32,000 bases of DNA from assembly GCF_000007985.2 (NCBI RefSeq), contig NC_002939.5, forward strand, positions 720,001 through 752,000. The letters are read 5' to 3'. The notes beneath the pieces are model-generated. The model made no database searches. It was not told the origin of the DNA and saw only the letters and a program-made list of their open reading frames with translations. Source of the stretch: Geobacter sulfurreducens PCA (GTDB taxonomy: Bacteria > Desulfobacterota > Desulfuromonadia > Geobacterales > Geobacteraceae). The translations under genes were made by a program, and so were the position numbers. This document shows positions 1 through 32,000 of this stretch, piece after piece; positions within the stretch are counted from its first letter, which is position 1, and the number at the start of each line of letters is the position of its first letter.

Positions 1-1
1 T

Positions 2-673
2 GAAACCGTCGTGGCCATGAAGGAAATCGCCTCCAAGATCTCGATCATCGAGGAGATCGCCCGTCAGACGAACCTGTTAGCGCTGAACGCGGCCATTGAA
101 GCGGCGCGAGCCGGCGAGCACGGCAAAGGGTTCGCGGTGGTGGCGGCCGAGGTCAGAAAGCTTGCCGAGCGGAGCCAGAAGGCGGCGGGCGAGATCAGCG
201 AGCTGTCTGCCTCCAGCGTGCAGGTGGCGGAAGACGCCGGCGAGATGCTGACGCGGATCGTGCCGGATATCCAGCGTACCGCGGAGCTGGTGCAGGAGAT
301 CAGTGCCGCGTGCAAGGAGCAGGACACGGGCGCGGAGCAGATCAACAAGGCGATCCAGCAGCTTGACCAGGTGATCCAGCAGAATGCCAGCGCCAGCGAA
401 GAGATGGCGTCCACCAGCGAAGAACTGGCCAGCCAGGCCGAACAACTGCAGGCAACCATTTCATTCTTCCGGACCGATGATCGTGGCGCGTCGAGCCGGA
501 GTGCGGCCCGTCGGCCCGTTGCCAAGAAAAAGGCAGCGATCTCTCATTTGGGTCACGGTATGTCCAACGGCTACCACACCGAGCCCGCGACGTCGCGAAA
601 AGTAGCGGTAGGCGGCGGGGTGGATCTGAACCTGGACACCGATCACCTGGATGACCAGTTCGAGAAATTCTAG
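2..673 (+). CDS. Methyl-accepting chemotaxis protein, C-terminal part (5' end lies outside the window)
   Basis: The frame is open back to the window edge (E-T-V precede the listed start). It contains the conserved MCP signalling-hairpin motif [42 protein letters not shown]. Stop TAG is at 671-673 and cheW follows directly. Confidence 0.9.
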
Positions 674-682
674 GAGGGAGCG

Positions 683-1177
683 ATGGCACACGCAGACGTA
701 ACGGAAACGCGGCAGTACCTGACCTTCACCCTTGCCGGGGAAGTATTTGCGGTGGACGTGGCCAAGGTACGTGAGATATTGGAATGGAGCAGCATCACCA
801 AGGTCCCGCAGACGCCCGAATTCATGCGCGGGGTGATCAACCTGCGGGGGAGCGTGGTTCCGGTGATCGACTTGCGGCAGAAGTTCGGGATGCCTGAAAC
901 GGAGCGCAGCATCAACACGTGCATCATCGTGGTTGAGGTGGAGACGGGGGCGGAAACGCTGGTGCTGGGAATGCTCGCGGACTCGGTGCAGGAGGTGTTC
1001 GAGCTGGAGAGTGGAAACATCGAGCCTGCGCCCCGGATCGGGACAAAGTTGGACACCTCGTTCCTGAAGGGAATGGGGAAGCATGGCGATGCATTTCTGA
1101 TAATCCTGGACATCGACCGGGTATTCGGCGGCGATGATCTGGCCGGACTGGCCGCGGCAGGGGAGGCGGCTGCCTGA
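683..1177 (+). CDS. cheW: Chemotaxis coupling protein CheW
   Basis: 164 aa with a GGAGG RBS at 673-677, 5 nt before the ATG. CheW-like domain signature: YLTFTLAGEVFAVDVAKVREILE...FMRGVINLRGSVVPVIDLRQKFG. It sits immediately after the MCP gene. Confidence 0.9.
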   Translation: MAHADVTETRQYLTFTLAGEVFAVDVAKVREILEWSSITKVPQTPEFMRGVINLRGSVVPVIDLRQKFGMPETERSINTCIIVVEVETGAETLVLGMLADSVQEVFELESGNIEPAPRIGTKLDTSFLKGMGKHGDAFLIILDIDRVFGGDDLAGLAAAGEAAA

Positions 1178-1222
1178 AAGACATTGGGAAGCCACGGCTG
1201 CCGAGCAGGCTGTGTTGATGGG

Positions 1223-1269
1223 CAACGTCAAAGCCGGCACCGTTTCGAACGGTGCCGGCTTTGACGTTG
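1223..1269. terminator. Bidirectional stem-loop terminator between convergent cheW and hpnH
   Basis: Perfect 22-bp inverted repeat: caacgtcaaagccggcaccgtt (1223-1244), loop tcg, aacggtgccggctttgacgttg (1248-1269). It lies in the gap between two convergent genes. There is no long U tract on either side. Confidence 0.65.
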
Positions 1270-1318
1270 GTGTGGCAATGATCTTTGGGAATCTTTATCG
1301 GTCTTTGTCCGCCTGGAT

Positions 1319-2317
1319 TCACGTCATGTTCCAGATCGCCATTTCCAGAATATCCTTCCAGCTCTTGCCGATCTCCGAGACCACCGTCGGCTCGAAGCCG
1401 CAGTGCATCATGCACTGGGCGCAGCGGGGATCCTTACCCACGCCGTAGCTGTCCCATTCGGTCTTTTCCATCATCTCCCGGAAGGTGGGGTGATGGGTGT
1501 CGGTGATAAGGTAGCAGGGTGCCTTCCACCCCAGTGGGTTGCGCGTGGGATTGCCCCAGGGGGTGCACTCAAGCTGTTTCTCTCCCTTGAGGAAGCGCAG
1601 GTACATTGGGGTCGACCAGAAGCGGAACCGCTTGCTCATCCGGTAGACTTCCTCGAATTTCTTCTGGATCTCGCGCCGCTGGAGGAAGAGATCTTCGCCC
1701 ACGGCCTCGTAGTCGAAGCCCGGCGCCACGAGGATGCCGTCCACCCCCAGGTCGGTCAGGAGCGAGAAGAGCATCTCGATCTCCACAAGGTCCGTGTCCT
1801 TGAAGATGGTGGTGTTGGTGCAGACCCGGAACCCCTTGGCTTTTGCCTTTCGGATACCCTCGATGGCCACCTTGAAGGTCCCCTTGCGCTCCAGTATCCG
1901 GTCGTGGGTTTCCTCCAAGCCGTCCATGTGGACGTTCAGGTAGAAGTTGGGGTGGACCTTTACGTTTTCAAGGGCCTTCTCCAGCAGCAGGCCGTTGGTG
2001 CAGAGGTAGACGTGCTTGCCCCGGTCGAGCACCTCCGGGATCAGTTCGTAGATGTGGGTGTAGAGGAACGGTTCGCCGCCAGTGATGGTGACCACGGGGG
2101 CCGGGCATTCGTCCACGGAGCGGAGACATTCCTCCAGGCTCATCATCTGCTGGATGGTGTCGGCATACTCCCGAATGCGGCCGCAGCCGGAGCAGGCCAG
2201 GTTGCAGAGGTGGGTCGGCTCCAGCATGAGGACCAGCGGAAACTTCTCCACCTTGTTGAGCTTGTTGCTGATGATGTATCGGGTCAGGTCGTAGTTGAGT
2301 CGCCAGGGAAAGCGCAT
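1319..2317 (-). CDS. hpnH: Radical SAM protein, adenosylhopane synthase HpnH
   Basis: 332 aa. CX3CX2C radical-SAM cluster motif (HLCNLACSGCGR) near the N-terminus. Length and N-terminal sequence (MRFPWRLNYDLTRYIISNKL...) are as I remember for HpnH. It shares strand and operon with shc and hpnA. Confidence 0.85.
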   Translation of the reverse strand: MRFPWRLNYDLTRYIISNKLNKVEKFPLVLMLEPTHLCNLACSGCGRIREYADTIQQMMSLEECLRSVDECPAPVVTITGGEPFLYTHIYELIPEVLDRGKHVYLCTNGLLLEKALENVKVHPNFYLNVHMDGLEETHDRILERKGTFKVAIEGIRKAKAKGFRVCTNTTIFKDTDLVEIEMLFSLLTDLGVDGILVAPGFDYEAVGEDLFLQRREIQKKFEEVYRMSKRFRFWSTPMYLRFLKGEKQLECTPWGNPTRNPLGWKAPCYLITDTHHPTFREMMEKTEWDSYGVGKDPRCAQCMMHCGFEPTVVSEIGKSWKDILEMAIWNMT

Positions 2318-2401
2318 TGAACGGCAATTCCTTTCACATGTATGTCTGTTTCGTCTTGGTCGGGGCAGGAGGAATGCCCCTCCTTCCCTCCAGGTGCCGG
2401 A

Positions 2402-4315
2402 TCATTTGACCATCGAGAGAGCGGGCGCCGGGGCCCCCTTTGCCGCCAGGAACGCCTCGGTCGCGGCAGCGATGCCGGCGGCGTCGATGCCCAGGTCGGC
2501 CCGCAGTTGCGGCTGGGGACCCTGCTCCACGAACCGGTCGGGGATGCCGAGCCGCTTCACCCGCACGCCGGTCATCCCCTCGTCGGCGAGGAGTTCGAGT
2601 ACGGCGCTGCCGAAGCCTCCCTGCAGGGCGTTTTCCTCGGCGGTGATTATGCAGCCGGTCCGGCGGGCCGCCTGGAGGATCATCTCCCGGTCCAGGGGCT
2701 TGACGAAGCGGGCGTTGATCACCGTGGCCCGGATTCCTTTCTCCGCCAGGGTCCGTGCAGCCTCAAGGGCGGGCAGGACCGTGATGCCGATGGCGATGAT
2801 GGCGACGTCGTCTCCTTCGGCCAGGATTTCACCTGTGCCGATGGGGATCTCCCGAAGCTCCTGGTCCAGGGGGATGCCGCAGCCGGCACCGCGGGGATAG
2901 CGCAGGGCGATGGGGCCATCATGGGAGACGGCGGTCTTGAGCATGTGGCGCAGTTCGTTCTCGTCTTTGGGCGCCATCAGGGTCATGCCGGGCAGGTGCC
3001 GCAGGTACGACAGGTCGAAGACCCCGTGGTGGGTGGGGCCGTCGTCGCCCACGACTCCCCCCCGGTCCAGGGCGAAGACGACCGGCAGGTTCTGGAGGCA
3101 GACGTCGTGGAACACCTGGTCGTAAGCCCGTTGGAGGAAGGTGGAGTAGATGGCGGTCACGGGACGGAAGCCTTCGGCCGCCAGCCCCGCCGCAAAGGTG
3201 ACGGCGTGCTGCTCCGCGATCCCCACGTCGAAGAAGCGCTCGGGGAACTCTTTCGCGAAGCCGGTAAGACCGGTGCCGTCGGGCATGGCCGCGGTGATGG
3301 CGACGATTTTTTCGTTTTCCCGGGCCAGTTGTGCCAGGGTATCTCCGAAGATGCCGGTATAGGAGGCGGCCCCCGGCTTGCTGCCGGTGGTTTTGCCGGT
3401 GGCCACGTCAAAGGGGCCGACGCCGTGGAATGCGGACGGGTTCGTCTCTGCCGGCACGTACCCCTTGCCCTTGGTGGTCATGACGTGGACCACCACCGGG
3501 CCATCCAATCCCCGGGCATTCTCGAACACCTCCAGAAGCTGGGGCAGGTTGTGCCCCTGGATGGGGCCGATGTAGTCGAAGCCCAGGGCCTCGAAGAGCA
3601 TCCCCGGGGTCAGGAACCCCTTGAGGGAGTTCTCGGCCCGGCGGGCGAACTGGAGGATGTCCTTGCCGATGGCCGGGATGTTCTGCAGCAGCCCCTGGAC
3701 CTCCTTCTTCAACTCGCGGAAGTAGCTGCCCGTGAGCTTGCGGGAGACAAAGGAGGAAAAGGCCCCCACGTTGGGGGAGATGGACATCTCGTTGTCGTTG
3801 AGCACGACGATGAGGTTTTTCTTCAGGTGCCCCGCCTGGTTGAGGGCCTCGAAGGCGATGCCGCCGGTCATGGAGCCGTCGCCGATGACGGCGACCACCT
3901 TGTTGCTCCCCCCCCTCAACTCCCGGGCCATGGCCATGCCGAGCCCAGCCGAGATGGAAGTGGAGGAGTGCCCGGTGTCAAAAGCATCGTGGGACGATTC
4001 GCTCCGCTTGGGGAAGCCGCTGATGCCGCCGTACTGGCGCTGGGTGTGGAAGCGGTCGCGGCGGCCGGTGAGAATCTTGTGGGTGTAGGCCTGGTGTCCC
4101 ACGTCCCAGACGAACCGGTCCGTTGGCGAGTCGAAACAGTAGTGGAGGGCAATGGAGAGTTCGACCACCCCCAGGTTCGAGGCCAGATGGCCACCGGTGC
4201 GGGATACGGTTTCCAGAAGAAACGCGCGGATCTCCTCGGCCAGAGCCGGGAGTTGGTCCCGCGGGATCTTTTTCAGATCGGCGGGGCAGGTGATTGTGTC
4301 GAGCAGCGTGGACAT
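2402..4315 (-). CDS. dxs: 1-deoxy-D-xylulose-5-phosphate synthase
   Basis: 637 aa from the ATG at 4315, which has a GGGAGG RBS 6 nt upstream on the minus strand. The listed ORF start at 4339 lacks an RBS. Thiamine-diphosphate motif [16 protein letters not shown] and full-length transketolase-like architecture typical of Dxs. Confidence 0.95.
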
Positions 4316-4366
4316 GCGTAACCTCCCGGCCGAGGGCAAAGGGAATCCTTAGCCTTCGGCCTCAGT

Positions 4367-5353
4367 TCACCGGGCATACCCGTTGGCGCGGAACCACTCC
4401 ACGGCCCTGCGCAGGGCATCCACGGCGGGACGGCGTTGGAGCCCCAGCTCCCCCGTCGCCTTGGACGATTCGAAGAACATGAATTTTTTGGCCATCTGCA
4501 CCCCTGCCAACGGGATGAGCGGCTCTTTTCCCGTAAGCTTGGCCAGTGCCTCGTTCACGTAAGCGGCCATGAGAATCGGGGTATGGGGGAGCCGCACCCT
4601 GGGCGCCGGAATCCCCGTGAGCCTGGCCAACAGGGCGAAGATCTCCCGCAGGGTCAGGTTCTCGTGCCCCAGGATGTACTTTTCACCGATCCGGCCGTGC
4701 CGTGCCGCCAGCAGGTGTCCCCGGGCACAGTCCTCCACATCGATGATATTGAGGCCGGTGTCCAGGTAGGCGGGCATCTTCCGGTTAAGGAAGTCGACGA
4801 TGATCTTGCCCGTGGGAGTCGGCTTCACGTCGTGGGGGCCCACCGGCGTGGAGGGATTTACGATCACCAGCGGGAGACCCCGGGCGATGAACGCCTCCGC
4901 TTCCCGCTCGGCCAGGAACTTGCTTTTTTTGTAGTGACCGACCATGTCGGCGAAGGTGACCGGCGTCGTCTCGGTTCCGGGGGTGCCGTTGCCGGGATTG
5001 CCGAGGGTGCCTACGCTGCTGGTGTAGACCACCCTGGCGATGCCGCGCCGCAGGGCCGCCTCCAGGATGTTGCGGGTGCCGTCCACGTTGGCCGCATACA
5101 TTGCCGCCGGCGTGCGGGTCCAGAGTCGGTAGTCGGCGGCGGCGTGGTAAAGAACCTCGCAGCCGGCAAGGCCGTGCTCCAGCGCCTGCCGATCCCGGAG
5201 ATCCCCTTCGCAGATCTCCACGTCCAGCCCCGCGAGGTTCCGACGGTCGGAGCCCGGGCGGGCAAGCACCCGCACGTGGCAGCCGTCCTTCAGCAATTCC
5301 CGGACGATGCTCGCCCCTATAAAACCGGTCGCGCCGGTGACAAAAACCTTCAT
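4367..5353 (-). CDS. hpnA: NAD-dependent epimerase/dehydratase, hopanoid-associated HpnA-like
   Basis: 328 aa. N-terminal Rossmann motif VTGATGFIGASIV and extended-SDR YxxxK (YKKSK). It lies between shc and dxs-hpnH on the same strand. A GAAGG RBS precedes the ATG. Confidence 0.75.
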   Translation of the reverse strand: MKVFVTGATGFIGASIVRELLKDGCHVRVLARPGSDRRNLAGLDVEICEGDLRDRQALEHGLAGCEVLYHAAADYRLWTRTPAAMYAANVDGTRNILEAALRRGIARVVYTSSVGTLGNPGNGTPGTETTPVTFADMVGHYKKSKFLAEREAEAFIARGLPLVIVNPSTPVGPHDVKPTPTGKIIVDFLNRKMPAYLDTGLNIIDVEDCARGHLLAARHGRIGEKYILGHENLTLREIFALLARLTGIPAPRVRLPHTPILMAAYVNEALAKLTGKEPLIPLAGVQMAKKFMFFESSKATGELGLQRRPAVDALRRAVEWFRANGYAR

Positions 5354-5371
5354 AGTGCCTTCAAAACTGAT

Positions 5372-5399
5372 GTAGGGGCGGTTGGTGAACCGCCCCTAC
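5372..5399 (-). promoter_or_regulatory. Intercistronic stem-loop between shc and hpnA (attenuator, partial terminator or mRNA-stabilising hairpin)
   Basis: Perfect 12-bp stem gtaggggcggtt / aaccgcccctac with a 4-nt loop. On the transcribed (minus) strand it is followed by ATCAGTTTTGAAGG, which contains the hpnA RBS. Confidence 0.45.
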
Positions 5400-5426
5400 G
5401 CGTAATCCACTTACTTGTCGAGGCTG

Positions 5427-7466
5427 TCAGAGCCCTTTGCCCGCAAGCGTCCGGTAGCGTCCCAGCGCCATGAGAGGGAAGCAGTTCCGGTAGATGTGGT
5501 ACTTGATCATGAAAAATTTCGGGAAGCCCGTGCCGGTGAAGGCGTCCTCGTCCCAGGTCCCGTCGGGCTTCTGGGTGTCGAGGAGATACTGGACTCCCCG
5601 CACCACGGACGAGCTTGCCACCTCGCCGGCGGCAAGGAGCGTGAGAAGGGCCCATCCTGTCTGAGACGCCGTGCTGGGCCCGACGCCGGCCAGCCGGGGA
5701 TCGGCGTACGACTCGCAACACTCGCCCCAGCCGCCGTCTTCGTTCTGGTGCTCCACGAGCCAGTCCACGGCCTTGCGGATCCAAGGCTGGCTCATGTCTT
5801 CGCCAAAGGCGGCAAGTCCGGACATGACCGACCAAGTGCCGTAGATGTAATTTACCCCCCACCGTCCCCACCAGGGACCGTCGGGTTCCTGGGTCTCACG
5901 GATGAACTTCAGCGCCCTGACCGCCGCTGGGTGGTCCTTGGGATAACCGTAGGTCCCCATGAGCTCCAGCATGCGGCCGGTCAGATCCGCCGTGGGGGGG
6001 TCGATGAGGGCCTCCAGGTCGGCGAAGGGGATCTTGTTGAGGATGTGCTTGGTGTTGTCCTTGTCAAAGGCCCCCCAGCCGCCGTTCTTGCTCTGCATGC
6101 CCAGGCACCAGGCGATGCCGCGGGTGATGGTGTCCTCTTTGGCCCGCTGGTCCTTAACCTTCACGTTTTTGATGGCCATCATGACGATACCCGAGTCGTC
6201 CACATCGGGATACCAGTCGTTCATGAACTCGAAGGCCCAGCCGCCGGGCTCCAGATCGGGACACTTGATCTTCCAGTCGCCCGGCCTGCGGACTTCACGG
6301 TCCAGAAGCCATTGGGCCGCCTTGGAGAGGGAAGGGTGATCGGTGGGGACTCCCGAGTCGACCATGGCCATGAGGCCCAGGGCCGTATCCCATACCGGCG
6401 AGACGCAGGACTGGAGGACCAGTTCGTCCTCACCCTCGATGCAGAAGTTGGCCAGGGCCTGCAGCCCCTTGGCCACGGCCGGATGGTCGTTGGCGTAACC
6501 GAGTACGTGGAGCGCCAGCACCGAGTTGAGCATGGCGGGCTGGATGCCCCCCCAGTCGCCGGTGGGCTCCTGGTGCTCGAGCACCCACTTCTCGGCGATG
6601 GCCATGGCTTTCTTCCTGCCCGGCCGGATGGGGCTCGCCTCGTACACCTTCAGTACGTGGTCGATGCCGATGAAGATGTTCTTCCAGGTGAGGATACCGT
6701 CTTCCTTGGTGAAGGTATAGTCCGTGGGCCGCGGGGGGCGCACGTAAAGCTCCTGCACCCGGGCCCAGGGGGGCAGCTTGCGCACCGGCCGCTCCGCCAT
6801 GACGATGGAGAGGGGGATGATCGTTGCCCGTGACCAGCTGGAAAACTCGTACATGTTGAAGGTGAAGCCGGCGGGGAGCAGCATCATCTCGATGGGCATG
6901 GAGGGAACCCCCAGCCAGGAGAACTCCCCGAACAGGGCAAGGAATATCTTGGTGAAGACCCGCGCCTTGAGGATGCCGCCGTGCTCTAGGATGAACGCCC
7001 GGGCCTTGCTCATGGACGGATGATCGGCCGGGTAGCCGGCGAGCTTCAGGGCGAAATAGGCCTCGATTGTGGTGGAAAGGTCGCCGGGACCGCCGTGCCA
7101 GATGGTCCAGTAGCCCTCCGTAGTCTGCTGGCGGAGAAGGTAATTGGCCATCTTCCGCTCTTTTTCACGGTTAACCAGCCCCATGAAGTGGAACAGCATG
7201 ATGTATTCGGCGGTTATAGTAGCGTTGGATTCCAGCTCGGCCCACCAGTAGCCGGCGGGGAGCTGCTCGCGGAAAAAGAATTCCTGGGTCCGCTCGATAG
7301 CTATATCGAGAGGGCTCGATACCGTCGATTCCTTTTTTTTCCAAATGGTGGCGGGGAGGTGGTGGATTTTCCCCGACTTGCGTGCGGCACTATTGTCAGC
7401 TGTTTCCCGTGCCGCATCATTGAACGAAGTGAGTGCGTGCGAAATGGGATTTTTTGAGATTTTCAT
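5427..7466 (-). CDS. shc: Squalene-hopene cyclase
   Basis: 679 aa from the ATG at 7466, with an AAGGAG RBS about 10 nt upstream. The 7532 start is an RBS-less extension. Catalytic DxDD motif (YPDVDDSG) and multiple QW-type repeats (e.g. QNEDGGWG, QSKNGGWGAF, QKPDGTW). Confidence 0.95.
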   Translation of the reverse strand: MKISKNPISHALTSFNDAARETADNSAARKSGKIHHLPATIWKKKESTVSSPLDIAIERTQEFFFREQLPAGYWWAELESNATITAEYIMLFHFMGLVNREKERKMANYLLRQQTTEGYWTIWHGGPGDLSTTIEAYFALKLAGYPADHPSMSKARAFILEHGGILKARVFTKIFLALFGEFSWLGVPSMPIEMMLLPAGFTFNMYEFSSWSRATIIPLSIVMAERPVRKLPPWARVQELYVRPPRPTDYTFTKEDGILTWKNIFIGIDHVLKVYEASPIRPGRKKAMAIAEKWVLEHQEPTGDWGGIQPAMLNSVLALHVLGYANDHPAVAKGLQALANFCIEGEDELVLQSCVSPVWDTALGLMAMVDSGVPTDHPSLSKAAQWLLDREVRRPGDWKIKCPDLEPGGWAFEFMNDWYPDVDDSGIVMMAIKNVKVKDQRAKEDTITRGIAWCLGMQSKNGGWGAFDKDNTKHILNKIPFADLEALIDPPTADLTGRMLELMGTYGYPKDHPAAVRALKFIRETQEPDGPWWGRWGVNYIYGTWSVMSGLAAFGEDMSQPWIRKAVDWLVEHQNEDGGWGECCESYADPRLAGVGPSTASQTGWALLTLLAAGEVASSSVVRGVQYLLDTQKPDGTWDEDAFTGTGFPKFFMIKYHIYRNCFPLMALGRYRTLAGKGL

Positions 7467-7694
7467 CTCGGCTCTGCTCCTTGGACAATGCATCTGAATA
7501 TCGGCCCGCCAACCGTGGGCAGCCAACAGCAATCGGTGTTTAATATCACAGATTTAACAAAAAAGACACCGTTTTCAATGGTTACTGACCTCCCTGCAAC
7601 GGCTGCCGCCGCTCCAGAGCTGCGGCACGAGACGATTGCACCCATCGGGGGGGCTATGGTATCGTGCCAAGGTTTTGACGTGTGGGGAGGATTC
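7467..7694. promoter_or_regulatory. Divergent shc / hpnN intergenic promoter region
   Basis: 228-bp non-coding gap between divergently oriented genes, with an AT-rich core (tttaatatcacagatttaacaaaaaagaca). No specific promoter boxes could be assigned with confidence. Confidence 0.4.
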
Positions 7695-10394
7695 ATGCAG
7701 CACACAAACGACAGAAAACGGTTTACGGGACTTTTCGGCGTCGTCGCCCGCCATCCGCGCCTCGTTCTCGGGGTGTCACTCCTGCTGGCAGTGCTTTCGG
7801 TGCTCTATACCTGGCAGGAGATGAGCTTCCTGACCGGCCGCGACGACCTGATGCCGAAAAATGCGCCGTTCCAGCAGGACTACCGGGCAAACCGGGCGGA
7901 ATTCGGCGACCGCGAAGAGATCGTCGTGGTGGTCGAGAGCGGCGATCAGGCCAGGGCATCGGGCTTTGCCGAACGCCTGGCCGCGGACCTCTCGGCCGAT
8001 CGGACGCGCTTTCGCGATGTCTTTCACCCCAACGGTCTTCCGTTTTTCCGGGAGCACGGCCTGTTGCTCCTTCCCCTGGACGAGCTGCGGTCGCTCCGAG
8101 AAAACCTTACCCTGGCCGAGCCGGTGCTGAAGGATCTCGCCTCAACGCCGTCGGTCCAGACCCTCTTTACCCATCTTACCACACGCATGGACGTTTACAC
8201 GGCGGCGGACGATTCTTCCGCCGGCCGCGACCGGGAACGGGCGGGACTCGTCTTTATGCTCGACAAGCTGGGCAGCGGCATTGCCTCCTTTGGCGGCGGC
8301 AAGGGCTCCTTTTCCCTTGAAGAGGTCTTCCTCGGTGGGGACTCGGCTCTGGCCCGGGCCCAGCGGATGCAGATAGTGACGGTCAGGCCGGTGCGCGACG
8401 CTGCCAGTTTTGTTCCGGCCGAGGAGGCGATCCGCGTGGTCCGCGCCCGGGTGGCTGAGCTCAAGGCACGTCCCGAGTTCGCCGGCGTGACCGTTGGGCT
8501 CACCGGCACGCCGGTTCTGGAGTACGAGGAGATGGCAACCAGCGAGCGGGACATCACCCTGGCAACGGGTCTCTCCCTGGCCCTGACCGTGGTCCTCCTG
8601 CTGGCGGCCTTCCGGGGGGTGCTGAACGTGGCGGCCGCCATGGTTTCCCTGGTGGTGGCCATCTGCGTCTCCTTCGGCGTGGCGACCCTGGTGGTCGGGC
8701 ACCTGAACATCCTTTCCATGGTCTTTGCGGTCATGCTGATCGGCATCGGCATCGAGTACGGCATCCAGGTGGTGCTCCGCTACCAGGAAGAGCTGGGGCT
8801 CGGGGCCGGTGAACTGGAGGCCGTGAACACGGGGCTCAGCCGGAACATGCTCGCCATTGTCATGGCCGCCGCCACCACGGCAGCGGCGTTTTTCACCTTC
8901 GCCTTCACCGATTTCCGGGGAATTGCCGAGCTGGGGATCATCGCCTCCCTCGGCATTGCCGTCTGCGTGGCCGTTACCTTCACCACCCTGCCCGCGGCCC
9001 TGGTCCTTCTCGTGCCGCTGCGCAAAACGAGGGAGACCGAGCGAGAAGCCCGGGCCGCCGGCCTGCTGAGGCGCTCACCCCGGTTCGCACGGCTGGAGGC
9101 GTTTCTCTTCGGCCATCCGCGGATCGTCGTGGGGATCACTGTTCTGCTCTGCCTCGCTTCGCTCTATCCGCTGGCCGATACCCGCTTCGACTACAATCTC
9201 CTTAACCTGCAGGCCCGGGGGCTCGAGTCGGTGGAGTATGCCTACAAGCTGATGAAAAGCAGGGAGAATGCGGGCTACTTCGCCGAAGTGACCGCTGCGA
9301 CGCCGGCCGAGGCCAGGATGCTCACGGCCCGCCTGGAGCAGTTGCCGACGGTCGACCACGTGGTGAGCCTCCTTACGTTCGTCCCCGACGATCAGGATGC
9401 CAAGCTCCGGGAACTGGCCGTGCTGCGGGATGAACTGGCCGATGTGAACCCGGTTCCCTACGAGGAGGATCTGCGGGTCATGGAACTCCCCACGGTGTTC
9501 GAGAATTTCCGTACCTCCGTGGAGCGGTTCAAGGTGCGGCTCGAGGCGGAGAAGAGGCCCGAGGCTGTTCGGGTGGGGGCCTTCCTCGCCACCCTTGATC
9601 GTTTCTTCGCTGACCTTGAGAAAGAAAAGGACCGCAATGCCCTCGGCATGCTCCGGGATTTCCAGGGGGGGATGCTCGCCTCGTTCCCGGAACAGATCCA
9701 GCAGCTCAAGGCAAGCCTCGCAGTCCGTCCGGTAACCGAGGCGGACGTGCCTCAGCAGCTCAGGGAGCGCTTCGTGGGGAAAAGCGGCACGTATCTGCTC
9801 CAGGTGGCGCCCCGGCAGGAGATTTTCGAGCGCGAGCCACTGAAGCGGTTCCTGGACCAGGTTCGCAGCGTGGCGCCCCGGGCCAACGGCGAGCCGGTTA
9901 TGGTCTACGAATCCATGACCATCATGCGCGACGCCTACTTGCGGGCGTTCGTCTACGCCTTCGGTGCAATCGTGCTGATCCTGTTCATTACCTTCCGCAG
10001 TCTAGTCTATACCCTGGTGGGGCTCGTGCCGCTGGTGGTGGGAATGCTCCTCATGGTGGGGGGGATGTGGCTGGCCGGCATTCCCTTCAACTCTGCCAAT
10101 ATCATCGTGCTGCCGCTTATCCTCGGCATTGCCGTGGATTCGGGGATCTACATCATCAACCGCTTCCGCCGGGAAGAGGGGGACGCTGCCTCGGTCATCA
10201 TGAGCAGCACCGGCCTGGGCGTCATCTACAATACACTCACCATCATGGCGAGCTTCGGCGCGCTCATGGTGGCCCGCCACCAAGGGGTCTTCAGCATCGG
10301 GGCGGTCATGAGCCTGGGCATGGTGGCCTGCCAGGCCGCGTTCATCCTGGTGCTGCCGGCGGTGTTGACGCTGGTGGGGAAGCGTAGTGACTAG
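7695..10394 (+). CDS. hpnN: RND/MMPL-family hopanoid transporter HpnN-like
   Basis: 899 aa from the ATG at 7695, with a GGAGG RBS 5 nt upstream. It has two hydrophobic transmembrane bundles, each after a large soluble domain, which is the MMPL/RND topology. It is divergent from shc, as expected for hpnN. Confidence 0.8.
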   Translation: MQHTNDRKRFTGLFGVVARHPRLVLGVSLLLAVLSVLYTWQEMSFLTGRDDLMPKNAPFQQDYRANRAEFGDREEIVVVVESGDQARASGFAERLAADLSADRTRFRDVFHPNGLPFFREHGLLLLPLDELRSLRENLTLAEPVLKDLASTPSVQTLFTHLTTRMDVYTAADDSSAGRDRERAGLVFMLDKLGSGIASFGGGKGSFSLEEVFLGGDSALARAQRMQIVTVRPVRDAASFVPAEEAIRVVRARVAELKARPEFAGVTVGLTGTPVLEYEEMATSERDITLATGLSLALTVVLLLAAFRGVLNVAAAMVSLVVAICVSFGVATLVVGHLNILSMVFAVMLIGIGIEYGIQVVLRYQEELGLGAGELEAVNTGLSRNMLAIVMAAATTAAAFFTFAFTDFRGIAELGIIASLGIAVCVAVTFTTLPAALVLLVPLRKTRETEREARAAGLLRRSPRFARLEAFLFGHPRIVVGITVLLCLASLYPLADTRFDYNLLNLQARGLESVEYAYKLMKSRENAGYFAEVTAATPAEARMLTARLEQLPTVDHVVSLLTFVPDDQDAKLRELAVLRDELADVNPVPYEEDLRVMELPTVFENFRTSVERFKVRLEAEKRPEAVRVGAFLATLDRFFADLEKEKDRNALGMLRDFQGGMLASFPEQIQQLKASLAVRPVTEADVPQQLRERFVGKSGTYLLQVAPRQEIFEREPLKRFLDQVRSVAPRANGEPVMVYESMTIMRDAYLRAFVYAFGAIVLILFITFRSLVYTLVGLVPLVVGMLLMVGGMWLAGIPFNSANIIVLPLILGIAVDSGIYIINRFRREEGDAASVIMSSTGLGVIYNTLTIMASFGALMVARHQGVFSIGAVMSLGMVACQAAFILVLPAVLTLVGKRSD

Positions 10395-10956
10395 GGGGCT
10401 CAGCGGTGCGGTCCCGCTGGCGCACTTTTTCCTGCGCGAACGGGTGAAGCCGGGGGACCGGGTGGTCGACGCCACCTGCGGCAACGGCCATGATACCCTC
10501 TTTCTCGCGGAGCTGGTGGGGCCGGAGGGACGGGTCTGGGCGTTCGATATTCAGGATGCGGCCCTGGCCGCCACGGCGAAGCGGTTGGAAGCGGCCGGAT
10601 GCGGGGAGCGGGTGGAGCTGGTCAACGGCGGTCACGAACGGCTGGCGGAACTGGTGCCCGGTCCGGTGACCGCCGTGGTGTTCAACTTGGGGTTTCTGCC
10701 CGGCGCGGAGAACGGCACGATCACCACCCCGGCAACCACCGGCGCGGCCCTGGACCAGGCGACGGAACTACTCCTGCCCGGCGGCATCGTTACGGTGGCG
10801 GTCTACACCGGCCATCCCGGCGGGCCGGAAGAGGAGGCAGCCGTGGATGCCTGGGCAGCCTCCCTGCCGCCGGCACGTTTCAATGTCTGGCGCTGCCGCC
10901 AGGGCAACCGTTCGTCCGCCGCGCCCTACCTGGTGGTGGCTGAGTGCCGCGCCTGA
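10387..10956 (+). CDS. Class I SAM-dependent methyltransferase (YtqB/MnmM-like, 'putative rRNA methylase' family)
   Basis: 189 aa. SAM-binding motif VVDATCGNGHDTLFLAELVG...VWAFDIQ, plus NLGFLPG and VAVYTGHPGG motifs as I remember for the YtqB family. The GTG start overlaps the hpnN stop by 8 nt (gtgactag). Confidence 0.75.
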   Translation: MTRGLSGAVPLAHFFLRERVKPGDRVVDATCGNGHDTLFLAELVGPEGRVWAFDIQDAALAATAKRLEAAGCGERVELVNGGHERLAELVPGPVTAVVFNLGFLPGAENGTITTPATTGAALDQATELLLPGGIVTVAVYTGHPGGPEEEAAVDAWAASLPPARFNVWRCRQGNRSSAAPYLVVAECRA

Positions 10957-10968
10957 GCGCCCCTCCCT

Positions 10969-11334
10969 TTACCCTCCGGCCCGCTTGACGATGAATCCCC
11001 GCCGCGTGAGCTCGGCTACCAGAAGGTCGGCGTGATCGCCCTGGATCTCCACGACCCCCTCCTTCACCGTGCCGCCGGTGCCGCAGCGGCGCTTGAGCTC
11101 ACCGGCAAGCTCCCTGACCCCCGCCTCGTTCAGGGGGACTCCCGTGATCACGGTTACCGTCTTGCCGCCCCGCCCTTTTGTTTCGCGCCTGACCCGCACA
11201 ATGCCGTCTCCGGCCGGGGCCGCGCCCTTTTCCCGGCAGGAACAGGATGCAACCGGCTTGCCGCAGCCGGAACAGATTCGACCGTGTTCCGACGACCAGA
11301 CAAGGGTGGCGCCGGACGAGCTTTTCCCTTTCAT
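10969..11334 (-). CDS. yciH: SUI1-family translation initiation factor-like protein YciH
   Basis: 121 aa from the ATG at 11334, preceded by a GGAAGGA RBS. SUI1 domain signature: VRVRRETKGRGGKTVTVITGV...LAGELKRRCGTGGTVKEGVVEIQGDH. The longer 203-aa ORF is an artefactual extension in another gene's region. Confidence 0.85.
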   Translation of the reverse strand: MKGKSSSGATLVWSSEHGRICSGCGKPVASCSCREKGAAPAGDGIVRVRRETKGRGGKTVTVITGVPLNEAGVRELAGELKRRCGTGGTVKEGVVEIQGDHADLLVAELTRRGFIVKRAGG

Positions 11335-11564
11335 TGTTCCTTCCCCCCCGAAAAGCGCCGGCCCAGGTCCCGGCCCGCCTTGAAGCCCAGCAGCGCCAGG
11401 GGCCAGGCATGCCAGAGCAGATCGAAGATGTCGATGGGACGCGTCAGGGTCCCGGCCGACAGCATCCGGAACTTTTCGACCAGGTGAGGCTCCGGCACGA
11501 AGGGGGCCATGCCCAGGATCAGGGCGAGAGGAATCAGGACAGGGTACGTCATCAGGTGTTTCAT
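11331..11564 (-). CDS. Small hydrophobic protein (77 aa), unknown function
   Basis: GAAGAGG RBS 7 nt before the ATG. Hydrophobic N-terminus (YPVLIPLALILGMAPFV) and a second hydrophobic stretch (LLWHAWPLALLGF). Its stop overlaps the yciH start in an ATGA junction (11331-11334). Confidence 0.55.
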   Translation of the reverse strand: MKHLMTYPVLIPLALILGMAPFVPEPHLVEKFRMLSAGTLTRPIDIFDLLWHAWPLALLGFKAGRDLGRRFSGGKEQ

Positions 11565-11598
11565 GGATTGACCTCTTCATGTGGTGTTGCGGCCCGGT

Positions 11599-12519
11599 TC
11601 AGACGGCCGGCACGGGAATTCCCCGGTCAACGAGGAACCGGATCACTTCGTCCAGCCGGGGCGCTCCCCGCTGGGCACCCAGGTGAAGGCATGAAAGGGC
11701 CGCCGCGGCCGAGGCGAAGATCACCGTCTCCCGCAACGGCCACCCCTTGAGGAGCCCGAACAGATAGCCCCCGTGAAAGACATCCCCGGCACCCGTGGTG
11801 TCCAGGGTCGTTACGGGAAACGCCGGCACGTGGCAGGTCGTTCCGTCGTGCCGGGTGAGGCTCCCCCTGTCGCCCAAGGTAACGGTGACTGTCGGTGCGC
11901 CGAGGCCGTCGGCAAGCCGTGCGAACTGCTCCTCGGAACCGTCCCAGCCCAAGTCGAGGAAGAACTGCTCCGCCGCCACCAGGTAATCGCAGAGTTTCGC
12001 GAGCTCCCGCATCCCAGGACGCATCCGGCCCGCGTCCACCATGACCGGGATTCCCCGGCGCCGGGCCTCCCGGACCCCATGGAGGGACGCCTCTTCCATG
12101 AGCCCGTCCAGGTGGAGGAAGGCGCTGCCGGACCAGAACGGCTCCTCAAGTTCCGCAGGGGCCAGGTGGGCGCCGGTGGGGCGCTGCCAGACGATGGTCC
12201 GCCGCCCGCCGGTCCGTTCGACCATGATGAAGGCCCGCTGGGAGGCGGCTCCCGGCCGGGTGAGCAGATGGGTCACGTCAATTCCTTCCGCGTGGAGCGC
12301 ATGGCGGATCAGCGCGCCCGCGGCATCGTCCCCCACCACACCGGCAAAGCGGCACTGCAGGCCGAGTCTCGCCACAGTCACCAGTGCCGTGGCCGCCGGC
12401 CCTCCTCCCTGCTCCACCCATTGTCCCGATTCTGCTTTGCTGTCGGGCGAGGGATACTCCTCCACCTCAGCCAGCGTGTCCCAGCAGCACTGTCCCAGTC
12501 CCGTCACAACCATCGTCAC
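11599..12519 (-). CDS. PfkB-family carbohydrate kinase (ribokinase-like)
   Basis: 306 aa with the C-terminal PfkB signature DTTGAGDVFHGGYLFG and ribokinase-like length. Substrate not assignable from sequence. Confidence 0.85.
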   Translation of the reverse strand: MTMVVTGLGQCCWDTLAEVEEYPSPDSKAESGQWVEQGGGPAATALVTVARLGLQCRFAGVVGDDAAGALIRHALHAEGIDVTHLLTRPGAASQRAFIMVERTGGRRTIVWQRPTGAHLAPAELEEPFWSGSAFLHLDGLMEEASLHGVREARRRGIPVMVDAGRMRPGMRELAKLCDYLVAAEQFFLDLGWDGSEEQFARLADGLGAPTVTVTLGDRGSLTRHDGTTCHVPAFPVTTLDTTGAGDVFHGGYLFGLLKGWPLRETVIFASAAAALSCLHLGAQRGAPRLDEVIRFLVDRGIPVPAV

Positions 12520-12561
12520 GTCTCCGTGTGCATCTGCTCGTAAAGGTTTATTAAAAAACCA

Positions 12562-12582
12562 GTAAACATTAAAATTGTTTAC
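12562..12582. promoter_or_regulatory. Palindromic candidate operator GTAAACA-N7-TGTTTAC
   Basis: Perfect 7-bp inverted arms (12562-12568 and 12576-12582) in the AT-rich divergent intergenic region between the pfkB operon and the histidine kinase gene. A related GTTACATTTG follows about 20 bp downstream. Confidence 0.35.
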
Positions 12583-12657
12583 ATTGTCGTCGCAATTCGG
12601 TTACATTTGCAAACTTATTCCATCCTGCCCTGATCAAATTCAAATCCGGAGCACTGA

Positions 12658-14466
12658 ATGAATTCCGACCGCCTCGCCTTGATCCTGGAAACCGCCACCG
12701 ACGGATTCTGGGATTGGGACCTGCGCGCTGACCGACTTTTCCTGAGTGAAGGCTACCGCACCCTGATCGGCTACTCATCCGACGAAACCTTTATTGACAG
12801 CGTCTTTATCGAGGCAATCGTCCATCCCGACGATCGGCCCGCGTGCGTGCCGGTCATCAGAGACCTCATGGATGGGAGCCGCATCTCGGCCACCCTTGAA
12901 TACCGTATCCTGCGGGGTGACGGCGCCACCGTCTGGGTCCAGGCGCGGGGGACCGCCGTGGACCATGATGACGCCGGTCGCCCGGCCCGGATGGTGGGGA
13001 CCATCTTCGATATAACCGCACGCAAGCGGAACGAGGAACAACTCGTCCTGATGGGGGCGGTGGTCGATGATGCCACCGATGAAATCTTCTGGGCGGACCG
13101 CCAGGGGCGCCTGGTGTATGTCAACCGGGCGGCCTGCGAGAACCTCGGTTATTCCCGCGAAGAGCTCCTCTCCATGACCGTCAGCGACGTGGATCCCCTG
13201 GTCCCCTCCGACCGCTGGCCCGTCATGTGGGAAACGGTGCGGCTCCAGGGTGGGTTCGTTATGGACTCGGTCCACCGGACCCGGGACGGCCGCGACATCC
13301 CCAAGGAGATTTCCGTCAGGTATGCGAGCATCGGTGGGCGGGAGATCGTCTACGGCTTTGCCCGTGATATCAGCGAGCGGAAACGGGTGGAAGAAGCCCT
13401 GCGCACCAGTGAGCACCGGCTGCGGCTCATGGTGGAGCATCTGCCTGCAGGCGCCGCCCACCGGGAGGGTGACCGGCTCCTGGTCAACCGGGCAGTGGAA
13501 GAGATAACCGGTTACCGGCGCCATGAACTGGACACCCTCGACAAGTGGTTTTCTACCATCTACGGCGAGCAGGCCGCAGAGGTCCGCGCCGTCTACGAGG
13601 CGGATCGCGCGGCGGGGATGCGCGTCCCCCGCATCATGCCCGTCAGGCGCAAGGACGGCACGATCCGCCACCTGGAGTTCTTCGGTTACCAGTACGAATC
13701 GGGCGAGGTCTGGCTCCTGCACGACGTCACCGACCGTCGGGCCGTCGAGGAGGAAATCCGGCGGCTGAATGCCGACCTGGAAGCGCGGGTCCGGGAGCGC
13801 ACCGCCGACCTGGAGTCGTTCTGTCACTCGGTCTCCCATGACCTGCGGGCACCCCTGCGGCACATCGCCGGCTATGCACGGATGCTCCAGGAGGACTACC
13901 GGGACCGTCTCGATGACACCGGCCGCCACTGCCTGTCGCGCATCGGCCGGGCGGCGGTCAATATGGGTGAGCTGGTGGACGGGCTCCTGAGTCTGTCTCA
14001 CATCTCACGGGAGGACATTGAGCGCCGTAATGTCAGCCTGAGCTCCATTGCGCGCTCGGTGGGCCGCGAATTGTCCGAACGGGAGCCGGACCGCAAGGTG
14101 GAACTCGAGGTTGCCGACGGGATCAACGGTTGCGGTGACCCGCGCCTGCTCAGGATACTGTTCGAAAACCTCCTGGGCAATGCCTGGAAGTTTACTGCAC
14201 GTGTCGAGCGGCCCAAGGTCGAGTTCCGCATGGAGTCCCGCGATGGCAAAAATGTGTATGTCGTCCGCGACAACGGCGTTGGCTTCGATATGCGCTATGT
14301 TCACAAGCTCTTCGGTTCCTTCGAGCGGCTCCACGGCCCCGAGGAATTCTCCGGCCCAGGCATGGGGCTGGCCATTGTCCGCCGGATCGTGGAACGCCAC
14401 GGCGGCACGGTCCGGGCCGAGAGCGAGATCGGACGGGGGGCCGCGTTCTCCTTCACTCTCGGCTGA
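12658..14466 (+). CDS. Multi-PAS sensor histidine kinase
   Basis: 602 aa with a GGAG RBS 7 nt upstream. About three PAS/PAC modules, then the HisKA H-box FCHSVSHDLRAPLRHI and the HATPase_c N/G boxes (NLLGNAWKF, VRDNGVGF, GPGMGLAIV). Confidence 0.9.
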   Translation: MNSDRLALILETATDGFWDWDLRADRLFLSEGYRTLIGYSSDETFIDSVFIEAIVHPDDRPACVPVIRDLMDGSRISATLEYRILRGDGATVWVQARGTAVDHDDAGRPARMVGTIFDITARKRNEEQLVLMGAVVDDATDEIFWADRQGRLVYVNRAACENLGYSREELLSMTVSDVDPLVPSDRWPVMWETVRLQGGFVMDSVHRTRDGRDIPKEISVRYASIGGREIVYGFARDISERKRVEEALRTSEHRLRLMVEHLPAGAAHREGDRLLVNRAVEEITGYRRHELDTLDKWFSTIYGEQAAEVRAVYEADRAAGMRVPRIMPVRRKDGTIRHLEFFGYQYESGEVWLLHDVTDRRAVEEEIRRLNADLEARVRERTADLESFCHSVSHDLRAPLRHIAGYARMLQEDYRDRLDDTGRHCLSRIGRAAVNMGELVDGLLSLSHISREDIERRNVSLSSIARSVGRELSEREPDRKVELEVADGINGCGDPRLLRILFENLLGNAWKFTARVERPKVEFRMESRDGKNVYVVRDNGVGFDMRYVHKLFGSFERLHGPEEFSGPGMGLAIVRRIVERHGGTVRAESEIGRGAAFSFTLG

Positions 14467-15097
14467 TTCCCCGTTCCACCAGTTCAGCCAGCTCTTCCAG
14501 GCTTGCCACCGCCAGATCGGTGAACTGGGGCCAGCGGAAGGCTCGGGTCCGGTCCACGTGTACCGTGAGCGCCCCTGCCGACCGGCCGCACTGGAGGTCG
14601 AAGAGGTAGTCCCCCACCATTACCGCAGACCGTCCGGTTGTCCCCCAGGATGCCGCCAGGCGGAGGATGCCGTCCGGCTCCGGCTTGGGGAGTGCGTCGT
14701 GACGCCCCAGAATGCTCCCGGCCGGGAAGTAGCTCCCCACGCCGATATGTTCCAGCACCCGCAGCGCCACCTGTCTCGTGTTGCGGGTCACGATCCCCAT
14801 GCGTACTCCGCGCCGGTCCAGGGCCTGCACCAGGCGCCGGGCTCCGGCGGACGCCTCGGCCCGGCCCGCCAGTTCGATCTCGATTTCGTCCAGAAGTCCG
14901 TGTAGACGCCGCGACTCCCCTTCGGGGAGAGTGTCCAGATGGCCGAGGATGTCGCACCCCGCCGGCACCCCCAGGGCGGCGCGTATGGCGGCGAAGTCGT
15001 GAACCGGCTCGGTCAGGGTTCCATCCATGTCGAAGATCCAGTAAGGGCGCGCCAGCAGGTCAGGCACGACCGGGTCCGGACGCCGTTCGTCCGTCAT
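14453..15097 (-). CDS. HAD-superfamily hydrolase (phosphatase, subfamily IA-like)
   Basis: 214 aa. HAD motif I FDMDGTLT, motif II VTRN, and a motif III/IV region VMVGDYLFD. The start overlaps the stop of the upstream gene (ATGA at 15094-15097). Confidence 0.85.
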   Translation of the reverse strand: MTDERRPDPVVPDLLARPYWIFDMDGTLTEPVHDFAAIRAALGVPAGCDILGHLDTLPEGESRRLHGLLDEIEIELAGRAEASAGARRLVQALDRRGVRMGIVTRNTRQVALRVLEHIGVGSYFPAGSILGRHDALPKPEPDGILRLAASWGTTGRSAVMVGDYLFDLQCGRSAGALTVHVDRTRAFRWPQFTDLAVASLEELAELVERGISRE

Positions 15098-15813
15098 CGT
15101 TCGCCCCCCCGCTGTTGAACCCGGCCGAGAACAGCTTCCAGCAGTGCAGCACTCTGGGCGAGCTGCCCGTAGGTCTCCTCCGGGGTCATGTCCCGGTTTT
15201 CCCGCCGCATCCGCTCGGCCAGCCGGCTGGCGCCATTGGCGATTCGCGTGATCTCCCGGGCCAGGTCCGCTTCGAAACTCTCCCTGCCCAGGGCCACCGG
15301 CGCCATGAGCCGCTGGATACGCTCAACGTCACGGAGAACCGATTTTTCCACGATGCCGTCGTTTCGTTCGTGGCGCCTCCGGTTGAAGTCGTCGTAGGGG
15401 GTGTTGTGCAGGGGCATGGAAAGATCCGCCAGGTAGTGGGCAGCGTAGGCCAGGTGGTATTCGGCGTACTTCCCCTCGCGGCTGGAGCGTTCGTATCCCC
15501 GGAGCGCGGCGATGATGGCGCCGTAGAGATGGCCCTCTTCATCGGATGGATCGTTGTAGCGGGCAATCTGGCCGAGGACCGTCCCGACGGTCACCGCCTC
15601 GCCCCGGTTGTTGTTGCAGTAGTGGTTGCGCTGTTCGATGTTTCCCGCCTTCTGCTTGGCGATATCCGGTCCTGCCGCGTTGTACCACTTGTGGTAGCCG
15701 GCCGCCCGTGCAACCGCCAGGTGGGTTTCATCGTGCCAGCCATGGGCAGCGCCCGCTGCGGCGAGCAGATGCCCGGCAAGCGCCGCGGTGATGATGCGAA
15801 GATAATGCCTCAT
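15094..15813 (-). CDS. Secreted zinc-dependent phospholipase C / P1-nuclease superfamily protein
   Basis: 239 aa with a signal peptide ending AAHG. The predicted mature N-terminus, W-HDETH, resembles the N-terminal Trp zinc ligand of PLC/P1 nuclease. The HYLADLSMPLH motif has the H-x3-D-x5-H spacing of the PLC zinc site (His118/Asp122/His128 of B. cereus PLC, from memory). Confidence 0.6.
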   Translation of the reverse strand: MRHYLRIITAALAGHLLAAAGAAHGWHDETHLAVARAAGYHKWYNAAGPDIAKQKAGNIEQRNHYCNNNRGEAVTVGTVLGQIARYNDPSDEEGHLYGAIIAALRGYERSSREGKYAEYHLAYAAHYLADLSMPLHNTPYDDFNRRRHERNDGIVEKSVLRDVERIQRLMAPVALGRESFEADLAREITRIANGASRLAERMRRENRDMTPEETYGQLAQSAALLEAVLGRVQQRGGER

Positions 15814-15943
15814 GATTGTTCCTCCGGCGGCGTCCGGTTCGCCGCCCGGTCAATGGTAGCAGAAGATCGGGGAAAAACAGAGAACCAAAATGGAGTACAA
15901 TTGTCTGGCAGCGCACTGCGAAAACCAGCGTGAGGGGGGTGTC

Positions 15944-16702
15944 ATGCCGCTCAAGGGAAAGGTTGCCGTAGTTACCGGGGGAGCCCAGGGAATCGGCAAG
16001 GCGGTCGTGAAGAAGCTGATGGAAAAGGGATGCGCCGTGGTCATGGCCGACACGGACTGGGAGGCCGGGGAGGAAACGGCCGCCGGGTTCGCCGGACTCG
16101 GCCGGGTCCTGTTCGTTCCCGCCGACGTGGGCCGGGAGGACGATGTCCGCGTGCTCGTGGAGCGGGCGGCGTCGCATTTCGGCAGGCTGGACATCCTGGT
16201 CTGCAATGCCGGCGTCTTCCGGAGCGTTCCCCTGGAGCACTGTTCCCTGGACGAATGGCAGAGGCTAATCGGCACCAATCTGACCGGCGCCTTTCTCTGC
16301 GCGAAGCACGCTGCACCGTTCCTGGCGTGCCACGGCGGCAGCATCGTCACCATCGCCTCCACCCGGGCATTCATGTCCGAGCCCGACACCGAGGCCTACG
16401 CCGCGTCCAAGGGGGGGCTGGTGGCGCTCACCCATGCCCTGGCCGTTTCCCTCGGCCCCGGCGTGCGGGTGAACTGCATCTCTCCCGGCTGGATCGAGAC
16501 CTGCGAGTGGCAGAAGGCGAGCCGTCGCCGGCCCGCGGCACATTCGGAGGAGGACCGGAGCCAGCACCCCGCCGGCCGGGTCGGCACGCCGGAGGATGTG
16601 GCATCCCTGGCGGCGTGGCTGGTCTCGCCCGAGGCGGGATTCGTCACCGGCGTCAATTTCGTGGTGGACGGGGGAATGACGCGGAAGATGGTGTACGTGT
16701 AA
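15944..16702 (+). CDS. Classical short-chain dehydrogenase/reductase
   Basis: 252 aa from the ATG at 15944, preceded by a GAGGGGGG RBS. TGGAQGIG cofactor motif, NAG, and catalytic YAASK. The 15890 start is an RBS-less extension. Confidence 0.9.
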   Translation: MPLKGKVAVVTGGAQGIGKAVVKKLMEKGCAVVMADTDWEAGEETAAGFAGLGRVLFVPADVGREDDVRVLVERAASHFGRLDILVCNAGVFRSVPLEHCSLDEWQRLIGTNLTGAFLCAKHAAPFLACHGGSIVTIASTRAFMSEPDTEAYAASKGGLVALTHALAVSLGPGVRVNCISPGWIETCEWQKASRRRPAAHSEEDRSQHPAGRVGTPEDVASLAAWLVSPEAGFVTGVNFVVDGGMTRKMVYV

Positions 16703-16705
16703 CTC

Positions 16706-17905
16706 TCAGCCGATTTCCACGATCTTTCCTCCCGGCAGGAGCCGGAAGAGGTTGCCGCGCCAGCGGACCCGGTTGCCGGCGAAGGAGAGGGCCCAGGTGG
16801 CGAAGGCGAGGATGTCGCGCAGGGGGAGGAGCCAGAGCCAGCGGGGGAAGATGCCGTCCCGCAGGTACCGGCGGCTGAAGGTAACGGCCACCAGGGCGCG
16901 GGTCAGGTAGAGGAGGATCACCGCCCCCCATCCGGCGGCGGAACAGCCCGACACCAGAAGTGCCAGGCAGGCCAGGGGAACGGGCTGGGTGATGCCCGAG
17001 CCCAGGTAGCCGCCGGGGCGCGAGGCCCGCATGGTGCGGCACCAGCGGAGCTGGCGGGAGAGGACCGTGGTCAGGTTCTCCCGGTGCATGACGCTCTCCA
17101 CGAAACAGTCCGACAGCTCCAGCCGCCAGCCGGCCCGGTGGATCTTGTTGCCCAGCTGGTAGTCGTCGGCCAGATAGTGGGTCAGGGCCGGGAAGCCGCC
17201 GATGGACTCCAGTGCCGTGCGCCGCACCGCCATGGAGGCGCCCAGGGCGAAGGAAAGCCCTTCGAGCCGTTGGGCGACCATGACGTTCGGCACCATCTCC
17301 ACTGTGAACCCCATGGCCTCCAGGGCCGTGGCGGCGCCCCGTACGCCGGGGCTCCGGTAGAGAGAGGTGACGAGCCCCACTGCCGGGTCGGCGAACGGCG
17401 CGGTCACCTCCCCCAGATAGTCGGACGTGACACGGATGTCGCTGTCGCAGACGATGAGGATGTCGTGCCTGGCCCTTGGGAAGGCGTTGATCAGGTTGGA
17501 GACCTTGTAGTTGGGGCCATGGATGGTGCCGTCCACCACCAGATCGATGTCACGGTCCGGAAACTCGGCCATGAGGCGCCGGATCACCGGAATGACCGGG
17601 TCGTCGGCCGAGGCGCAGGCAAAGAGCATCTGCCACGGCCCGCCGTACTCCTGGCGGCAGAAGGAGGCGAAGTTCTCGAAGCTCTCTGCGTCCATCCCCT
17701 TGACCGGCTTGAGGATGGTCACCGGCGGGGTGTGTCCCGGTCCGGGTCGCTGCCGGCCGAACCAGGCCCGGGCGCAGAAGAGTGCCAGGAGCCCGTAGGC
17801 CAGCGGCGGGAGAACGGCGAGGAGGGGAAGCAGGGTGTCGGGCGTCACGGGAACCTCTCTGCGGCGCGCCCCTAGTGTCCGGCGCGGCAGGGCTATTCTC
17901 TCCAT
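16706..17905 (-). CDS. Membrane glycosyltransferase, GT2/GT21 (ceramide glucosyltransferase / HpnI-like)
   Basis: N-terminal TM segment, VTILKPVKG start of the GT-A domain, DSD (CDSDIRV) metal motif, Q-x-x-RW-like motif (SRQLRWCRT), and C-terminal TM helices. The real start may be the GTG at 17848, which has a GAGAGG RBS 5 nt upstream. The ATG at 17905 has no RBS. Confidence 0.8.
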   Translation of the reverse strand: MERIALPRRTLGARRREVPVTPDTLLPLLAVLPPLAYGLLALFCARAWFGRQRPGPGHTPPVTILKPVKGMDAESFENFASFCRQEYGGPWQMLFACASADDPVIPVIRRLMAEFPDRDIDLVVDGTIHGPNYKVSNLINAFPRARHDILIVCDSDIRVTSDYLGEVTAPFADPAVGLVTSLYRSPGVRGAATALEAMGFTVEMVPNVMVAQRLEGLSFALGASMAVRRTALESIGGFPALTHYLADDYQLGNKIHRAGWRLELSDCFVESVMHRENLTTVLSRQLRWCRTMRASRPGGYLGSGITQPVPLACLALLVSGCSAAGWGAVILLYLTRALVAVTFSRRYLRDGIFPRWLWLLPLRDILAFATWALSFAGNRVRWRGNLFRLLPGGKIVEIG

Positions 17906-17956
17906 TTGGGCTGATTATGCAACCCCTTTTTCCCCCAGGGAAGCGGTTCCGACGGC

Positions 17957-20218
17957 ATGCGTTGCACGGTATGCCGTTTTCGTTTACGATGCACCGGCAA
18001 TGAGCCGGGCTCAGCAGTTACGGTGCCGGTGCCACGGGAGCGGTCACGTTTGACTGATACGAACTCAGACATACGCATTGCCGGCATCGAGCCGGGTATT
18101 CTCTCCTCGTTCATCATCGAGCTGAATATCCTGAGGCGGGCGGTCTCGGCCTACCCGGAGGGGCATCCGGCCATCCGCTCCGCGGCGGAGAAGGTCGCCG
18201 GCCAGACGGACCTGCTCCTCGCCGGCGAGGGAAGCGCCACCATGGGCATCGCGCGCGACACCATCCTCTTCGGCGGCCACCCCCTGGACCGTCGGAACCT
18301 CGTGTTCCGTGACCTGGCACGGTTTCTCTCCGAGCGGGGGCTCACCCTGCTTACGGTGAAACGGGGCGTCTCCCCGGACGAACTGGTCCGGTTCTGCTCA
18401 CTGCTGGGTCTCCGGCGCGAGGAGATTCGCCAGCGGGGTGGCCTGGGGCGGATGATGACCGAAGCGGCTATCCTGGGGCTTGAGGTGACGGGGCTCGATT
18501 ACGGCCTGTTCCACGTAACCGAGGACGAGCGTGTTACGGCCCCATCGGCCGATCAGGACGATCTTTCACTCTGGGAGCGGTACGTGCGGGGGATGCTCGA
18601 TGGTACCCTGGACCCCTTCGGCACGGTGACCGAGCATCACGGCACTCTGGCGCCGGAGGAGCTGGCCCGGCTCATGAACGGCTGCCTCGCCGGCTCATCG
18701 GAAAACCGGCAGAAAAGTTACGACGCGGTCATCACCGCGTTTCTCCGCACCGTACGGGAGGCCGAGCAACATCCGGTGGGAGACGATAGTCAGACGGCCC
18801 GCCTGGCCGAGCTGGCCGAACTGCTCACCCCCGAGTTACGCCGCCAGTTTCTGGGCAGTACCTTTGCGTCCCTGGCGCGCCATCCTGCCATGGCGGAGCG
18901 GGTTGCCGCAGCCCTGTCCGACGGAGCGGTCATGGAGGCCTTTACGGGGCTGACCGAACGCGGCTCCTCCATCCCTGCCGTTCTGCTCGATCTCTTTCAG
19001 CGTTTCGGTTTGGCCGCCCCCTCCACTGCTGTCGGCCGGGCCCCATCGTCCCATCCCGCCGGGGCGGCGGAGATGGCGCGCCGGTTGGAAACCGTTCTGC
19101 GAGAAGGGGACAGCCGGGCCTTCGTTCCCCTGCCCTATGAGGAAGACCTCTCCCGTTTGACGCGAGCCGGGGTTCAACGGGCGGTGGCTCCCGAACTGGA
19201 GTCCCTGCGGCTGGAACTTGAATCGGAAAATGCTGCAGTCAAGGCGGGAGAGGTCATCATGGAAATCATCCGCCTGGAGCCTGACGGAGCCGACCCGTTT
19301 GCGTCGAACCTGGCAGAGCTTGCCGAGTACTACCTCGCCACCGGAGACTTCGGTTCACTGGGGGGACTGTTCCTGCGCATCCACGCCCTGGAAAAGGCCG
19401 GTGCCGGCGCTGCCCTGCGAGAGGCACTCGGCGCTCCGTCTTTCGCGGCTGCATTGATCGACGCGCCCGCCATCTGGGGAAAAGTGCGTTACGACGAGAT
19501 CCGGCAGATTATTTCGCAGCTCGGCTCCCCCTGTGTGACTCCCCTGCTTGACCGGCTGGCGGTGGAGGAGTCCATGACCCTCCGACGCTGGTACATGGAA
19601 TGCCTGATGGGGCTCGGCGACGCCGCCGGCGCTGCCGCCGTCGCCCTCCTGGAGGACGGCCGGTGGTACTTCGTGCGAAACCTCCTGATCCTTCTCCGGC
19701 AACTCGACTACTCGGCCGGCGCGGCACCCGCCAGAAAGCTGCTTGCGCATCCCCACCCCAAGGTACGTCAGGAGGCGGCCCGCACCCTGCTCAGGTTCCG
19801 CGACTCCCAGGCGGAGCAGTGGCTGCTCCGCGGGCTGGACAGCTCTGACCGCGAGACCCTGCTCATGGCGGTGCCGTTGGTGGACGGCAATGCGAGCCGG
19901 CGGGTCCGGGCTCAGTTGATCGAGCTTCTGCGGCGCGGCGGCGCTGCCGCCGATCCAGAGGTCCGCTGCGCCACGGTCCGGGCGCTGGCCGAGACGGGGG
20001 ATCCCGCAGCCCTGCCGGAGCTGACGCGCATTCTGGGCAGCAGGAGCCTGCTGCGCTCCGCGGCCCTCAATCAGGTGAAGCTGGAGGTGATCCGCTCGCT
20101 TCCCCGTTTCCCGGGGCAGGAGCCCCTGCGCCTGCTGCGCGATGCCGCCGCTACTGGTGGCGAAATCGCCGGTGCCGCGCGGGTCGCGCTCAGGCTCGCC
20201 GAAGCGAGGGACCGATGA
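17957..20218 (+). CDS. HEAT-repeat protein with an N-terminal domain paralogous to that of the downstream HD-GYP protein
   Basis: C-terminal HEAT/PBS-lyase-like repeats (HPHPKVRQEAARTLLRF..., DPEVRCATVRALAETGDPAALPEL). The start is uncertain; a TTG at 18050 with an upstream GGAG is an alternative. The stop overlaps the next start (ATGA at 20215-20218). Confidence 0.7.
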   Translation: MRCTVCRFRLRCTGNEPGSAVTVPVPRERSRLTDTNSDIRIAGIEPGILSSFIIELNILRRAVSAYPEGHPAIRSAAEKVAGQTDLLLAGEGSATMGIARDTILFGGHPLDRRNLVFRDLARFLSERGLTLLTVKRGVSPDELVRFCSLLGLRREEIRQRGGLGRMMTEAAILGLEVTGLDYGLFHVTEDERVTAPSADQDDLSLWERYVRGMLDGTLDPFGTVTEHHGTLAPEELARLMNGCLAGSSENRQKSYDAVITAFLRTVREAEQHPVGDDSQTARLAELAELLTPELRRQFLGSTFASLARHPAMAERVAAALSDGAVMEAFTGLTERGSSIPAVLLDLFQRFGLAAPSTAVGRAPSSHPAGAAEMARRLETVLREGDSRAFVPLPYEEDLSRLTRAGVQRAVAPELESLRLELESENAAVKAGEVIMEIIRLEPDGADPFASNLAELAEYYLATGDFGSLGGLFLRIHALEKAGAGAALREALGAPSFAAALIDAPAIWGKVRYDEIRQIISQLGSPCVTPLLDRLAVEESMTLRRWYMECLMGLGDAAGAAAVALLEDGRWYFVRNLLILLRQLDYSAGAAPARKLLAHPHPKVRQEAARTLLRFRDSQAEQWLLRGLDSSDRETLLMAVPLVDGNASRRVRAQLIELLRRGGAAADPEVRCATVRALAETGDPAALPELTRILGSRSLLRSAALNQVKLEVIRSLPRFPGQEPLRLLRDAAATGGEIAGAARVALRLAEARDR

Positions 20219-21330
20219 ACGAAGCGACGCGTCAACGGCTTCTCGGGGCACTCAGGTCGCTGGTCACGGCCATTTCCGGCGCCGCCCTCTACGCGGCCCG
20301 GCATCCCCGCGTCATCCTGCTGCGTTCCGAGGCGTTCACAGAGCTGTCGGCCGCCCTTGAGGCGGACGAGGCCCTGTCGCTGGTGGTCATCGATGGCGAG
20401 ATACTGGTGGAGGGCACGCCGCTTGACGGAGGGCTGTTTCTGCAACGCCTCGCGGGAATGCTCACGTCCCGGGGGATCGGGCACCTCAAGTTCCTGCGCG
20501 GCGTGACGGAAGAGGAGCTGGCGGCCCTGGCATCGATTCTCGCTGGGTCGGGAACGGCGGGTGGCGAGTTCCATTCGTCACCCCACGTGCGGTTCGGCCG
20601 GGTGGAGGTCCGCTATTCCGGGGGCACGGACGGCACCGGACACGCCTCGGGCCTGCCCGCCATGGAGATCGGCCGTTTTATGGAGCTGTACCAAGGGGTC
20701 GCCCGCCACCGGCGCAGCCATGTGACCGGCCTGGCCGATCTGGTGGCGGGCTTCATCACCGCCCTGCGCGAGCAGGCCAGTCCGCTGGCGGCCCTGGCCC
20801 CTTTGCGGGACGTTGACGAATATACATTCACCCACTCGGTGAACGTCTGTGTCCTCAATCTGGCCCAGGCCATGGCCCTGGGCATCGACGGGCCTCTCCT
20901 GCAGGAAATAGGCATTGCCGGCATGCTTCACGACATCGGCAAGATGTTCGTTCCCCCCGAGATACTCACCAAGCCGGGCCAGCTGGATGATGACGAATGG
21001 GCCGTCATGCGCCGCCATCCCCTCATGGGAGCCCGCTGTCTGGCTGAAACCCCCGGCGTGCCGCGGCTCGCAGTGGTTGCCACCTTCGAGCACCATCTAA
21101 AGCACGATCTCTCCGGCTATCCGTCCGTTGCCGCCGGCTGGCGCCAGAGTCTCTGCAGCGAGATGACGACCCTTTCGGACTTTTTCGATGCCCTGCGCAC
21201 CCGGCGCGCCTACCGCGACTCCATGGAACTCCGTCAGATAGCCGGCATCCTGCTGGAGAAGCGGGGCCGGGATTTCCATCCCCTCCTCACCCGCAATTTT
21301 CTGCTGGTCTTGAGCCGGCTTGCCGCCTAA
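20215..21330 (+). CDS. HD-GYP domain cyclic-dinucleotide phosphodiesterase
   Basis: 371 aa. HD motif GMLHDIGK, followed by HHLKHDLSGYP (the HHExxDGxGYP-type signature). A non-catalytic N-terminal domain of about 110 aa. Confidence 0.9.
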   Translation: MNEATRQRLLGALRSLVTAISGAALYAARHPRVILLRSEAFTELSAALEADEALSLVVIDGEILVEGTPLDGGLFLQRLAGMLTSRGIGHLKFLRGVTEEELAALASILAGSGTAGGEFHSSPHVRFGRVEVRYSGGTDGTGHASGLPAMEIGRFMELYQGVARHRRSHVTGLADLVAGFITALREQASPLAALAPLRDVDEYTFTHSVNVCVLNLAQAMALGIDGPLLQEIGIAGMLHDIGKMFVPPEILTKPGQLDDDEWAVMRRHPLMGARCLAETPGVPRLAVVATFEHHLKHDLSGYPSVAAGWRQSLCSEMTTLSDFFDALRTRRAYRDSMELRQIAGILLEKRGRDFHPLLTRNFLLVLSRLAA

Positions 21331-23240
21331 TCCCCCACCTTCAGCAGCGCCATACAGATGTCGTCGCCGGACGGCACTCCCCCCGTGAACATCCGCAGTC
21401 GTGTCAGAATGGCGTCGAGGAGTTCTTCCGGTTCGCGTCCGCTTTCCTCCTCCATGGCCCGGGCGAGCCTGGCCGTGCCGAAGAATTCCCCGTCCGCGCC
21501 GGTCGCCTCGGTGATGCCGTCGGTGTAGAGCAGAAGGATGTCTCCGGCGGCCATGGTGACTTCGTTCTGCTCATACTCCACGAGGGGATTGACGCCGAGG
21601 ATCAGCCCCTCCGCGTCAATCTGGCGGCATTCCCCCCGGCGGCGGCAGACCAGGGGAGGGCTGTGTCCGGCGCTGGCAAAGGCCAGAGTGTGGGTGGCGG
21701 GGGAGTAGGAGGCATAGAAGAGGGTTATGATGAGCTCCGCCCGGGACAGGTCTTCATGGAGCAGTGCATTGAGCGAACCGACGATCTGAGCGGGTGTTCC
21801 CCCCGCGTGGACCAGGGAGCGGATGACGCTCCGCAGTTCGGTCATGATAAGAGCCGCGCCGACGCTGTGGCCGGACACGTCAGCGATGACCAGGTCGAGT
21901 GAGCCGTCCTCCCGGGGGAAGAAATCGTAGTAATCGCCCCCCACGTGGGCGGCCGGCACCCAGCGCCCCGCGCACCGGCAACCCGGCACGGGCGGAGGCG
22001 TCTCCGGCAGCAGCGATCGCTGGATCTGGCGGGCCAGCTGCATGTCGCAGGCGAGCCGGGCATTCTCCAACAGCGCTTCCTGGGCCTGTTTCCGCTCGGC
22101 AATGTCCTGCTTGATGGCAATGAAGCAGCGGATGGCCCCGCGTTCGTCCCGCACCGGCGTGATGGTCTGCTCTTCCGGGTAGAGGGAGCCGTCCCGGCGC
22201 CGGTTGATCATCTCGCCGTGCCAGACCGTACCCGAGCGAATGGTGTGCCACAGATTGCGGTAGAACTCCTTACCGTGCACGCCGGAGTTGAGGATACCGA
22301 TGCCGCGGCCCGCCACCTCGTCCAGCAGGTAGCCGGTCAGGCGGGTGAAGGCGGGGTTGGCCCAGATTATCCTCCCCTCCGGGGCGCAGATGACGATGGC
22401 GTTGGCCGCCGCCTTCAGGGCCACGGTCTGAATCTGGCGGGTCAGTTCTCCTTCCTTGCGCTCGGTGATGTCGGCGATGAGTCCGTCGTAGGCCGTGAGC
22501 CGGCCCGTGTCGTCCCAGGTTGGGACGATGGTATTGCGCACCCAGCGGGTTTCACCGTCCTTGCGGACGATCCGGTGCTCGAGGGTCACCACCCCCTTCT
22601 TTGCCTCCAGCCGGGCGATGCTGGCCAGCACCCGGTCCCGGTCTTCGCCGTGGATCATCTCGTACCAGAGGGTGGGGCGGGTATTGTATTCGTCGCTCGT
22701 GTAGCCGGTCACGGGCAGGCACCCCTGGCCGTGGGAGGTGCGGATCACGTGCCCTTCCGCCAATTCCACGGTGTAGGTGTAGTTGGACACGGCGGCCACC
22801 AGCCGCCGGTACCGTTCCTCGCTCCGGGCCAGGGCCTGTTCGGCCTCCCGGCGCTTGCGGCGCACTTCCGCCTCCTGCAGTTCGCGGGCGATGGCAGGCA
22901 CCAGCCGGGAGGTGCTTCCCTTGATGAGGTAGTCGTTGGCGCCCGCCTTCATGGCGGCCACCGCCGTTTCCTCGCCGATTTTGCCCGACACCACGATGAA
23001 CGGCAGATCCTCCTCCCGCTCCCGCCAGAGCCGCAGCGCGTCCATGCCGCTGAAGCGGGGGAGGACGTAGTCCGAGAGGGCCAGATCCCAGTCCCGCGCC
23101 GCCATGGCCGCAACCATCTCGGCGGCGGTCTCCACCCGCACATGATCAGGCTCGTATCCCCCCTTGCGGAGTTCCCGCAGCACCAACAGCATGTCGTCTT
23201 CGGAGTCTTCGATGATCAGAACGCGGAGTGGAATGCCCAT
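21327..23240 (-). CDS. Response regulator with REC, two PAS domains and a PP2C/SpoIIE phosphatase domain
   Basis: 637 aa from the ATG at 23240, with an AGGAGG RBS 7 nt upstream. REC motifs LIIEDSEDD...LALSDYVLP...; PAS/PAC modules; SpoIIE motifs GGDYYDFF, VIADVSGHS, LLLYTDGITEA. Confidence 0.9.
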   Translation of the reverse strand: MGIPLRVLIIEDSEDDMLLVLRELRKGGYEPDHVRVETAAEMVAAMAARDWDLALSDYVLPRFSGMDALRLWREREEDLPFIVVSGKIGEETAVAAMKAGANDYLIKGSTSRLVPAIARELQEAEVRRKRREAEQALARSEERYRRLVAAVSNYTYTVELAEGHVIRTSHGQGCLPVTGYTSDEYNTRPTLWYEMIHGEDRDRVLASIARLEAKKGVVTLEHRIVRKDGETRWVRNTIVPTWDDTGRLTAYDGLIADITERKEGELTRQIQTVALKAAANAIVICAPEGRIIWANPAFTRLTGYLLDEVAGRGIGILNSGVHGKEFYRNLWHTIRSGTVWHGEMINRRRDGSLYPEEQTITPVRDERGAIRCFIAIKQDIAERKQAQEALLENARLACDMQLARQIQRSLLPETPPPVPGCRCAGRWVPAAHVGGDYYDFFPREDGSLDLVIADVSGHSVGAALIMTELRSVIRSLVHAGGTPAQIVGSLNALLHEDLSRAELIITLFYASYSPATHTLAFASAGHSPPLVCRRRGECRQIDAEGLILGVNPLVEYEQNEVTMAAGDILLLYTDGITEATGADGEFFGTARLARAMEEESGREPEELLDAILTRLRMFTGGVPSGDDICMALLKVGD

Positions 23241-23434
23241 GGCGTGCCTCCTGGTGCCCTGTCCCGGAGATAACGTCCCGGTTTCATAGTGTACTACGGG
23301 TTGCAGGTGGGGCAAGAAGGAGGCGTCGACGGGCGAAAAAAATCAGTGCCTCCACAAATGCGTTCAAGAAAATTTCCGTTATGCCGAAAAGAGTTACATG
23401 AGTTGAGACTATGTTATTGGCACTGGAGAACATC

Positions 23435-24718
23435 ATGAAATCATTGCAGGCGGGGTGTGTATCTGCGGTACTGGCGGCCATCTGTATTGCGACGCCGGCC
23501 GGGGCCTTCCATTCGGGCGGTGCGGCCCAGTGCGAGGGGTGCCACACCATGCACAATACAAGCGAAGGCGCCGCCATGACCGGGTCGAGCGCCCGCTTTC
23601 AGAGCGGCCCGTTTCTTCTCAGAGGATCGGACCAGAGCTCAGCCTGCCTCAACTGCCATCAGCAGGCCGGAGACACCGGTCCCACCTCGTATCATGTTTC
23701 CACTGCCGAAAATGACATGCCCGTGGGGTCGCCGCCGTTGCAGCTCACCCCCGGCGGCGATTTCGGCTGGCTGAAAAAATCCTATTCCTGGGCTCCCGCG
23801 CCGGGCTCAGCCTCGGTGGAGATTCGCGGCGAACAGCATGGTCACAACATTGTCGCCGCCGACTTTAACTATGTGGCAGACACCACAAATATCAACGCTC
23901 CGGGAAGCTCCACTCCCTATCCGTCCGACAGCCTCCACTGTTCCAGCTGCCACGATCCGCACGGCGCGTACCGCATTGTGGAGAACGGGGTTCAGGCCAC
24001 GAGCGGCAAGCCGATCAGGGGGGCCGGCTCCTACGGCTCCCTCCCCGACGCAGGTTCCGCCGTGGGTACGTATCGACTCCTGGCGGGGGTCGGCTACAAA
24101 CCCAAGTCCCTGGCCGGCGGCCCGGCCTTTACCCACGCAGCGCCTTTTGCGGTGGCGCCCGTCGTCTACAACCGGTCCGAAGAATCCAGCGACACCCGCG
24201 TTTCCTACGGCAAGGGGACTTCTGCCTGGTGCACCAACTGCCATGCCCTCATGCATTCTGCCCCCGGTTCTTCGCTTCACCCGGCCGACAAACAGCTCGG
24301 CGACGTGGCCCAGACCTACAATGCCTACCGCAAGACGGGCAGCCTGGACGGCACTGTGGCTACGGCCTATCTGTCGCTTGTCCCGTTTGAGCTGGGGGAT
24401 GTGACCGACCTGACGGCCCTCAAGGATGCAATCGCCACCACCGCCGGTCCGGCCGCAACGGACAAGGTGTCGTGTCTTTCCTGCCACCGTGCCCACGCCT
24501 CCGGCTTCAGCCATATGACGCGGTTCGCCATCGACTCCAACCACATTACCGTGGCCGATGCCTCCGGCAATGCCATCTGGCCCGATCCGGTCATGAACCC
24601 CTCCCAGGCCCAGGGCCGGACCGTGGCCGAGACCCGGCAGGCATACTACGGGAGGCATCCGCAGGCGTTTTCTCCCTACCAGCGCGTGCTCTGCAACAAG
24701 TGCCACGCCAGGGACTGA
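23435..24718 (+). CDS. omcJ: OmcS-family hexahaem c-type cytochrome (OmcS paralogue, probably OmcJ)
   Basis: 427 aa from the ATG at 23435, with a GGAG RBS 6 nt upstream. Signal peptide ...ATPAGA|FHSGG. Six CXXCH motifs (CEGCH, CLNCH, CSSCH, CTNCH, CLSCH, CNKCH). It is collinear with OmcS as I remember it (FHSGG..CEGCHTMHN, CLNCHQ.AGDTGP.SYH.ST, TPGGDFGW.KK, GHNIVA.D.NYVADTT, LHCSSCHDPHG, CLSCHRAHASGF, PYQR.LCNKCHA.D). The gene symbol rests on my recollection of the G. sulfurreducens locus. Confidence 0.9.
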   Translation: MKSLQAGCVSAVLAAICIATPAGAFHSGGAAQCEGCHTMHNTSEGAAMTGSSARFQSGPFLLRGSDQSSACLNCHQQAGDTGPTSYHVSTAENDMPVGSPPLQLTPGGDFGWLKKSYSWAPAPGSASVEIRGEQHGHNIVAADFNYVADTTNINAPGSSTPYPSDSLHCSSCHDPHGAYRIVENGVQATSGKPIRGAGSYGSLPDAGSAVGTYRLLAGVGYKPKSLAGGPAFTHAAPFAVAPVVYNRSEESSDTRVSYGKGTSAWCTNCHALMHSAPGSSLHPADKQLGDVAQTYNAYRKTGSLDGTVATAYLSLVPFELGDVTDLTALKDAIATTAGPAATDKVSCLSCHRAHASGFSHMTRFAIDSNHITVADASGNAIWPDPVMNPSQAQGRTVAETRQAYYGRHPQAFSPYQRVLCNKCHARD

Positions 24719-24767
24719 TATCGAGTGTCCGCACCACTCTGAGAAAAGCGAAAACAGTGGCTTGAAA

Positions 24768-24797
24768 GGGCCGGCCAGCAATGGTCGGCCCTTTTTT
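24768..24797 (+). terminator. Rho-independent terminator after the OmcS-family gene
   Basis: GC-rich stem gggccggcc / ggtcggccc (one G-U pair), a 6-nt loop, then TTTTTT (24792-24797), about 50 nt after the stop codon. Confidence 0.8.
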
Positions 24798-25199
24798 GCC
24801 GCTGATGCACGTCCGGAAGTGCTCGCCCCCCCTCGCTCAACCACCTTCCCGAAACCTCCGCTCCTTCGTACCCGCTGAAAACACAAGGAAATAAACAAAA
24901 GCAGTGCAATTAAGGGGAGATGGATATTAAACTGCATCACCTGCGGTTACTTTGTATTTATTAAATTTTTGTCACATATTGGTATTCAATTTGCTGCTTT
25001 ATGAATAGCTTTGATGGGTACGTGGGGTGTTGGCAATGGGTGCATAGTGAAACTGATTGATTTCATTGTGAACTGTTGTTTTCGGAAGGCTGTTGCCAAT
25101 CGGTATTATGTCGTGATTTTGACTTTTGGTGCGTCGAGTGTCGGTTATTTAACGTAATACTCACATGGTATCACTGTGGTTGTGGGTAGTGAGGTTACT
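24798..25199 (+). promoter_or_regulatory. AT-rich promoter/leader region of the giant cytochrome gene
   Basis: A non-coding gap of about 400 bp. By my count 24941-25000 is 17/60 G+C, in a window that is otherwise GC-rich. It contains a spaced repeat TGTTGGCAATGG (25028-25039) / TGTTGCCAATCGG (25091-25103). A GAGG RBS at 25191-25194 precedes the GTG at 25200. Confidence 0.5.
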
Positions 25200-28100
25200 G
25201 TGAATACGCGATCTTGGAAAATGCTGATGATGTGGTGCTCCGTGATGTTTGTGGGTATTTCGCCGGTCCTGACCGGCGTGGACGAAGTCCGGGCAGCCAT
25301 CCAGTGCTATCAGTGCCACGGAACCGCGGCAACCAGTGACTATCGCCCGGAAGACAGCGCGTTCCGCGCTATCTCCACCGGAGGATTCAAGGGAAATCAC
25401 CGGACTCACATGGCAAGCAGCGCCACGGCAAACAGCTGCACGATCTGCCACGGCACGAGCGGCTACCAGGCAAGCCATCGCGACGGTACCATTGCCATAG
25501 CTTCCAACATTAATGCGTCACCGGCCGTCGGAACCTACAGTCGCGGCACGTCCTTCGCCCAGAGCGCCTCGGTGGTGCCGGGTACCTGCAGCAACGTCAA
25601 CTGCCACTTTGAAACCGTGACGCCGGCCTGGGGCAGCACGCCCCTTGCCTCCACCGCCGATTGCGGTACGTGCCATGGCAGCGCGCCGGCCACCGGCAGC
25701 CATCCCGTCGGGGGGAGCAAGCACGGCGCCTATTACGGGACCGGAACCTCTTCGTGTGGCACATGCCATCCCGACCATGGGGCCAAGGAGGGTACAGCCC
25801 GTTTTGCCCATGCCACCAGTGTCGGTCGGGACTTGCAGGTCAGCTTCGCTGCCGCGCCGAACAGCGGCAGCGGCAGCTATTCCGGGCCGGTAAACGATTA
25901 CCTGCCGAGTCAGAGCAATGTCTTCGGCACCTGTTCCGGCACATACTGTCACAGCCCCGGCACCAAGTCGTCGGCATTCGACGCCCCGAACCAGTCCGCA
26001 GCCTGGGGGGGGAGCCTGGCCTGCAACGGATGCCACAAGTCCGACCGTTCCTCGGGCACGGCCATGACCAGCGGCAGCCACCGCGCCCATGTGGACGGCT
26101 TTGGGCTGGGCTATGCCACGGTCAGGTGCGTCAGGTGTCACGGTGCCACCGTAACCTCGGCCATGGCCATCGGCACCTACGGCAATCATGTTAACAAGCT
26201 GGTCAACGTGGCGTTCGACAGCACCACCACGGCGAAGAACGGCACGTACGGCGGGGTGTCGTCTCCCATGACCAAAGCGCCGGGGAGTGCCTACGGCAGC
26301 TGCACCAACGTCTACTGCCACTCCAGCGGCCAGGGGAACAGCGGCAGCTGGCCGCCGACCTATACGACTCCCACCTGGGGCTCCGCCGCAACGGGGCAGT
26401 GCGGCACCTGCCACGGCATCAACGGCGATACCCACAGCGGTTACGGCACACCGACCATCATGACTTCGGGCAGCCACACCAGGCACCTGGCCTATTCCTT
26501 CGGTATTACCAGCGACGAAACCCGCTGCGCGACCTGCCACGCCACCACCCTGACCGGATTCACCCCCACGGTCTGCAGCTCCTCGGTCTGTCATAACCAG
26601 ATCAGCCAGAAGCACGCCAATTATGAAGTCAATGTGGGATTCCCCGACTACTACGGCGCCACCGCTGCCTACGGCGGCACACCGAAGCCGGGTGACGGCT
26701 ACGGCTCGTGCACGAATATCTACTGTCACAGCGATGGCCGGGACACCCTCCACTACGCCCAGACCCCCCTGACTTGGGGCGGCGCGTCCCTGGGCTGCAC
26801 CGGCTGCCACGGGAGTGCCACGGCGCCTCAAAACGGCAGCGGCGGCACCACCCTGTCGGGCAAGCATGCCGTCCACGTGAATAATGCGGCGATCTTCGGC
26901 ACCAATAACAGCCTGGGGTGCGTCCAGTGCCACAACAGAACCGTCAGCGACAACAGTACGCTCCTTGGGACCACCGGCACCCAGTACCATGTCAACAAGA
27001 CCCGCGACTACTATGGGACCATGGCCGGCAGCTACAACTCCGGCACCAAGGTCTGCAGTAACGTGTACTGCCACAGTTCGGGCCAGGCCACACCGGTCTA
27101 CCGGACCGTGGCCGCCTGGACCAGCGCCACCGGCTACGGCTGCAACAGTTGCCACGGGGCCGACAGCGCCTTCACGGCAGCGGCCGGCGAGCCCAACTAT
27201 GCCAACGGCGGCGCCGGAACGGCCACGGCCAACAGTCACCAGCGCCACGTAGCAAGCCTCGGCATTACTGCCACCACCGGCTGCGCCGCCTGCCACTGCC
27301 GGACCGTTGACGCAACCGTTACCAACAAGCTGCGTAACTACTCGACCCTGCACCTGAACCAGGCGCGCAACGTGGCCATGAAGGCCATCAACGGCAAGTC
27401 CGGAACCTACGACAGCAATGCCAAGACGTGTTCGGCCACCTACTGTCACGGCACCTCACCGTCACCGGCCTGGGGCGGATCTACCGCCTGCAACTCGTGT
27501 CACAGCGCCCGGGCCACCGATGCCCACTGGGCAGCCAACTCCGCCCATAAGATCCACTGGGAGGGATCCGTCCTGCCCTCTTCGTATGCCATGACCCCGG
27601 GCAATGGCACCGGCGATGCGGCCACCTACCGGTTTGCCTGCTCGTCCTGCCATTCCCCCTCCGGAGGCTCAGCCCATGCCGGCGGCGCCTTGGCGGCAAG
27701 CCAGGCGGCCCAGGTCTATTTCGGTTACTCCGCGGCAGGCGTGCGCGGCAGCTACACGGGAACCGGCACGGCCTACAGCAATGACAACGGATTCAACTGG
27801 ACCGCCGGATCCTCCGGCTGTACCGCCACGTACTGTCACTCCGGCGGCGCCGGTCAGGCCGGTCGTTCGGCCGTTGCCTGGAGCACCAGCGCCAAAACCT
27901 CCTACAACTGCAACCTGTGCCACGGTAATGCCGCTGCACCCAACAACGACTGGCGGCGTGGCGCCCCCCTCTATGCCTCCGGCTCCATCACCTACAAGGG
28001 CCAGGCGAAGGGGAACGCCCATGGTGCTCACATAAGCGCACAGACCAGCCTCTCTGCCGTCTACATGCAGTGCGCCCACTGTCACGGAGCCACGACCGCC

Positions 28101-30926
28101 ACAAGCACCGCCATCAGCGACAAGCGCAAGCACCTGAACAAATCCTACGATGTCTCCGCCGGCGGCACCTTCCGGGACGGGGACAACACCGCCAACTCGA
28201 CGGCGGTCACTATCGCTTACAGCTACAACGTTGCAGGGAGCAGCTGCTCCAACGTCTCCTGCCATCCGGTGGGCCTCGACGTGACCACCACGCCGTCCAC
28301 GCCGCTGACGCGGTCCACCAGCACGGCTGCGTGGAACAGCTCCTACAAATGCACCGACTGCCACCGCATCCCGATGCAGGATACCGATACCTACCATCAT
28401 GCCATGTATGACTACGGCCGGACGTATCCGACCACAATCCCCGACGGCAGCGCCACCAGCGGCACCAATTACACCAGCCGGACCTGCACCATGTGCCATG
28501 TGGACCACACGATCTTCAGCCCCGATCTCAACGTCAACAGTGCCGGCCGGTCCTACAACCTGAGGACCGCCATCGGCTCAACGCCCACCACGACGGCAAA
28601 CTTCACCAATTCCGACTACAGCGCATCCGGCGGCGGTATCTGCATCAGCTGCCATTCCACGGAGCGAACCAAATCCACGGTACGGCGCAAACAGGAAACC
28701 AACGCCACCAAAACACCGCCTGTCACCTTGGCCAACTACTCCGGTTCCGCCCATCAGTACAATGTGCCGGCCAGCTTCTTCAGCGATGGCAGCCGGTTCC
28801 AGGGCAACTGCTCCAAGTGTCACAACGCCCTGGTCAACGAGACGTCGGTATTCATGAGCTATACCGGCTCCGGCGACTCGTTCGGCAATCACAACAGCGG
28901 CATCAGGCGGCTTCAGGGCTCCCTCGGCGCAACAGGCGGCGAGGTGGCTGAAGAGCAGATCTGCTACCGTTGCCATAGCCTGTCCAGCGATGCCGACCCG
29001 GGGGGCGGCCCGCCCAAGGCGGTCGCCAACAAGGATTACTACGGGGTGGCACCCATGAGCCTGGCGTCCCAGGACATCTTTGCTGCCAACCGTGACTTCC
29101 GGGCCGCGAACCCGACGTACAGCCTCACCAACAAGCTGTATTTCAAGCCGGCCGCGGCCGAGACACCTGCTGAGGCCATGCCGAATCAGCACAACACCGG
29201 CGATTCCTTCAGCGGCGGCACGTGGGTCGGCCGCGTCATGTCCCCCTGGGAGACCACGGTTACCTATGAAACAAAGAGCCAGGGCACCAACCTGGAGGGC
29301 ACCAGCTACTGGCGCATGGTCACCTTTACCTCGCCCGCGGTCTACAGCACCACTACCGTCCCCGCCGGCAACTGGATCATCAACCTCTACTGCCGCGAGT
29401 CGTCCACCGCCCAGAACGCCAGGGTCAGGTACATGGTCTACAAGTGGAACAACCCCGCCGATACCATGGGAGCCACCATCATCGCCAAGGGGACCTATGC
29501 CACCGAGCTTTCCACTGCGGGAGCCCCCGGTACCGTACGCCAGATACCGGTGAGCGTGGGTACCCTCACCCTCAACGCGGGGGAGAAGATCGTGGTCGAT
29601 CTTTCGCTGGAGACGACCACCACGAGCACCAACGGCTATACCGCGTCATTTTACTTCGGCAGCCGCGCACCCAGCGAGCTGACGCTCCCCGGCAGCGTGG
29701 CCTGGACCTACGCCGACCCGGGCGCCCCAGGTTACGGCCACGCAACCCAGCACTATTCAGGGATCCATCTCCCCTCGCGTCAGAATGAAACCCTGGCCTA
29801 TATCGCCCAAAACAGGCACATCGAGTGCGTGGACTGCCACAACCCCCATGCGACCCGCAACGGGCTCCACGGCGACTACGGAATCGCCACCGGCGGAAGT
29901 TCCACCACCCTGGTCAACAGCAACAAGAACTGGGTGCCCAACCAGTGGGTCGGCGATTATATCAACATCATTTCAGGCACCGGCGCCGGCCAGACGGCCA
30001 CCATCAGCGGCAATAACGCGACCACCGTTACCGTGGCCGGGTGGACTGCGCCGGCCAGCGGCAGCGTTTACCGGATCATCGCCAACAATAATGCGGTGTC
30101 CCGGAGCCAGCGCGGCGTGTCCGGCGCCAGTGTAAGCTATTCCGGGGCCTGGACCAACGGCACCTATACCATGGTAAGCGAGGCCGCCTACGAGTACCAG
30201 ATCTGCTTCAAGTGCCATGCCGCCACCAATCCGACCACCAATACGCTACGCTACTGGAACGTAACCTCGCCGTCGTTGGGGGCGGCCCGTTGGACCAACA
30301 TCGGCCTGGAGTTCAACCCCAACAATGCCTCATACCACCCGGTGATCCAGCCATTGCCATCCACCGGCAACCGGCGGCTGCAGGCGACCGCCCTGACCGG
30401 CGGCTGGCAGCCGGGCGAGGTGATGACCTGCTCCGACTGCCACGGCAGGGATACCAGCACCTCCGCCACGGCCCAGGGCCCCCATGGTTCGACCGTCAAA
30501 TGGCTGCTGACGGGCATGTATCAGAACTGGCCCTTCACTTCAGCGGCGGCCAACGGTACCTCATCCGGCGGGACCCTGCTGACCGGAACGGGCACCGCGA
30601 CGCCTCCGGCCAACAACTTCTGCTTCAACTGCCACACCTGGGCCGCCGGCGGCAACGGTCACGTCAAGTCGTCGGGCGGGCACAGCAGGCCCTGCGTCAA
30701 CTGCCACATTCGGGTTCCCCACGGGGGCAAGGTGCCGCGCCTCCTGACCGGGGCCAATGCCCCATCCCGTTACAAGCCCGACGGCAACGGCGGCGCCTTT
30801 TCCGGTTCCTACCTGACCAGCGCCATCCTGCCGGCCAGCGGCTATATGGGGGCCAACAATGTCAGCTGTTCCTCCATCTGTGGGGCAAGGCACACGGACA
30901 ACAGCATAAAGGCCTATTCCTGGTGA
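25200..30926 (+). CDS. Giant secreted multihaem c-type cytochrome (26 CXXCH + 9 CX4CH motifs)
   Basis: 1,908 aa from the GTG at 25200, with a GAGG RBS 5 nt upstream. The listed 25176 start adds 8 aa. Signal peptide: NTRSWKMLMMWCSVMFVGISPVLTGVDEVRA|A. Motifs were counted by hand in the translation. The repeated CxxxxCH...W...CXXCH unit is the Geobacter-type domain (TIGR01904, as I recall). Confidence 0.9.
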   Translation: MNTRSWKMLMMWCSVMFVGISPVLTGVDEVRAAIQCYQCHGTAATSDYRPEDSAFRAISTGGFKGNHRTHMASSATANSCTICHGTSGYQASHRDGTIAIASNINASPAVGTYSRGTSFAQSASVVPGTCSNVNCHFETVTPAWGSTPLASTADCGTCHGSAPATGSHPVGGSKHGAYYGTGTSSCGTCHPDHGAKEGTARFAHATSVGRDLQVSFAAAPNSGSGSYSGPVNDYLPSQSNVFGTCSGTYCHSPGTKSSAFDAPNQSAAWGGSLACNGCHKSDRSSGTAMTSGSHRAHVDGFGLGYATVRCVRCHGATVTSAMAIGTYGNHVNKLVNVAFDSTTTAKNGTYGGVSSPMTKAPGSAYGSCTNVYCHSSGQGNSGSWPPTYTTPTWGSAATGQCGTCHGINGDTHSGYGTPTIMTSGSHTRHLAYSFGITSDETRCATCHATTLTGFTPTVCSSSVCHNQISQKHANYEVNVGFPDYYGATAAYGGTPKPGDGYGSCTNIYCHSDGRDTLHYAQTPLTWGGASLGCTGCHGSATAPQNGSGGTTLSGKHAVHVNNAAIFGTNNSLGCVQCHNRTVSDNSTLLGTTGTQYHVNKTRDYYGTMAGSYNSGTKVCSNVYCHSSGQATPVYRTVAAWTSATGYGCNSCHGADSAFTAAAGEPNYANGGAGTATANSHQRHVASLGITATTGCAACHCRTVDATVTNKLRNYSTLHLNQARNVAMKAINGKSGTYDSNAKTCSATYCHGTSPSPAWGGSTACNSCHSARATDAHWAANSAHKIHWEGSVLPSSYAMTPGNGTGDAATYRFACSSCHSPSGGSAHAGGALAASQAAQVYFGYSAAGVRGSYTGTGTAYSNDNGFNWTAGSSGCTATYCHSGGAGQAGRSAVAWSTSAKTSYNCNLCHGNAAAPNNDWRRGAPLYASGSITYKGQAKGNAHGAHISAQTSLSAVYMQCAHCHGATTATSTAISDKRKHLNKSYDVSAGGTFRDGDNTANSTAVTIAYSYNVAGSSCSNVSCHPVGLDVTTTPSTPLTRSTSTAAWNSSYKCTDCHRIPMQDTDTYHHAMYDYGRTYPTTIPDGSATSGTNYTSRTCTMCHVDHTIFSPDLNVNSAGRSYNLRTAIGSTPTTTANFTNSDYSASGGGICISCHSTERTKSTVRRKQETNATKTPPVTLANYSGSAHQYNVPASFFSDGSRFQGNCSKCHNALVNETSVFMSYTGSGDSFGNHNSGIRRLQGSLGATGGEVAEEQICYRCHSLSSDADPGGGPPKAVANKDYYGVAPMSLASQDIFAANRDFRAANPTYSLTNKLYFKPAAAETPAEAMPNQHNTGDSFSGGTWVGRVMSPWETTVTYETKSQGTNLEGTSYWRMVTFTSPAVYSTTTVPAGNWIINLYCRESSTAQNARVRYMVYKWNNPADTMGATIIAKGTYATELSTAGAPGTVRQIPVSVGTLTLNAGEKIVVDLSLETTTTSTNGYTASFYFGSRAPSELTLPGSVAWTYADPGAPGYGHATQHYSGIHLPSRQNETLAYIAQNRHIECVDCHNPHATRNGLHGDYGIATGGSSTTLVNSNKNWVPNQWVGDYINIISGTGAGQTATISGNNATTVTVAGWTAPASGSVYRIIANNNAVSRSQRGVSGASVSYSGAWTNGTYTMVSEAAYEYQICFKCHAATNPTTNTLRYWNVTSPSLGAARWTNIGLEFNPNNASYHPVIQPLPSTGNRRLQATALTGGWQPGEVMTCSDCHGRDTSTSATAQGPHGSTVKWLLTGMYQNWPFTSAAANGTSSGGTLLTGTGTATPPANNFCFNCHTWAAGGNGHVKSSGGHSRPCVNCHIRVPHGGKVPRLLTGANAPSRYKPDGNGGAFSGSYLTSAILPASGYMGANNVSCSSICGARHTDNSIKAYSW
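25587..28364 (+). repeat. Eight tandem, diverged protein-level modules (CX4CH - W - CXXCH - CXXCH) inside the giant cytochrome
   Basis: The first Cys of the CX4CH motifs falls at ORF residues 138, 253, 376, 512, 627, 752, 882 and 1024, a period of 115-142 aa. Each motif (C[ST]x[VT]xCH) is followed 13-28 aa later by W-[GTSN] and a CxxCH. In seven of the eight modules a second CXXCH follows the first by 21-50 aa (the eighth has only CTDCH). One extra CX4CH (CSSSVCH) is at 467. Confidence 0.8.
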
Positions 30927-31540
30927 TGGGGTACGGGTACGGTGGATATCCCGACCGGGCGATGCCCGGGGGAGGCGGGAGGAGTGCCGGCACCTCCGGG
31001 GGGGTGCGTGTCGGCATGATCCTGCTGGCGGTTGTGCTGGCAGTTTGCTCTGCCTGCGCCGGGGGCGATACCGGCGAGGTCGAGGCGACCATTCGCCGCT
31101 ACAATGACCTGCTGGTCCAGGGCTACCGGGCCCAGAACATGAATCCCCTCGTGGAAGTCACCACCCATGAGCACGCGCTGAAACTCTATCACCACATGGC
31201 CGCCCTCGGCGAGGGCCAGCTGCGGATGGAGTCGAAGCTCAAGAGGATCAGGTTCCTGAATATCGAACGGCGCGGCAATTCCGAGGCGACGGTGGAAACG
31301 GAGGAAACCTGGGACTTCACCCATTACCGGATGGCCACTAACGAAAAATACGCCGAGGAAAAAGACTTCATTTACCGGATGGGGTATGTCCTGAACAAAG
31401 AAAACGGCCGCTGGCTCATCACCGGGGTGAACACCATCAGCGGCACCAGCACCAATAACGTGGTCCCCTGGCCGGTGCTGGACCGCAAGGGGAGGGTCGT
31501 CAATCAGGCGCCCGGCGGCGCCCAGGGACGGCACCCCTGA
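30926..31540 (+). CDS. Membrane-anchored or lipoprotein-like protein of unknown function
   Basis: Same frame as listed ORF 30212..31540. A candidate ATG at 30926 overlaps the cytochrome stop (TGATG). Alternative starts are ATG 30962, GTG 31004 and ATG 31016. One hydrophobic segment (MILLAVVLAVCSACAGG), then a soluble domain of about 160 aa with alternating alpha/beta character (NTF2-like guess only). Confidence 0.6.
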   Translation: MGYGYGGYPDRAMPGGGGRSAGTSGGVRVGMILLAVVLAVCSACAGGDTGEVEATIRRYNDLLVQGYRAQNMNPLVEVTTHEHALKLYHHMAALGEGQLRMESKLKRIRFLNIERRGNSEATVETEETWDFTHYRMATNEKYAEEKDFIYRMGYVLNKENGRWLITGVNTISGTSTNNVVPWPVLDRKGRVVNQAPGGAQGRHP

Positions 31541-31542
31541 CC

Positions 31543-32000
31543 ATGGAGCGGATCAAGCGGTTTTTCCTGGCACGCGGCACGGTCATCAGTTTCATTCTCC
31601 TGGCACTCTGTGCCATCACCCTGGCAGCGTTCATTCCCCAGCGCTTCCTGACCTCGCCCGAAGAGATGCTGGCGTGGCAGTCGGCCTACCCGCTGTTCGC
31701 CCGCTGGAGTAGCCTGCTGGGCCTCCATCACATCTATACACATCCCGGCTTTGCCCTTATCCTTGCCGGGGGGACGATTTCCCTTGCCTTTTCGACCAGG
31801 AATCAGGCGCTTACCGCGTGGCAGCGCACCGTGCGCCCCGCCGGCGGTACAGCCGGGGACCGGCGCTTTTCCGTCGCCCGAGCGCCGGCGGAGGTTTCCC
31901 GCCTCCTGATGACCAACGGGTTCATCGGTCAGGGCATATTCGATGGGGAAATCCGGCTGGTGCGCCACCCCTGGGGGTACTGGGGCAATACTCTGCTCCA
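31543..32000 (+). CDS. resB: ResB/Ccs1 (CcsB)-type System II cytochrome c biogenesis protein, N-terminal part (runs off the window)
   Basis: Not in the ORF track because no stop is reached. My translation from the ATG at 31543 gives MERIKRFFLARGTVISFILLALCAITLAAFIPQRF...LLGLHHIYTHPGFALILAGGTISLAFS...LVRHPWGYWGNTLL. The TM1-IPQ motif, the LGL..IY..P.F TM2 motif and the HPWGYWG motif match my memory of the ResB family. It starts 2 nt after the upstream stop. Confidence 0.8.
   Translation, partial: MERIKRFFLARGTVISFILLALCAITLAAFIPQRFLTSPEEMLAWQSAYPLFARWSSLLGLHHIYTHPGFALILAGGTISLAFSTRNQALTAWQRTVRPAGGTAGDRRFSVARAPAEVSRLLMTNGFIGQGIFDGEIRLVRHPWGYWGNTLL

Follow-up and report, generated by a model that had tools for sequence, protein, structure and literature searches.

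Which relatives of the cytochrome OmcS form wires is an explicit open question of the field (mBio 2026, PMC12977616). The window, i.e., the whole 32,000-nucleotide stretch of DNA analysed here, contains a gene for such a relative, and in a first-pass annotation its product was proposed as a candidate for polymerisation in the manner of OmcS, since it keeps the His residue at mature position 16. The question raised by this locus is whether the retention of this residue (hereafter His16) is sufficient to mark the protein as a wire-former.

Gene Features and Genomic Context

The positions of the gene, its haem-binding motifs and the neighbouring features are given in Table 1. As shown by the translated sequence, the predicted product is exported by Sec, comprises 403 residues in its mature form and has six c-type haem sites, the CXXCH motifs being located at amino acids 33, 71, 169, 266, 347 and 420 of the precursor. 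A second in-frame ATG is present at 23411 and leads to a form of 435 aa, and this start was chosen by gene callers. The signal peptide counted from the ATG at 23435 is MKSLQAGCVSAVLAAICIATPAGA. The cleavage between AGA and FHSGG that had been proposed earlier agrees with the phmmer alignment, in which residue 25 (F) pairs with the first residue of mature OmcS (6EF8); the mature N-terminus was therefore placed there (FHSGGAAQCEGCHTMH / FHSGGAAQCEGCHTMHN). The consensus of the cleavage site in an alignment of 108 sequences of the OmcS family is AxA followed by FHxGG.

A TGGCAC sequence at 23418 was considered as part of a sigma-54 promoter and rejected, as it lacks the TTGC element and lies approximately 12 nt from the start codon. 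It is known that cGAMP/GEMM elements govern some Geobacter cytochromes; a search of Rfam at the gathering threshold revealed no riboswitch or other known RNA anywhere in the window.

The gene is followed by an intrinsic terminator and is therefore regarded as monocistronic. The 9-bp G+C-rich stem of the terminator (24768-24776/24783-24791) encloses a loop of 6 nt and is followed by six T residues (24792-24797), and RNAfold gave a value of -37.6 kcal/mol for the 50 nt around it. Thus, the early description of a giant cytochrome gene located directly downstream behind a strong terminator was correct. The giant cytochrome contains 1899 aa when read from the ATG at 25227 or 1916 aa when read from the GTG at 25176, and its 26 CXXCH and 9 CX4CH motifs amount to 35 haem sites; 35 hemes are also given in the literature for GSU0702. 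A gene for ResB begins at approximately 31543 and runs past the end of the window, and genes encoding CcsA and then an MFS protein are located further downstream. According to the literature, GSU0704-GSU0705 are a ResB/ResC cytochrome-biogenesis pair. On the other side of the hexahaem gene, a divergent gene encodes a response-regulator/PAS/PP2C phosphatase, which is a possible regulator of its neighbour. By its position, this gene is presumably GSU0700. Other genes of the window encode chemotaxis, hopanoid, kinase, glycosyltransferase, HEAT, HD and PP2C-regulator proteins.

The region 20932-32000 of the window was compared with the corresponding region of the chromosome of G. sulfurreducens YM18 (AP017912.1, 730,007-750,621; locus L016). 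The DNA identity was 96.4% and the gene order was kept, namely an HD-domain protein, the response-regulator/PAS/PP2C protein (minus strand), a hexahaem protein of 435 aa, the giant protein of 1899 aa and the 204-aa protein, followed by ResB, CcsA and MFS (minus strand). The order of hexahaem cytochrome, giant cytochrome, small protein, ResB and CcsA is common to the window and to loci L010 and L016. The YM18 hexahaem protein matches that of the window at 430 of 435 residues, and the two genes differ by 28 SNPs and 5 amino acid changes; a published table for omcJ, in which KN400/LT is compared with PCA, also gives 28 SNPs and 5 amino acid changes. The exact protein sequence is present in 44 blocks of public assemblies, and several of the contigs that carry it are 100% identical to the window.

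The gene order in the window matches the published order of GSU0701-GSU0705, so its identification as omcJ (GSU0701) of a G. sulfurreducens strain is almost certain, and the allele is probably of the PCA type. In the literature, GSU0701 is described as omcJ, which encodes a hexahaem relative of OmcS away from the omcS operon and is listed with an unknown function. The first-pass annotation did not recognise the gene under this name.

Table 1. Coordinates of omcJ, its sequence elements and the neighbouring genes in the window.
Feature	Position	Strand	Basis
Divergent response-regulator/PAS/PP2C (SpoIIE) phosphatase, 637 aa as called (ORF to 23315)	21327-23240	-	
Shine-Dalgarno-like GGAGAA, 5 nt 5' of the ATG at 23435	23425-23430	+	sequence reading
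omcJ-type CDS, 427 aa and stop codon	23435-24718	+	match to OmcS (6EF8) over the full length
Sec signal peptide, 24 aa, predicted cut after AGA	23435-23506	+	OmcS alignment, family consensus
N-terminal arm, mature residues 1-40 (haem-1 CEGCH, His2, His16)	23507-23626	+	
Haem-1 motif CEGCH	23531-23545	+	
CAC codon of mature His16 (aa 40), presumed to ligate haem 5 of the neighbouring subunit in trans	23552-23554	+	
Haem-2 motif CLNCH	23645-23659	+	
Haem-3 motif CSSCH	23939-23953	+	
Haem-4 motif CTNCH	24230-24244	+	
Haem-5 motif CLSCH, proximal His327 (mature)	24473-24487	+	
Haem-6 motif CNKCH	24692-24706	+	
Intrinsic terminator AAA-GGGCCGGCC / loop AGCAAT / GGTCGGCCC-TTTTTT	24765-24797	+	sequence, RNAfold
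Giant cytochrome, GSU0702 orthologue, separate transcription unit	25227-30926 (or from 25176)	+	
Small protein, 204 aa, 97% identical to YM18_0691	30926-31540	+	

Family Membership and Predicted Fold of OmcJ

The OmcJ sequence was compared with all PDB sequences using phmmer. OmcS (6EF8/6NEF) was the sole match at E ≤ 0.01 (E 1.1e-141), and the alignment covered residues 25-427 of OmcJ and 1-407 of the OmcS chain. The identity of OmcJ was 59.7% to OmcS (PCA), 63.9% to OmcT and 52.0% to the GSU2501-type protein. In the neighbour-joining tree, OmcJ and its 95% relative P0001 formed a long branch of their own in a broad radiation on the OmcT side, outside the OmcS clade. The possibility that OmcJ is the OmcS orthologue was rejected because of this position and because the locus differs from omcS-omcT-osc; the gene is a paralogue, as had been assumed at first. 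A tblastn search of the window for a second gene of the OmcS family found none, with weak CXXCH-type matches inside the giant cytochrome gene only. At 90% identity, the family as a whole forms over 4,000 clusters, and it extends to Nitrospirota and Anaeromyxobacter.

An AlphaFold2 model of mature OmcJ was built on the 108-sequence alignment and had a mean pLDDT of 91.3 and a pTM of 0.90. A Foldseek search of the PDB with this model revealed similarity to 6EF8_A (E 1.7e-48, TM 0.93) and no other significant match. The OmcS fold is thus predicted for OmcJ, and the view that the protein is a collinear hexahaem member of the OmcS family holds along its whole length. The sole poorly defined part of the model is formed by the first 40 residues (pLDDT 44-67). 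Similarly, in the monomer model of the OmcS control (P0029), the pLDDT was 53-80 in the arm and at least 90 elsewhere. The low confidence of the arm in both models, which are haem-free monomer predictions, agrees, if weakly, with packing of the arm against another subunit rather than against its own.

OmcJ and OmcS (GSU2504, 6EF8/6NEF) belong to the same length class, have a Sec signal peptide and share the mature start FHSGG. The order of their six CXXCH motifs is identical (at mature residues 9, 47, 145, 242, 323 and 396 in OmcJ; 9, 47, 140, 239, 328 and 400 in OmcS), and the proteins differ by small indels at mature positions of approximately 101-103, 134-135, 252-254 and 301-320. However, omcJ is found at another locus without adjacent omcT or osc genes. 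The nearest named relative of OmcJ is OmcT (GSU2503), which has the same 12 His residues and the same arm; the omcT gene is located directly 3' of omcS in the omcS/osc operon, whereas omcJ is an isolated monocistronic gene. The GSU2501/OscC-type hexahaem protein belongs to the same family and keeps His16 and the other His residues, but it diverged earlier, and its gene invariably accompanies the osc block of eight genes (PMC12977616). The subunit interface of OmcE (GSU0618) works as in OmcS, with a His of the adjacent subunit ligating one haem (PMC12307469, PMC12954529), although OmcE contains four haems instead of six and has neither sequence nor fold homology to the OmcS family.

Haem Ligands and Conservation of His16

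Two alignments were used to evaluate the haem ligands. The first contained 221 full-length members of the OmcS family, obtained from two database searches and supplemented with mature OmcS as well as OmcS, OmcT and the GSU2501-type protein from locus L001 of G. sulfurreducens subsp. ethanolicus; the second contained 108 more diverse sequences. It was found that exactly 12 His columns show complete or almost complete conservation among the 221 members, six of them within CXXCH motifs and six outside (OmcS residues 2, 13, 16, 51, 110, 144, 147, 243, 257, 332, 335 and 404), and the 108-sequence alignment yielded the same set. OmcJ has His in every one of these columns (mature residues 2, 13, 16, 51, 113, 149, 152, 246, 258, 327, 330 and 400), including His16, whose codon is found where the first reading of the sequence had located it. 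On the logic of the alignment, we take residue 16 to be the His that OmcS donates in trans. The invariance of the 12 columns, together with the 12 His ligands counted in the literature (PMC6584659), suggests that these residues are the axial ligands.

According to the OmcS structure, 11 of the 12 axial His residues come from the subunit itself and one, that of haem 5, comes from the neighbouring subunit (Filman 2019, PMC6584659). Two reviews agree on this in-trans ligation (PMC12307469, PMC12954529), in line with the first-pass annotation.

His16 is kept in 216 of the 218 members of the first alignment that cover this column and in 105 of the 108 sequences of the diverse set. Among the proteins that carry it are OmcT and the GSU2501/OscC-type protein, neither of which is known as a wire-former (mBio 2026, PMC12977616), and OscC is listed as periplasmic in a published table. 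Since His16 is found in approximately 97-99% of the family, it cannot by itself mark OmcJ as a wire-former, and its retention in OmcT and in the periplasmic-listed OscC-type protein means that it does not predict extracellular wires. Judging by these alignments, His16 is a necessary feature of the family for the OmcS mechanism and not a discriminator of wire-formers. The proposal that OmcJ may polymerise because it keeps this residue is thus supported in one part, namely that His16 and an OmcS-like arm are retained, while the view that this residue sets OmcJ apart is not supported. The near-universal presence of His16 suggests that in-trans ligation may be ancestral to the whole OmcS family. 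Three natural variants, P0132, P0135 and P0169, lack His16 and keep the other eleven His residues.

The similarity between OmcJ and OmcS (P0029) is distributed unevenly. The identity was 75% in the segment 1-20, 85% in 321-340, where the haem-5 motif is located, and 70% in 381-400, compared with approximately 57% overall. In addition, mature residues 1-22 are unchanged among OmcJ and its counterparts from YM18 and from L004, a more distant relative.

Selection, Phenotype and Assembly Genes

The dN/dS ratio of omcJ was 0.068 in the comparison with YM18 and 0.081 in that with L004, versus 0.13 and 0.17 for two neighbouring genes. These sequence comparisons show strong purifying selection on omcJ. 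For the omcJ deletion strain (Aklujkar 2013, as cited in another paper), growth is described as impaired with insoluble Fe(III), though not with the soluble form. The literature also indicates that omcJ is induced with hematite and magnetite, as well as with current generation. The published observations suggest that OmcJ has a role in the use of insoluble Fe(III).

A search for the osc assembly genes in the window and within 10 kb beyond it, extended contigs included, found none. In L001 (subsp. ethanolicus) and L021, the osc genes follow omcS and omcT. According to the literature, an osc cluster exists in G. sulfurreducens, so action of the Osc proteins on OmcJ in trans is possible.

Possible Modes of OmcJ Assembly

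All these characteristics allow us to propose the following mechanism. Eleven of the axial ligands of OmcJ would be provided in cis, as in OmcS, and haem 5 (CLSCH, proximal His327) would be left without a partner from its own chain. The sixth ligand of haem 5 should then come from another subunit, namely from His16 on its N-terminal arm, which would lead to head-to-tail association. Haem 1 is located on this arm as well and would stack against the partner's haem 6. Association of this kind could give dimers, oligomers or filaments, and since an arm and a haem-5 site would remain free in a head-to-tail dimer, open-ended growth would be favoured. The partner may be OmcJ itself, or OmcS or OmcT, which have the same arm and haem-5 pocket. 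The Osc machinery that is linked to omcS and encoded elsewhere might serve OmcJ in trans, and the assembled protein could be an outer-surface electron conduit to insoluble Fe(III) oxides.

Polymerisation of OmcJ is plausible on family grounds. We give even chances to the assumption that it assembles through trans ligation in some form. The further assumption that OmcJ is a fourth cytochrome nanowire of G. sulfurreducens, or that it joins OmcS-type wires as an obligate co-polymer partner or as their nucleator, is made tentatively and appears rather unlikely. If it were true, the linkage would be that of His16 to haem 5 with Osc used in trans, the deployment would be specific to insoluble Fe(III) oxides, and in-trans haem ligation, hence polymerisation, would be ancestral to the whole OmcS family. 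The literature already contains the gene omcJ with its name and its assignment to the family, as well as the question of wires among OmcS relatives, and neither the gene nor the polymerisation hypothesis is new. OmcJ is a good test case, being encoded away from osc in a genetically tractable model organism, with a reported Fe(III)-oxide phenotype and a complete ligand set. The more useful result was obtained at the family level, namely the presence of His16 in almost all members and its loss in a few natural variants. The members that keep His16 and the three variants that lack it are positive and negative candidates, respectively, for evaluating His16 as a polymerisation determinant.

Alternatively, OmcJ could be a non-polymerising hexahaem cytochrome of the outer surface or the periplasm, monomeric or at most dimeric, which we consider possible, if doubtful. 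Such a protein would be a discrete electron carrier or a terminal Fe(III)-oxide reductase, with His16 kept for dimer formation, transient docking or haem 5 chemistry, and only OmcS, whose Osc machinery is linked in cis, would form long wires. OmcS is the only member of the family known to form a wire (PMC12977616), and the PDB contains only OmcS for this family. No OmcJ filament is reported in the literature searched, and it has been argued that an OmcS homologue from G. uraniireducens does not make long filaments. Untargeted cryo-EM of the omcS and omcS/omcE deletion strains showed OmcE and OmcZ filaments and not OmcJ (PMC12954529); however, the expression of omcJ in the imaged strains may have been low, and low levels are noted in the literature. 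HMMs can tell OmcS from OmcT and OmcJ (PMC12977616), so OmcS-specific signatures exist. The family-wide occurrence of His16, including the periplasmic-listed OscC-type protein, and the distance of omcJ from the osc cluster are also consistent with a protein that does not polymerise. On the other hand, haem 5 would be five-coordinate without a ligand in trans, the arm as a whole, including His16, is tightly constrained, and the geometry of a head-to-tail dimer would itself favour further growth.

Another explanation, which appears improbable, is that OmcJ enters assemblies of OmcS or OmcT as a minor component, for instance as nucleator, cap or cell-proximal adaptor, with His16 being donated to an OmcS subunit or accepted from it. 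The three proteins are present in one species, and their arm (FHSGG..CEGCHTMHN) and haem-5 segment (CLSCHRAHASGF) are nearly identical, but the identity outside the haem segments is merely 35-55% and the OmcS maps were fully explained by OmcS alone (PMC6584659).

The weakest explanation, which we consider very improbable, is that OmcJ serves the neighbouring 35-haem GSU0702 protein as its dedicated redox partner and that the two neighbours are a functional pair: both proteins are predicted to be extracellular and their adjacency is kept in YM18 and L004, but the genes are separated by the strong terminator and approximately 430 nt (to the ATG at 25227), and since a PAP2/VCPO gene is inserted between them in L004 and the homologues of the giant protein in other taxa keep the small protein, ResB and CcsA without an OmcS-family neighbour, the adjacency of omcJ and the giant cytochrome gene is probably not functional.

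Gene neighbourhood of the giant cytochrome

The 35-haem cytochrome of the GSU0702 type is followed by genes encoding ResB and CcsA in every locus compared, namely the window, L010 (same gene order), L016 (G. sulfurreducens YM18) and three further loci with giant-cytochrome homologues (L009, L019 and L020). This linkage is kept in G. grbiciae and two metagenomic contigs. In the window, L019 and L020, a lipoprotein-like gene (187–204 aa) is located before the ResB–CcsA pair; instead of it, L009 contains a 171-aa gene after the pair. The pair beside the giant cytochrome appears to be a system-II pair dedicated to attaching haem at the unusual CX4CH sites of this protein. It was suggested earlier that nearby cytochromes are clients of such ResB–CcsA-type pairs (Aklujkar 2009).

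Features of the window (positions in nt)
Feature	Position	Strand	Remark
HpnH-type radical SAM/DUF3463	1319–2317	-	hopanoid cluster
NAD-dependent epimerase	4367–5353	-	hopanoid cluster
Squalene-hopene cyclase	5427–7532	-	hopanoid cluster
MMPL/HpnN-like transporter	7488–10394	+	hopanoid cluster
Receiver-PAS-PAS-PP2C (SpoIIE) phosphatase	21327–23240	-	divergent neighbour of omcJ
35-haem cytochrome, GSU0702 type	25176/25227–30926	+	26 CXXCH + 9 CX4CH motifs
Lipoprotein-like small gene	30926–31540	+	after giant cytochrome
ResB start	about 31543–32000 (window end)	+	

A weak tblastn match (E 0.024) was found between OmcS residues 137–217 and the C-terminal part of the giant cytochrome (29817–30059). 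It centres on a CxxCHxPH motif and probably reflects generic haem-site similarity.

Surroundings of omcJ

The starts of omcJ and the divergent phosphatase gene are about 170–195 nt apart. This phosphatase could be a regulator of omcJ. In L004, a more distant relative with a DNA identity of 84–88%, the omcJ-type and giant-cytochrome genes have a gene for a 575-aa PAP2/vanadium-chloroperoxidase-like protein (L004 positions 11093–12820) inserted between them. In the window, the two are separated by an intergenic stretch of only about 430 nt.

A hopanoid biosynthesis cluster (1319–10394) is located about 13 kb or more upstream of omcJ. A Pfam search with the ORF at 2342–4321 (+) in this region gave no match.

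Diversity of the OmcS family

Three diverse metagenomic proteins of the OmcS family (P0132, P0135 and P0169) retain 11 of the 12 conserved histidines and lack His16, which belongs to the N-terminal arm of the mature protein; their segments there read CDGCHGSL.., CEGCHAFG.. and CTRCHALI... These proteins are natural candidates for members that do not polymerise, or for members in which another residue or group serves as the sixth ligand of haem 5.

At a threshold of 90% identity the family falls into more than 4,246 clusters, and at 50% identity into 619. Its genes were found well beyond Geobacteraceae, with 39–56% identity, in two Nitrospirota MAGs (L005, with the record title Nitrospira japonica, and L006) and in Anaeromyxobacter sp. 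PSR-1 (L008).

What the first reader, a model, noticed from the sequence alone, without database searches (positions are those of the whole stretch)
25200..30926. 1,908-aa cytochrome with 35 candidate haem sites built from eight CX4CH...W...CXXCH modules
By hand count there are 26 CXXCH and 9 CXXXXCH motifs, roughly one per 55 aa. Residues 138-1063 form eight diverged tandem modules. The C-terminal 850 aa switch to sparse CXXCH motifs separated by long haem-free domains. The composition is very rich in G/S/T/A/N and poor in charged residues, as in secreted surface proteins. CX4CH binds haem in Desulfovibrio cytochrome c3, so these sites are plausibly real. I recall a G. sulfurreducens cytochrome annotated with 35 haem-binding sites next to omcJ, but I know of no structure or function for it. 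Oddities include CAACHC (an extra Cys after the His) and a C-terminal CSSICGARH.
Basis: partly seen in the sequence, partly recalled or inferred. Interest (0 to 1): 0.7.

Follow-up and report, generated by a model that had tools for sequence, protein, structure and literature searches.

The report
Known 35-haem Geobacter cytochrome GSU0702
This gene is GSU0702 of Geobacter sulfurreducens PCA, an already annotated 35-haem cytochrome of about 216 kDa. Its sequence is real and strongly conserved, but its job in moving electrons out of the cell has never been tested.

Summary
ORF 25176/25200..30926 (+) carries 26 CXXCH and 9 CX4CH motifs, against 0.13 of each expected by chance. NCBIfam TIGR01904 matches it in eight stretches.

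The protein is residue-for-residue identical to GSU0702 of G. sulfurreducens PCA, whose KN400 orthologue is annotated 'cytochrome c, 35 heme-binding sites'. The upstream gene is OmcJ (GSU0701), an OmcS-family hexahaem.

- Each module holds three haem motifs, not two, and three conserved extra histidines. All haems could therefore be six-coordinate electron-transfer haems.
- The C-terminal third is an eight-haem unit with two inserted haem-free beta domains. One is a jelly-roll also found in secreted surface proteins.
- The conserved partners are not omcJ. They are a small lipoprotein and a ResB/ResC haem-attachment pair immediately downstream.
- The terminal CSSICGARH is conserved. Distant homologues have a canonical haem motif at that position.

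Most likely function: an exported single-chain haem wire or electron store with a binding head. This is inferred, not shown. Published work reports the transcript and lists the protein in proteomic studies, but I found no deletion mutant.

The parts
25200..25295 (+). Probable Sec signal peptide (residues 1-32, MNTRSWKMLMMWCSVMFVGISPVLTGVDEVRA|AIQC). The start codon is uncertain: 25176, 25200 or 25221.
   Evidence: A GAGG lies 6 nt upstream of GTG 25200. The sequence has a basic n-region, a hydrophobic core and a V-R-A cleavage-type site. The consensus of 58 homologues begins its conserved part at AAxQCYxCHG. There is no canonical lipobox, so the database label 'lipoprotein' is doubtful (inference).
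25296..25520 (+). N-terminal dihaem segment (CXXCH at residues 36 and 80; conserved His 67, 70, 93).
25521..28589 (+). Eight tandem trihaem modules (residues 108-1130). Each has the pattern G.C.N.YCHS ... WG..C..CHG ... SGSH..H ... C..CH ... HVNK. There are 24 haem motifs here, plus an extra CX4CH at residue 459.
   Evidence: TIGR01904 matches in 8 stretches. The self-alignment shows mean pairwise identity of 28%. Motif Cys, His and Trp are invariant, and each module has three conserved non-motif His.
28590..29084 (+). C-terminal unit, part A (residues 1131-1295): 3 CXXCH, conserved His 1185 and 1231, and Met 1286.
   Evidence: BLASTP block 1050-1295 is shared with many cytochromes of about 1100 aa. 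M1286 is 99% conserved.
29085..29732 (+). Haem-free jelly-roll beta-sandwich insertion (residues 1296-1511).
   Evidence: No Pfam match. It is absent or duplicated in homologues. The AF2 model has pLDDT about 90 here. Foldseek hits are jelly-roll proteins or proteins that contain a jelly-roll domain: CocE, TNF, CBM22 and viral capsids. Only 77 cluster representatives carry it among 1.84 billion; 31 are not cytochromes, and of the nine scanned three carry T9SS sorting tails, with PKD, Ig-like or MG2 domains in others.
29733..29870 (+). Part C (residues 1512-1557): CXXCH at 1543 with conserved His 1514, 1523, 1540, 1550.
29871..30164 (+). Small haem-free beta domain (residues 1558-1655).
   Evidence: Beta strands in the AF2 model. 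It is missing in P0009, P0014 and P0015, and is 46-58% identical to segments of non-cytochrome proteins.
30165..30923 (+). Part E (residues 1656-1908): 4 CXXCH, with a Paired_CXXCH-type tail ending in W.
   Evidence: PF09699 E 8e-9. It is homologous to CXXCH cytochromes of about 550 aa in other phyla.
30867..30893 (+). Conserved terminal C-X3-C-X3-H (CSSICGARH, residues 1890-1898). It may be a degenerate or non-canonical 36th haem site.
23411..24718 (+). omcJ (GSU0701), an OmcS-family hexahaem cytochrome. It is a neighbour, not a conserved partner.
   Evidence: E 1e-141 and 60% identity over the full length to OmcS (PDB 6EF8/6NEF). Its last 427 aa are identical to AAR34031.1.
24769..24792 (+). 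Intrinsic-terminator-like hairpin plus T-run after omcJ. It is followed by an AT-rich stretch of about 290 bp in front of the 35-haem gene.
31016..31540 (+). Small NTF2-like lipoprotein (GSU0703 by position), a conserved companion. An alternative ATG at 30926 overlaps the TGA stop of the cytochrome gene.
   Evidence: The lipobox Cys is invariant in 5 homologues. It is 65% and 52% identical to genes in the same cluster in L065 and L064. There is a weak Pfam NTF2_YvbJ match, below its cutoff.
31543..32000 (+). 5' part of a ResB-like cytochrome c biogenesis gene (GSU0704 by position). It runs off the end of the window.
   Evidence: 56% identity over 152 aa to the Pfam-ResB gene of L065 and 38% to that of L064. 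Aklujkar 2009 names GSU0704-0705 as a ResB/ResC pair.

Best explanation
The ORF is GSU0702 of Geobacter sulfurreducens PCA. It is a Sec-exported c-type cytochrome of about 195 kDa (apo), or about 216 kDa with 35 haems.

The first 1130 residues are a dihaem lead-in followed by eight tandem trihaem TIGR01904 modules. The 27 haem motifs there are matched one-for-one by 27 conserved extra histidines. These haems are therefore most likely all bis-His, low-spin and closely chained. That makes a single-polypeptide electron conduit, which would also store dozens of electrons.

The last ~780 residues are a separate eight-haem unit that also occurs on its own in other bacteria. Two haem-free beta domains have been inserted into it. 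I infer that these form a binding or anchoring head on the outer surface or in the matrix.

The gene has its own upstream region. It is followed directly by a small lipoprotein and a ResB/ResC (System II) haem-attachment pair, which probably mature it.

Shown here: identity, motif content and conservation, domain layout, and the gene cluster. Inferred: haem occupancy, bis-His ligation, wire geometry, extracellular location, and the binding role of the beta domains.
For: Identity: 1916/1916 residues match AAR34032.1.

Family: TIGR01904 in 8 stretches at 215.9 bits, and PF09698.

Motifs: 26 + 9 against 0.13 expected for each. They are conserved in 58 homologues, with three conserved non-motif His per module. 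All 35 motifs are kept across strains and in the G. metallireducens/G. grbiciae orthologue.

Module number varies from 4 to 14 CX4CH on the same C-terminal unit, as expected if conduit length is the variable trait.

C-terminal model: pLDDT 77.9 with a confident beta sandwich and jelly-roll Foldseek hits. The insert is shared with T9SS/PKD/Ig surface proteins.

Cluster: cytochrome + lipoprotein + ResB + CcsA recurs in four other loci, L064, L065, L067 and L068, of which L064 and L067 are the same orthologous cluster in two species. The window itself shows the lipoprotein and the 5' end of the ResB-like gene before it ends. In 20 of 20 metagenome loci of at least 8 kb found through the lipoprotein, ResB and CcsA lie on the same strand.

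Literature:
- The transcript is higher on low-potential anodes, the protein is predicted extracellular, and the function is unknown.
- The protein is listed in two proteomic studies.
- An AF2 model of a 27-haem family member has been published as a wire of about 350 A with Fe-Fe distances below 15 A (PMC11492766).
- Aklujkar 2009 proposed that ResB/ResC pairs are dedicated to nearby cytochromes.
Against: - No haem occupancy, ligand, location or phenotype data exist for this protein in anything I could read.
- My own AF2 model of residues 1-1067 failed (pLDDT 53, pTM 0.36). The wire geometry therefore rests on a published model of a homologue.
- No porin or secretion gene lies next to it, and how a 216-kDa holo-cytochrome would cross the outer membrane is unknown.
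- The hematite-type [ST]P[ST] motif is not enriched (8 against 4.7 +/- 2.1).
- The beta domains have no detected ligand.
- Two homologue loci (L066, L069) lack the ResB/CcsA genes within the 8-10 kb of flank held on each side.
Confidence: 0.6

Rival explanations
1. It stays in the periplasm. It would act there as a periplasm-spanning conduit or as an electron capacitor that buffers respiration when no acceptor is available, rather than as an outer-surface wire.
For: No porin-cytochrome or secretion genes are adjacent. The cluster contains only inner-membrane maturation genes and a lipoprotein. Soares 2024 notes that family members are longer than the periplasm is wide and could link the two membranes. 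Thirty-five six-coordinate haems would suit charge storage.
Against: Two papers quote a PSORTb extracellular prediction. The jelly-roll insert is otherwise found in T9SS-sorted, PKD/Ig-bearing secreted proteins. Neighbouring genes of homologues encode beta-helix, Big_5 and BNR surface-type cytochrome fusions.
Confidence: 0.25
2. It is a functional partner of the OmcS-like filament protein OmcJ encoded just upstream, for example a base, charger or anchor for an OmcJ nanowire.
For: omcJ lies 460 bp upstream on the same strand and is 60% identical to OmcS.
Against: omcJ ends with its own terminator-like hairpin, and the 35-haem gene has a separate AT-rich upstream region. Of 63 OmcS-family loci from other genomes, none has a close relative of this protein nearby; there are only four matches at about 25% identity to the module region and none to the C-terminal unit. 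G. metallireducens has the orthologue but, according to Aklujkar 2009, no omcS/omcT homologue.
Confidence: 0.05
3. It is a catalytic multihaem reductase with one or more open-coordination haems, not a pure electron carrier.
For: The C-terminal unit gives weak Pfam matches to NrfB-like and MtrC-like haem domains. One Met (M1286) is 99% conserved.
Against: Every haem motif can be paired with a conserved candidate sixth ligand. There is no CXXCK or other catalytic-site motif and no similarity to NrfA, HAO or MccA above noise.
Confidence: 0.05

Closest known systems
GSU0702 of Geobacter sulfurreducens PCA (AAR34032.1, UniProt Q74FA7); KN400 orthologue ADI83542.2, annotated 'cytochrome c, 35 heme-binding sites'
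   Same: Identical sequence, 1916/1916. The upstream neighbour is also the same (OmcJ/GSU0701).
   Different: Nothing; it is this protein. The database label 'lipoprotein' is not supported by a canonical lipobox (inference).
Other TIGR01904 / PF09698 giant cytochromes of Geobacteraceae. One is the 27-haem G. metallireducens protein (my hit P0081; the attribution rests on organism and motif count) that Soares et al. 2024 modelled as a wire of about 350 A. Soares also names OmcA (GSU2884), OmcG and OmcH as predicted long wires; their membership of this family is my recollection and was not tested here.
   Same: Same repeated CX4CH...W...CXXCH domain, 40-50% identity over the module region, and frequent ResB/CcsA neighbours.
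   Different: Most of these proteins match only the N-terminal ~55% of GSU0702. The C-terminal eight-haem unit with its jelly-roll and small beta inserts is much rarer: 75 proteins in the word-indexed search, and 77 cluster representatives for the jelly-roll alone.
GSU1996 dodecahaem cytochrome, a chain of four c7-type domains (from my own knowledge: Pokkuluri et al. 2011), and cytochromes c7/c3
   Same: The concept is the same: tandem trihaem units in one polypeptide forming a linear haem chain. An HxxH pair sits before a CXXCH, and a CX4CH is used as in cytochrome c3.
   Different: No detectable homology. hhalign of the module profile against PpcA and D. vulgaris c3 gives 2-3% probability. 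The Pfam Cytochrome_C7 score is a sum of stretches none of which is significant alone. Modules are 115-140 aa rather than about 70.
Polymerising cytochrome nanowires OmcS, OmcE and OmcZ
   Same: Geobacter multihaem proteins thought to carry electrons beyond the cell. An OmcS paralogue is the next gene.
   Different: Those are 4-8-haem subunits that polymerise. This is one chain with 35 sites and has no sequence match to any of them.
Dedicated System II haem lyases of Wolinella succinogenes: NrfI for CXXCK and CcsA1 for CX15CH (from my own knowledge)
   Same: An extra ResB/CcsA pair is encoded beside a cytochrome that carries non-standard haem motifs.
   Different: Specificity is untested here. 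In several related loci the cytochrome directly upstream has no CX4CH at all, so the link may be to very large cytochromes rather than to the motif.

Membership tests
TIGR01904 / PF09698 CxxxxCH/CxxCH domain c-type cytochrome | Match to the family HMM above the curated cutoff | tested here: met
   TIGR01904 at 215.9 bits against a cutoff of 27, in 8 stretches. PF09698 at 85.4 bits against 21.7, in 5 stretches.
TIGR01904 / PF09698 CxxxxCH/CxxCH domain c-type cytochrome | Paired CX4CH and CXXCH motifs with an intervening Trp, conserved among homologues | tested here: met
   C, C, H, W, C, C, H are invariant across the eight internal repeats. They are invariant or more than 90% conserved across 58 homologues.
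c-type (covalent haem) cytochrome | Export signal, plus a cytochrome c maturation system in the genome | tested here: met
   Signal-like N-terminus. A ResB-like gene starts 617 bp downstream. The ResB/ResC pair GSU0704-0705 is described in PMC2700814.
c-type (covalent haem) cytochrome | Haem actually thioether-linked at each motif, including CX4CH | not testable with these tools
   Needs haem staining or mass spectrometry. Two proteomic papers only list the protein.
Cytochrome c7 / c3 (class III) | Sequence or profile homology to c7 or c3 | tested here: not met
The profile search of the PDB gives only motif-spacing matches.
Cytochrome c7 / c3 (class III) | c3-type fold and haem-core geometry | tested here: inconclusive
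   The AF2 model of residues 1-1067 has pLDDT 53 and is unusable.
OmcS-type polymerising nanowire cytochrome | Homology to OmcS, OmcE or OmcZ subunits | tested here: not met
   No PDB sequence match at E <= 0.1. By contrast, the upstream gene matches OmcS at 1e-141.
Porin-cytochrome outer-membrane conduit (Mtr / Pcc / Ext type) | Adjacent gene for an outer-membrane beta-barrel porin and a periplasmic partner cytochrome | tested here: not met
   Flanking genes are a response regulator-phosphatase, omcJ, a small lipoprotein and ResB. No porin-like ORF lies within the window downstream of 21 kb.

The most novel reading that the evidence does not exclude
The three genes downstream (the GSU0703 lipoprotein and the GSU0704/0705 ResB/ResC pair) may form a specialised haem-attachment machine for giant cytochromes. 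The conserved terminal C-X3-C-X3-H may be a 36th haem site of a type not described before, with the histidine displaced from the second cysteine. Distant homologues carry a canonical CXXCH, CX3CH or CX4CH at the same place.
Probability: 0.12. Interest if true: 0.6.

Novelty: already known. Interest (0 to 1): 0.3.

Why it matters
Geobacter's giant cytochromes are among the largest haem proteins encoded in any genome, and none has a solved structure or a proven role. GSU0702 is reported to be up-regulated on low-potential electrodes, so it is a reasonable candidate for a long fixed-length electron conduit or an electron store.

The practical value of this check is that it gives experimenters a precise map:
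- which histidines to mutate;
- where the haem-free binding domains sit;
- that the genes to co-express or delete are the downstream lipoprotein and ResB/ResC pair, not omcJ.

It does not change what is known about the existence or family of the protein.

Tried and rejected
1. AF2 of the module region (residues 1-1067, 58-row alignment) gave pLDDT 53 and pTM 0.36, which is unusable.
2. Searches for a solved relative found nothing. The whole protein had no PDB hit. The module profile found only CXXCH-spacing matches to reaction-centre cytochromes.
3. I tested whether the modules are c7/c3 domains in a rotated register. hhalign gave 2-3% probability, so I rejected this.
4. I tested whether omcJ and the 35-haem gene form a conserved pair. 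Sixty-three OmcS-family loci showed no such neighbour, so I rejected this.
5. I looked for a riboswitch or other known RNA upstream. There was no Rfam hit anywhere in the window.
6. I tested whether the extra ResB/CcsA pair is specific for CX4CH. This was weakened: all 20 long loci have ResB and CcsA, but only 12 have an ORF with at least 3 CX4CH, and some have CX4CH-free giants directly upstream.
7. The hematite-binding motif is not enriched above shuffles.
8. Foldseek of the C-terminal model found matches only for the beta sandwich. The haem-binding parts gave no hits, as expected for models without haem.
9. The genome-contig scan returned no G. sulfurreducens locus, although OmcS should match the patterns used. 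Organism identity was obtained instead by exact-sequence look-up.
Full report
**Observation**

The window has one uninterrupted ORF from 25176 to 30926 on the + strand.

- There are exactly 26 CXXCH and 9 CX4CH motifs, with 75 Cys and 82 His. T, S, G and A make up 46% of residues.
- In 2000 residue shuffles each motif occurs 0.13 +/- 0.35 times, with a maximum of 2. The counts are far beyond chance.
- Seventy of the 75 cysteines lie in motifs. The other five are C13 (signal peptide), C700, C1398, C1890 and C1894.

**Identity**

- An exact-sequence look-up puts the protein in a 90% cluster with G. sulfurreducens and G. anodireducens entries.
- The 1916-aa translation is identical at all 1916 positions to AAR34032.1 / UniProt Q74FA7, which is GSU0702 of G. 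sulfurreducens PCA.
- The KN400 orthologue is 1868/1916 identical and is annotated 'cytochrome c, 35 heme-binding sites'.
- The upstream ORF (23411..24718) has its last 427 aa identical to AAR34031.1, which is GSU0701 / OmcJ. It matches OmcS (PDB 6EF8/6NEF) over its full length at E 1e-141 and 60% identity.
- The rest of the window holds MCP, an HpnH-like radical SAM enzyme, DXP synthase, an epimerase, squalene-hopene cyclase, an MMPL transporter, and several signalling genes.

**Family and repeat anatomy**

NCBIfam TIGR01904 ('CxxxxCH/CxxCH domain c-type cytochrome') matches in 8 stretches at 215.9 bits against a cutoff of 27. Pfam PF09698 matches in 5 stretches.

Self-alignment shows eight units of 115-140 aa spanning about 108-1130, with mean pairwise identity of 28%. 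Each unit carries three haem motifs. The consensus is G.C.N.YCHS, about 20 residues, WG..C..CHG, about 15 residues, SGSH..H, about 12 residues, C..CH, about 15 residues, HVNK.

The ninth CX4CH, at residue 459, is an extra site in module 3. Its first Cys is kept in 40 of 58 homologues, and its second Cys and His in 49.

In a 58-protein alignment the other motif Cys and His are invariant or more than 90% conserved. Each module also has exactly three conserved non-motif histidines, for example H294, H297, H330 and H426, H429, H472. Together with H67, H70 and H93 this gives 27 conserved histidines for the 27 N-terminal motifs.

I read these as the sixth ligands. If so, all module haems would be six-coordinate bis-His. 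This is inference from conservation, not a measurement.

**No solved relative, and not c7/c3 by sequence**

- The whole protein has no PDB sequence match.
- A profile of the modules finds only motif-spacing matches.
- The order HxxH-CXXCH-H-CX4CH-CXXCH resembles cytochrome c3, so I rotated the repeat register and compared the profile by hhalign. Probabilities were 1.8% and 3.4%.
- My AF2 run on residues 1-1067 failed (pLDDT 53), so I cannot judge the fold.
- A published survey modelled a 27-haem G. metallireducens family member, which by organism and motif count I take to be my hit P0081. The model is a wire of about 350 A with Fe-Fe distances below 15 A (PMC11492766). I rely on that for geometry.

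**C-terminal third**

BLASTP against homologues shows this region is modular.

| Part | Residues | Content |
|---|---|---|
| A | about 1050-1295 | five CXXCH (the first two belong to module 8); shared with many cytochromes of about 1100 aa |
| B | 1296-1511 | no haem motif; absent in some homologues, duplicated in others |
| C | 1512-1557 | one CXXCH |
| D | 1558-1655 | no haem motif; absent in some homologues; 46-58% identical to pieces of non-cytochrome proteins |
| E | 1656-1908 | four CXXCH of Paired_CXXCH type; related to cytochromes of about 550 aa in Bacteroidota and Ignavibacteria |

Further results for this region:
- AF2 of residues 1040-1908 gave pLDDT 77.9 and pTM 0.75. Part B is a confident all-beta sandwich and part D is a small beta domain.
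- Foldseek against the PDB returned proteins that are, or that contain, jelly-roll domains: CocE, TNF, CBM22 and viral capsids.
- An exhaustive HMMER search with part B found only 77 cluster representatives among 1.84 billion. Forty-six are cytochromes and 31 are not.
- Of nine non-cytochrome carriers scanned, three have T9SS sorting tails. PKD, Ig-like or MG2 domains occur in five of the nine, and three have no Pfam match.
- This points to an extracellular binding-type module, but no ligand is known.
- The C-terminal unit has at least ten conserved non-motif His and a 99%-conserved Met (M1286) for its eight motifs.

**The two 'oddities'**

The extra Cys in CAACHC is not conserved; it is Glu in 30 of 58 homologues.

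The terminal CSSICGARH is conserved: Cys 56/69, Cys 64/69, His 47/69. I examined 132 homologues that share the last C..CH..PHG unit. Ninety-four have a Cys-Cys-His group in the tail. In 37 the His follows the second Cys directly (CX3CH, CXXCH, CX4CH, CXCH and others). In 57 it is displaced by 1-4 residues, and CX3CX3H is the commonest form, with 24 cases.

This could be a decayed haem site kept as a disulfide, or a non-canonical 36th site. I cannot tell which.

**Genomic context**

omcJ ends with a terminator-like hairpin and T-run at 24769-24792. An AT-rich stretch of about 290 bp precedes the 35-haem gene. GAGG lies 6 nt before GTG 25200. No Rfam family matches anywhere in the window.

The omcJ adjacency is not conserved:
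- Sixty-three OmcS-family loci from other genomes have no close relative of this protein nearby.
- G. metallireducens has an orthologue but, according to Aklujkar 2009, no omcS/omcT homologue.

What is conserved lies downstream:
- The TGA stop overlaps an ATG.
- A 174-aa NTF2-like lipoprotein (31016-31540) follows, then a ResB-like gene from 31543 that runs off the window.
- The same set (giant TIGR01904 cytochrome, small lipoprotein, ResB, CcsA) occurs in G. grbiciae (L064), G. metallireducens (L067), a Geobacteraceae MAG (L065, where I did not check for CcsA) and Geobacter sp. DSM 9736 (L068). L064 and L067 are the same orthologous cluster in two species.
- The 1848-aa orthologue in L064 and L067 also has 9 + 26 motifs.
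- It is absent, within the flank held, from L066 and L069.
- None of the 63 OmcS-centred loci (1.0 Mb in total) has a ResB hit.
- A metagenome scan with the lipoprotein family gave 63 loci. Of the 20 that are at least 8 kb long, all 20 have ResB and CcsA on the same strand. Fifteen have an ORF with at least 10 haem motifs, and 12 have one with at least 3 CX4CH.
- Some loci have CX4CH-free giant cytochromes directly upstream. The link therefore looks to be with very large cytochromes rather than with the motif itself.

Aklujkar et al. 2009 already proposed that the four ResB/ResC pairs, including GSU0704-0705, serve nearby cytochromes.

**Literature on function**

- GSU0702 ('35 hemes') is reported up at -0.17 V with acetate and at -0.25 V versus +0.2 V. 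[quoted passage not shown]
- It is up-regulated in gsu1771 and csrA mutant electrode biofilms.
- It is listed among the proteins in two proteomic studies.
- It carries 139 SNPs and 42 amino-acid changes between PCA and the KN400/LT strains. Even so, all 35 motifs are intact in every full-length strain version I counted.
- I found no deletion mutant and no biochemical work.

**Verdict**

The observation and the interpretation both stand. The object is an already annotated and repeatedly mentioned protein of a named family, so the finding is not new.

The best-supported mechanism is an exported single-chain haem conduit or electron store, with 27 chained bis-His haems. It ends in an eight-haem unit carrying two surface-type beta domains, and it is matured by its own downstream System II genes.

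Identity, motifs, conservation, domain layout and cluster are shown. Haem occupancy, ligation, geometry, location and the role of the beta domains are inferred.

Module number varies from 4 to 14 CX4CH among homologues with the same C-terminal unit. This fits a protein whose length is the adaptive variable.

Noticed in passing
window 31016-31540 and 31543-32000; loci L064, L065, L067, L068, L070-L132: A small NTF2-like lipoprotein with an invariant lipobox Cys accompanies a ResB/CcsA pair, usually beside giant multihaem cytochromes. ResB and CcsA are on the same strand in 20 of 20 metagenome loci of at least 8 kb. The lipoprotein has no significant Pfam or NCBIfam match and may be an undescribed accessory of System II cytochrome maturation.
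   Followed up: partly
window 30867-30893 (residues 1890-1898): The terminal C-X3-C-X3-H is conserved. Of 94 homologues with a Cys-Cys-His group in the tail, 37 have a canonical haem motif there and 57 have the His displaced by 1-4 residues.
   Followed up: partly
window 23411-24718: OmcJ (GSU0701) is a full-length OmcS homologue at 60% identity, with all six CXXCH. It has its own terminator-like hairpin at 24769-24792. The adjacency to the 35-haem gene is not conserved in other genomes.
   Followed up: yes
window 29871-30164 (residues 1558-1655): A small haem-free beta domain is 46-58% identical to segments of non-cytochrome proteins, some with Kelch motifs or a Phage_BR0599 match. It is missing from some close homologues. 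It looks like a recently shuffled mobile domain.
   Followed up: partly
window 1319-10394: A hopanoid-type cluster: a radical SAM/DUF3463 (HpnH-like) gene, DXP synthase, an NAD-dependent epimerase, squalene-hopene cyclase and an MMPL (HpnN-like) transporter.
   Followed up: no
window 24880-25170: An unusually AT-rich stretch of about 290 bp lies in front of the 35-haem gene, in a region that is otherwise 60-68% G+C. No sigma-70 consensus match and no Rfam family were found there. A TGGCA-N-TGCA element at about 25033-25047 has the wrong spacing for a sigma-54 promoter.
   Followed up: partly
window 26000-30000: Within the gene, GC skew is strongly negative (-0.11 to -0.19) and AT skew strongly positive (+0.13 to +0.21), unlike the rest of the window. 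My guess, not tested, is that this reflects the Thr/Ser/Ala/Asn-rich coding composition.
   Followed up: no
Genome-contig scan: The scan with OmcS-derived patterns returned 63 loci from other taxa, including Anaeromyxobacter, Nitrospirota and Acidobacteriota MAGs. It returned none from G. sulfurreducens, although OmcS itself fits the patterns. The source genome seems to be missing or masked in that collection.
   Followed up: no

Follow-up and report, generated by a model that had tools for sequence, protein, structure and literature searches.

The genes GSU0703 to GSU0705 of Geobacter sulfurreducens, which follow the giant multihaem cytochrome gene GSU0702, are best explained as an accessory System II module that is co-expressed with GSU0702 and helps to mature the cytochrome family of this protein, a reading to which we give a probability of about 0.55. 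The window, that is, the whole stretch of 32,000 nucleotides analysed here, closes at its 3' end with GSU0702, GSU0703, and the first 152 amino acids of GSU0704 (Table 1). The sequence beyond it was taken from the public contig L001, which is 100% identical over window positions 30900-32000 and in which GSU0704 (L001 10618-11946) ends at approximately 32871 in extended window coordinates. A ResC/CcsA partner had been expected just past the window, and a ccsA gene (GSU0705) was indeed found there, overlapping the end of resB by 8 nt and encoding a protein of 276 aa that matches PF01578 with 137 bits.

Table 1. Genes of the GSU0701-GSU0705 locus, with positions in window coordinates.
Gene and product	Position	Strand	Evidence and remarks
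GSU0701 (OmcJ), 6-haem cytochrome	23411..24718	+	6 CXXCH motifs; AAR34031.1
GSU0702, giant multihaem c-type cytochrome	25176..30926	+	motif counts, TIGR01904, PF09698; presumed substrate
GSU0703, small lipoprotein, NTF2-like fold (predicted)	30926..31540	+	family alignment, AF2/Foldseek
GSU0704, ResB/CcsB-type System II cytochrome c synthase subunit	31543..32000	+	first 152 of 442 codons; PF05140
GSU0705, ccsA/resC	outside the window, ~32864-33694 (L001 11939-12769)	+	PF01578

The assignment of the third gene as ResB-like was weak from the window sequence alone, since the 152-aa fragment scored 17.9 bits against the Pfam ResB model (PF05140), below the cut-off of 24.6. The full-length protein from L001 scored 47.2 bits, above the same cut-off, and is identical to AAR34034.1, named 'cytochrome c biogenesis protein ResB' of G. 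sulfurreducens in GenBank, which bears out the original assignment. All 35 homologues compared keep its His153, and the fused CcsBA structure 25vk has a His (FH) at the aligned position in its CcsB part. Judged by hydropathy only, the segments 13-31, 150-168, and 368-386, the last two separated by about 200 residues, point to TM helices at the N terminus, a large domain in the periplasm, and a further TM helix at the C terminus. The CcsA protein matches the CcsBA structures 7s9y and 25vk (E ~1e-16) with an intact WGRYWGWDPVETW motif (WWD), and among 33 homologues its His136 is conserved in 100% and its His233 and His271 in 97%. By these sequence features, GSU0704 and GSU0705 are identified as a System II ResB/CcsA pair with intact predicted catalytic residues. 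Both would be classed as divergent paralogues, since CcsA, with 148.6 bits, fell short of the 187.6 required by the housekeeping equivalog model TIGR03144 ('c-type cytochrome biogenesis protein CcsB'), and no NCBIfam model matched ResB. It is very improbable that the pair is inactive or serves mainly as a haem exporter or in haem homeostasis, like GSU3283, a ResC/HemX-like gene (one of five) that is located in the haem biosynthesis cluster without a ResB gene to pair with (Aklujkar et al. 2009, BMC Microbiol 9:109, PMC2700814). The low Pfam score of GSU0704 (47 bits) would suit such a role; however, GSU0704/0705 retain the WWD motif and the full set of four haem-ligand histidines, a ResB partner is present, and the linkage is with cytochrome genes and not with haem biosynthesis genes.

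The preliminary description had left room for the pair being the only System II synthase of the genome, and this is not the case. Four ResB-like and five ResC-like genes have been reported in G. sulfurreducens (PMC2700814), and GSU0613-0614 are called essential cytochrome biosynthesis genes by Tn-seq data cited in a preprint (bioRxiv 10.1101/2022.08.12.503762); GSU0704/0705 is an extra, non-housekeeping pair. The core idea of a pair dedicated to the neighbouring cytochrome, put forward as novel, is a hypothesis already published in 2009: Aklujkar et al. listed the cluster GSU0701-GSU0705 and proposed that every pair works on the cytochromes whose genes lie close to it. Their 'cytochrome c biogenesis gene cluster 4' is the same locus, with identical proteins and the same gene order, although the pairs were not linked to the CX4CH motif and only two genomes were compared. 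The upstream member of this cluster, listed with GSU0702-0705 in Table S5 of that study, is GSU0701, whose product is 'cytochrome C' in GenBank and which is separated from GSU0702 by about 500 nt. In the literature searched, no phenotype or expression data were found for GSU0704/0705.

A run of three genes with practically no space between them had been described, and the close packing was confirmed: GSU0702, GSU0703, and GSU0704 lie on the same strand with small gaps, and a search for terminators between them returned no convincing one. The promoter and terminator evidence at GSU0702-0705 does not settle the operon structure; the location suggests co-expression of GSU0703-0705 with GSU0702, and the genes may be co-transcribed. 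Of the two spacings given earlier, the 2-nt gap between the end of the GSU0703 ORF (31540) and the resB ATG (31543) is correct. The TGATG overlap is also present in the ORFs, where the TGA of GSU0702 occupies 30924-30926 and the ATG at 30926 opens the next frame, but it is likely an artefact of the start assigned to GSU0703. The resulting 204-aa model is identical to WP_235044962.1, and a 174-aa version (AAR34033.1) carries the original annotation 'lipoprotein, putative'. Homologues begin right at the signal peptide, which is conserved in the family together with the lipobox Cys, and the 204-aa model opens with 26-30 G/Y-rich codons that are not conserved; therefore, the true start is probably GTG 31004 or ATG 31016, 78-90 nt downstream of the ORF start, which would put 77-89 nt between the cytochrome gene and GSU0703 in place of an overlap.

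The second gene had been taken to encode a small membrane protein, which was rejected in view of the signal peptide, the lipobox Cys, and the lipoprotein annotation of AAR34033.1; GSU0703 is instead predicted to be a lipoprotein with an NTF2-like fold. Its AF2 model (pLDDT 89) shows a cone-shaped alpha+beta NTF2-like domain, for which the best Foldseek matches were the intermembrane-space NTF2-like domain of ARC6/PARC6 (E 5e-6) and the C-terminal domain of Tim44. Scytalone dehydratase was also among the matches, which ranged in E from 5e-6 to 1e-3, with target-normalised TM-scores of up to 0.82 at 13-16% sequence identity. Weak Pfam matches, NTF2_YvbJ and ARC6-like_IMS, stayed below the cut-offs (21.5 bits against 25 for PF25155; 19.4 bits against 22.8 for PF13355). 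The likeness to the ARC6/PARC6 and Tim44 domains lies in the predicted fold, whereas GSU0703 is a bacterial lipoprotein that acts in other cellular surroundings, and functions cannot be carried over to it. Of the 30 ResB genes with sufficient flank, 21 had a GSU0703 homologue within 3 kb, in variable order, and such homologues were absent from about 30% of ResB loci; a search starting from the GSU0703 homologues found ResB nearby in both loci recovered (2/2). Aklujkar et al. (PMC2700814) gave no role to GSU0703 but pointed out Gmet_0574 and Gmet_0593 as its homologues within the clusters of G. metallireducens. That such lipoproteins accompany the ResB-CcsA pair in shuffled order is new here. 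GSU0703 is a candidate third component of the synthase module.

The longest ORF of the giant cytochrome GSU0702 encodes 1,916 aa, with the start placed by gene callers at about 25221-25227. A recount of its haem motifs (26 CXXCH and nine CX4CH) agrees with the 35 given in the preliminary description. The protein matches TIGR01904 (215 bits, eight repeats) and PF09698 (85 bits), and each repeat unit of about 125 aa contains one CX4CH and two CXXCH motifs with an invariant Tyr and Trp. By these sequence matches, GSU0702 is assigned to the CxxxxCH/CXXCH-domain c-type cytochromes, with the CX4CH motifs as putative haem sites; in the literature it is credited with 26-35 haem sites and no known function. 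Eight of the nine CX4CH sites fall in TIGR01904 repeats, and the motif is invariant across the eight aligned units. This would be expected if GSU0704/0705 were needed specifically for haem attachment at CX4CH, with the housekeeping pair handling CXXCH, a proposal that we consider unlikely. The large cytochromes of G. sulfurreducens with ambiguous haem counts (OmcN, 27-34; OmcA, 24-27; OmcH, 19-24; OmcG, 14-18; GSU0702, 26-35) are also all located in clusters with accessory ResB/ResC pairs, and precedents for motif-dedicated synthases in Wolinella are real (PMC12285233). However, CX4CH haem occupancy in the GSU0702 family is only putative: neither a demonstration of haem at the CX4CH sites of GSU0702-type cytochromes in the searched literature nor a related solved structure was found. 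Moreover, no dedicated lyase is known to be required for the CX4CH sites of Desulfovibrio cytochrome c3.

The comparison of about 35 related loci places these alternatives in a wider context. In 28 of 29 related genome loci, CcsA came right after ResB; ResB was nearly always beside multihaem cytochromes on the same strand, and this association of the pair with large cytochromes extends across species and phyla. The GSU0704 subclade (clade A; bootstrap 190/200, 95%) has a CxxxxCH-domain cytochrome directly upstream in all eight testable loci (8/8), and in the sister ResB subclade (bootstrap 195/200) the nearby cytochromes carry canonical CXXCH motifs only. Both subclades occur together on one contig (L013), where each is again found with its own kind of cytochrome. 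Cytochrome genes are so frequent in Geobacter genomes that chance adjacency is inflated, and co-location of ResB with cytochromes could reflect block duplication of cytochrome clusters.

The specialisation for CX4CH proposed earlier is one of several possible readings of these data, and the co-occurrence with CX4CH cytochromes seen in clade A is not shared by all lineages of the family. In related ResB lineages, the same three-gene module stands next to giant cytochromes that lack this motif, such as the L031 protein (1,869 aa, 33 CXXCH, no CX4CH) beside a same-family ResB, or the giant cytochromes of L029, L030, and L020, which, like the 7-haem proteins in Desulfobulbales, are flanked by ResB and have neither CX4CH nor any other odd motif. 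In turn, the ResB genes that flank CxxxxCH-domain cytochromes belong to no fewer than three lineages (clade A, L036/Gmet, and L034). A search from the cytochrome side found ResB nearby in three of five CxxxxCH-domain cytochrome loci and none within 10 kb in the other two (L035 and L038), which indicates that the linkage is not obligatory. Clade-specific partners, canonical-only sister and distant members, and the two cytochromes without ResB together favour synthases matched to a cytochrome family, which fits the genomic pattern better than strict CX4CH specificity.

The same loci bear on the possibility, which seems improbable, that GSU0704/0705 is an equivalent spare synthase left by cluster duplication, adding capacity at most, with no substrate preference and a merely historical position. 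The pairs GSU0704-0705 and GSU2881.1-2880 have been described as expansions of ancestral genes (Aklujkar et al. 2009, PMC2700814), the catalytic residues of GSU0704/0705 are all canonical, and several pairs share one supercluster in G. metallireducens and related genomes; a ResB without CcsA in the MAG locus L007 hints that the pair is dispensable. Nevertheless, the split between the ResB clades is old and clear (28-48% identity; bootstrap 95-97%), and each clade keeps its own cytochrome neighbour type even on a single contig. The module, including the lipoprotein, has also stayed with large cytochromes in remote phyla (Nitrospirota, Desulfobulbales, and Coriobacteriia), which is hard to explain without selection for linkage. 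In addition, the housekeeping pair is called essential in the preprint cited above (bioRxiv 10.1101/2022.08.12.503762) despite three other pairs, which suggests that the paralogues do not take its place in laboratory culture.

In the preferred reading of an accessory, family-matched module, general cytochrome c synthesis would be carried by the essential pair GSU0613-0614, and GSU0704/0705 would be dedicated to GSU0702. By homology with CcsBA, ResB and CcsA would form a membrane complex in which haem moves from a transmembrane His site (ResB His153, CcsA His233) to a periplasmic WWD site flanked by CcsA His136 and His271. There, the Sec-exported apoprotein would receive haem at each of its binding motifs through bonds between the vinyl groups and the Cys thiols, and GSU0703 may assist on the periplasmic side by binding or chaperoning the apocytochrome or haem. 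A bolder extension, which we regard as tentative and rather doubtful, is that System II has a distinct accessory branch (ResB-CcsA-lipoprotein) in which GSU0703-type lipoproteins are the third component and which co-evolved with families of very large multihaem cytochromes, the G. sulfurreducens subclade being required to load CxxxxCH/CXXCH repeat units including their CX4CH sites. If true, a pathway regarded as completely described would gain a new accessory factor, and a first handle would be at hand on the maturation of proteins with more than 30 haems.

Compared with described System II synthases (ResB/ResC of B. subtilis, CcsB/CcsA of Bordetella and plastids, and CcsBA of Helicobacter hepaticus, 7S9Y/7S9Z), GSU0704/0705 share the PF05140 and PF01578 domains, the WWD motif, two periplasmic and two transmembrane His, and the resB-then-ccsA order with overlapping ends. 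They differ in that GSU0704 is short (442 aa) and divergent (47 bits in Pfam, no NCBIfam match), GSU0705 falls under the TIGR03144 equivalog cut-off, and the two are one of four genomic pairs, other than the one reported as essential. Described System II loci also include no gene for an NTF2-like lipoprotein, whereas pairs of the GSU0704/0705 type usually travel with one. The analogy drawn earlier with Wolinella, where NrfI serves the CXXCK of NrfA and CcsA1 the CX15CH of MccA (reviewed in PMC12285233), is valid as a working model, as in both cases an extra synthase paralogue gene adjoins that of a multihaem cytochrome with a non-canonical Cys-spacing motif, the genetic linkage to a substrate gene that would be expected of a dedicated lyase. 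However, NrfI and CcsA1 are fused CcsBA proteins with genetically proven specificity, whereas GSU0704/0705 are separate subunits with a putative specificity; and, unlike in Wolinella, the odd motif is present in nine copies in the substrate GSU0702, and relatives of the GSU0704 family flank canonical-only cytochromes.

The gene that runs off the end of the window, GSU0704, was completed on a public contig (L001), which an exact look-up with the middle protein found to be 100% identical to the window across the 1,101 nt compared. On this contig GSU0704 encodes 442 aa and matches PF05140 with 47.2 bits; the fragment inside the window scores 17.9 bits for ResB, under the cut-off of 24.6. The reading of the third gene as ResB-like therefore holds for the full-length protein, and the ResC/CcsA partner that the preliminary description expected just past the window is present as GSU0705, overlapping resB. 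Beyond ccsA lie an MFS gene, two SMR genes, and a KAP NTPase gene with the strand switched, so that the co-directional block ends with ccsA. Exact-sequence look-up identified AAR34031.1 (cytochrome c), AAR34033.1 ("lipoprotein, putative"), AAR34034.1 (ResB), and AAR34035.1 (CcsA) of Geobacter sulfurreducens as GSU0701, GSU0703, GSU0704, and GSU0705, respectively. Promoter and terminator scans gave counts close to shuffle expectation, with the matches inside coding sequence.

Table. Features of the cytochrome cluster and its surroundings (window positions, except for GSU0705)
Feature	Position	Strand	Details
Hopanoid biosynthesis neighbourhood	1319-17905		first half of the window; no relation to the cytochrome cluster
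Radical SAM/DUF3463 protein, HpnH-like	1319-2317	minus	
Long ORF	2342-4321	plus	659 aa
Long ORF	2402-4339	minus	645 aa
Squalene-hopene cyclase	5427-7532	minus	
MMPL transporter	7488-10394		
HpnI glycosyltransferase	16706-17905	minus	TIGR03472, 506 bits
Region just 5' of the cytochrome genes	17957-23315		includes a 753-aa HEAT-repeat protein
HD-GYP-type protein	20215-21330		
Response regulator	21327-23315	minus	PAS and SpoIIE-type phosphatase domains
GSU0702, giant cytochrome	25176-30926	plus	1,916-codon ORF; TGA overlaps ATG at 30926
Eight tandem units of GSU0702	25515-28550		residues 114-1125
GSU0703, lipoprotein	30926-31540	plus	second ORF; probable start GTG 31004 or ATG 31016
N-terminal extension of GSU0703	30926-31016		unconserved
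GSU0704, ResB	from 31543, off window end	plus	third gene; 152 codons inside the window
GSU0705, CcsA	L001 11939-12769		276 aa; PF01578, 137 bits; 8-nt overlap with GSU0704

The HEAT-repeat, HD-GYP-type, and response-regulator genes upstream of the cytochromes are possible candidate regulators of the cluster. Within the hopanoid neighbourhood, two long ORFs overlap on opposite strands, and a Pfam search with the plus-strand one returned no match.

The locus has been described before as "gene cluster 4", comprising GSU0701 (omcJ), GSU0702, GSU0703, the ResB-like GSU0704, and the ResC/HemX-like GSU0705 (Aklujkar et al. 2009, PMC2700814). The same study, from which the synthase paralogue count of G. 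sulfurreducens is taken here, reported four ResB-like genes in each of two Geobacter genomes, each with a ResC-like partner and multihaem cytochrome genes, and attributed the origin of GSU0704-0705 to expansion of ancestral genes (PMC2700814). Tn-seq data, as cited in a later preprint (bioRxiv 10.1101/2022.08.12.503762), identify GSU0613-0614 as essential cytochrome biosynthesis genes. Taken together, these reports indicate that GSU0704-0705 is an accessory paralogue and not the only System II synthase of the genome. GSU0704 (ResB) is also listed in a table of another paper, within its section on single-nucleotide polymorphisms between strains PCA and KN400 (PMC3495685). A literature search returned no study of the function of GSU0703-0705 and no paper tying the CX4CH motifs of Geobacter to a dedicated synthase.

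Several features are consistent with a working synthase. An alignment of GSU0705 to the CcsBA structures 7S9Y and 25VK covers their CcsA portion (E ~1e-16), its WWD motif WGRYWGWDPVETW is intact, and among 33 CcsA homologues His136 is conserved in 100% and His233 and His271 in 97%. In ResB, His153 is invariant across 35 sequences, the CcsB portion of the fused CcsBA structure has a His at the aligned position, and the hydropathy of GSU0704 agrees with the usual ResB topology. Both predicted proteins are divergent: GSU0705 scores 148.6 bits against TIGR03144, below the equivalog cut-off of 187.6, and GSU0704 matched none of the NCBIfam models. Residues 60-73 of GSU0705 form a W..GHGPY...E loop that is near-invariant in the accessory clade, where 25VK reads "eraPwanayE"; with His65 conserved at 97%, the alignment marks this extra histidine as typical of accessory CcsA proteins. 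By sequence, GSU0704 and GSU0705 are thus a true System II pair of the accessory kind, with a link to the giant cytochrome.

The middle gene, GSU0703, had been taken for a small membrane protein, a reading that was abandoned, as the one hydrophobic stretch it contains is the signal peptide of a lipoprotein, the remainder being a predicted soluble NTF2-like domain. Homologues (74 clusters in a word-indexed search, 744 representatives at E <= 1e-3 in a full profile search) are about 150-200 aa long and begin at a short signal peptide that closes with a lipobox Cys, which is nearly invariant. The G/Y-rich codons 1-26/30 of the 204-aa model (MGYGYGGYPDRAMPGGGGRSAGTSGG...) are not conserved among them, whereas a start at GTG 31004 yields MRVGMILLAVVLAVCSAC, which is typical of lipoprotein signal peptides. 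The RefSeq protein has 204 aa, the one first deposited in GenBank 174; since the homologues lack the extension, the shorter annotation is probably nearer the true start, and the TGATG overlap with the cytochrome gene, previously proposed as a firm feature, is probably an artefact. For GSU0703, AF2 predicts an NTF2-like cone (pLDDT 89) that is closest in structure to the ARC6/PARC6 intermembrane-space domain and to the C-terminal domain of Tim44; a Pfam search found no family above threshold. Invariant residues of the family include Tyr29, Met42, Tyr58, Met61, Glu66, and Trp99, with His60 nearly invariant, and these could be ligand-binding. Three members of 312-333 aa (P0308, P0311, and P0323) match the profile twice each, as a tandem-duplicated domain.

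Scanning genomes with a profile built on GSU0704 homologues yielded 29 loci, which belong to Geobacteraceae, Geomonas, Geoanaerobacter, Nitrospirota, Desulfobulbales, Thermodesulfovibrionia, and Coriobacteriia; their ORFs were annotated by phmmer and with an HMM made from the eight repeats of GSU0702. ResB is followed by CcsA in 28 of them. The exception, positions 10001-15526 of contig L007 from a Geobacteraceae MAG, carries a 61% identical ResB orthologue with a cytochrome and a lipoprotein gene 5' of it and an SMC-like gene in place of ccsA, reflecting either gene loss or mis-assembly. The ResB loci almost always adjoin large multihaem cytochromes on the same strand. Of the 30 ResB genes flanked on each side by 1 kb or more of sequence, 21 have a GSU0703 homologue no further than 3 kb away; among all 35 ResB genes the number is 24. 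The homologue is encoded upstream of the pair in 10 cases, downstream in 12, and between its genes in 2, so that lipoproteins of this type occur with accessory ResB-CcsA pairs across several phyla (loci L005-L040) in shuffled gene order. Two distant GSU0703 homologues were followed up, and each of these lipoproteins is encoded in one block together with a giant CxxxxCH-domain cytochrome, ResB, and CcsA.

GSU0704 had been proposed to be specialised for the CX4CH sites of GSU0702, and within its own subclade (clade A; 190/200 bootstraps in a neighbour-joining tree) a CxxxxCH-domain cytochrome is directly upstream in all eight members with enough upstream sequence. The sister subclade (195/200), however, which includes loci from Geobacter genomes and has one member that shares contig L013 with a clade A pair, neighbours 22-25-haem and 7-haem cytochromes with canonical motifs only. 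More distant members adjoin a 1,869-aa protein with 33 CXXCH motifs (L031), a 1,968-aa protein (L029), or 7-haem proteins, and a search of these cytochromes for odd motifs (CXnCH with n = 1-20, and CXXCK) found none recurring; a shared unusual motif therefore does not explain the linkage. Other ResB lineages also stand beside CxxxxCH-domain cytochromes, in G. metallireducens (L036), G. pickeringii (L034), and L028. Viewed from the cytochrome side, three in a sample of five CxxxxCH-domain cytochromes have ResB in their cluster (G. pickeringii, G. metallireducens, and Geomesophilobacter), but no ResB lies within 10 kb of those from Geomonas paludis and G. argillaceus. Across loci, the comparison favours synthase lineages that match particular families of cytochromes; for clade A, strict specificity for CX4CH is possible but less likely, and the pattern across the whole family does not favour it.

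The motif count of the giant cytochrome and the ORF layout were reproduced: GSU0702 holds 35 haem motifs, 26 CXXCH and 9 CX4CH, and matches TIGR01904 (CxxxxCH/CxxCH-domain cytochrome) with 215 bits over eight repeats. Its N-terminal 60% consists of eight units of about 125 aa, each with one CX4CH and two CXXCH motifs whose Cys and His are invariant; a Tyr and a Trp of the unit are likewise invariant, and some three more His are semi-conserved. By its motif pattern this region looks like a chain of triheme modules, and the extra histidines would fit, though only suggestively, three bis-His haems per unit, CX4CH included. Haem motifs are sparse in the C-terminal 650 residues, where long stretches lack them altogether. 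A PDB sequence search with GSU0702 returned no related structure, and hence no structural evidence on the CX4CH haem; for a single triheme unit, an AF2 model based on the eight-row internal-repeat alignment reached pLDDT 43 and was discarded. Because of CX4CH, published haem counts are ambiguous, 26-35 for GSU0702 (PMC2700814), and the large G. sulfurreducens cytochromes with such counts are all in clusters with accessory pairs.

The locus and the proposal of a dedicated pair have been in the literature since 2009, so that the novelty of the general idea is low. What the comparison adds are ResB clades with their own cytochrome partners, signs that matching to a cytochrome family is likelier than strict CX4CH specificity, and one new lead, an uncharacterised NTF2-like lipoprotein family consistently linked with accessory synthases. 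These observations bear on how bacteria load dozens of haems onto one polypeptide of ~2,000 residues, and interest in the giant Geobacter cytochromes centres on extracellular electron transfer. If the pairs and the lipoprotein are truly substrate-matched, they would be needed to make such cytochromes in other hosts, and the model from Wolinella in which each odd motif has its own lyase, with NrfI for CXXCK and CcsA1 for CX15CH, would be extended to a second lineage.
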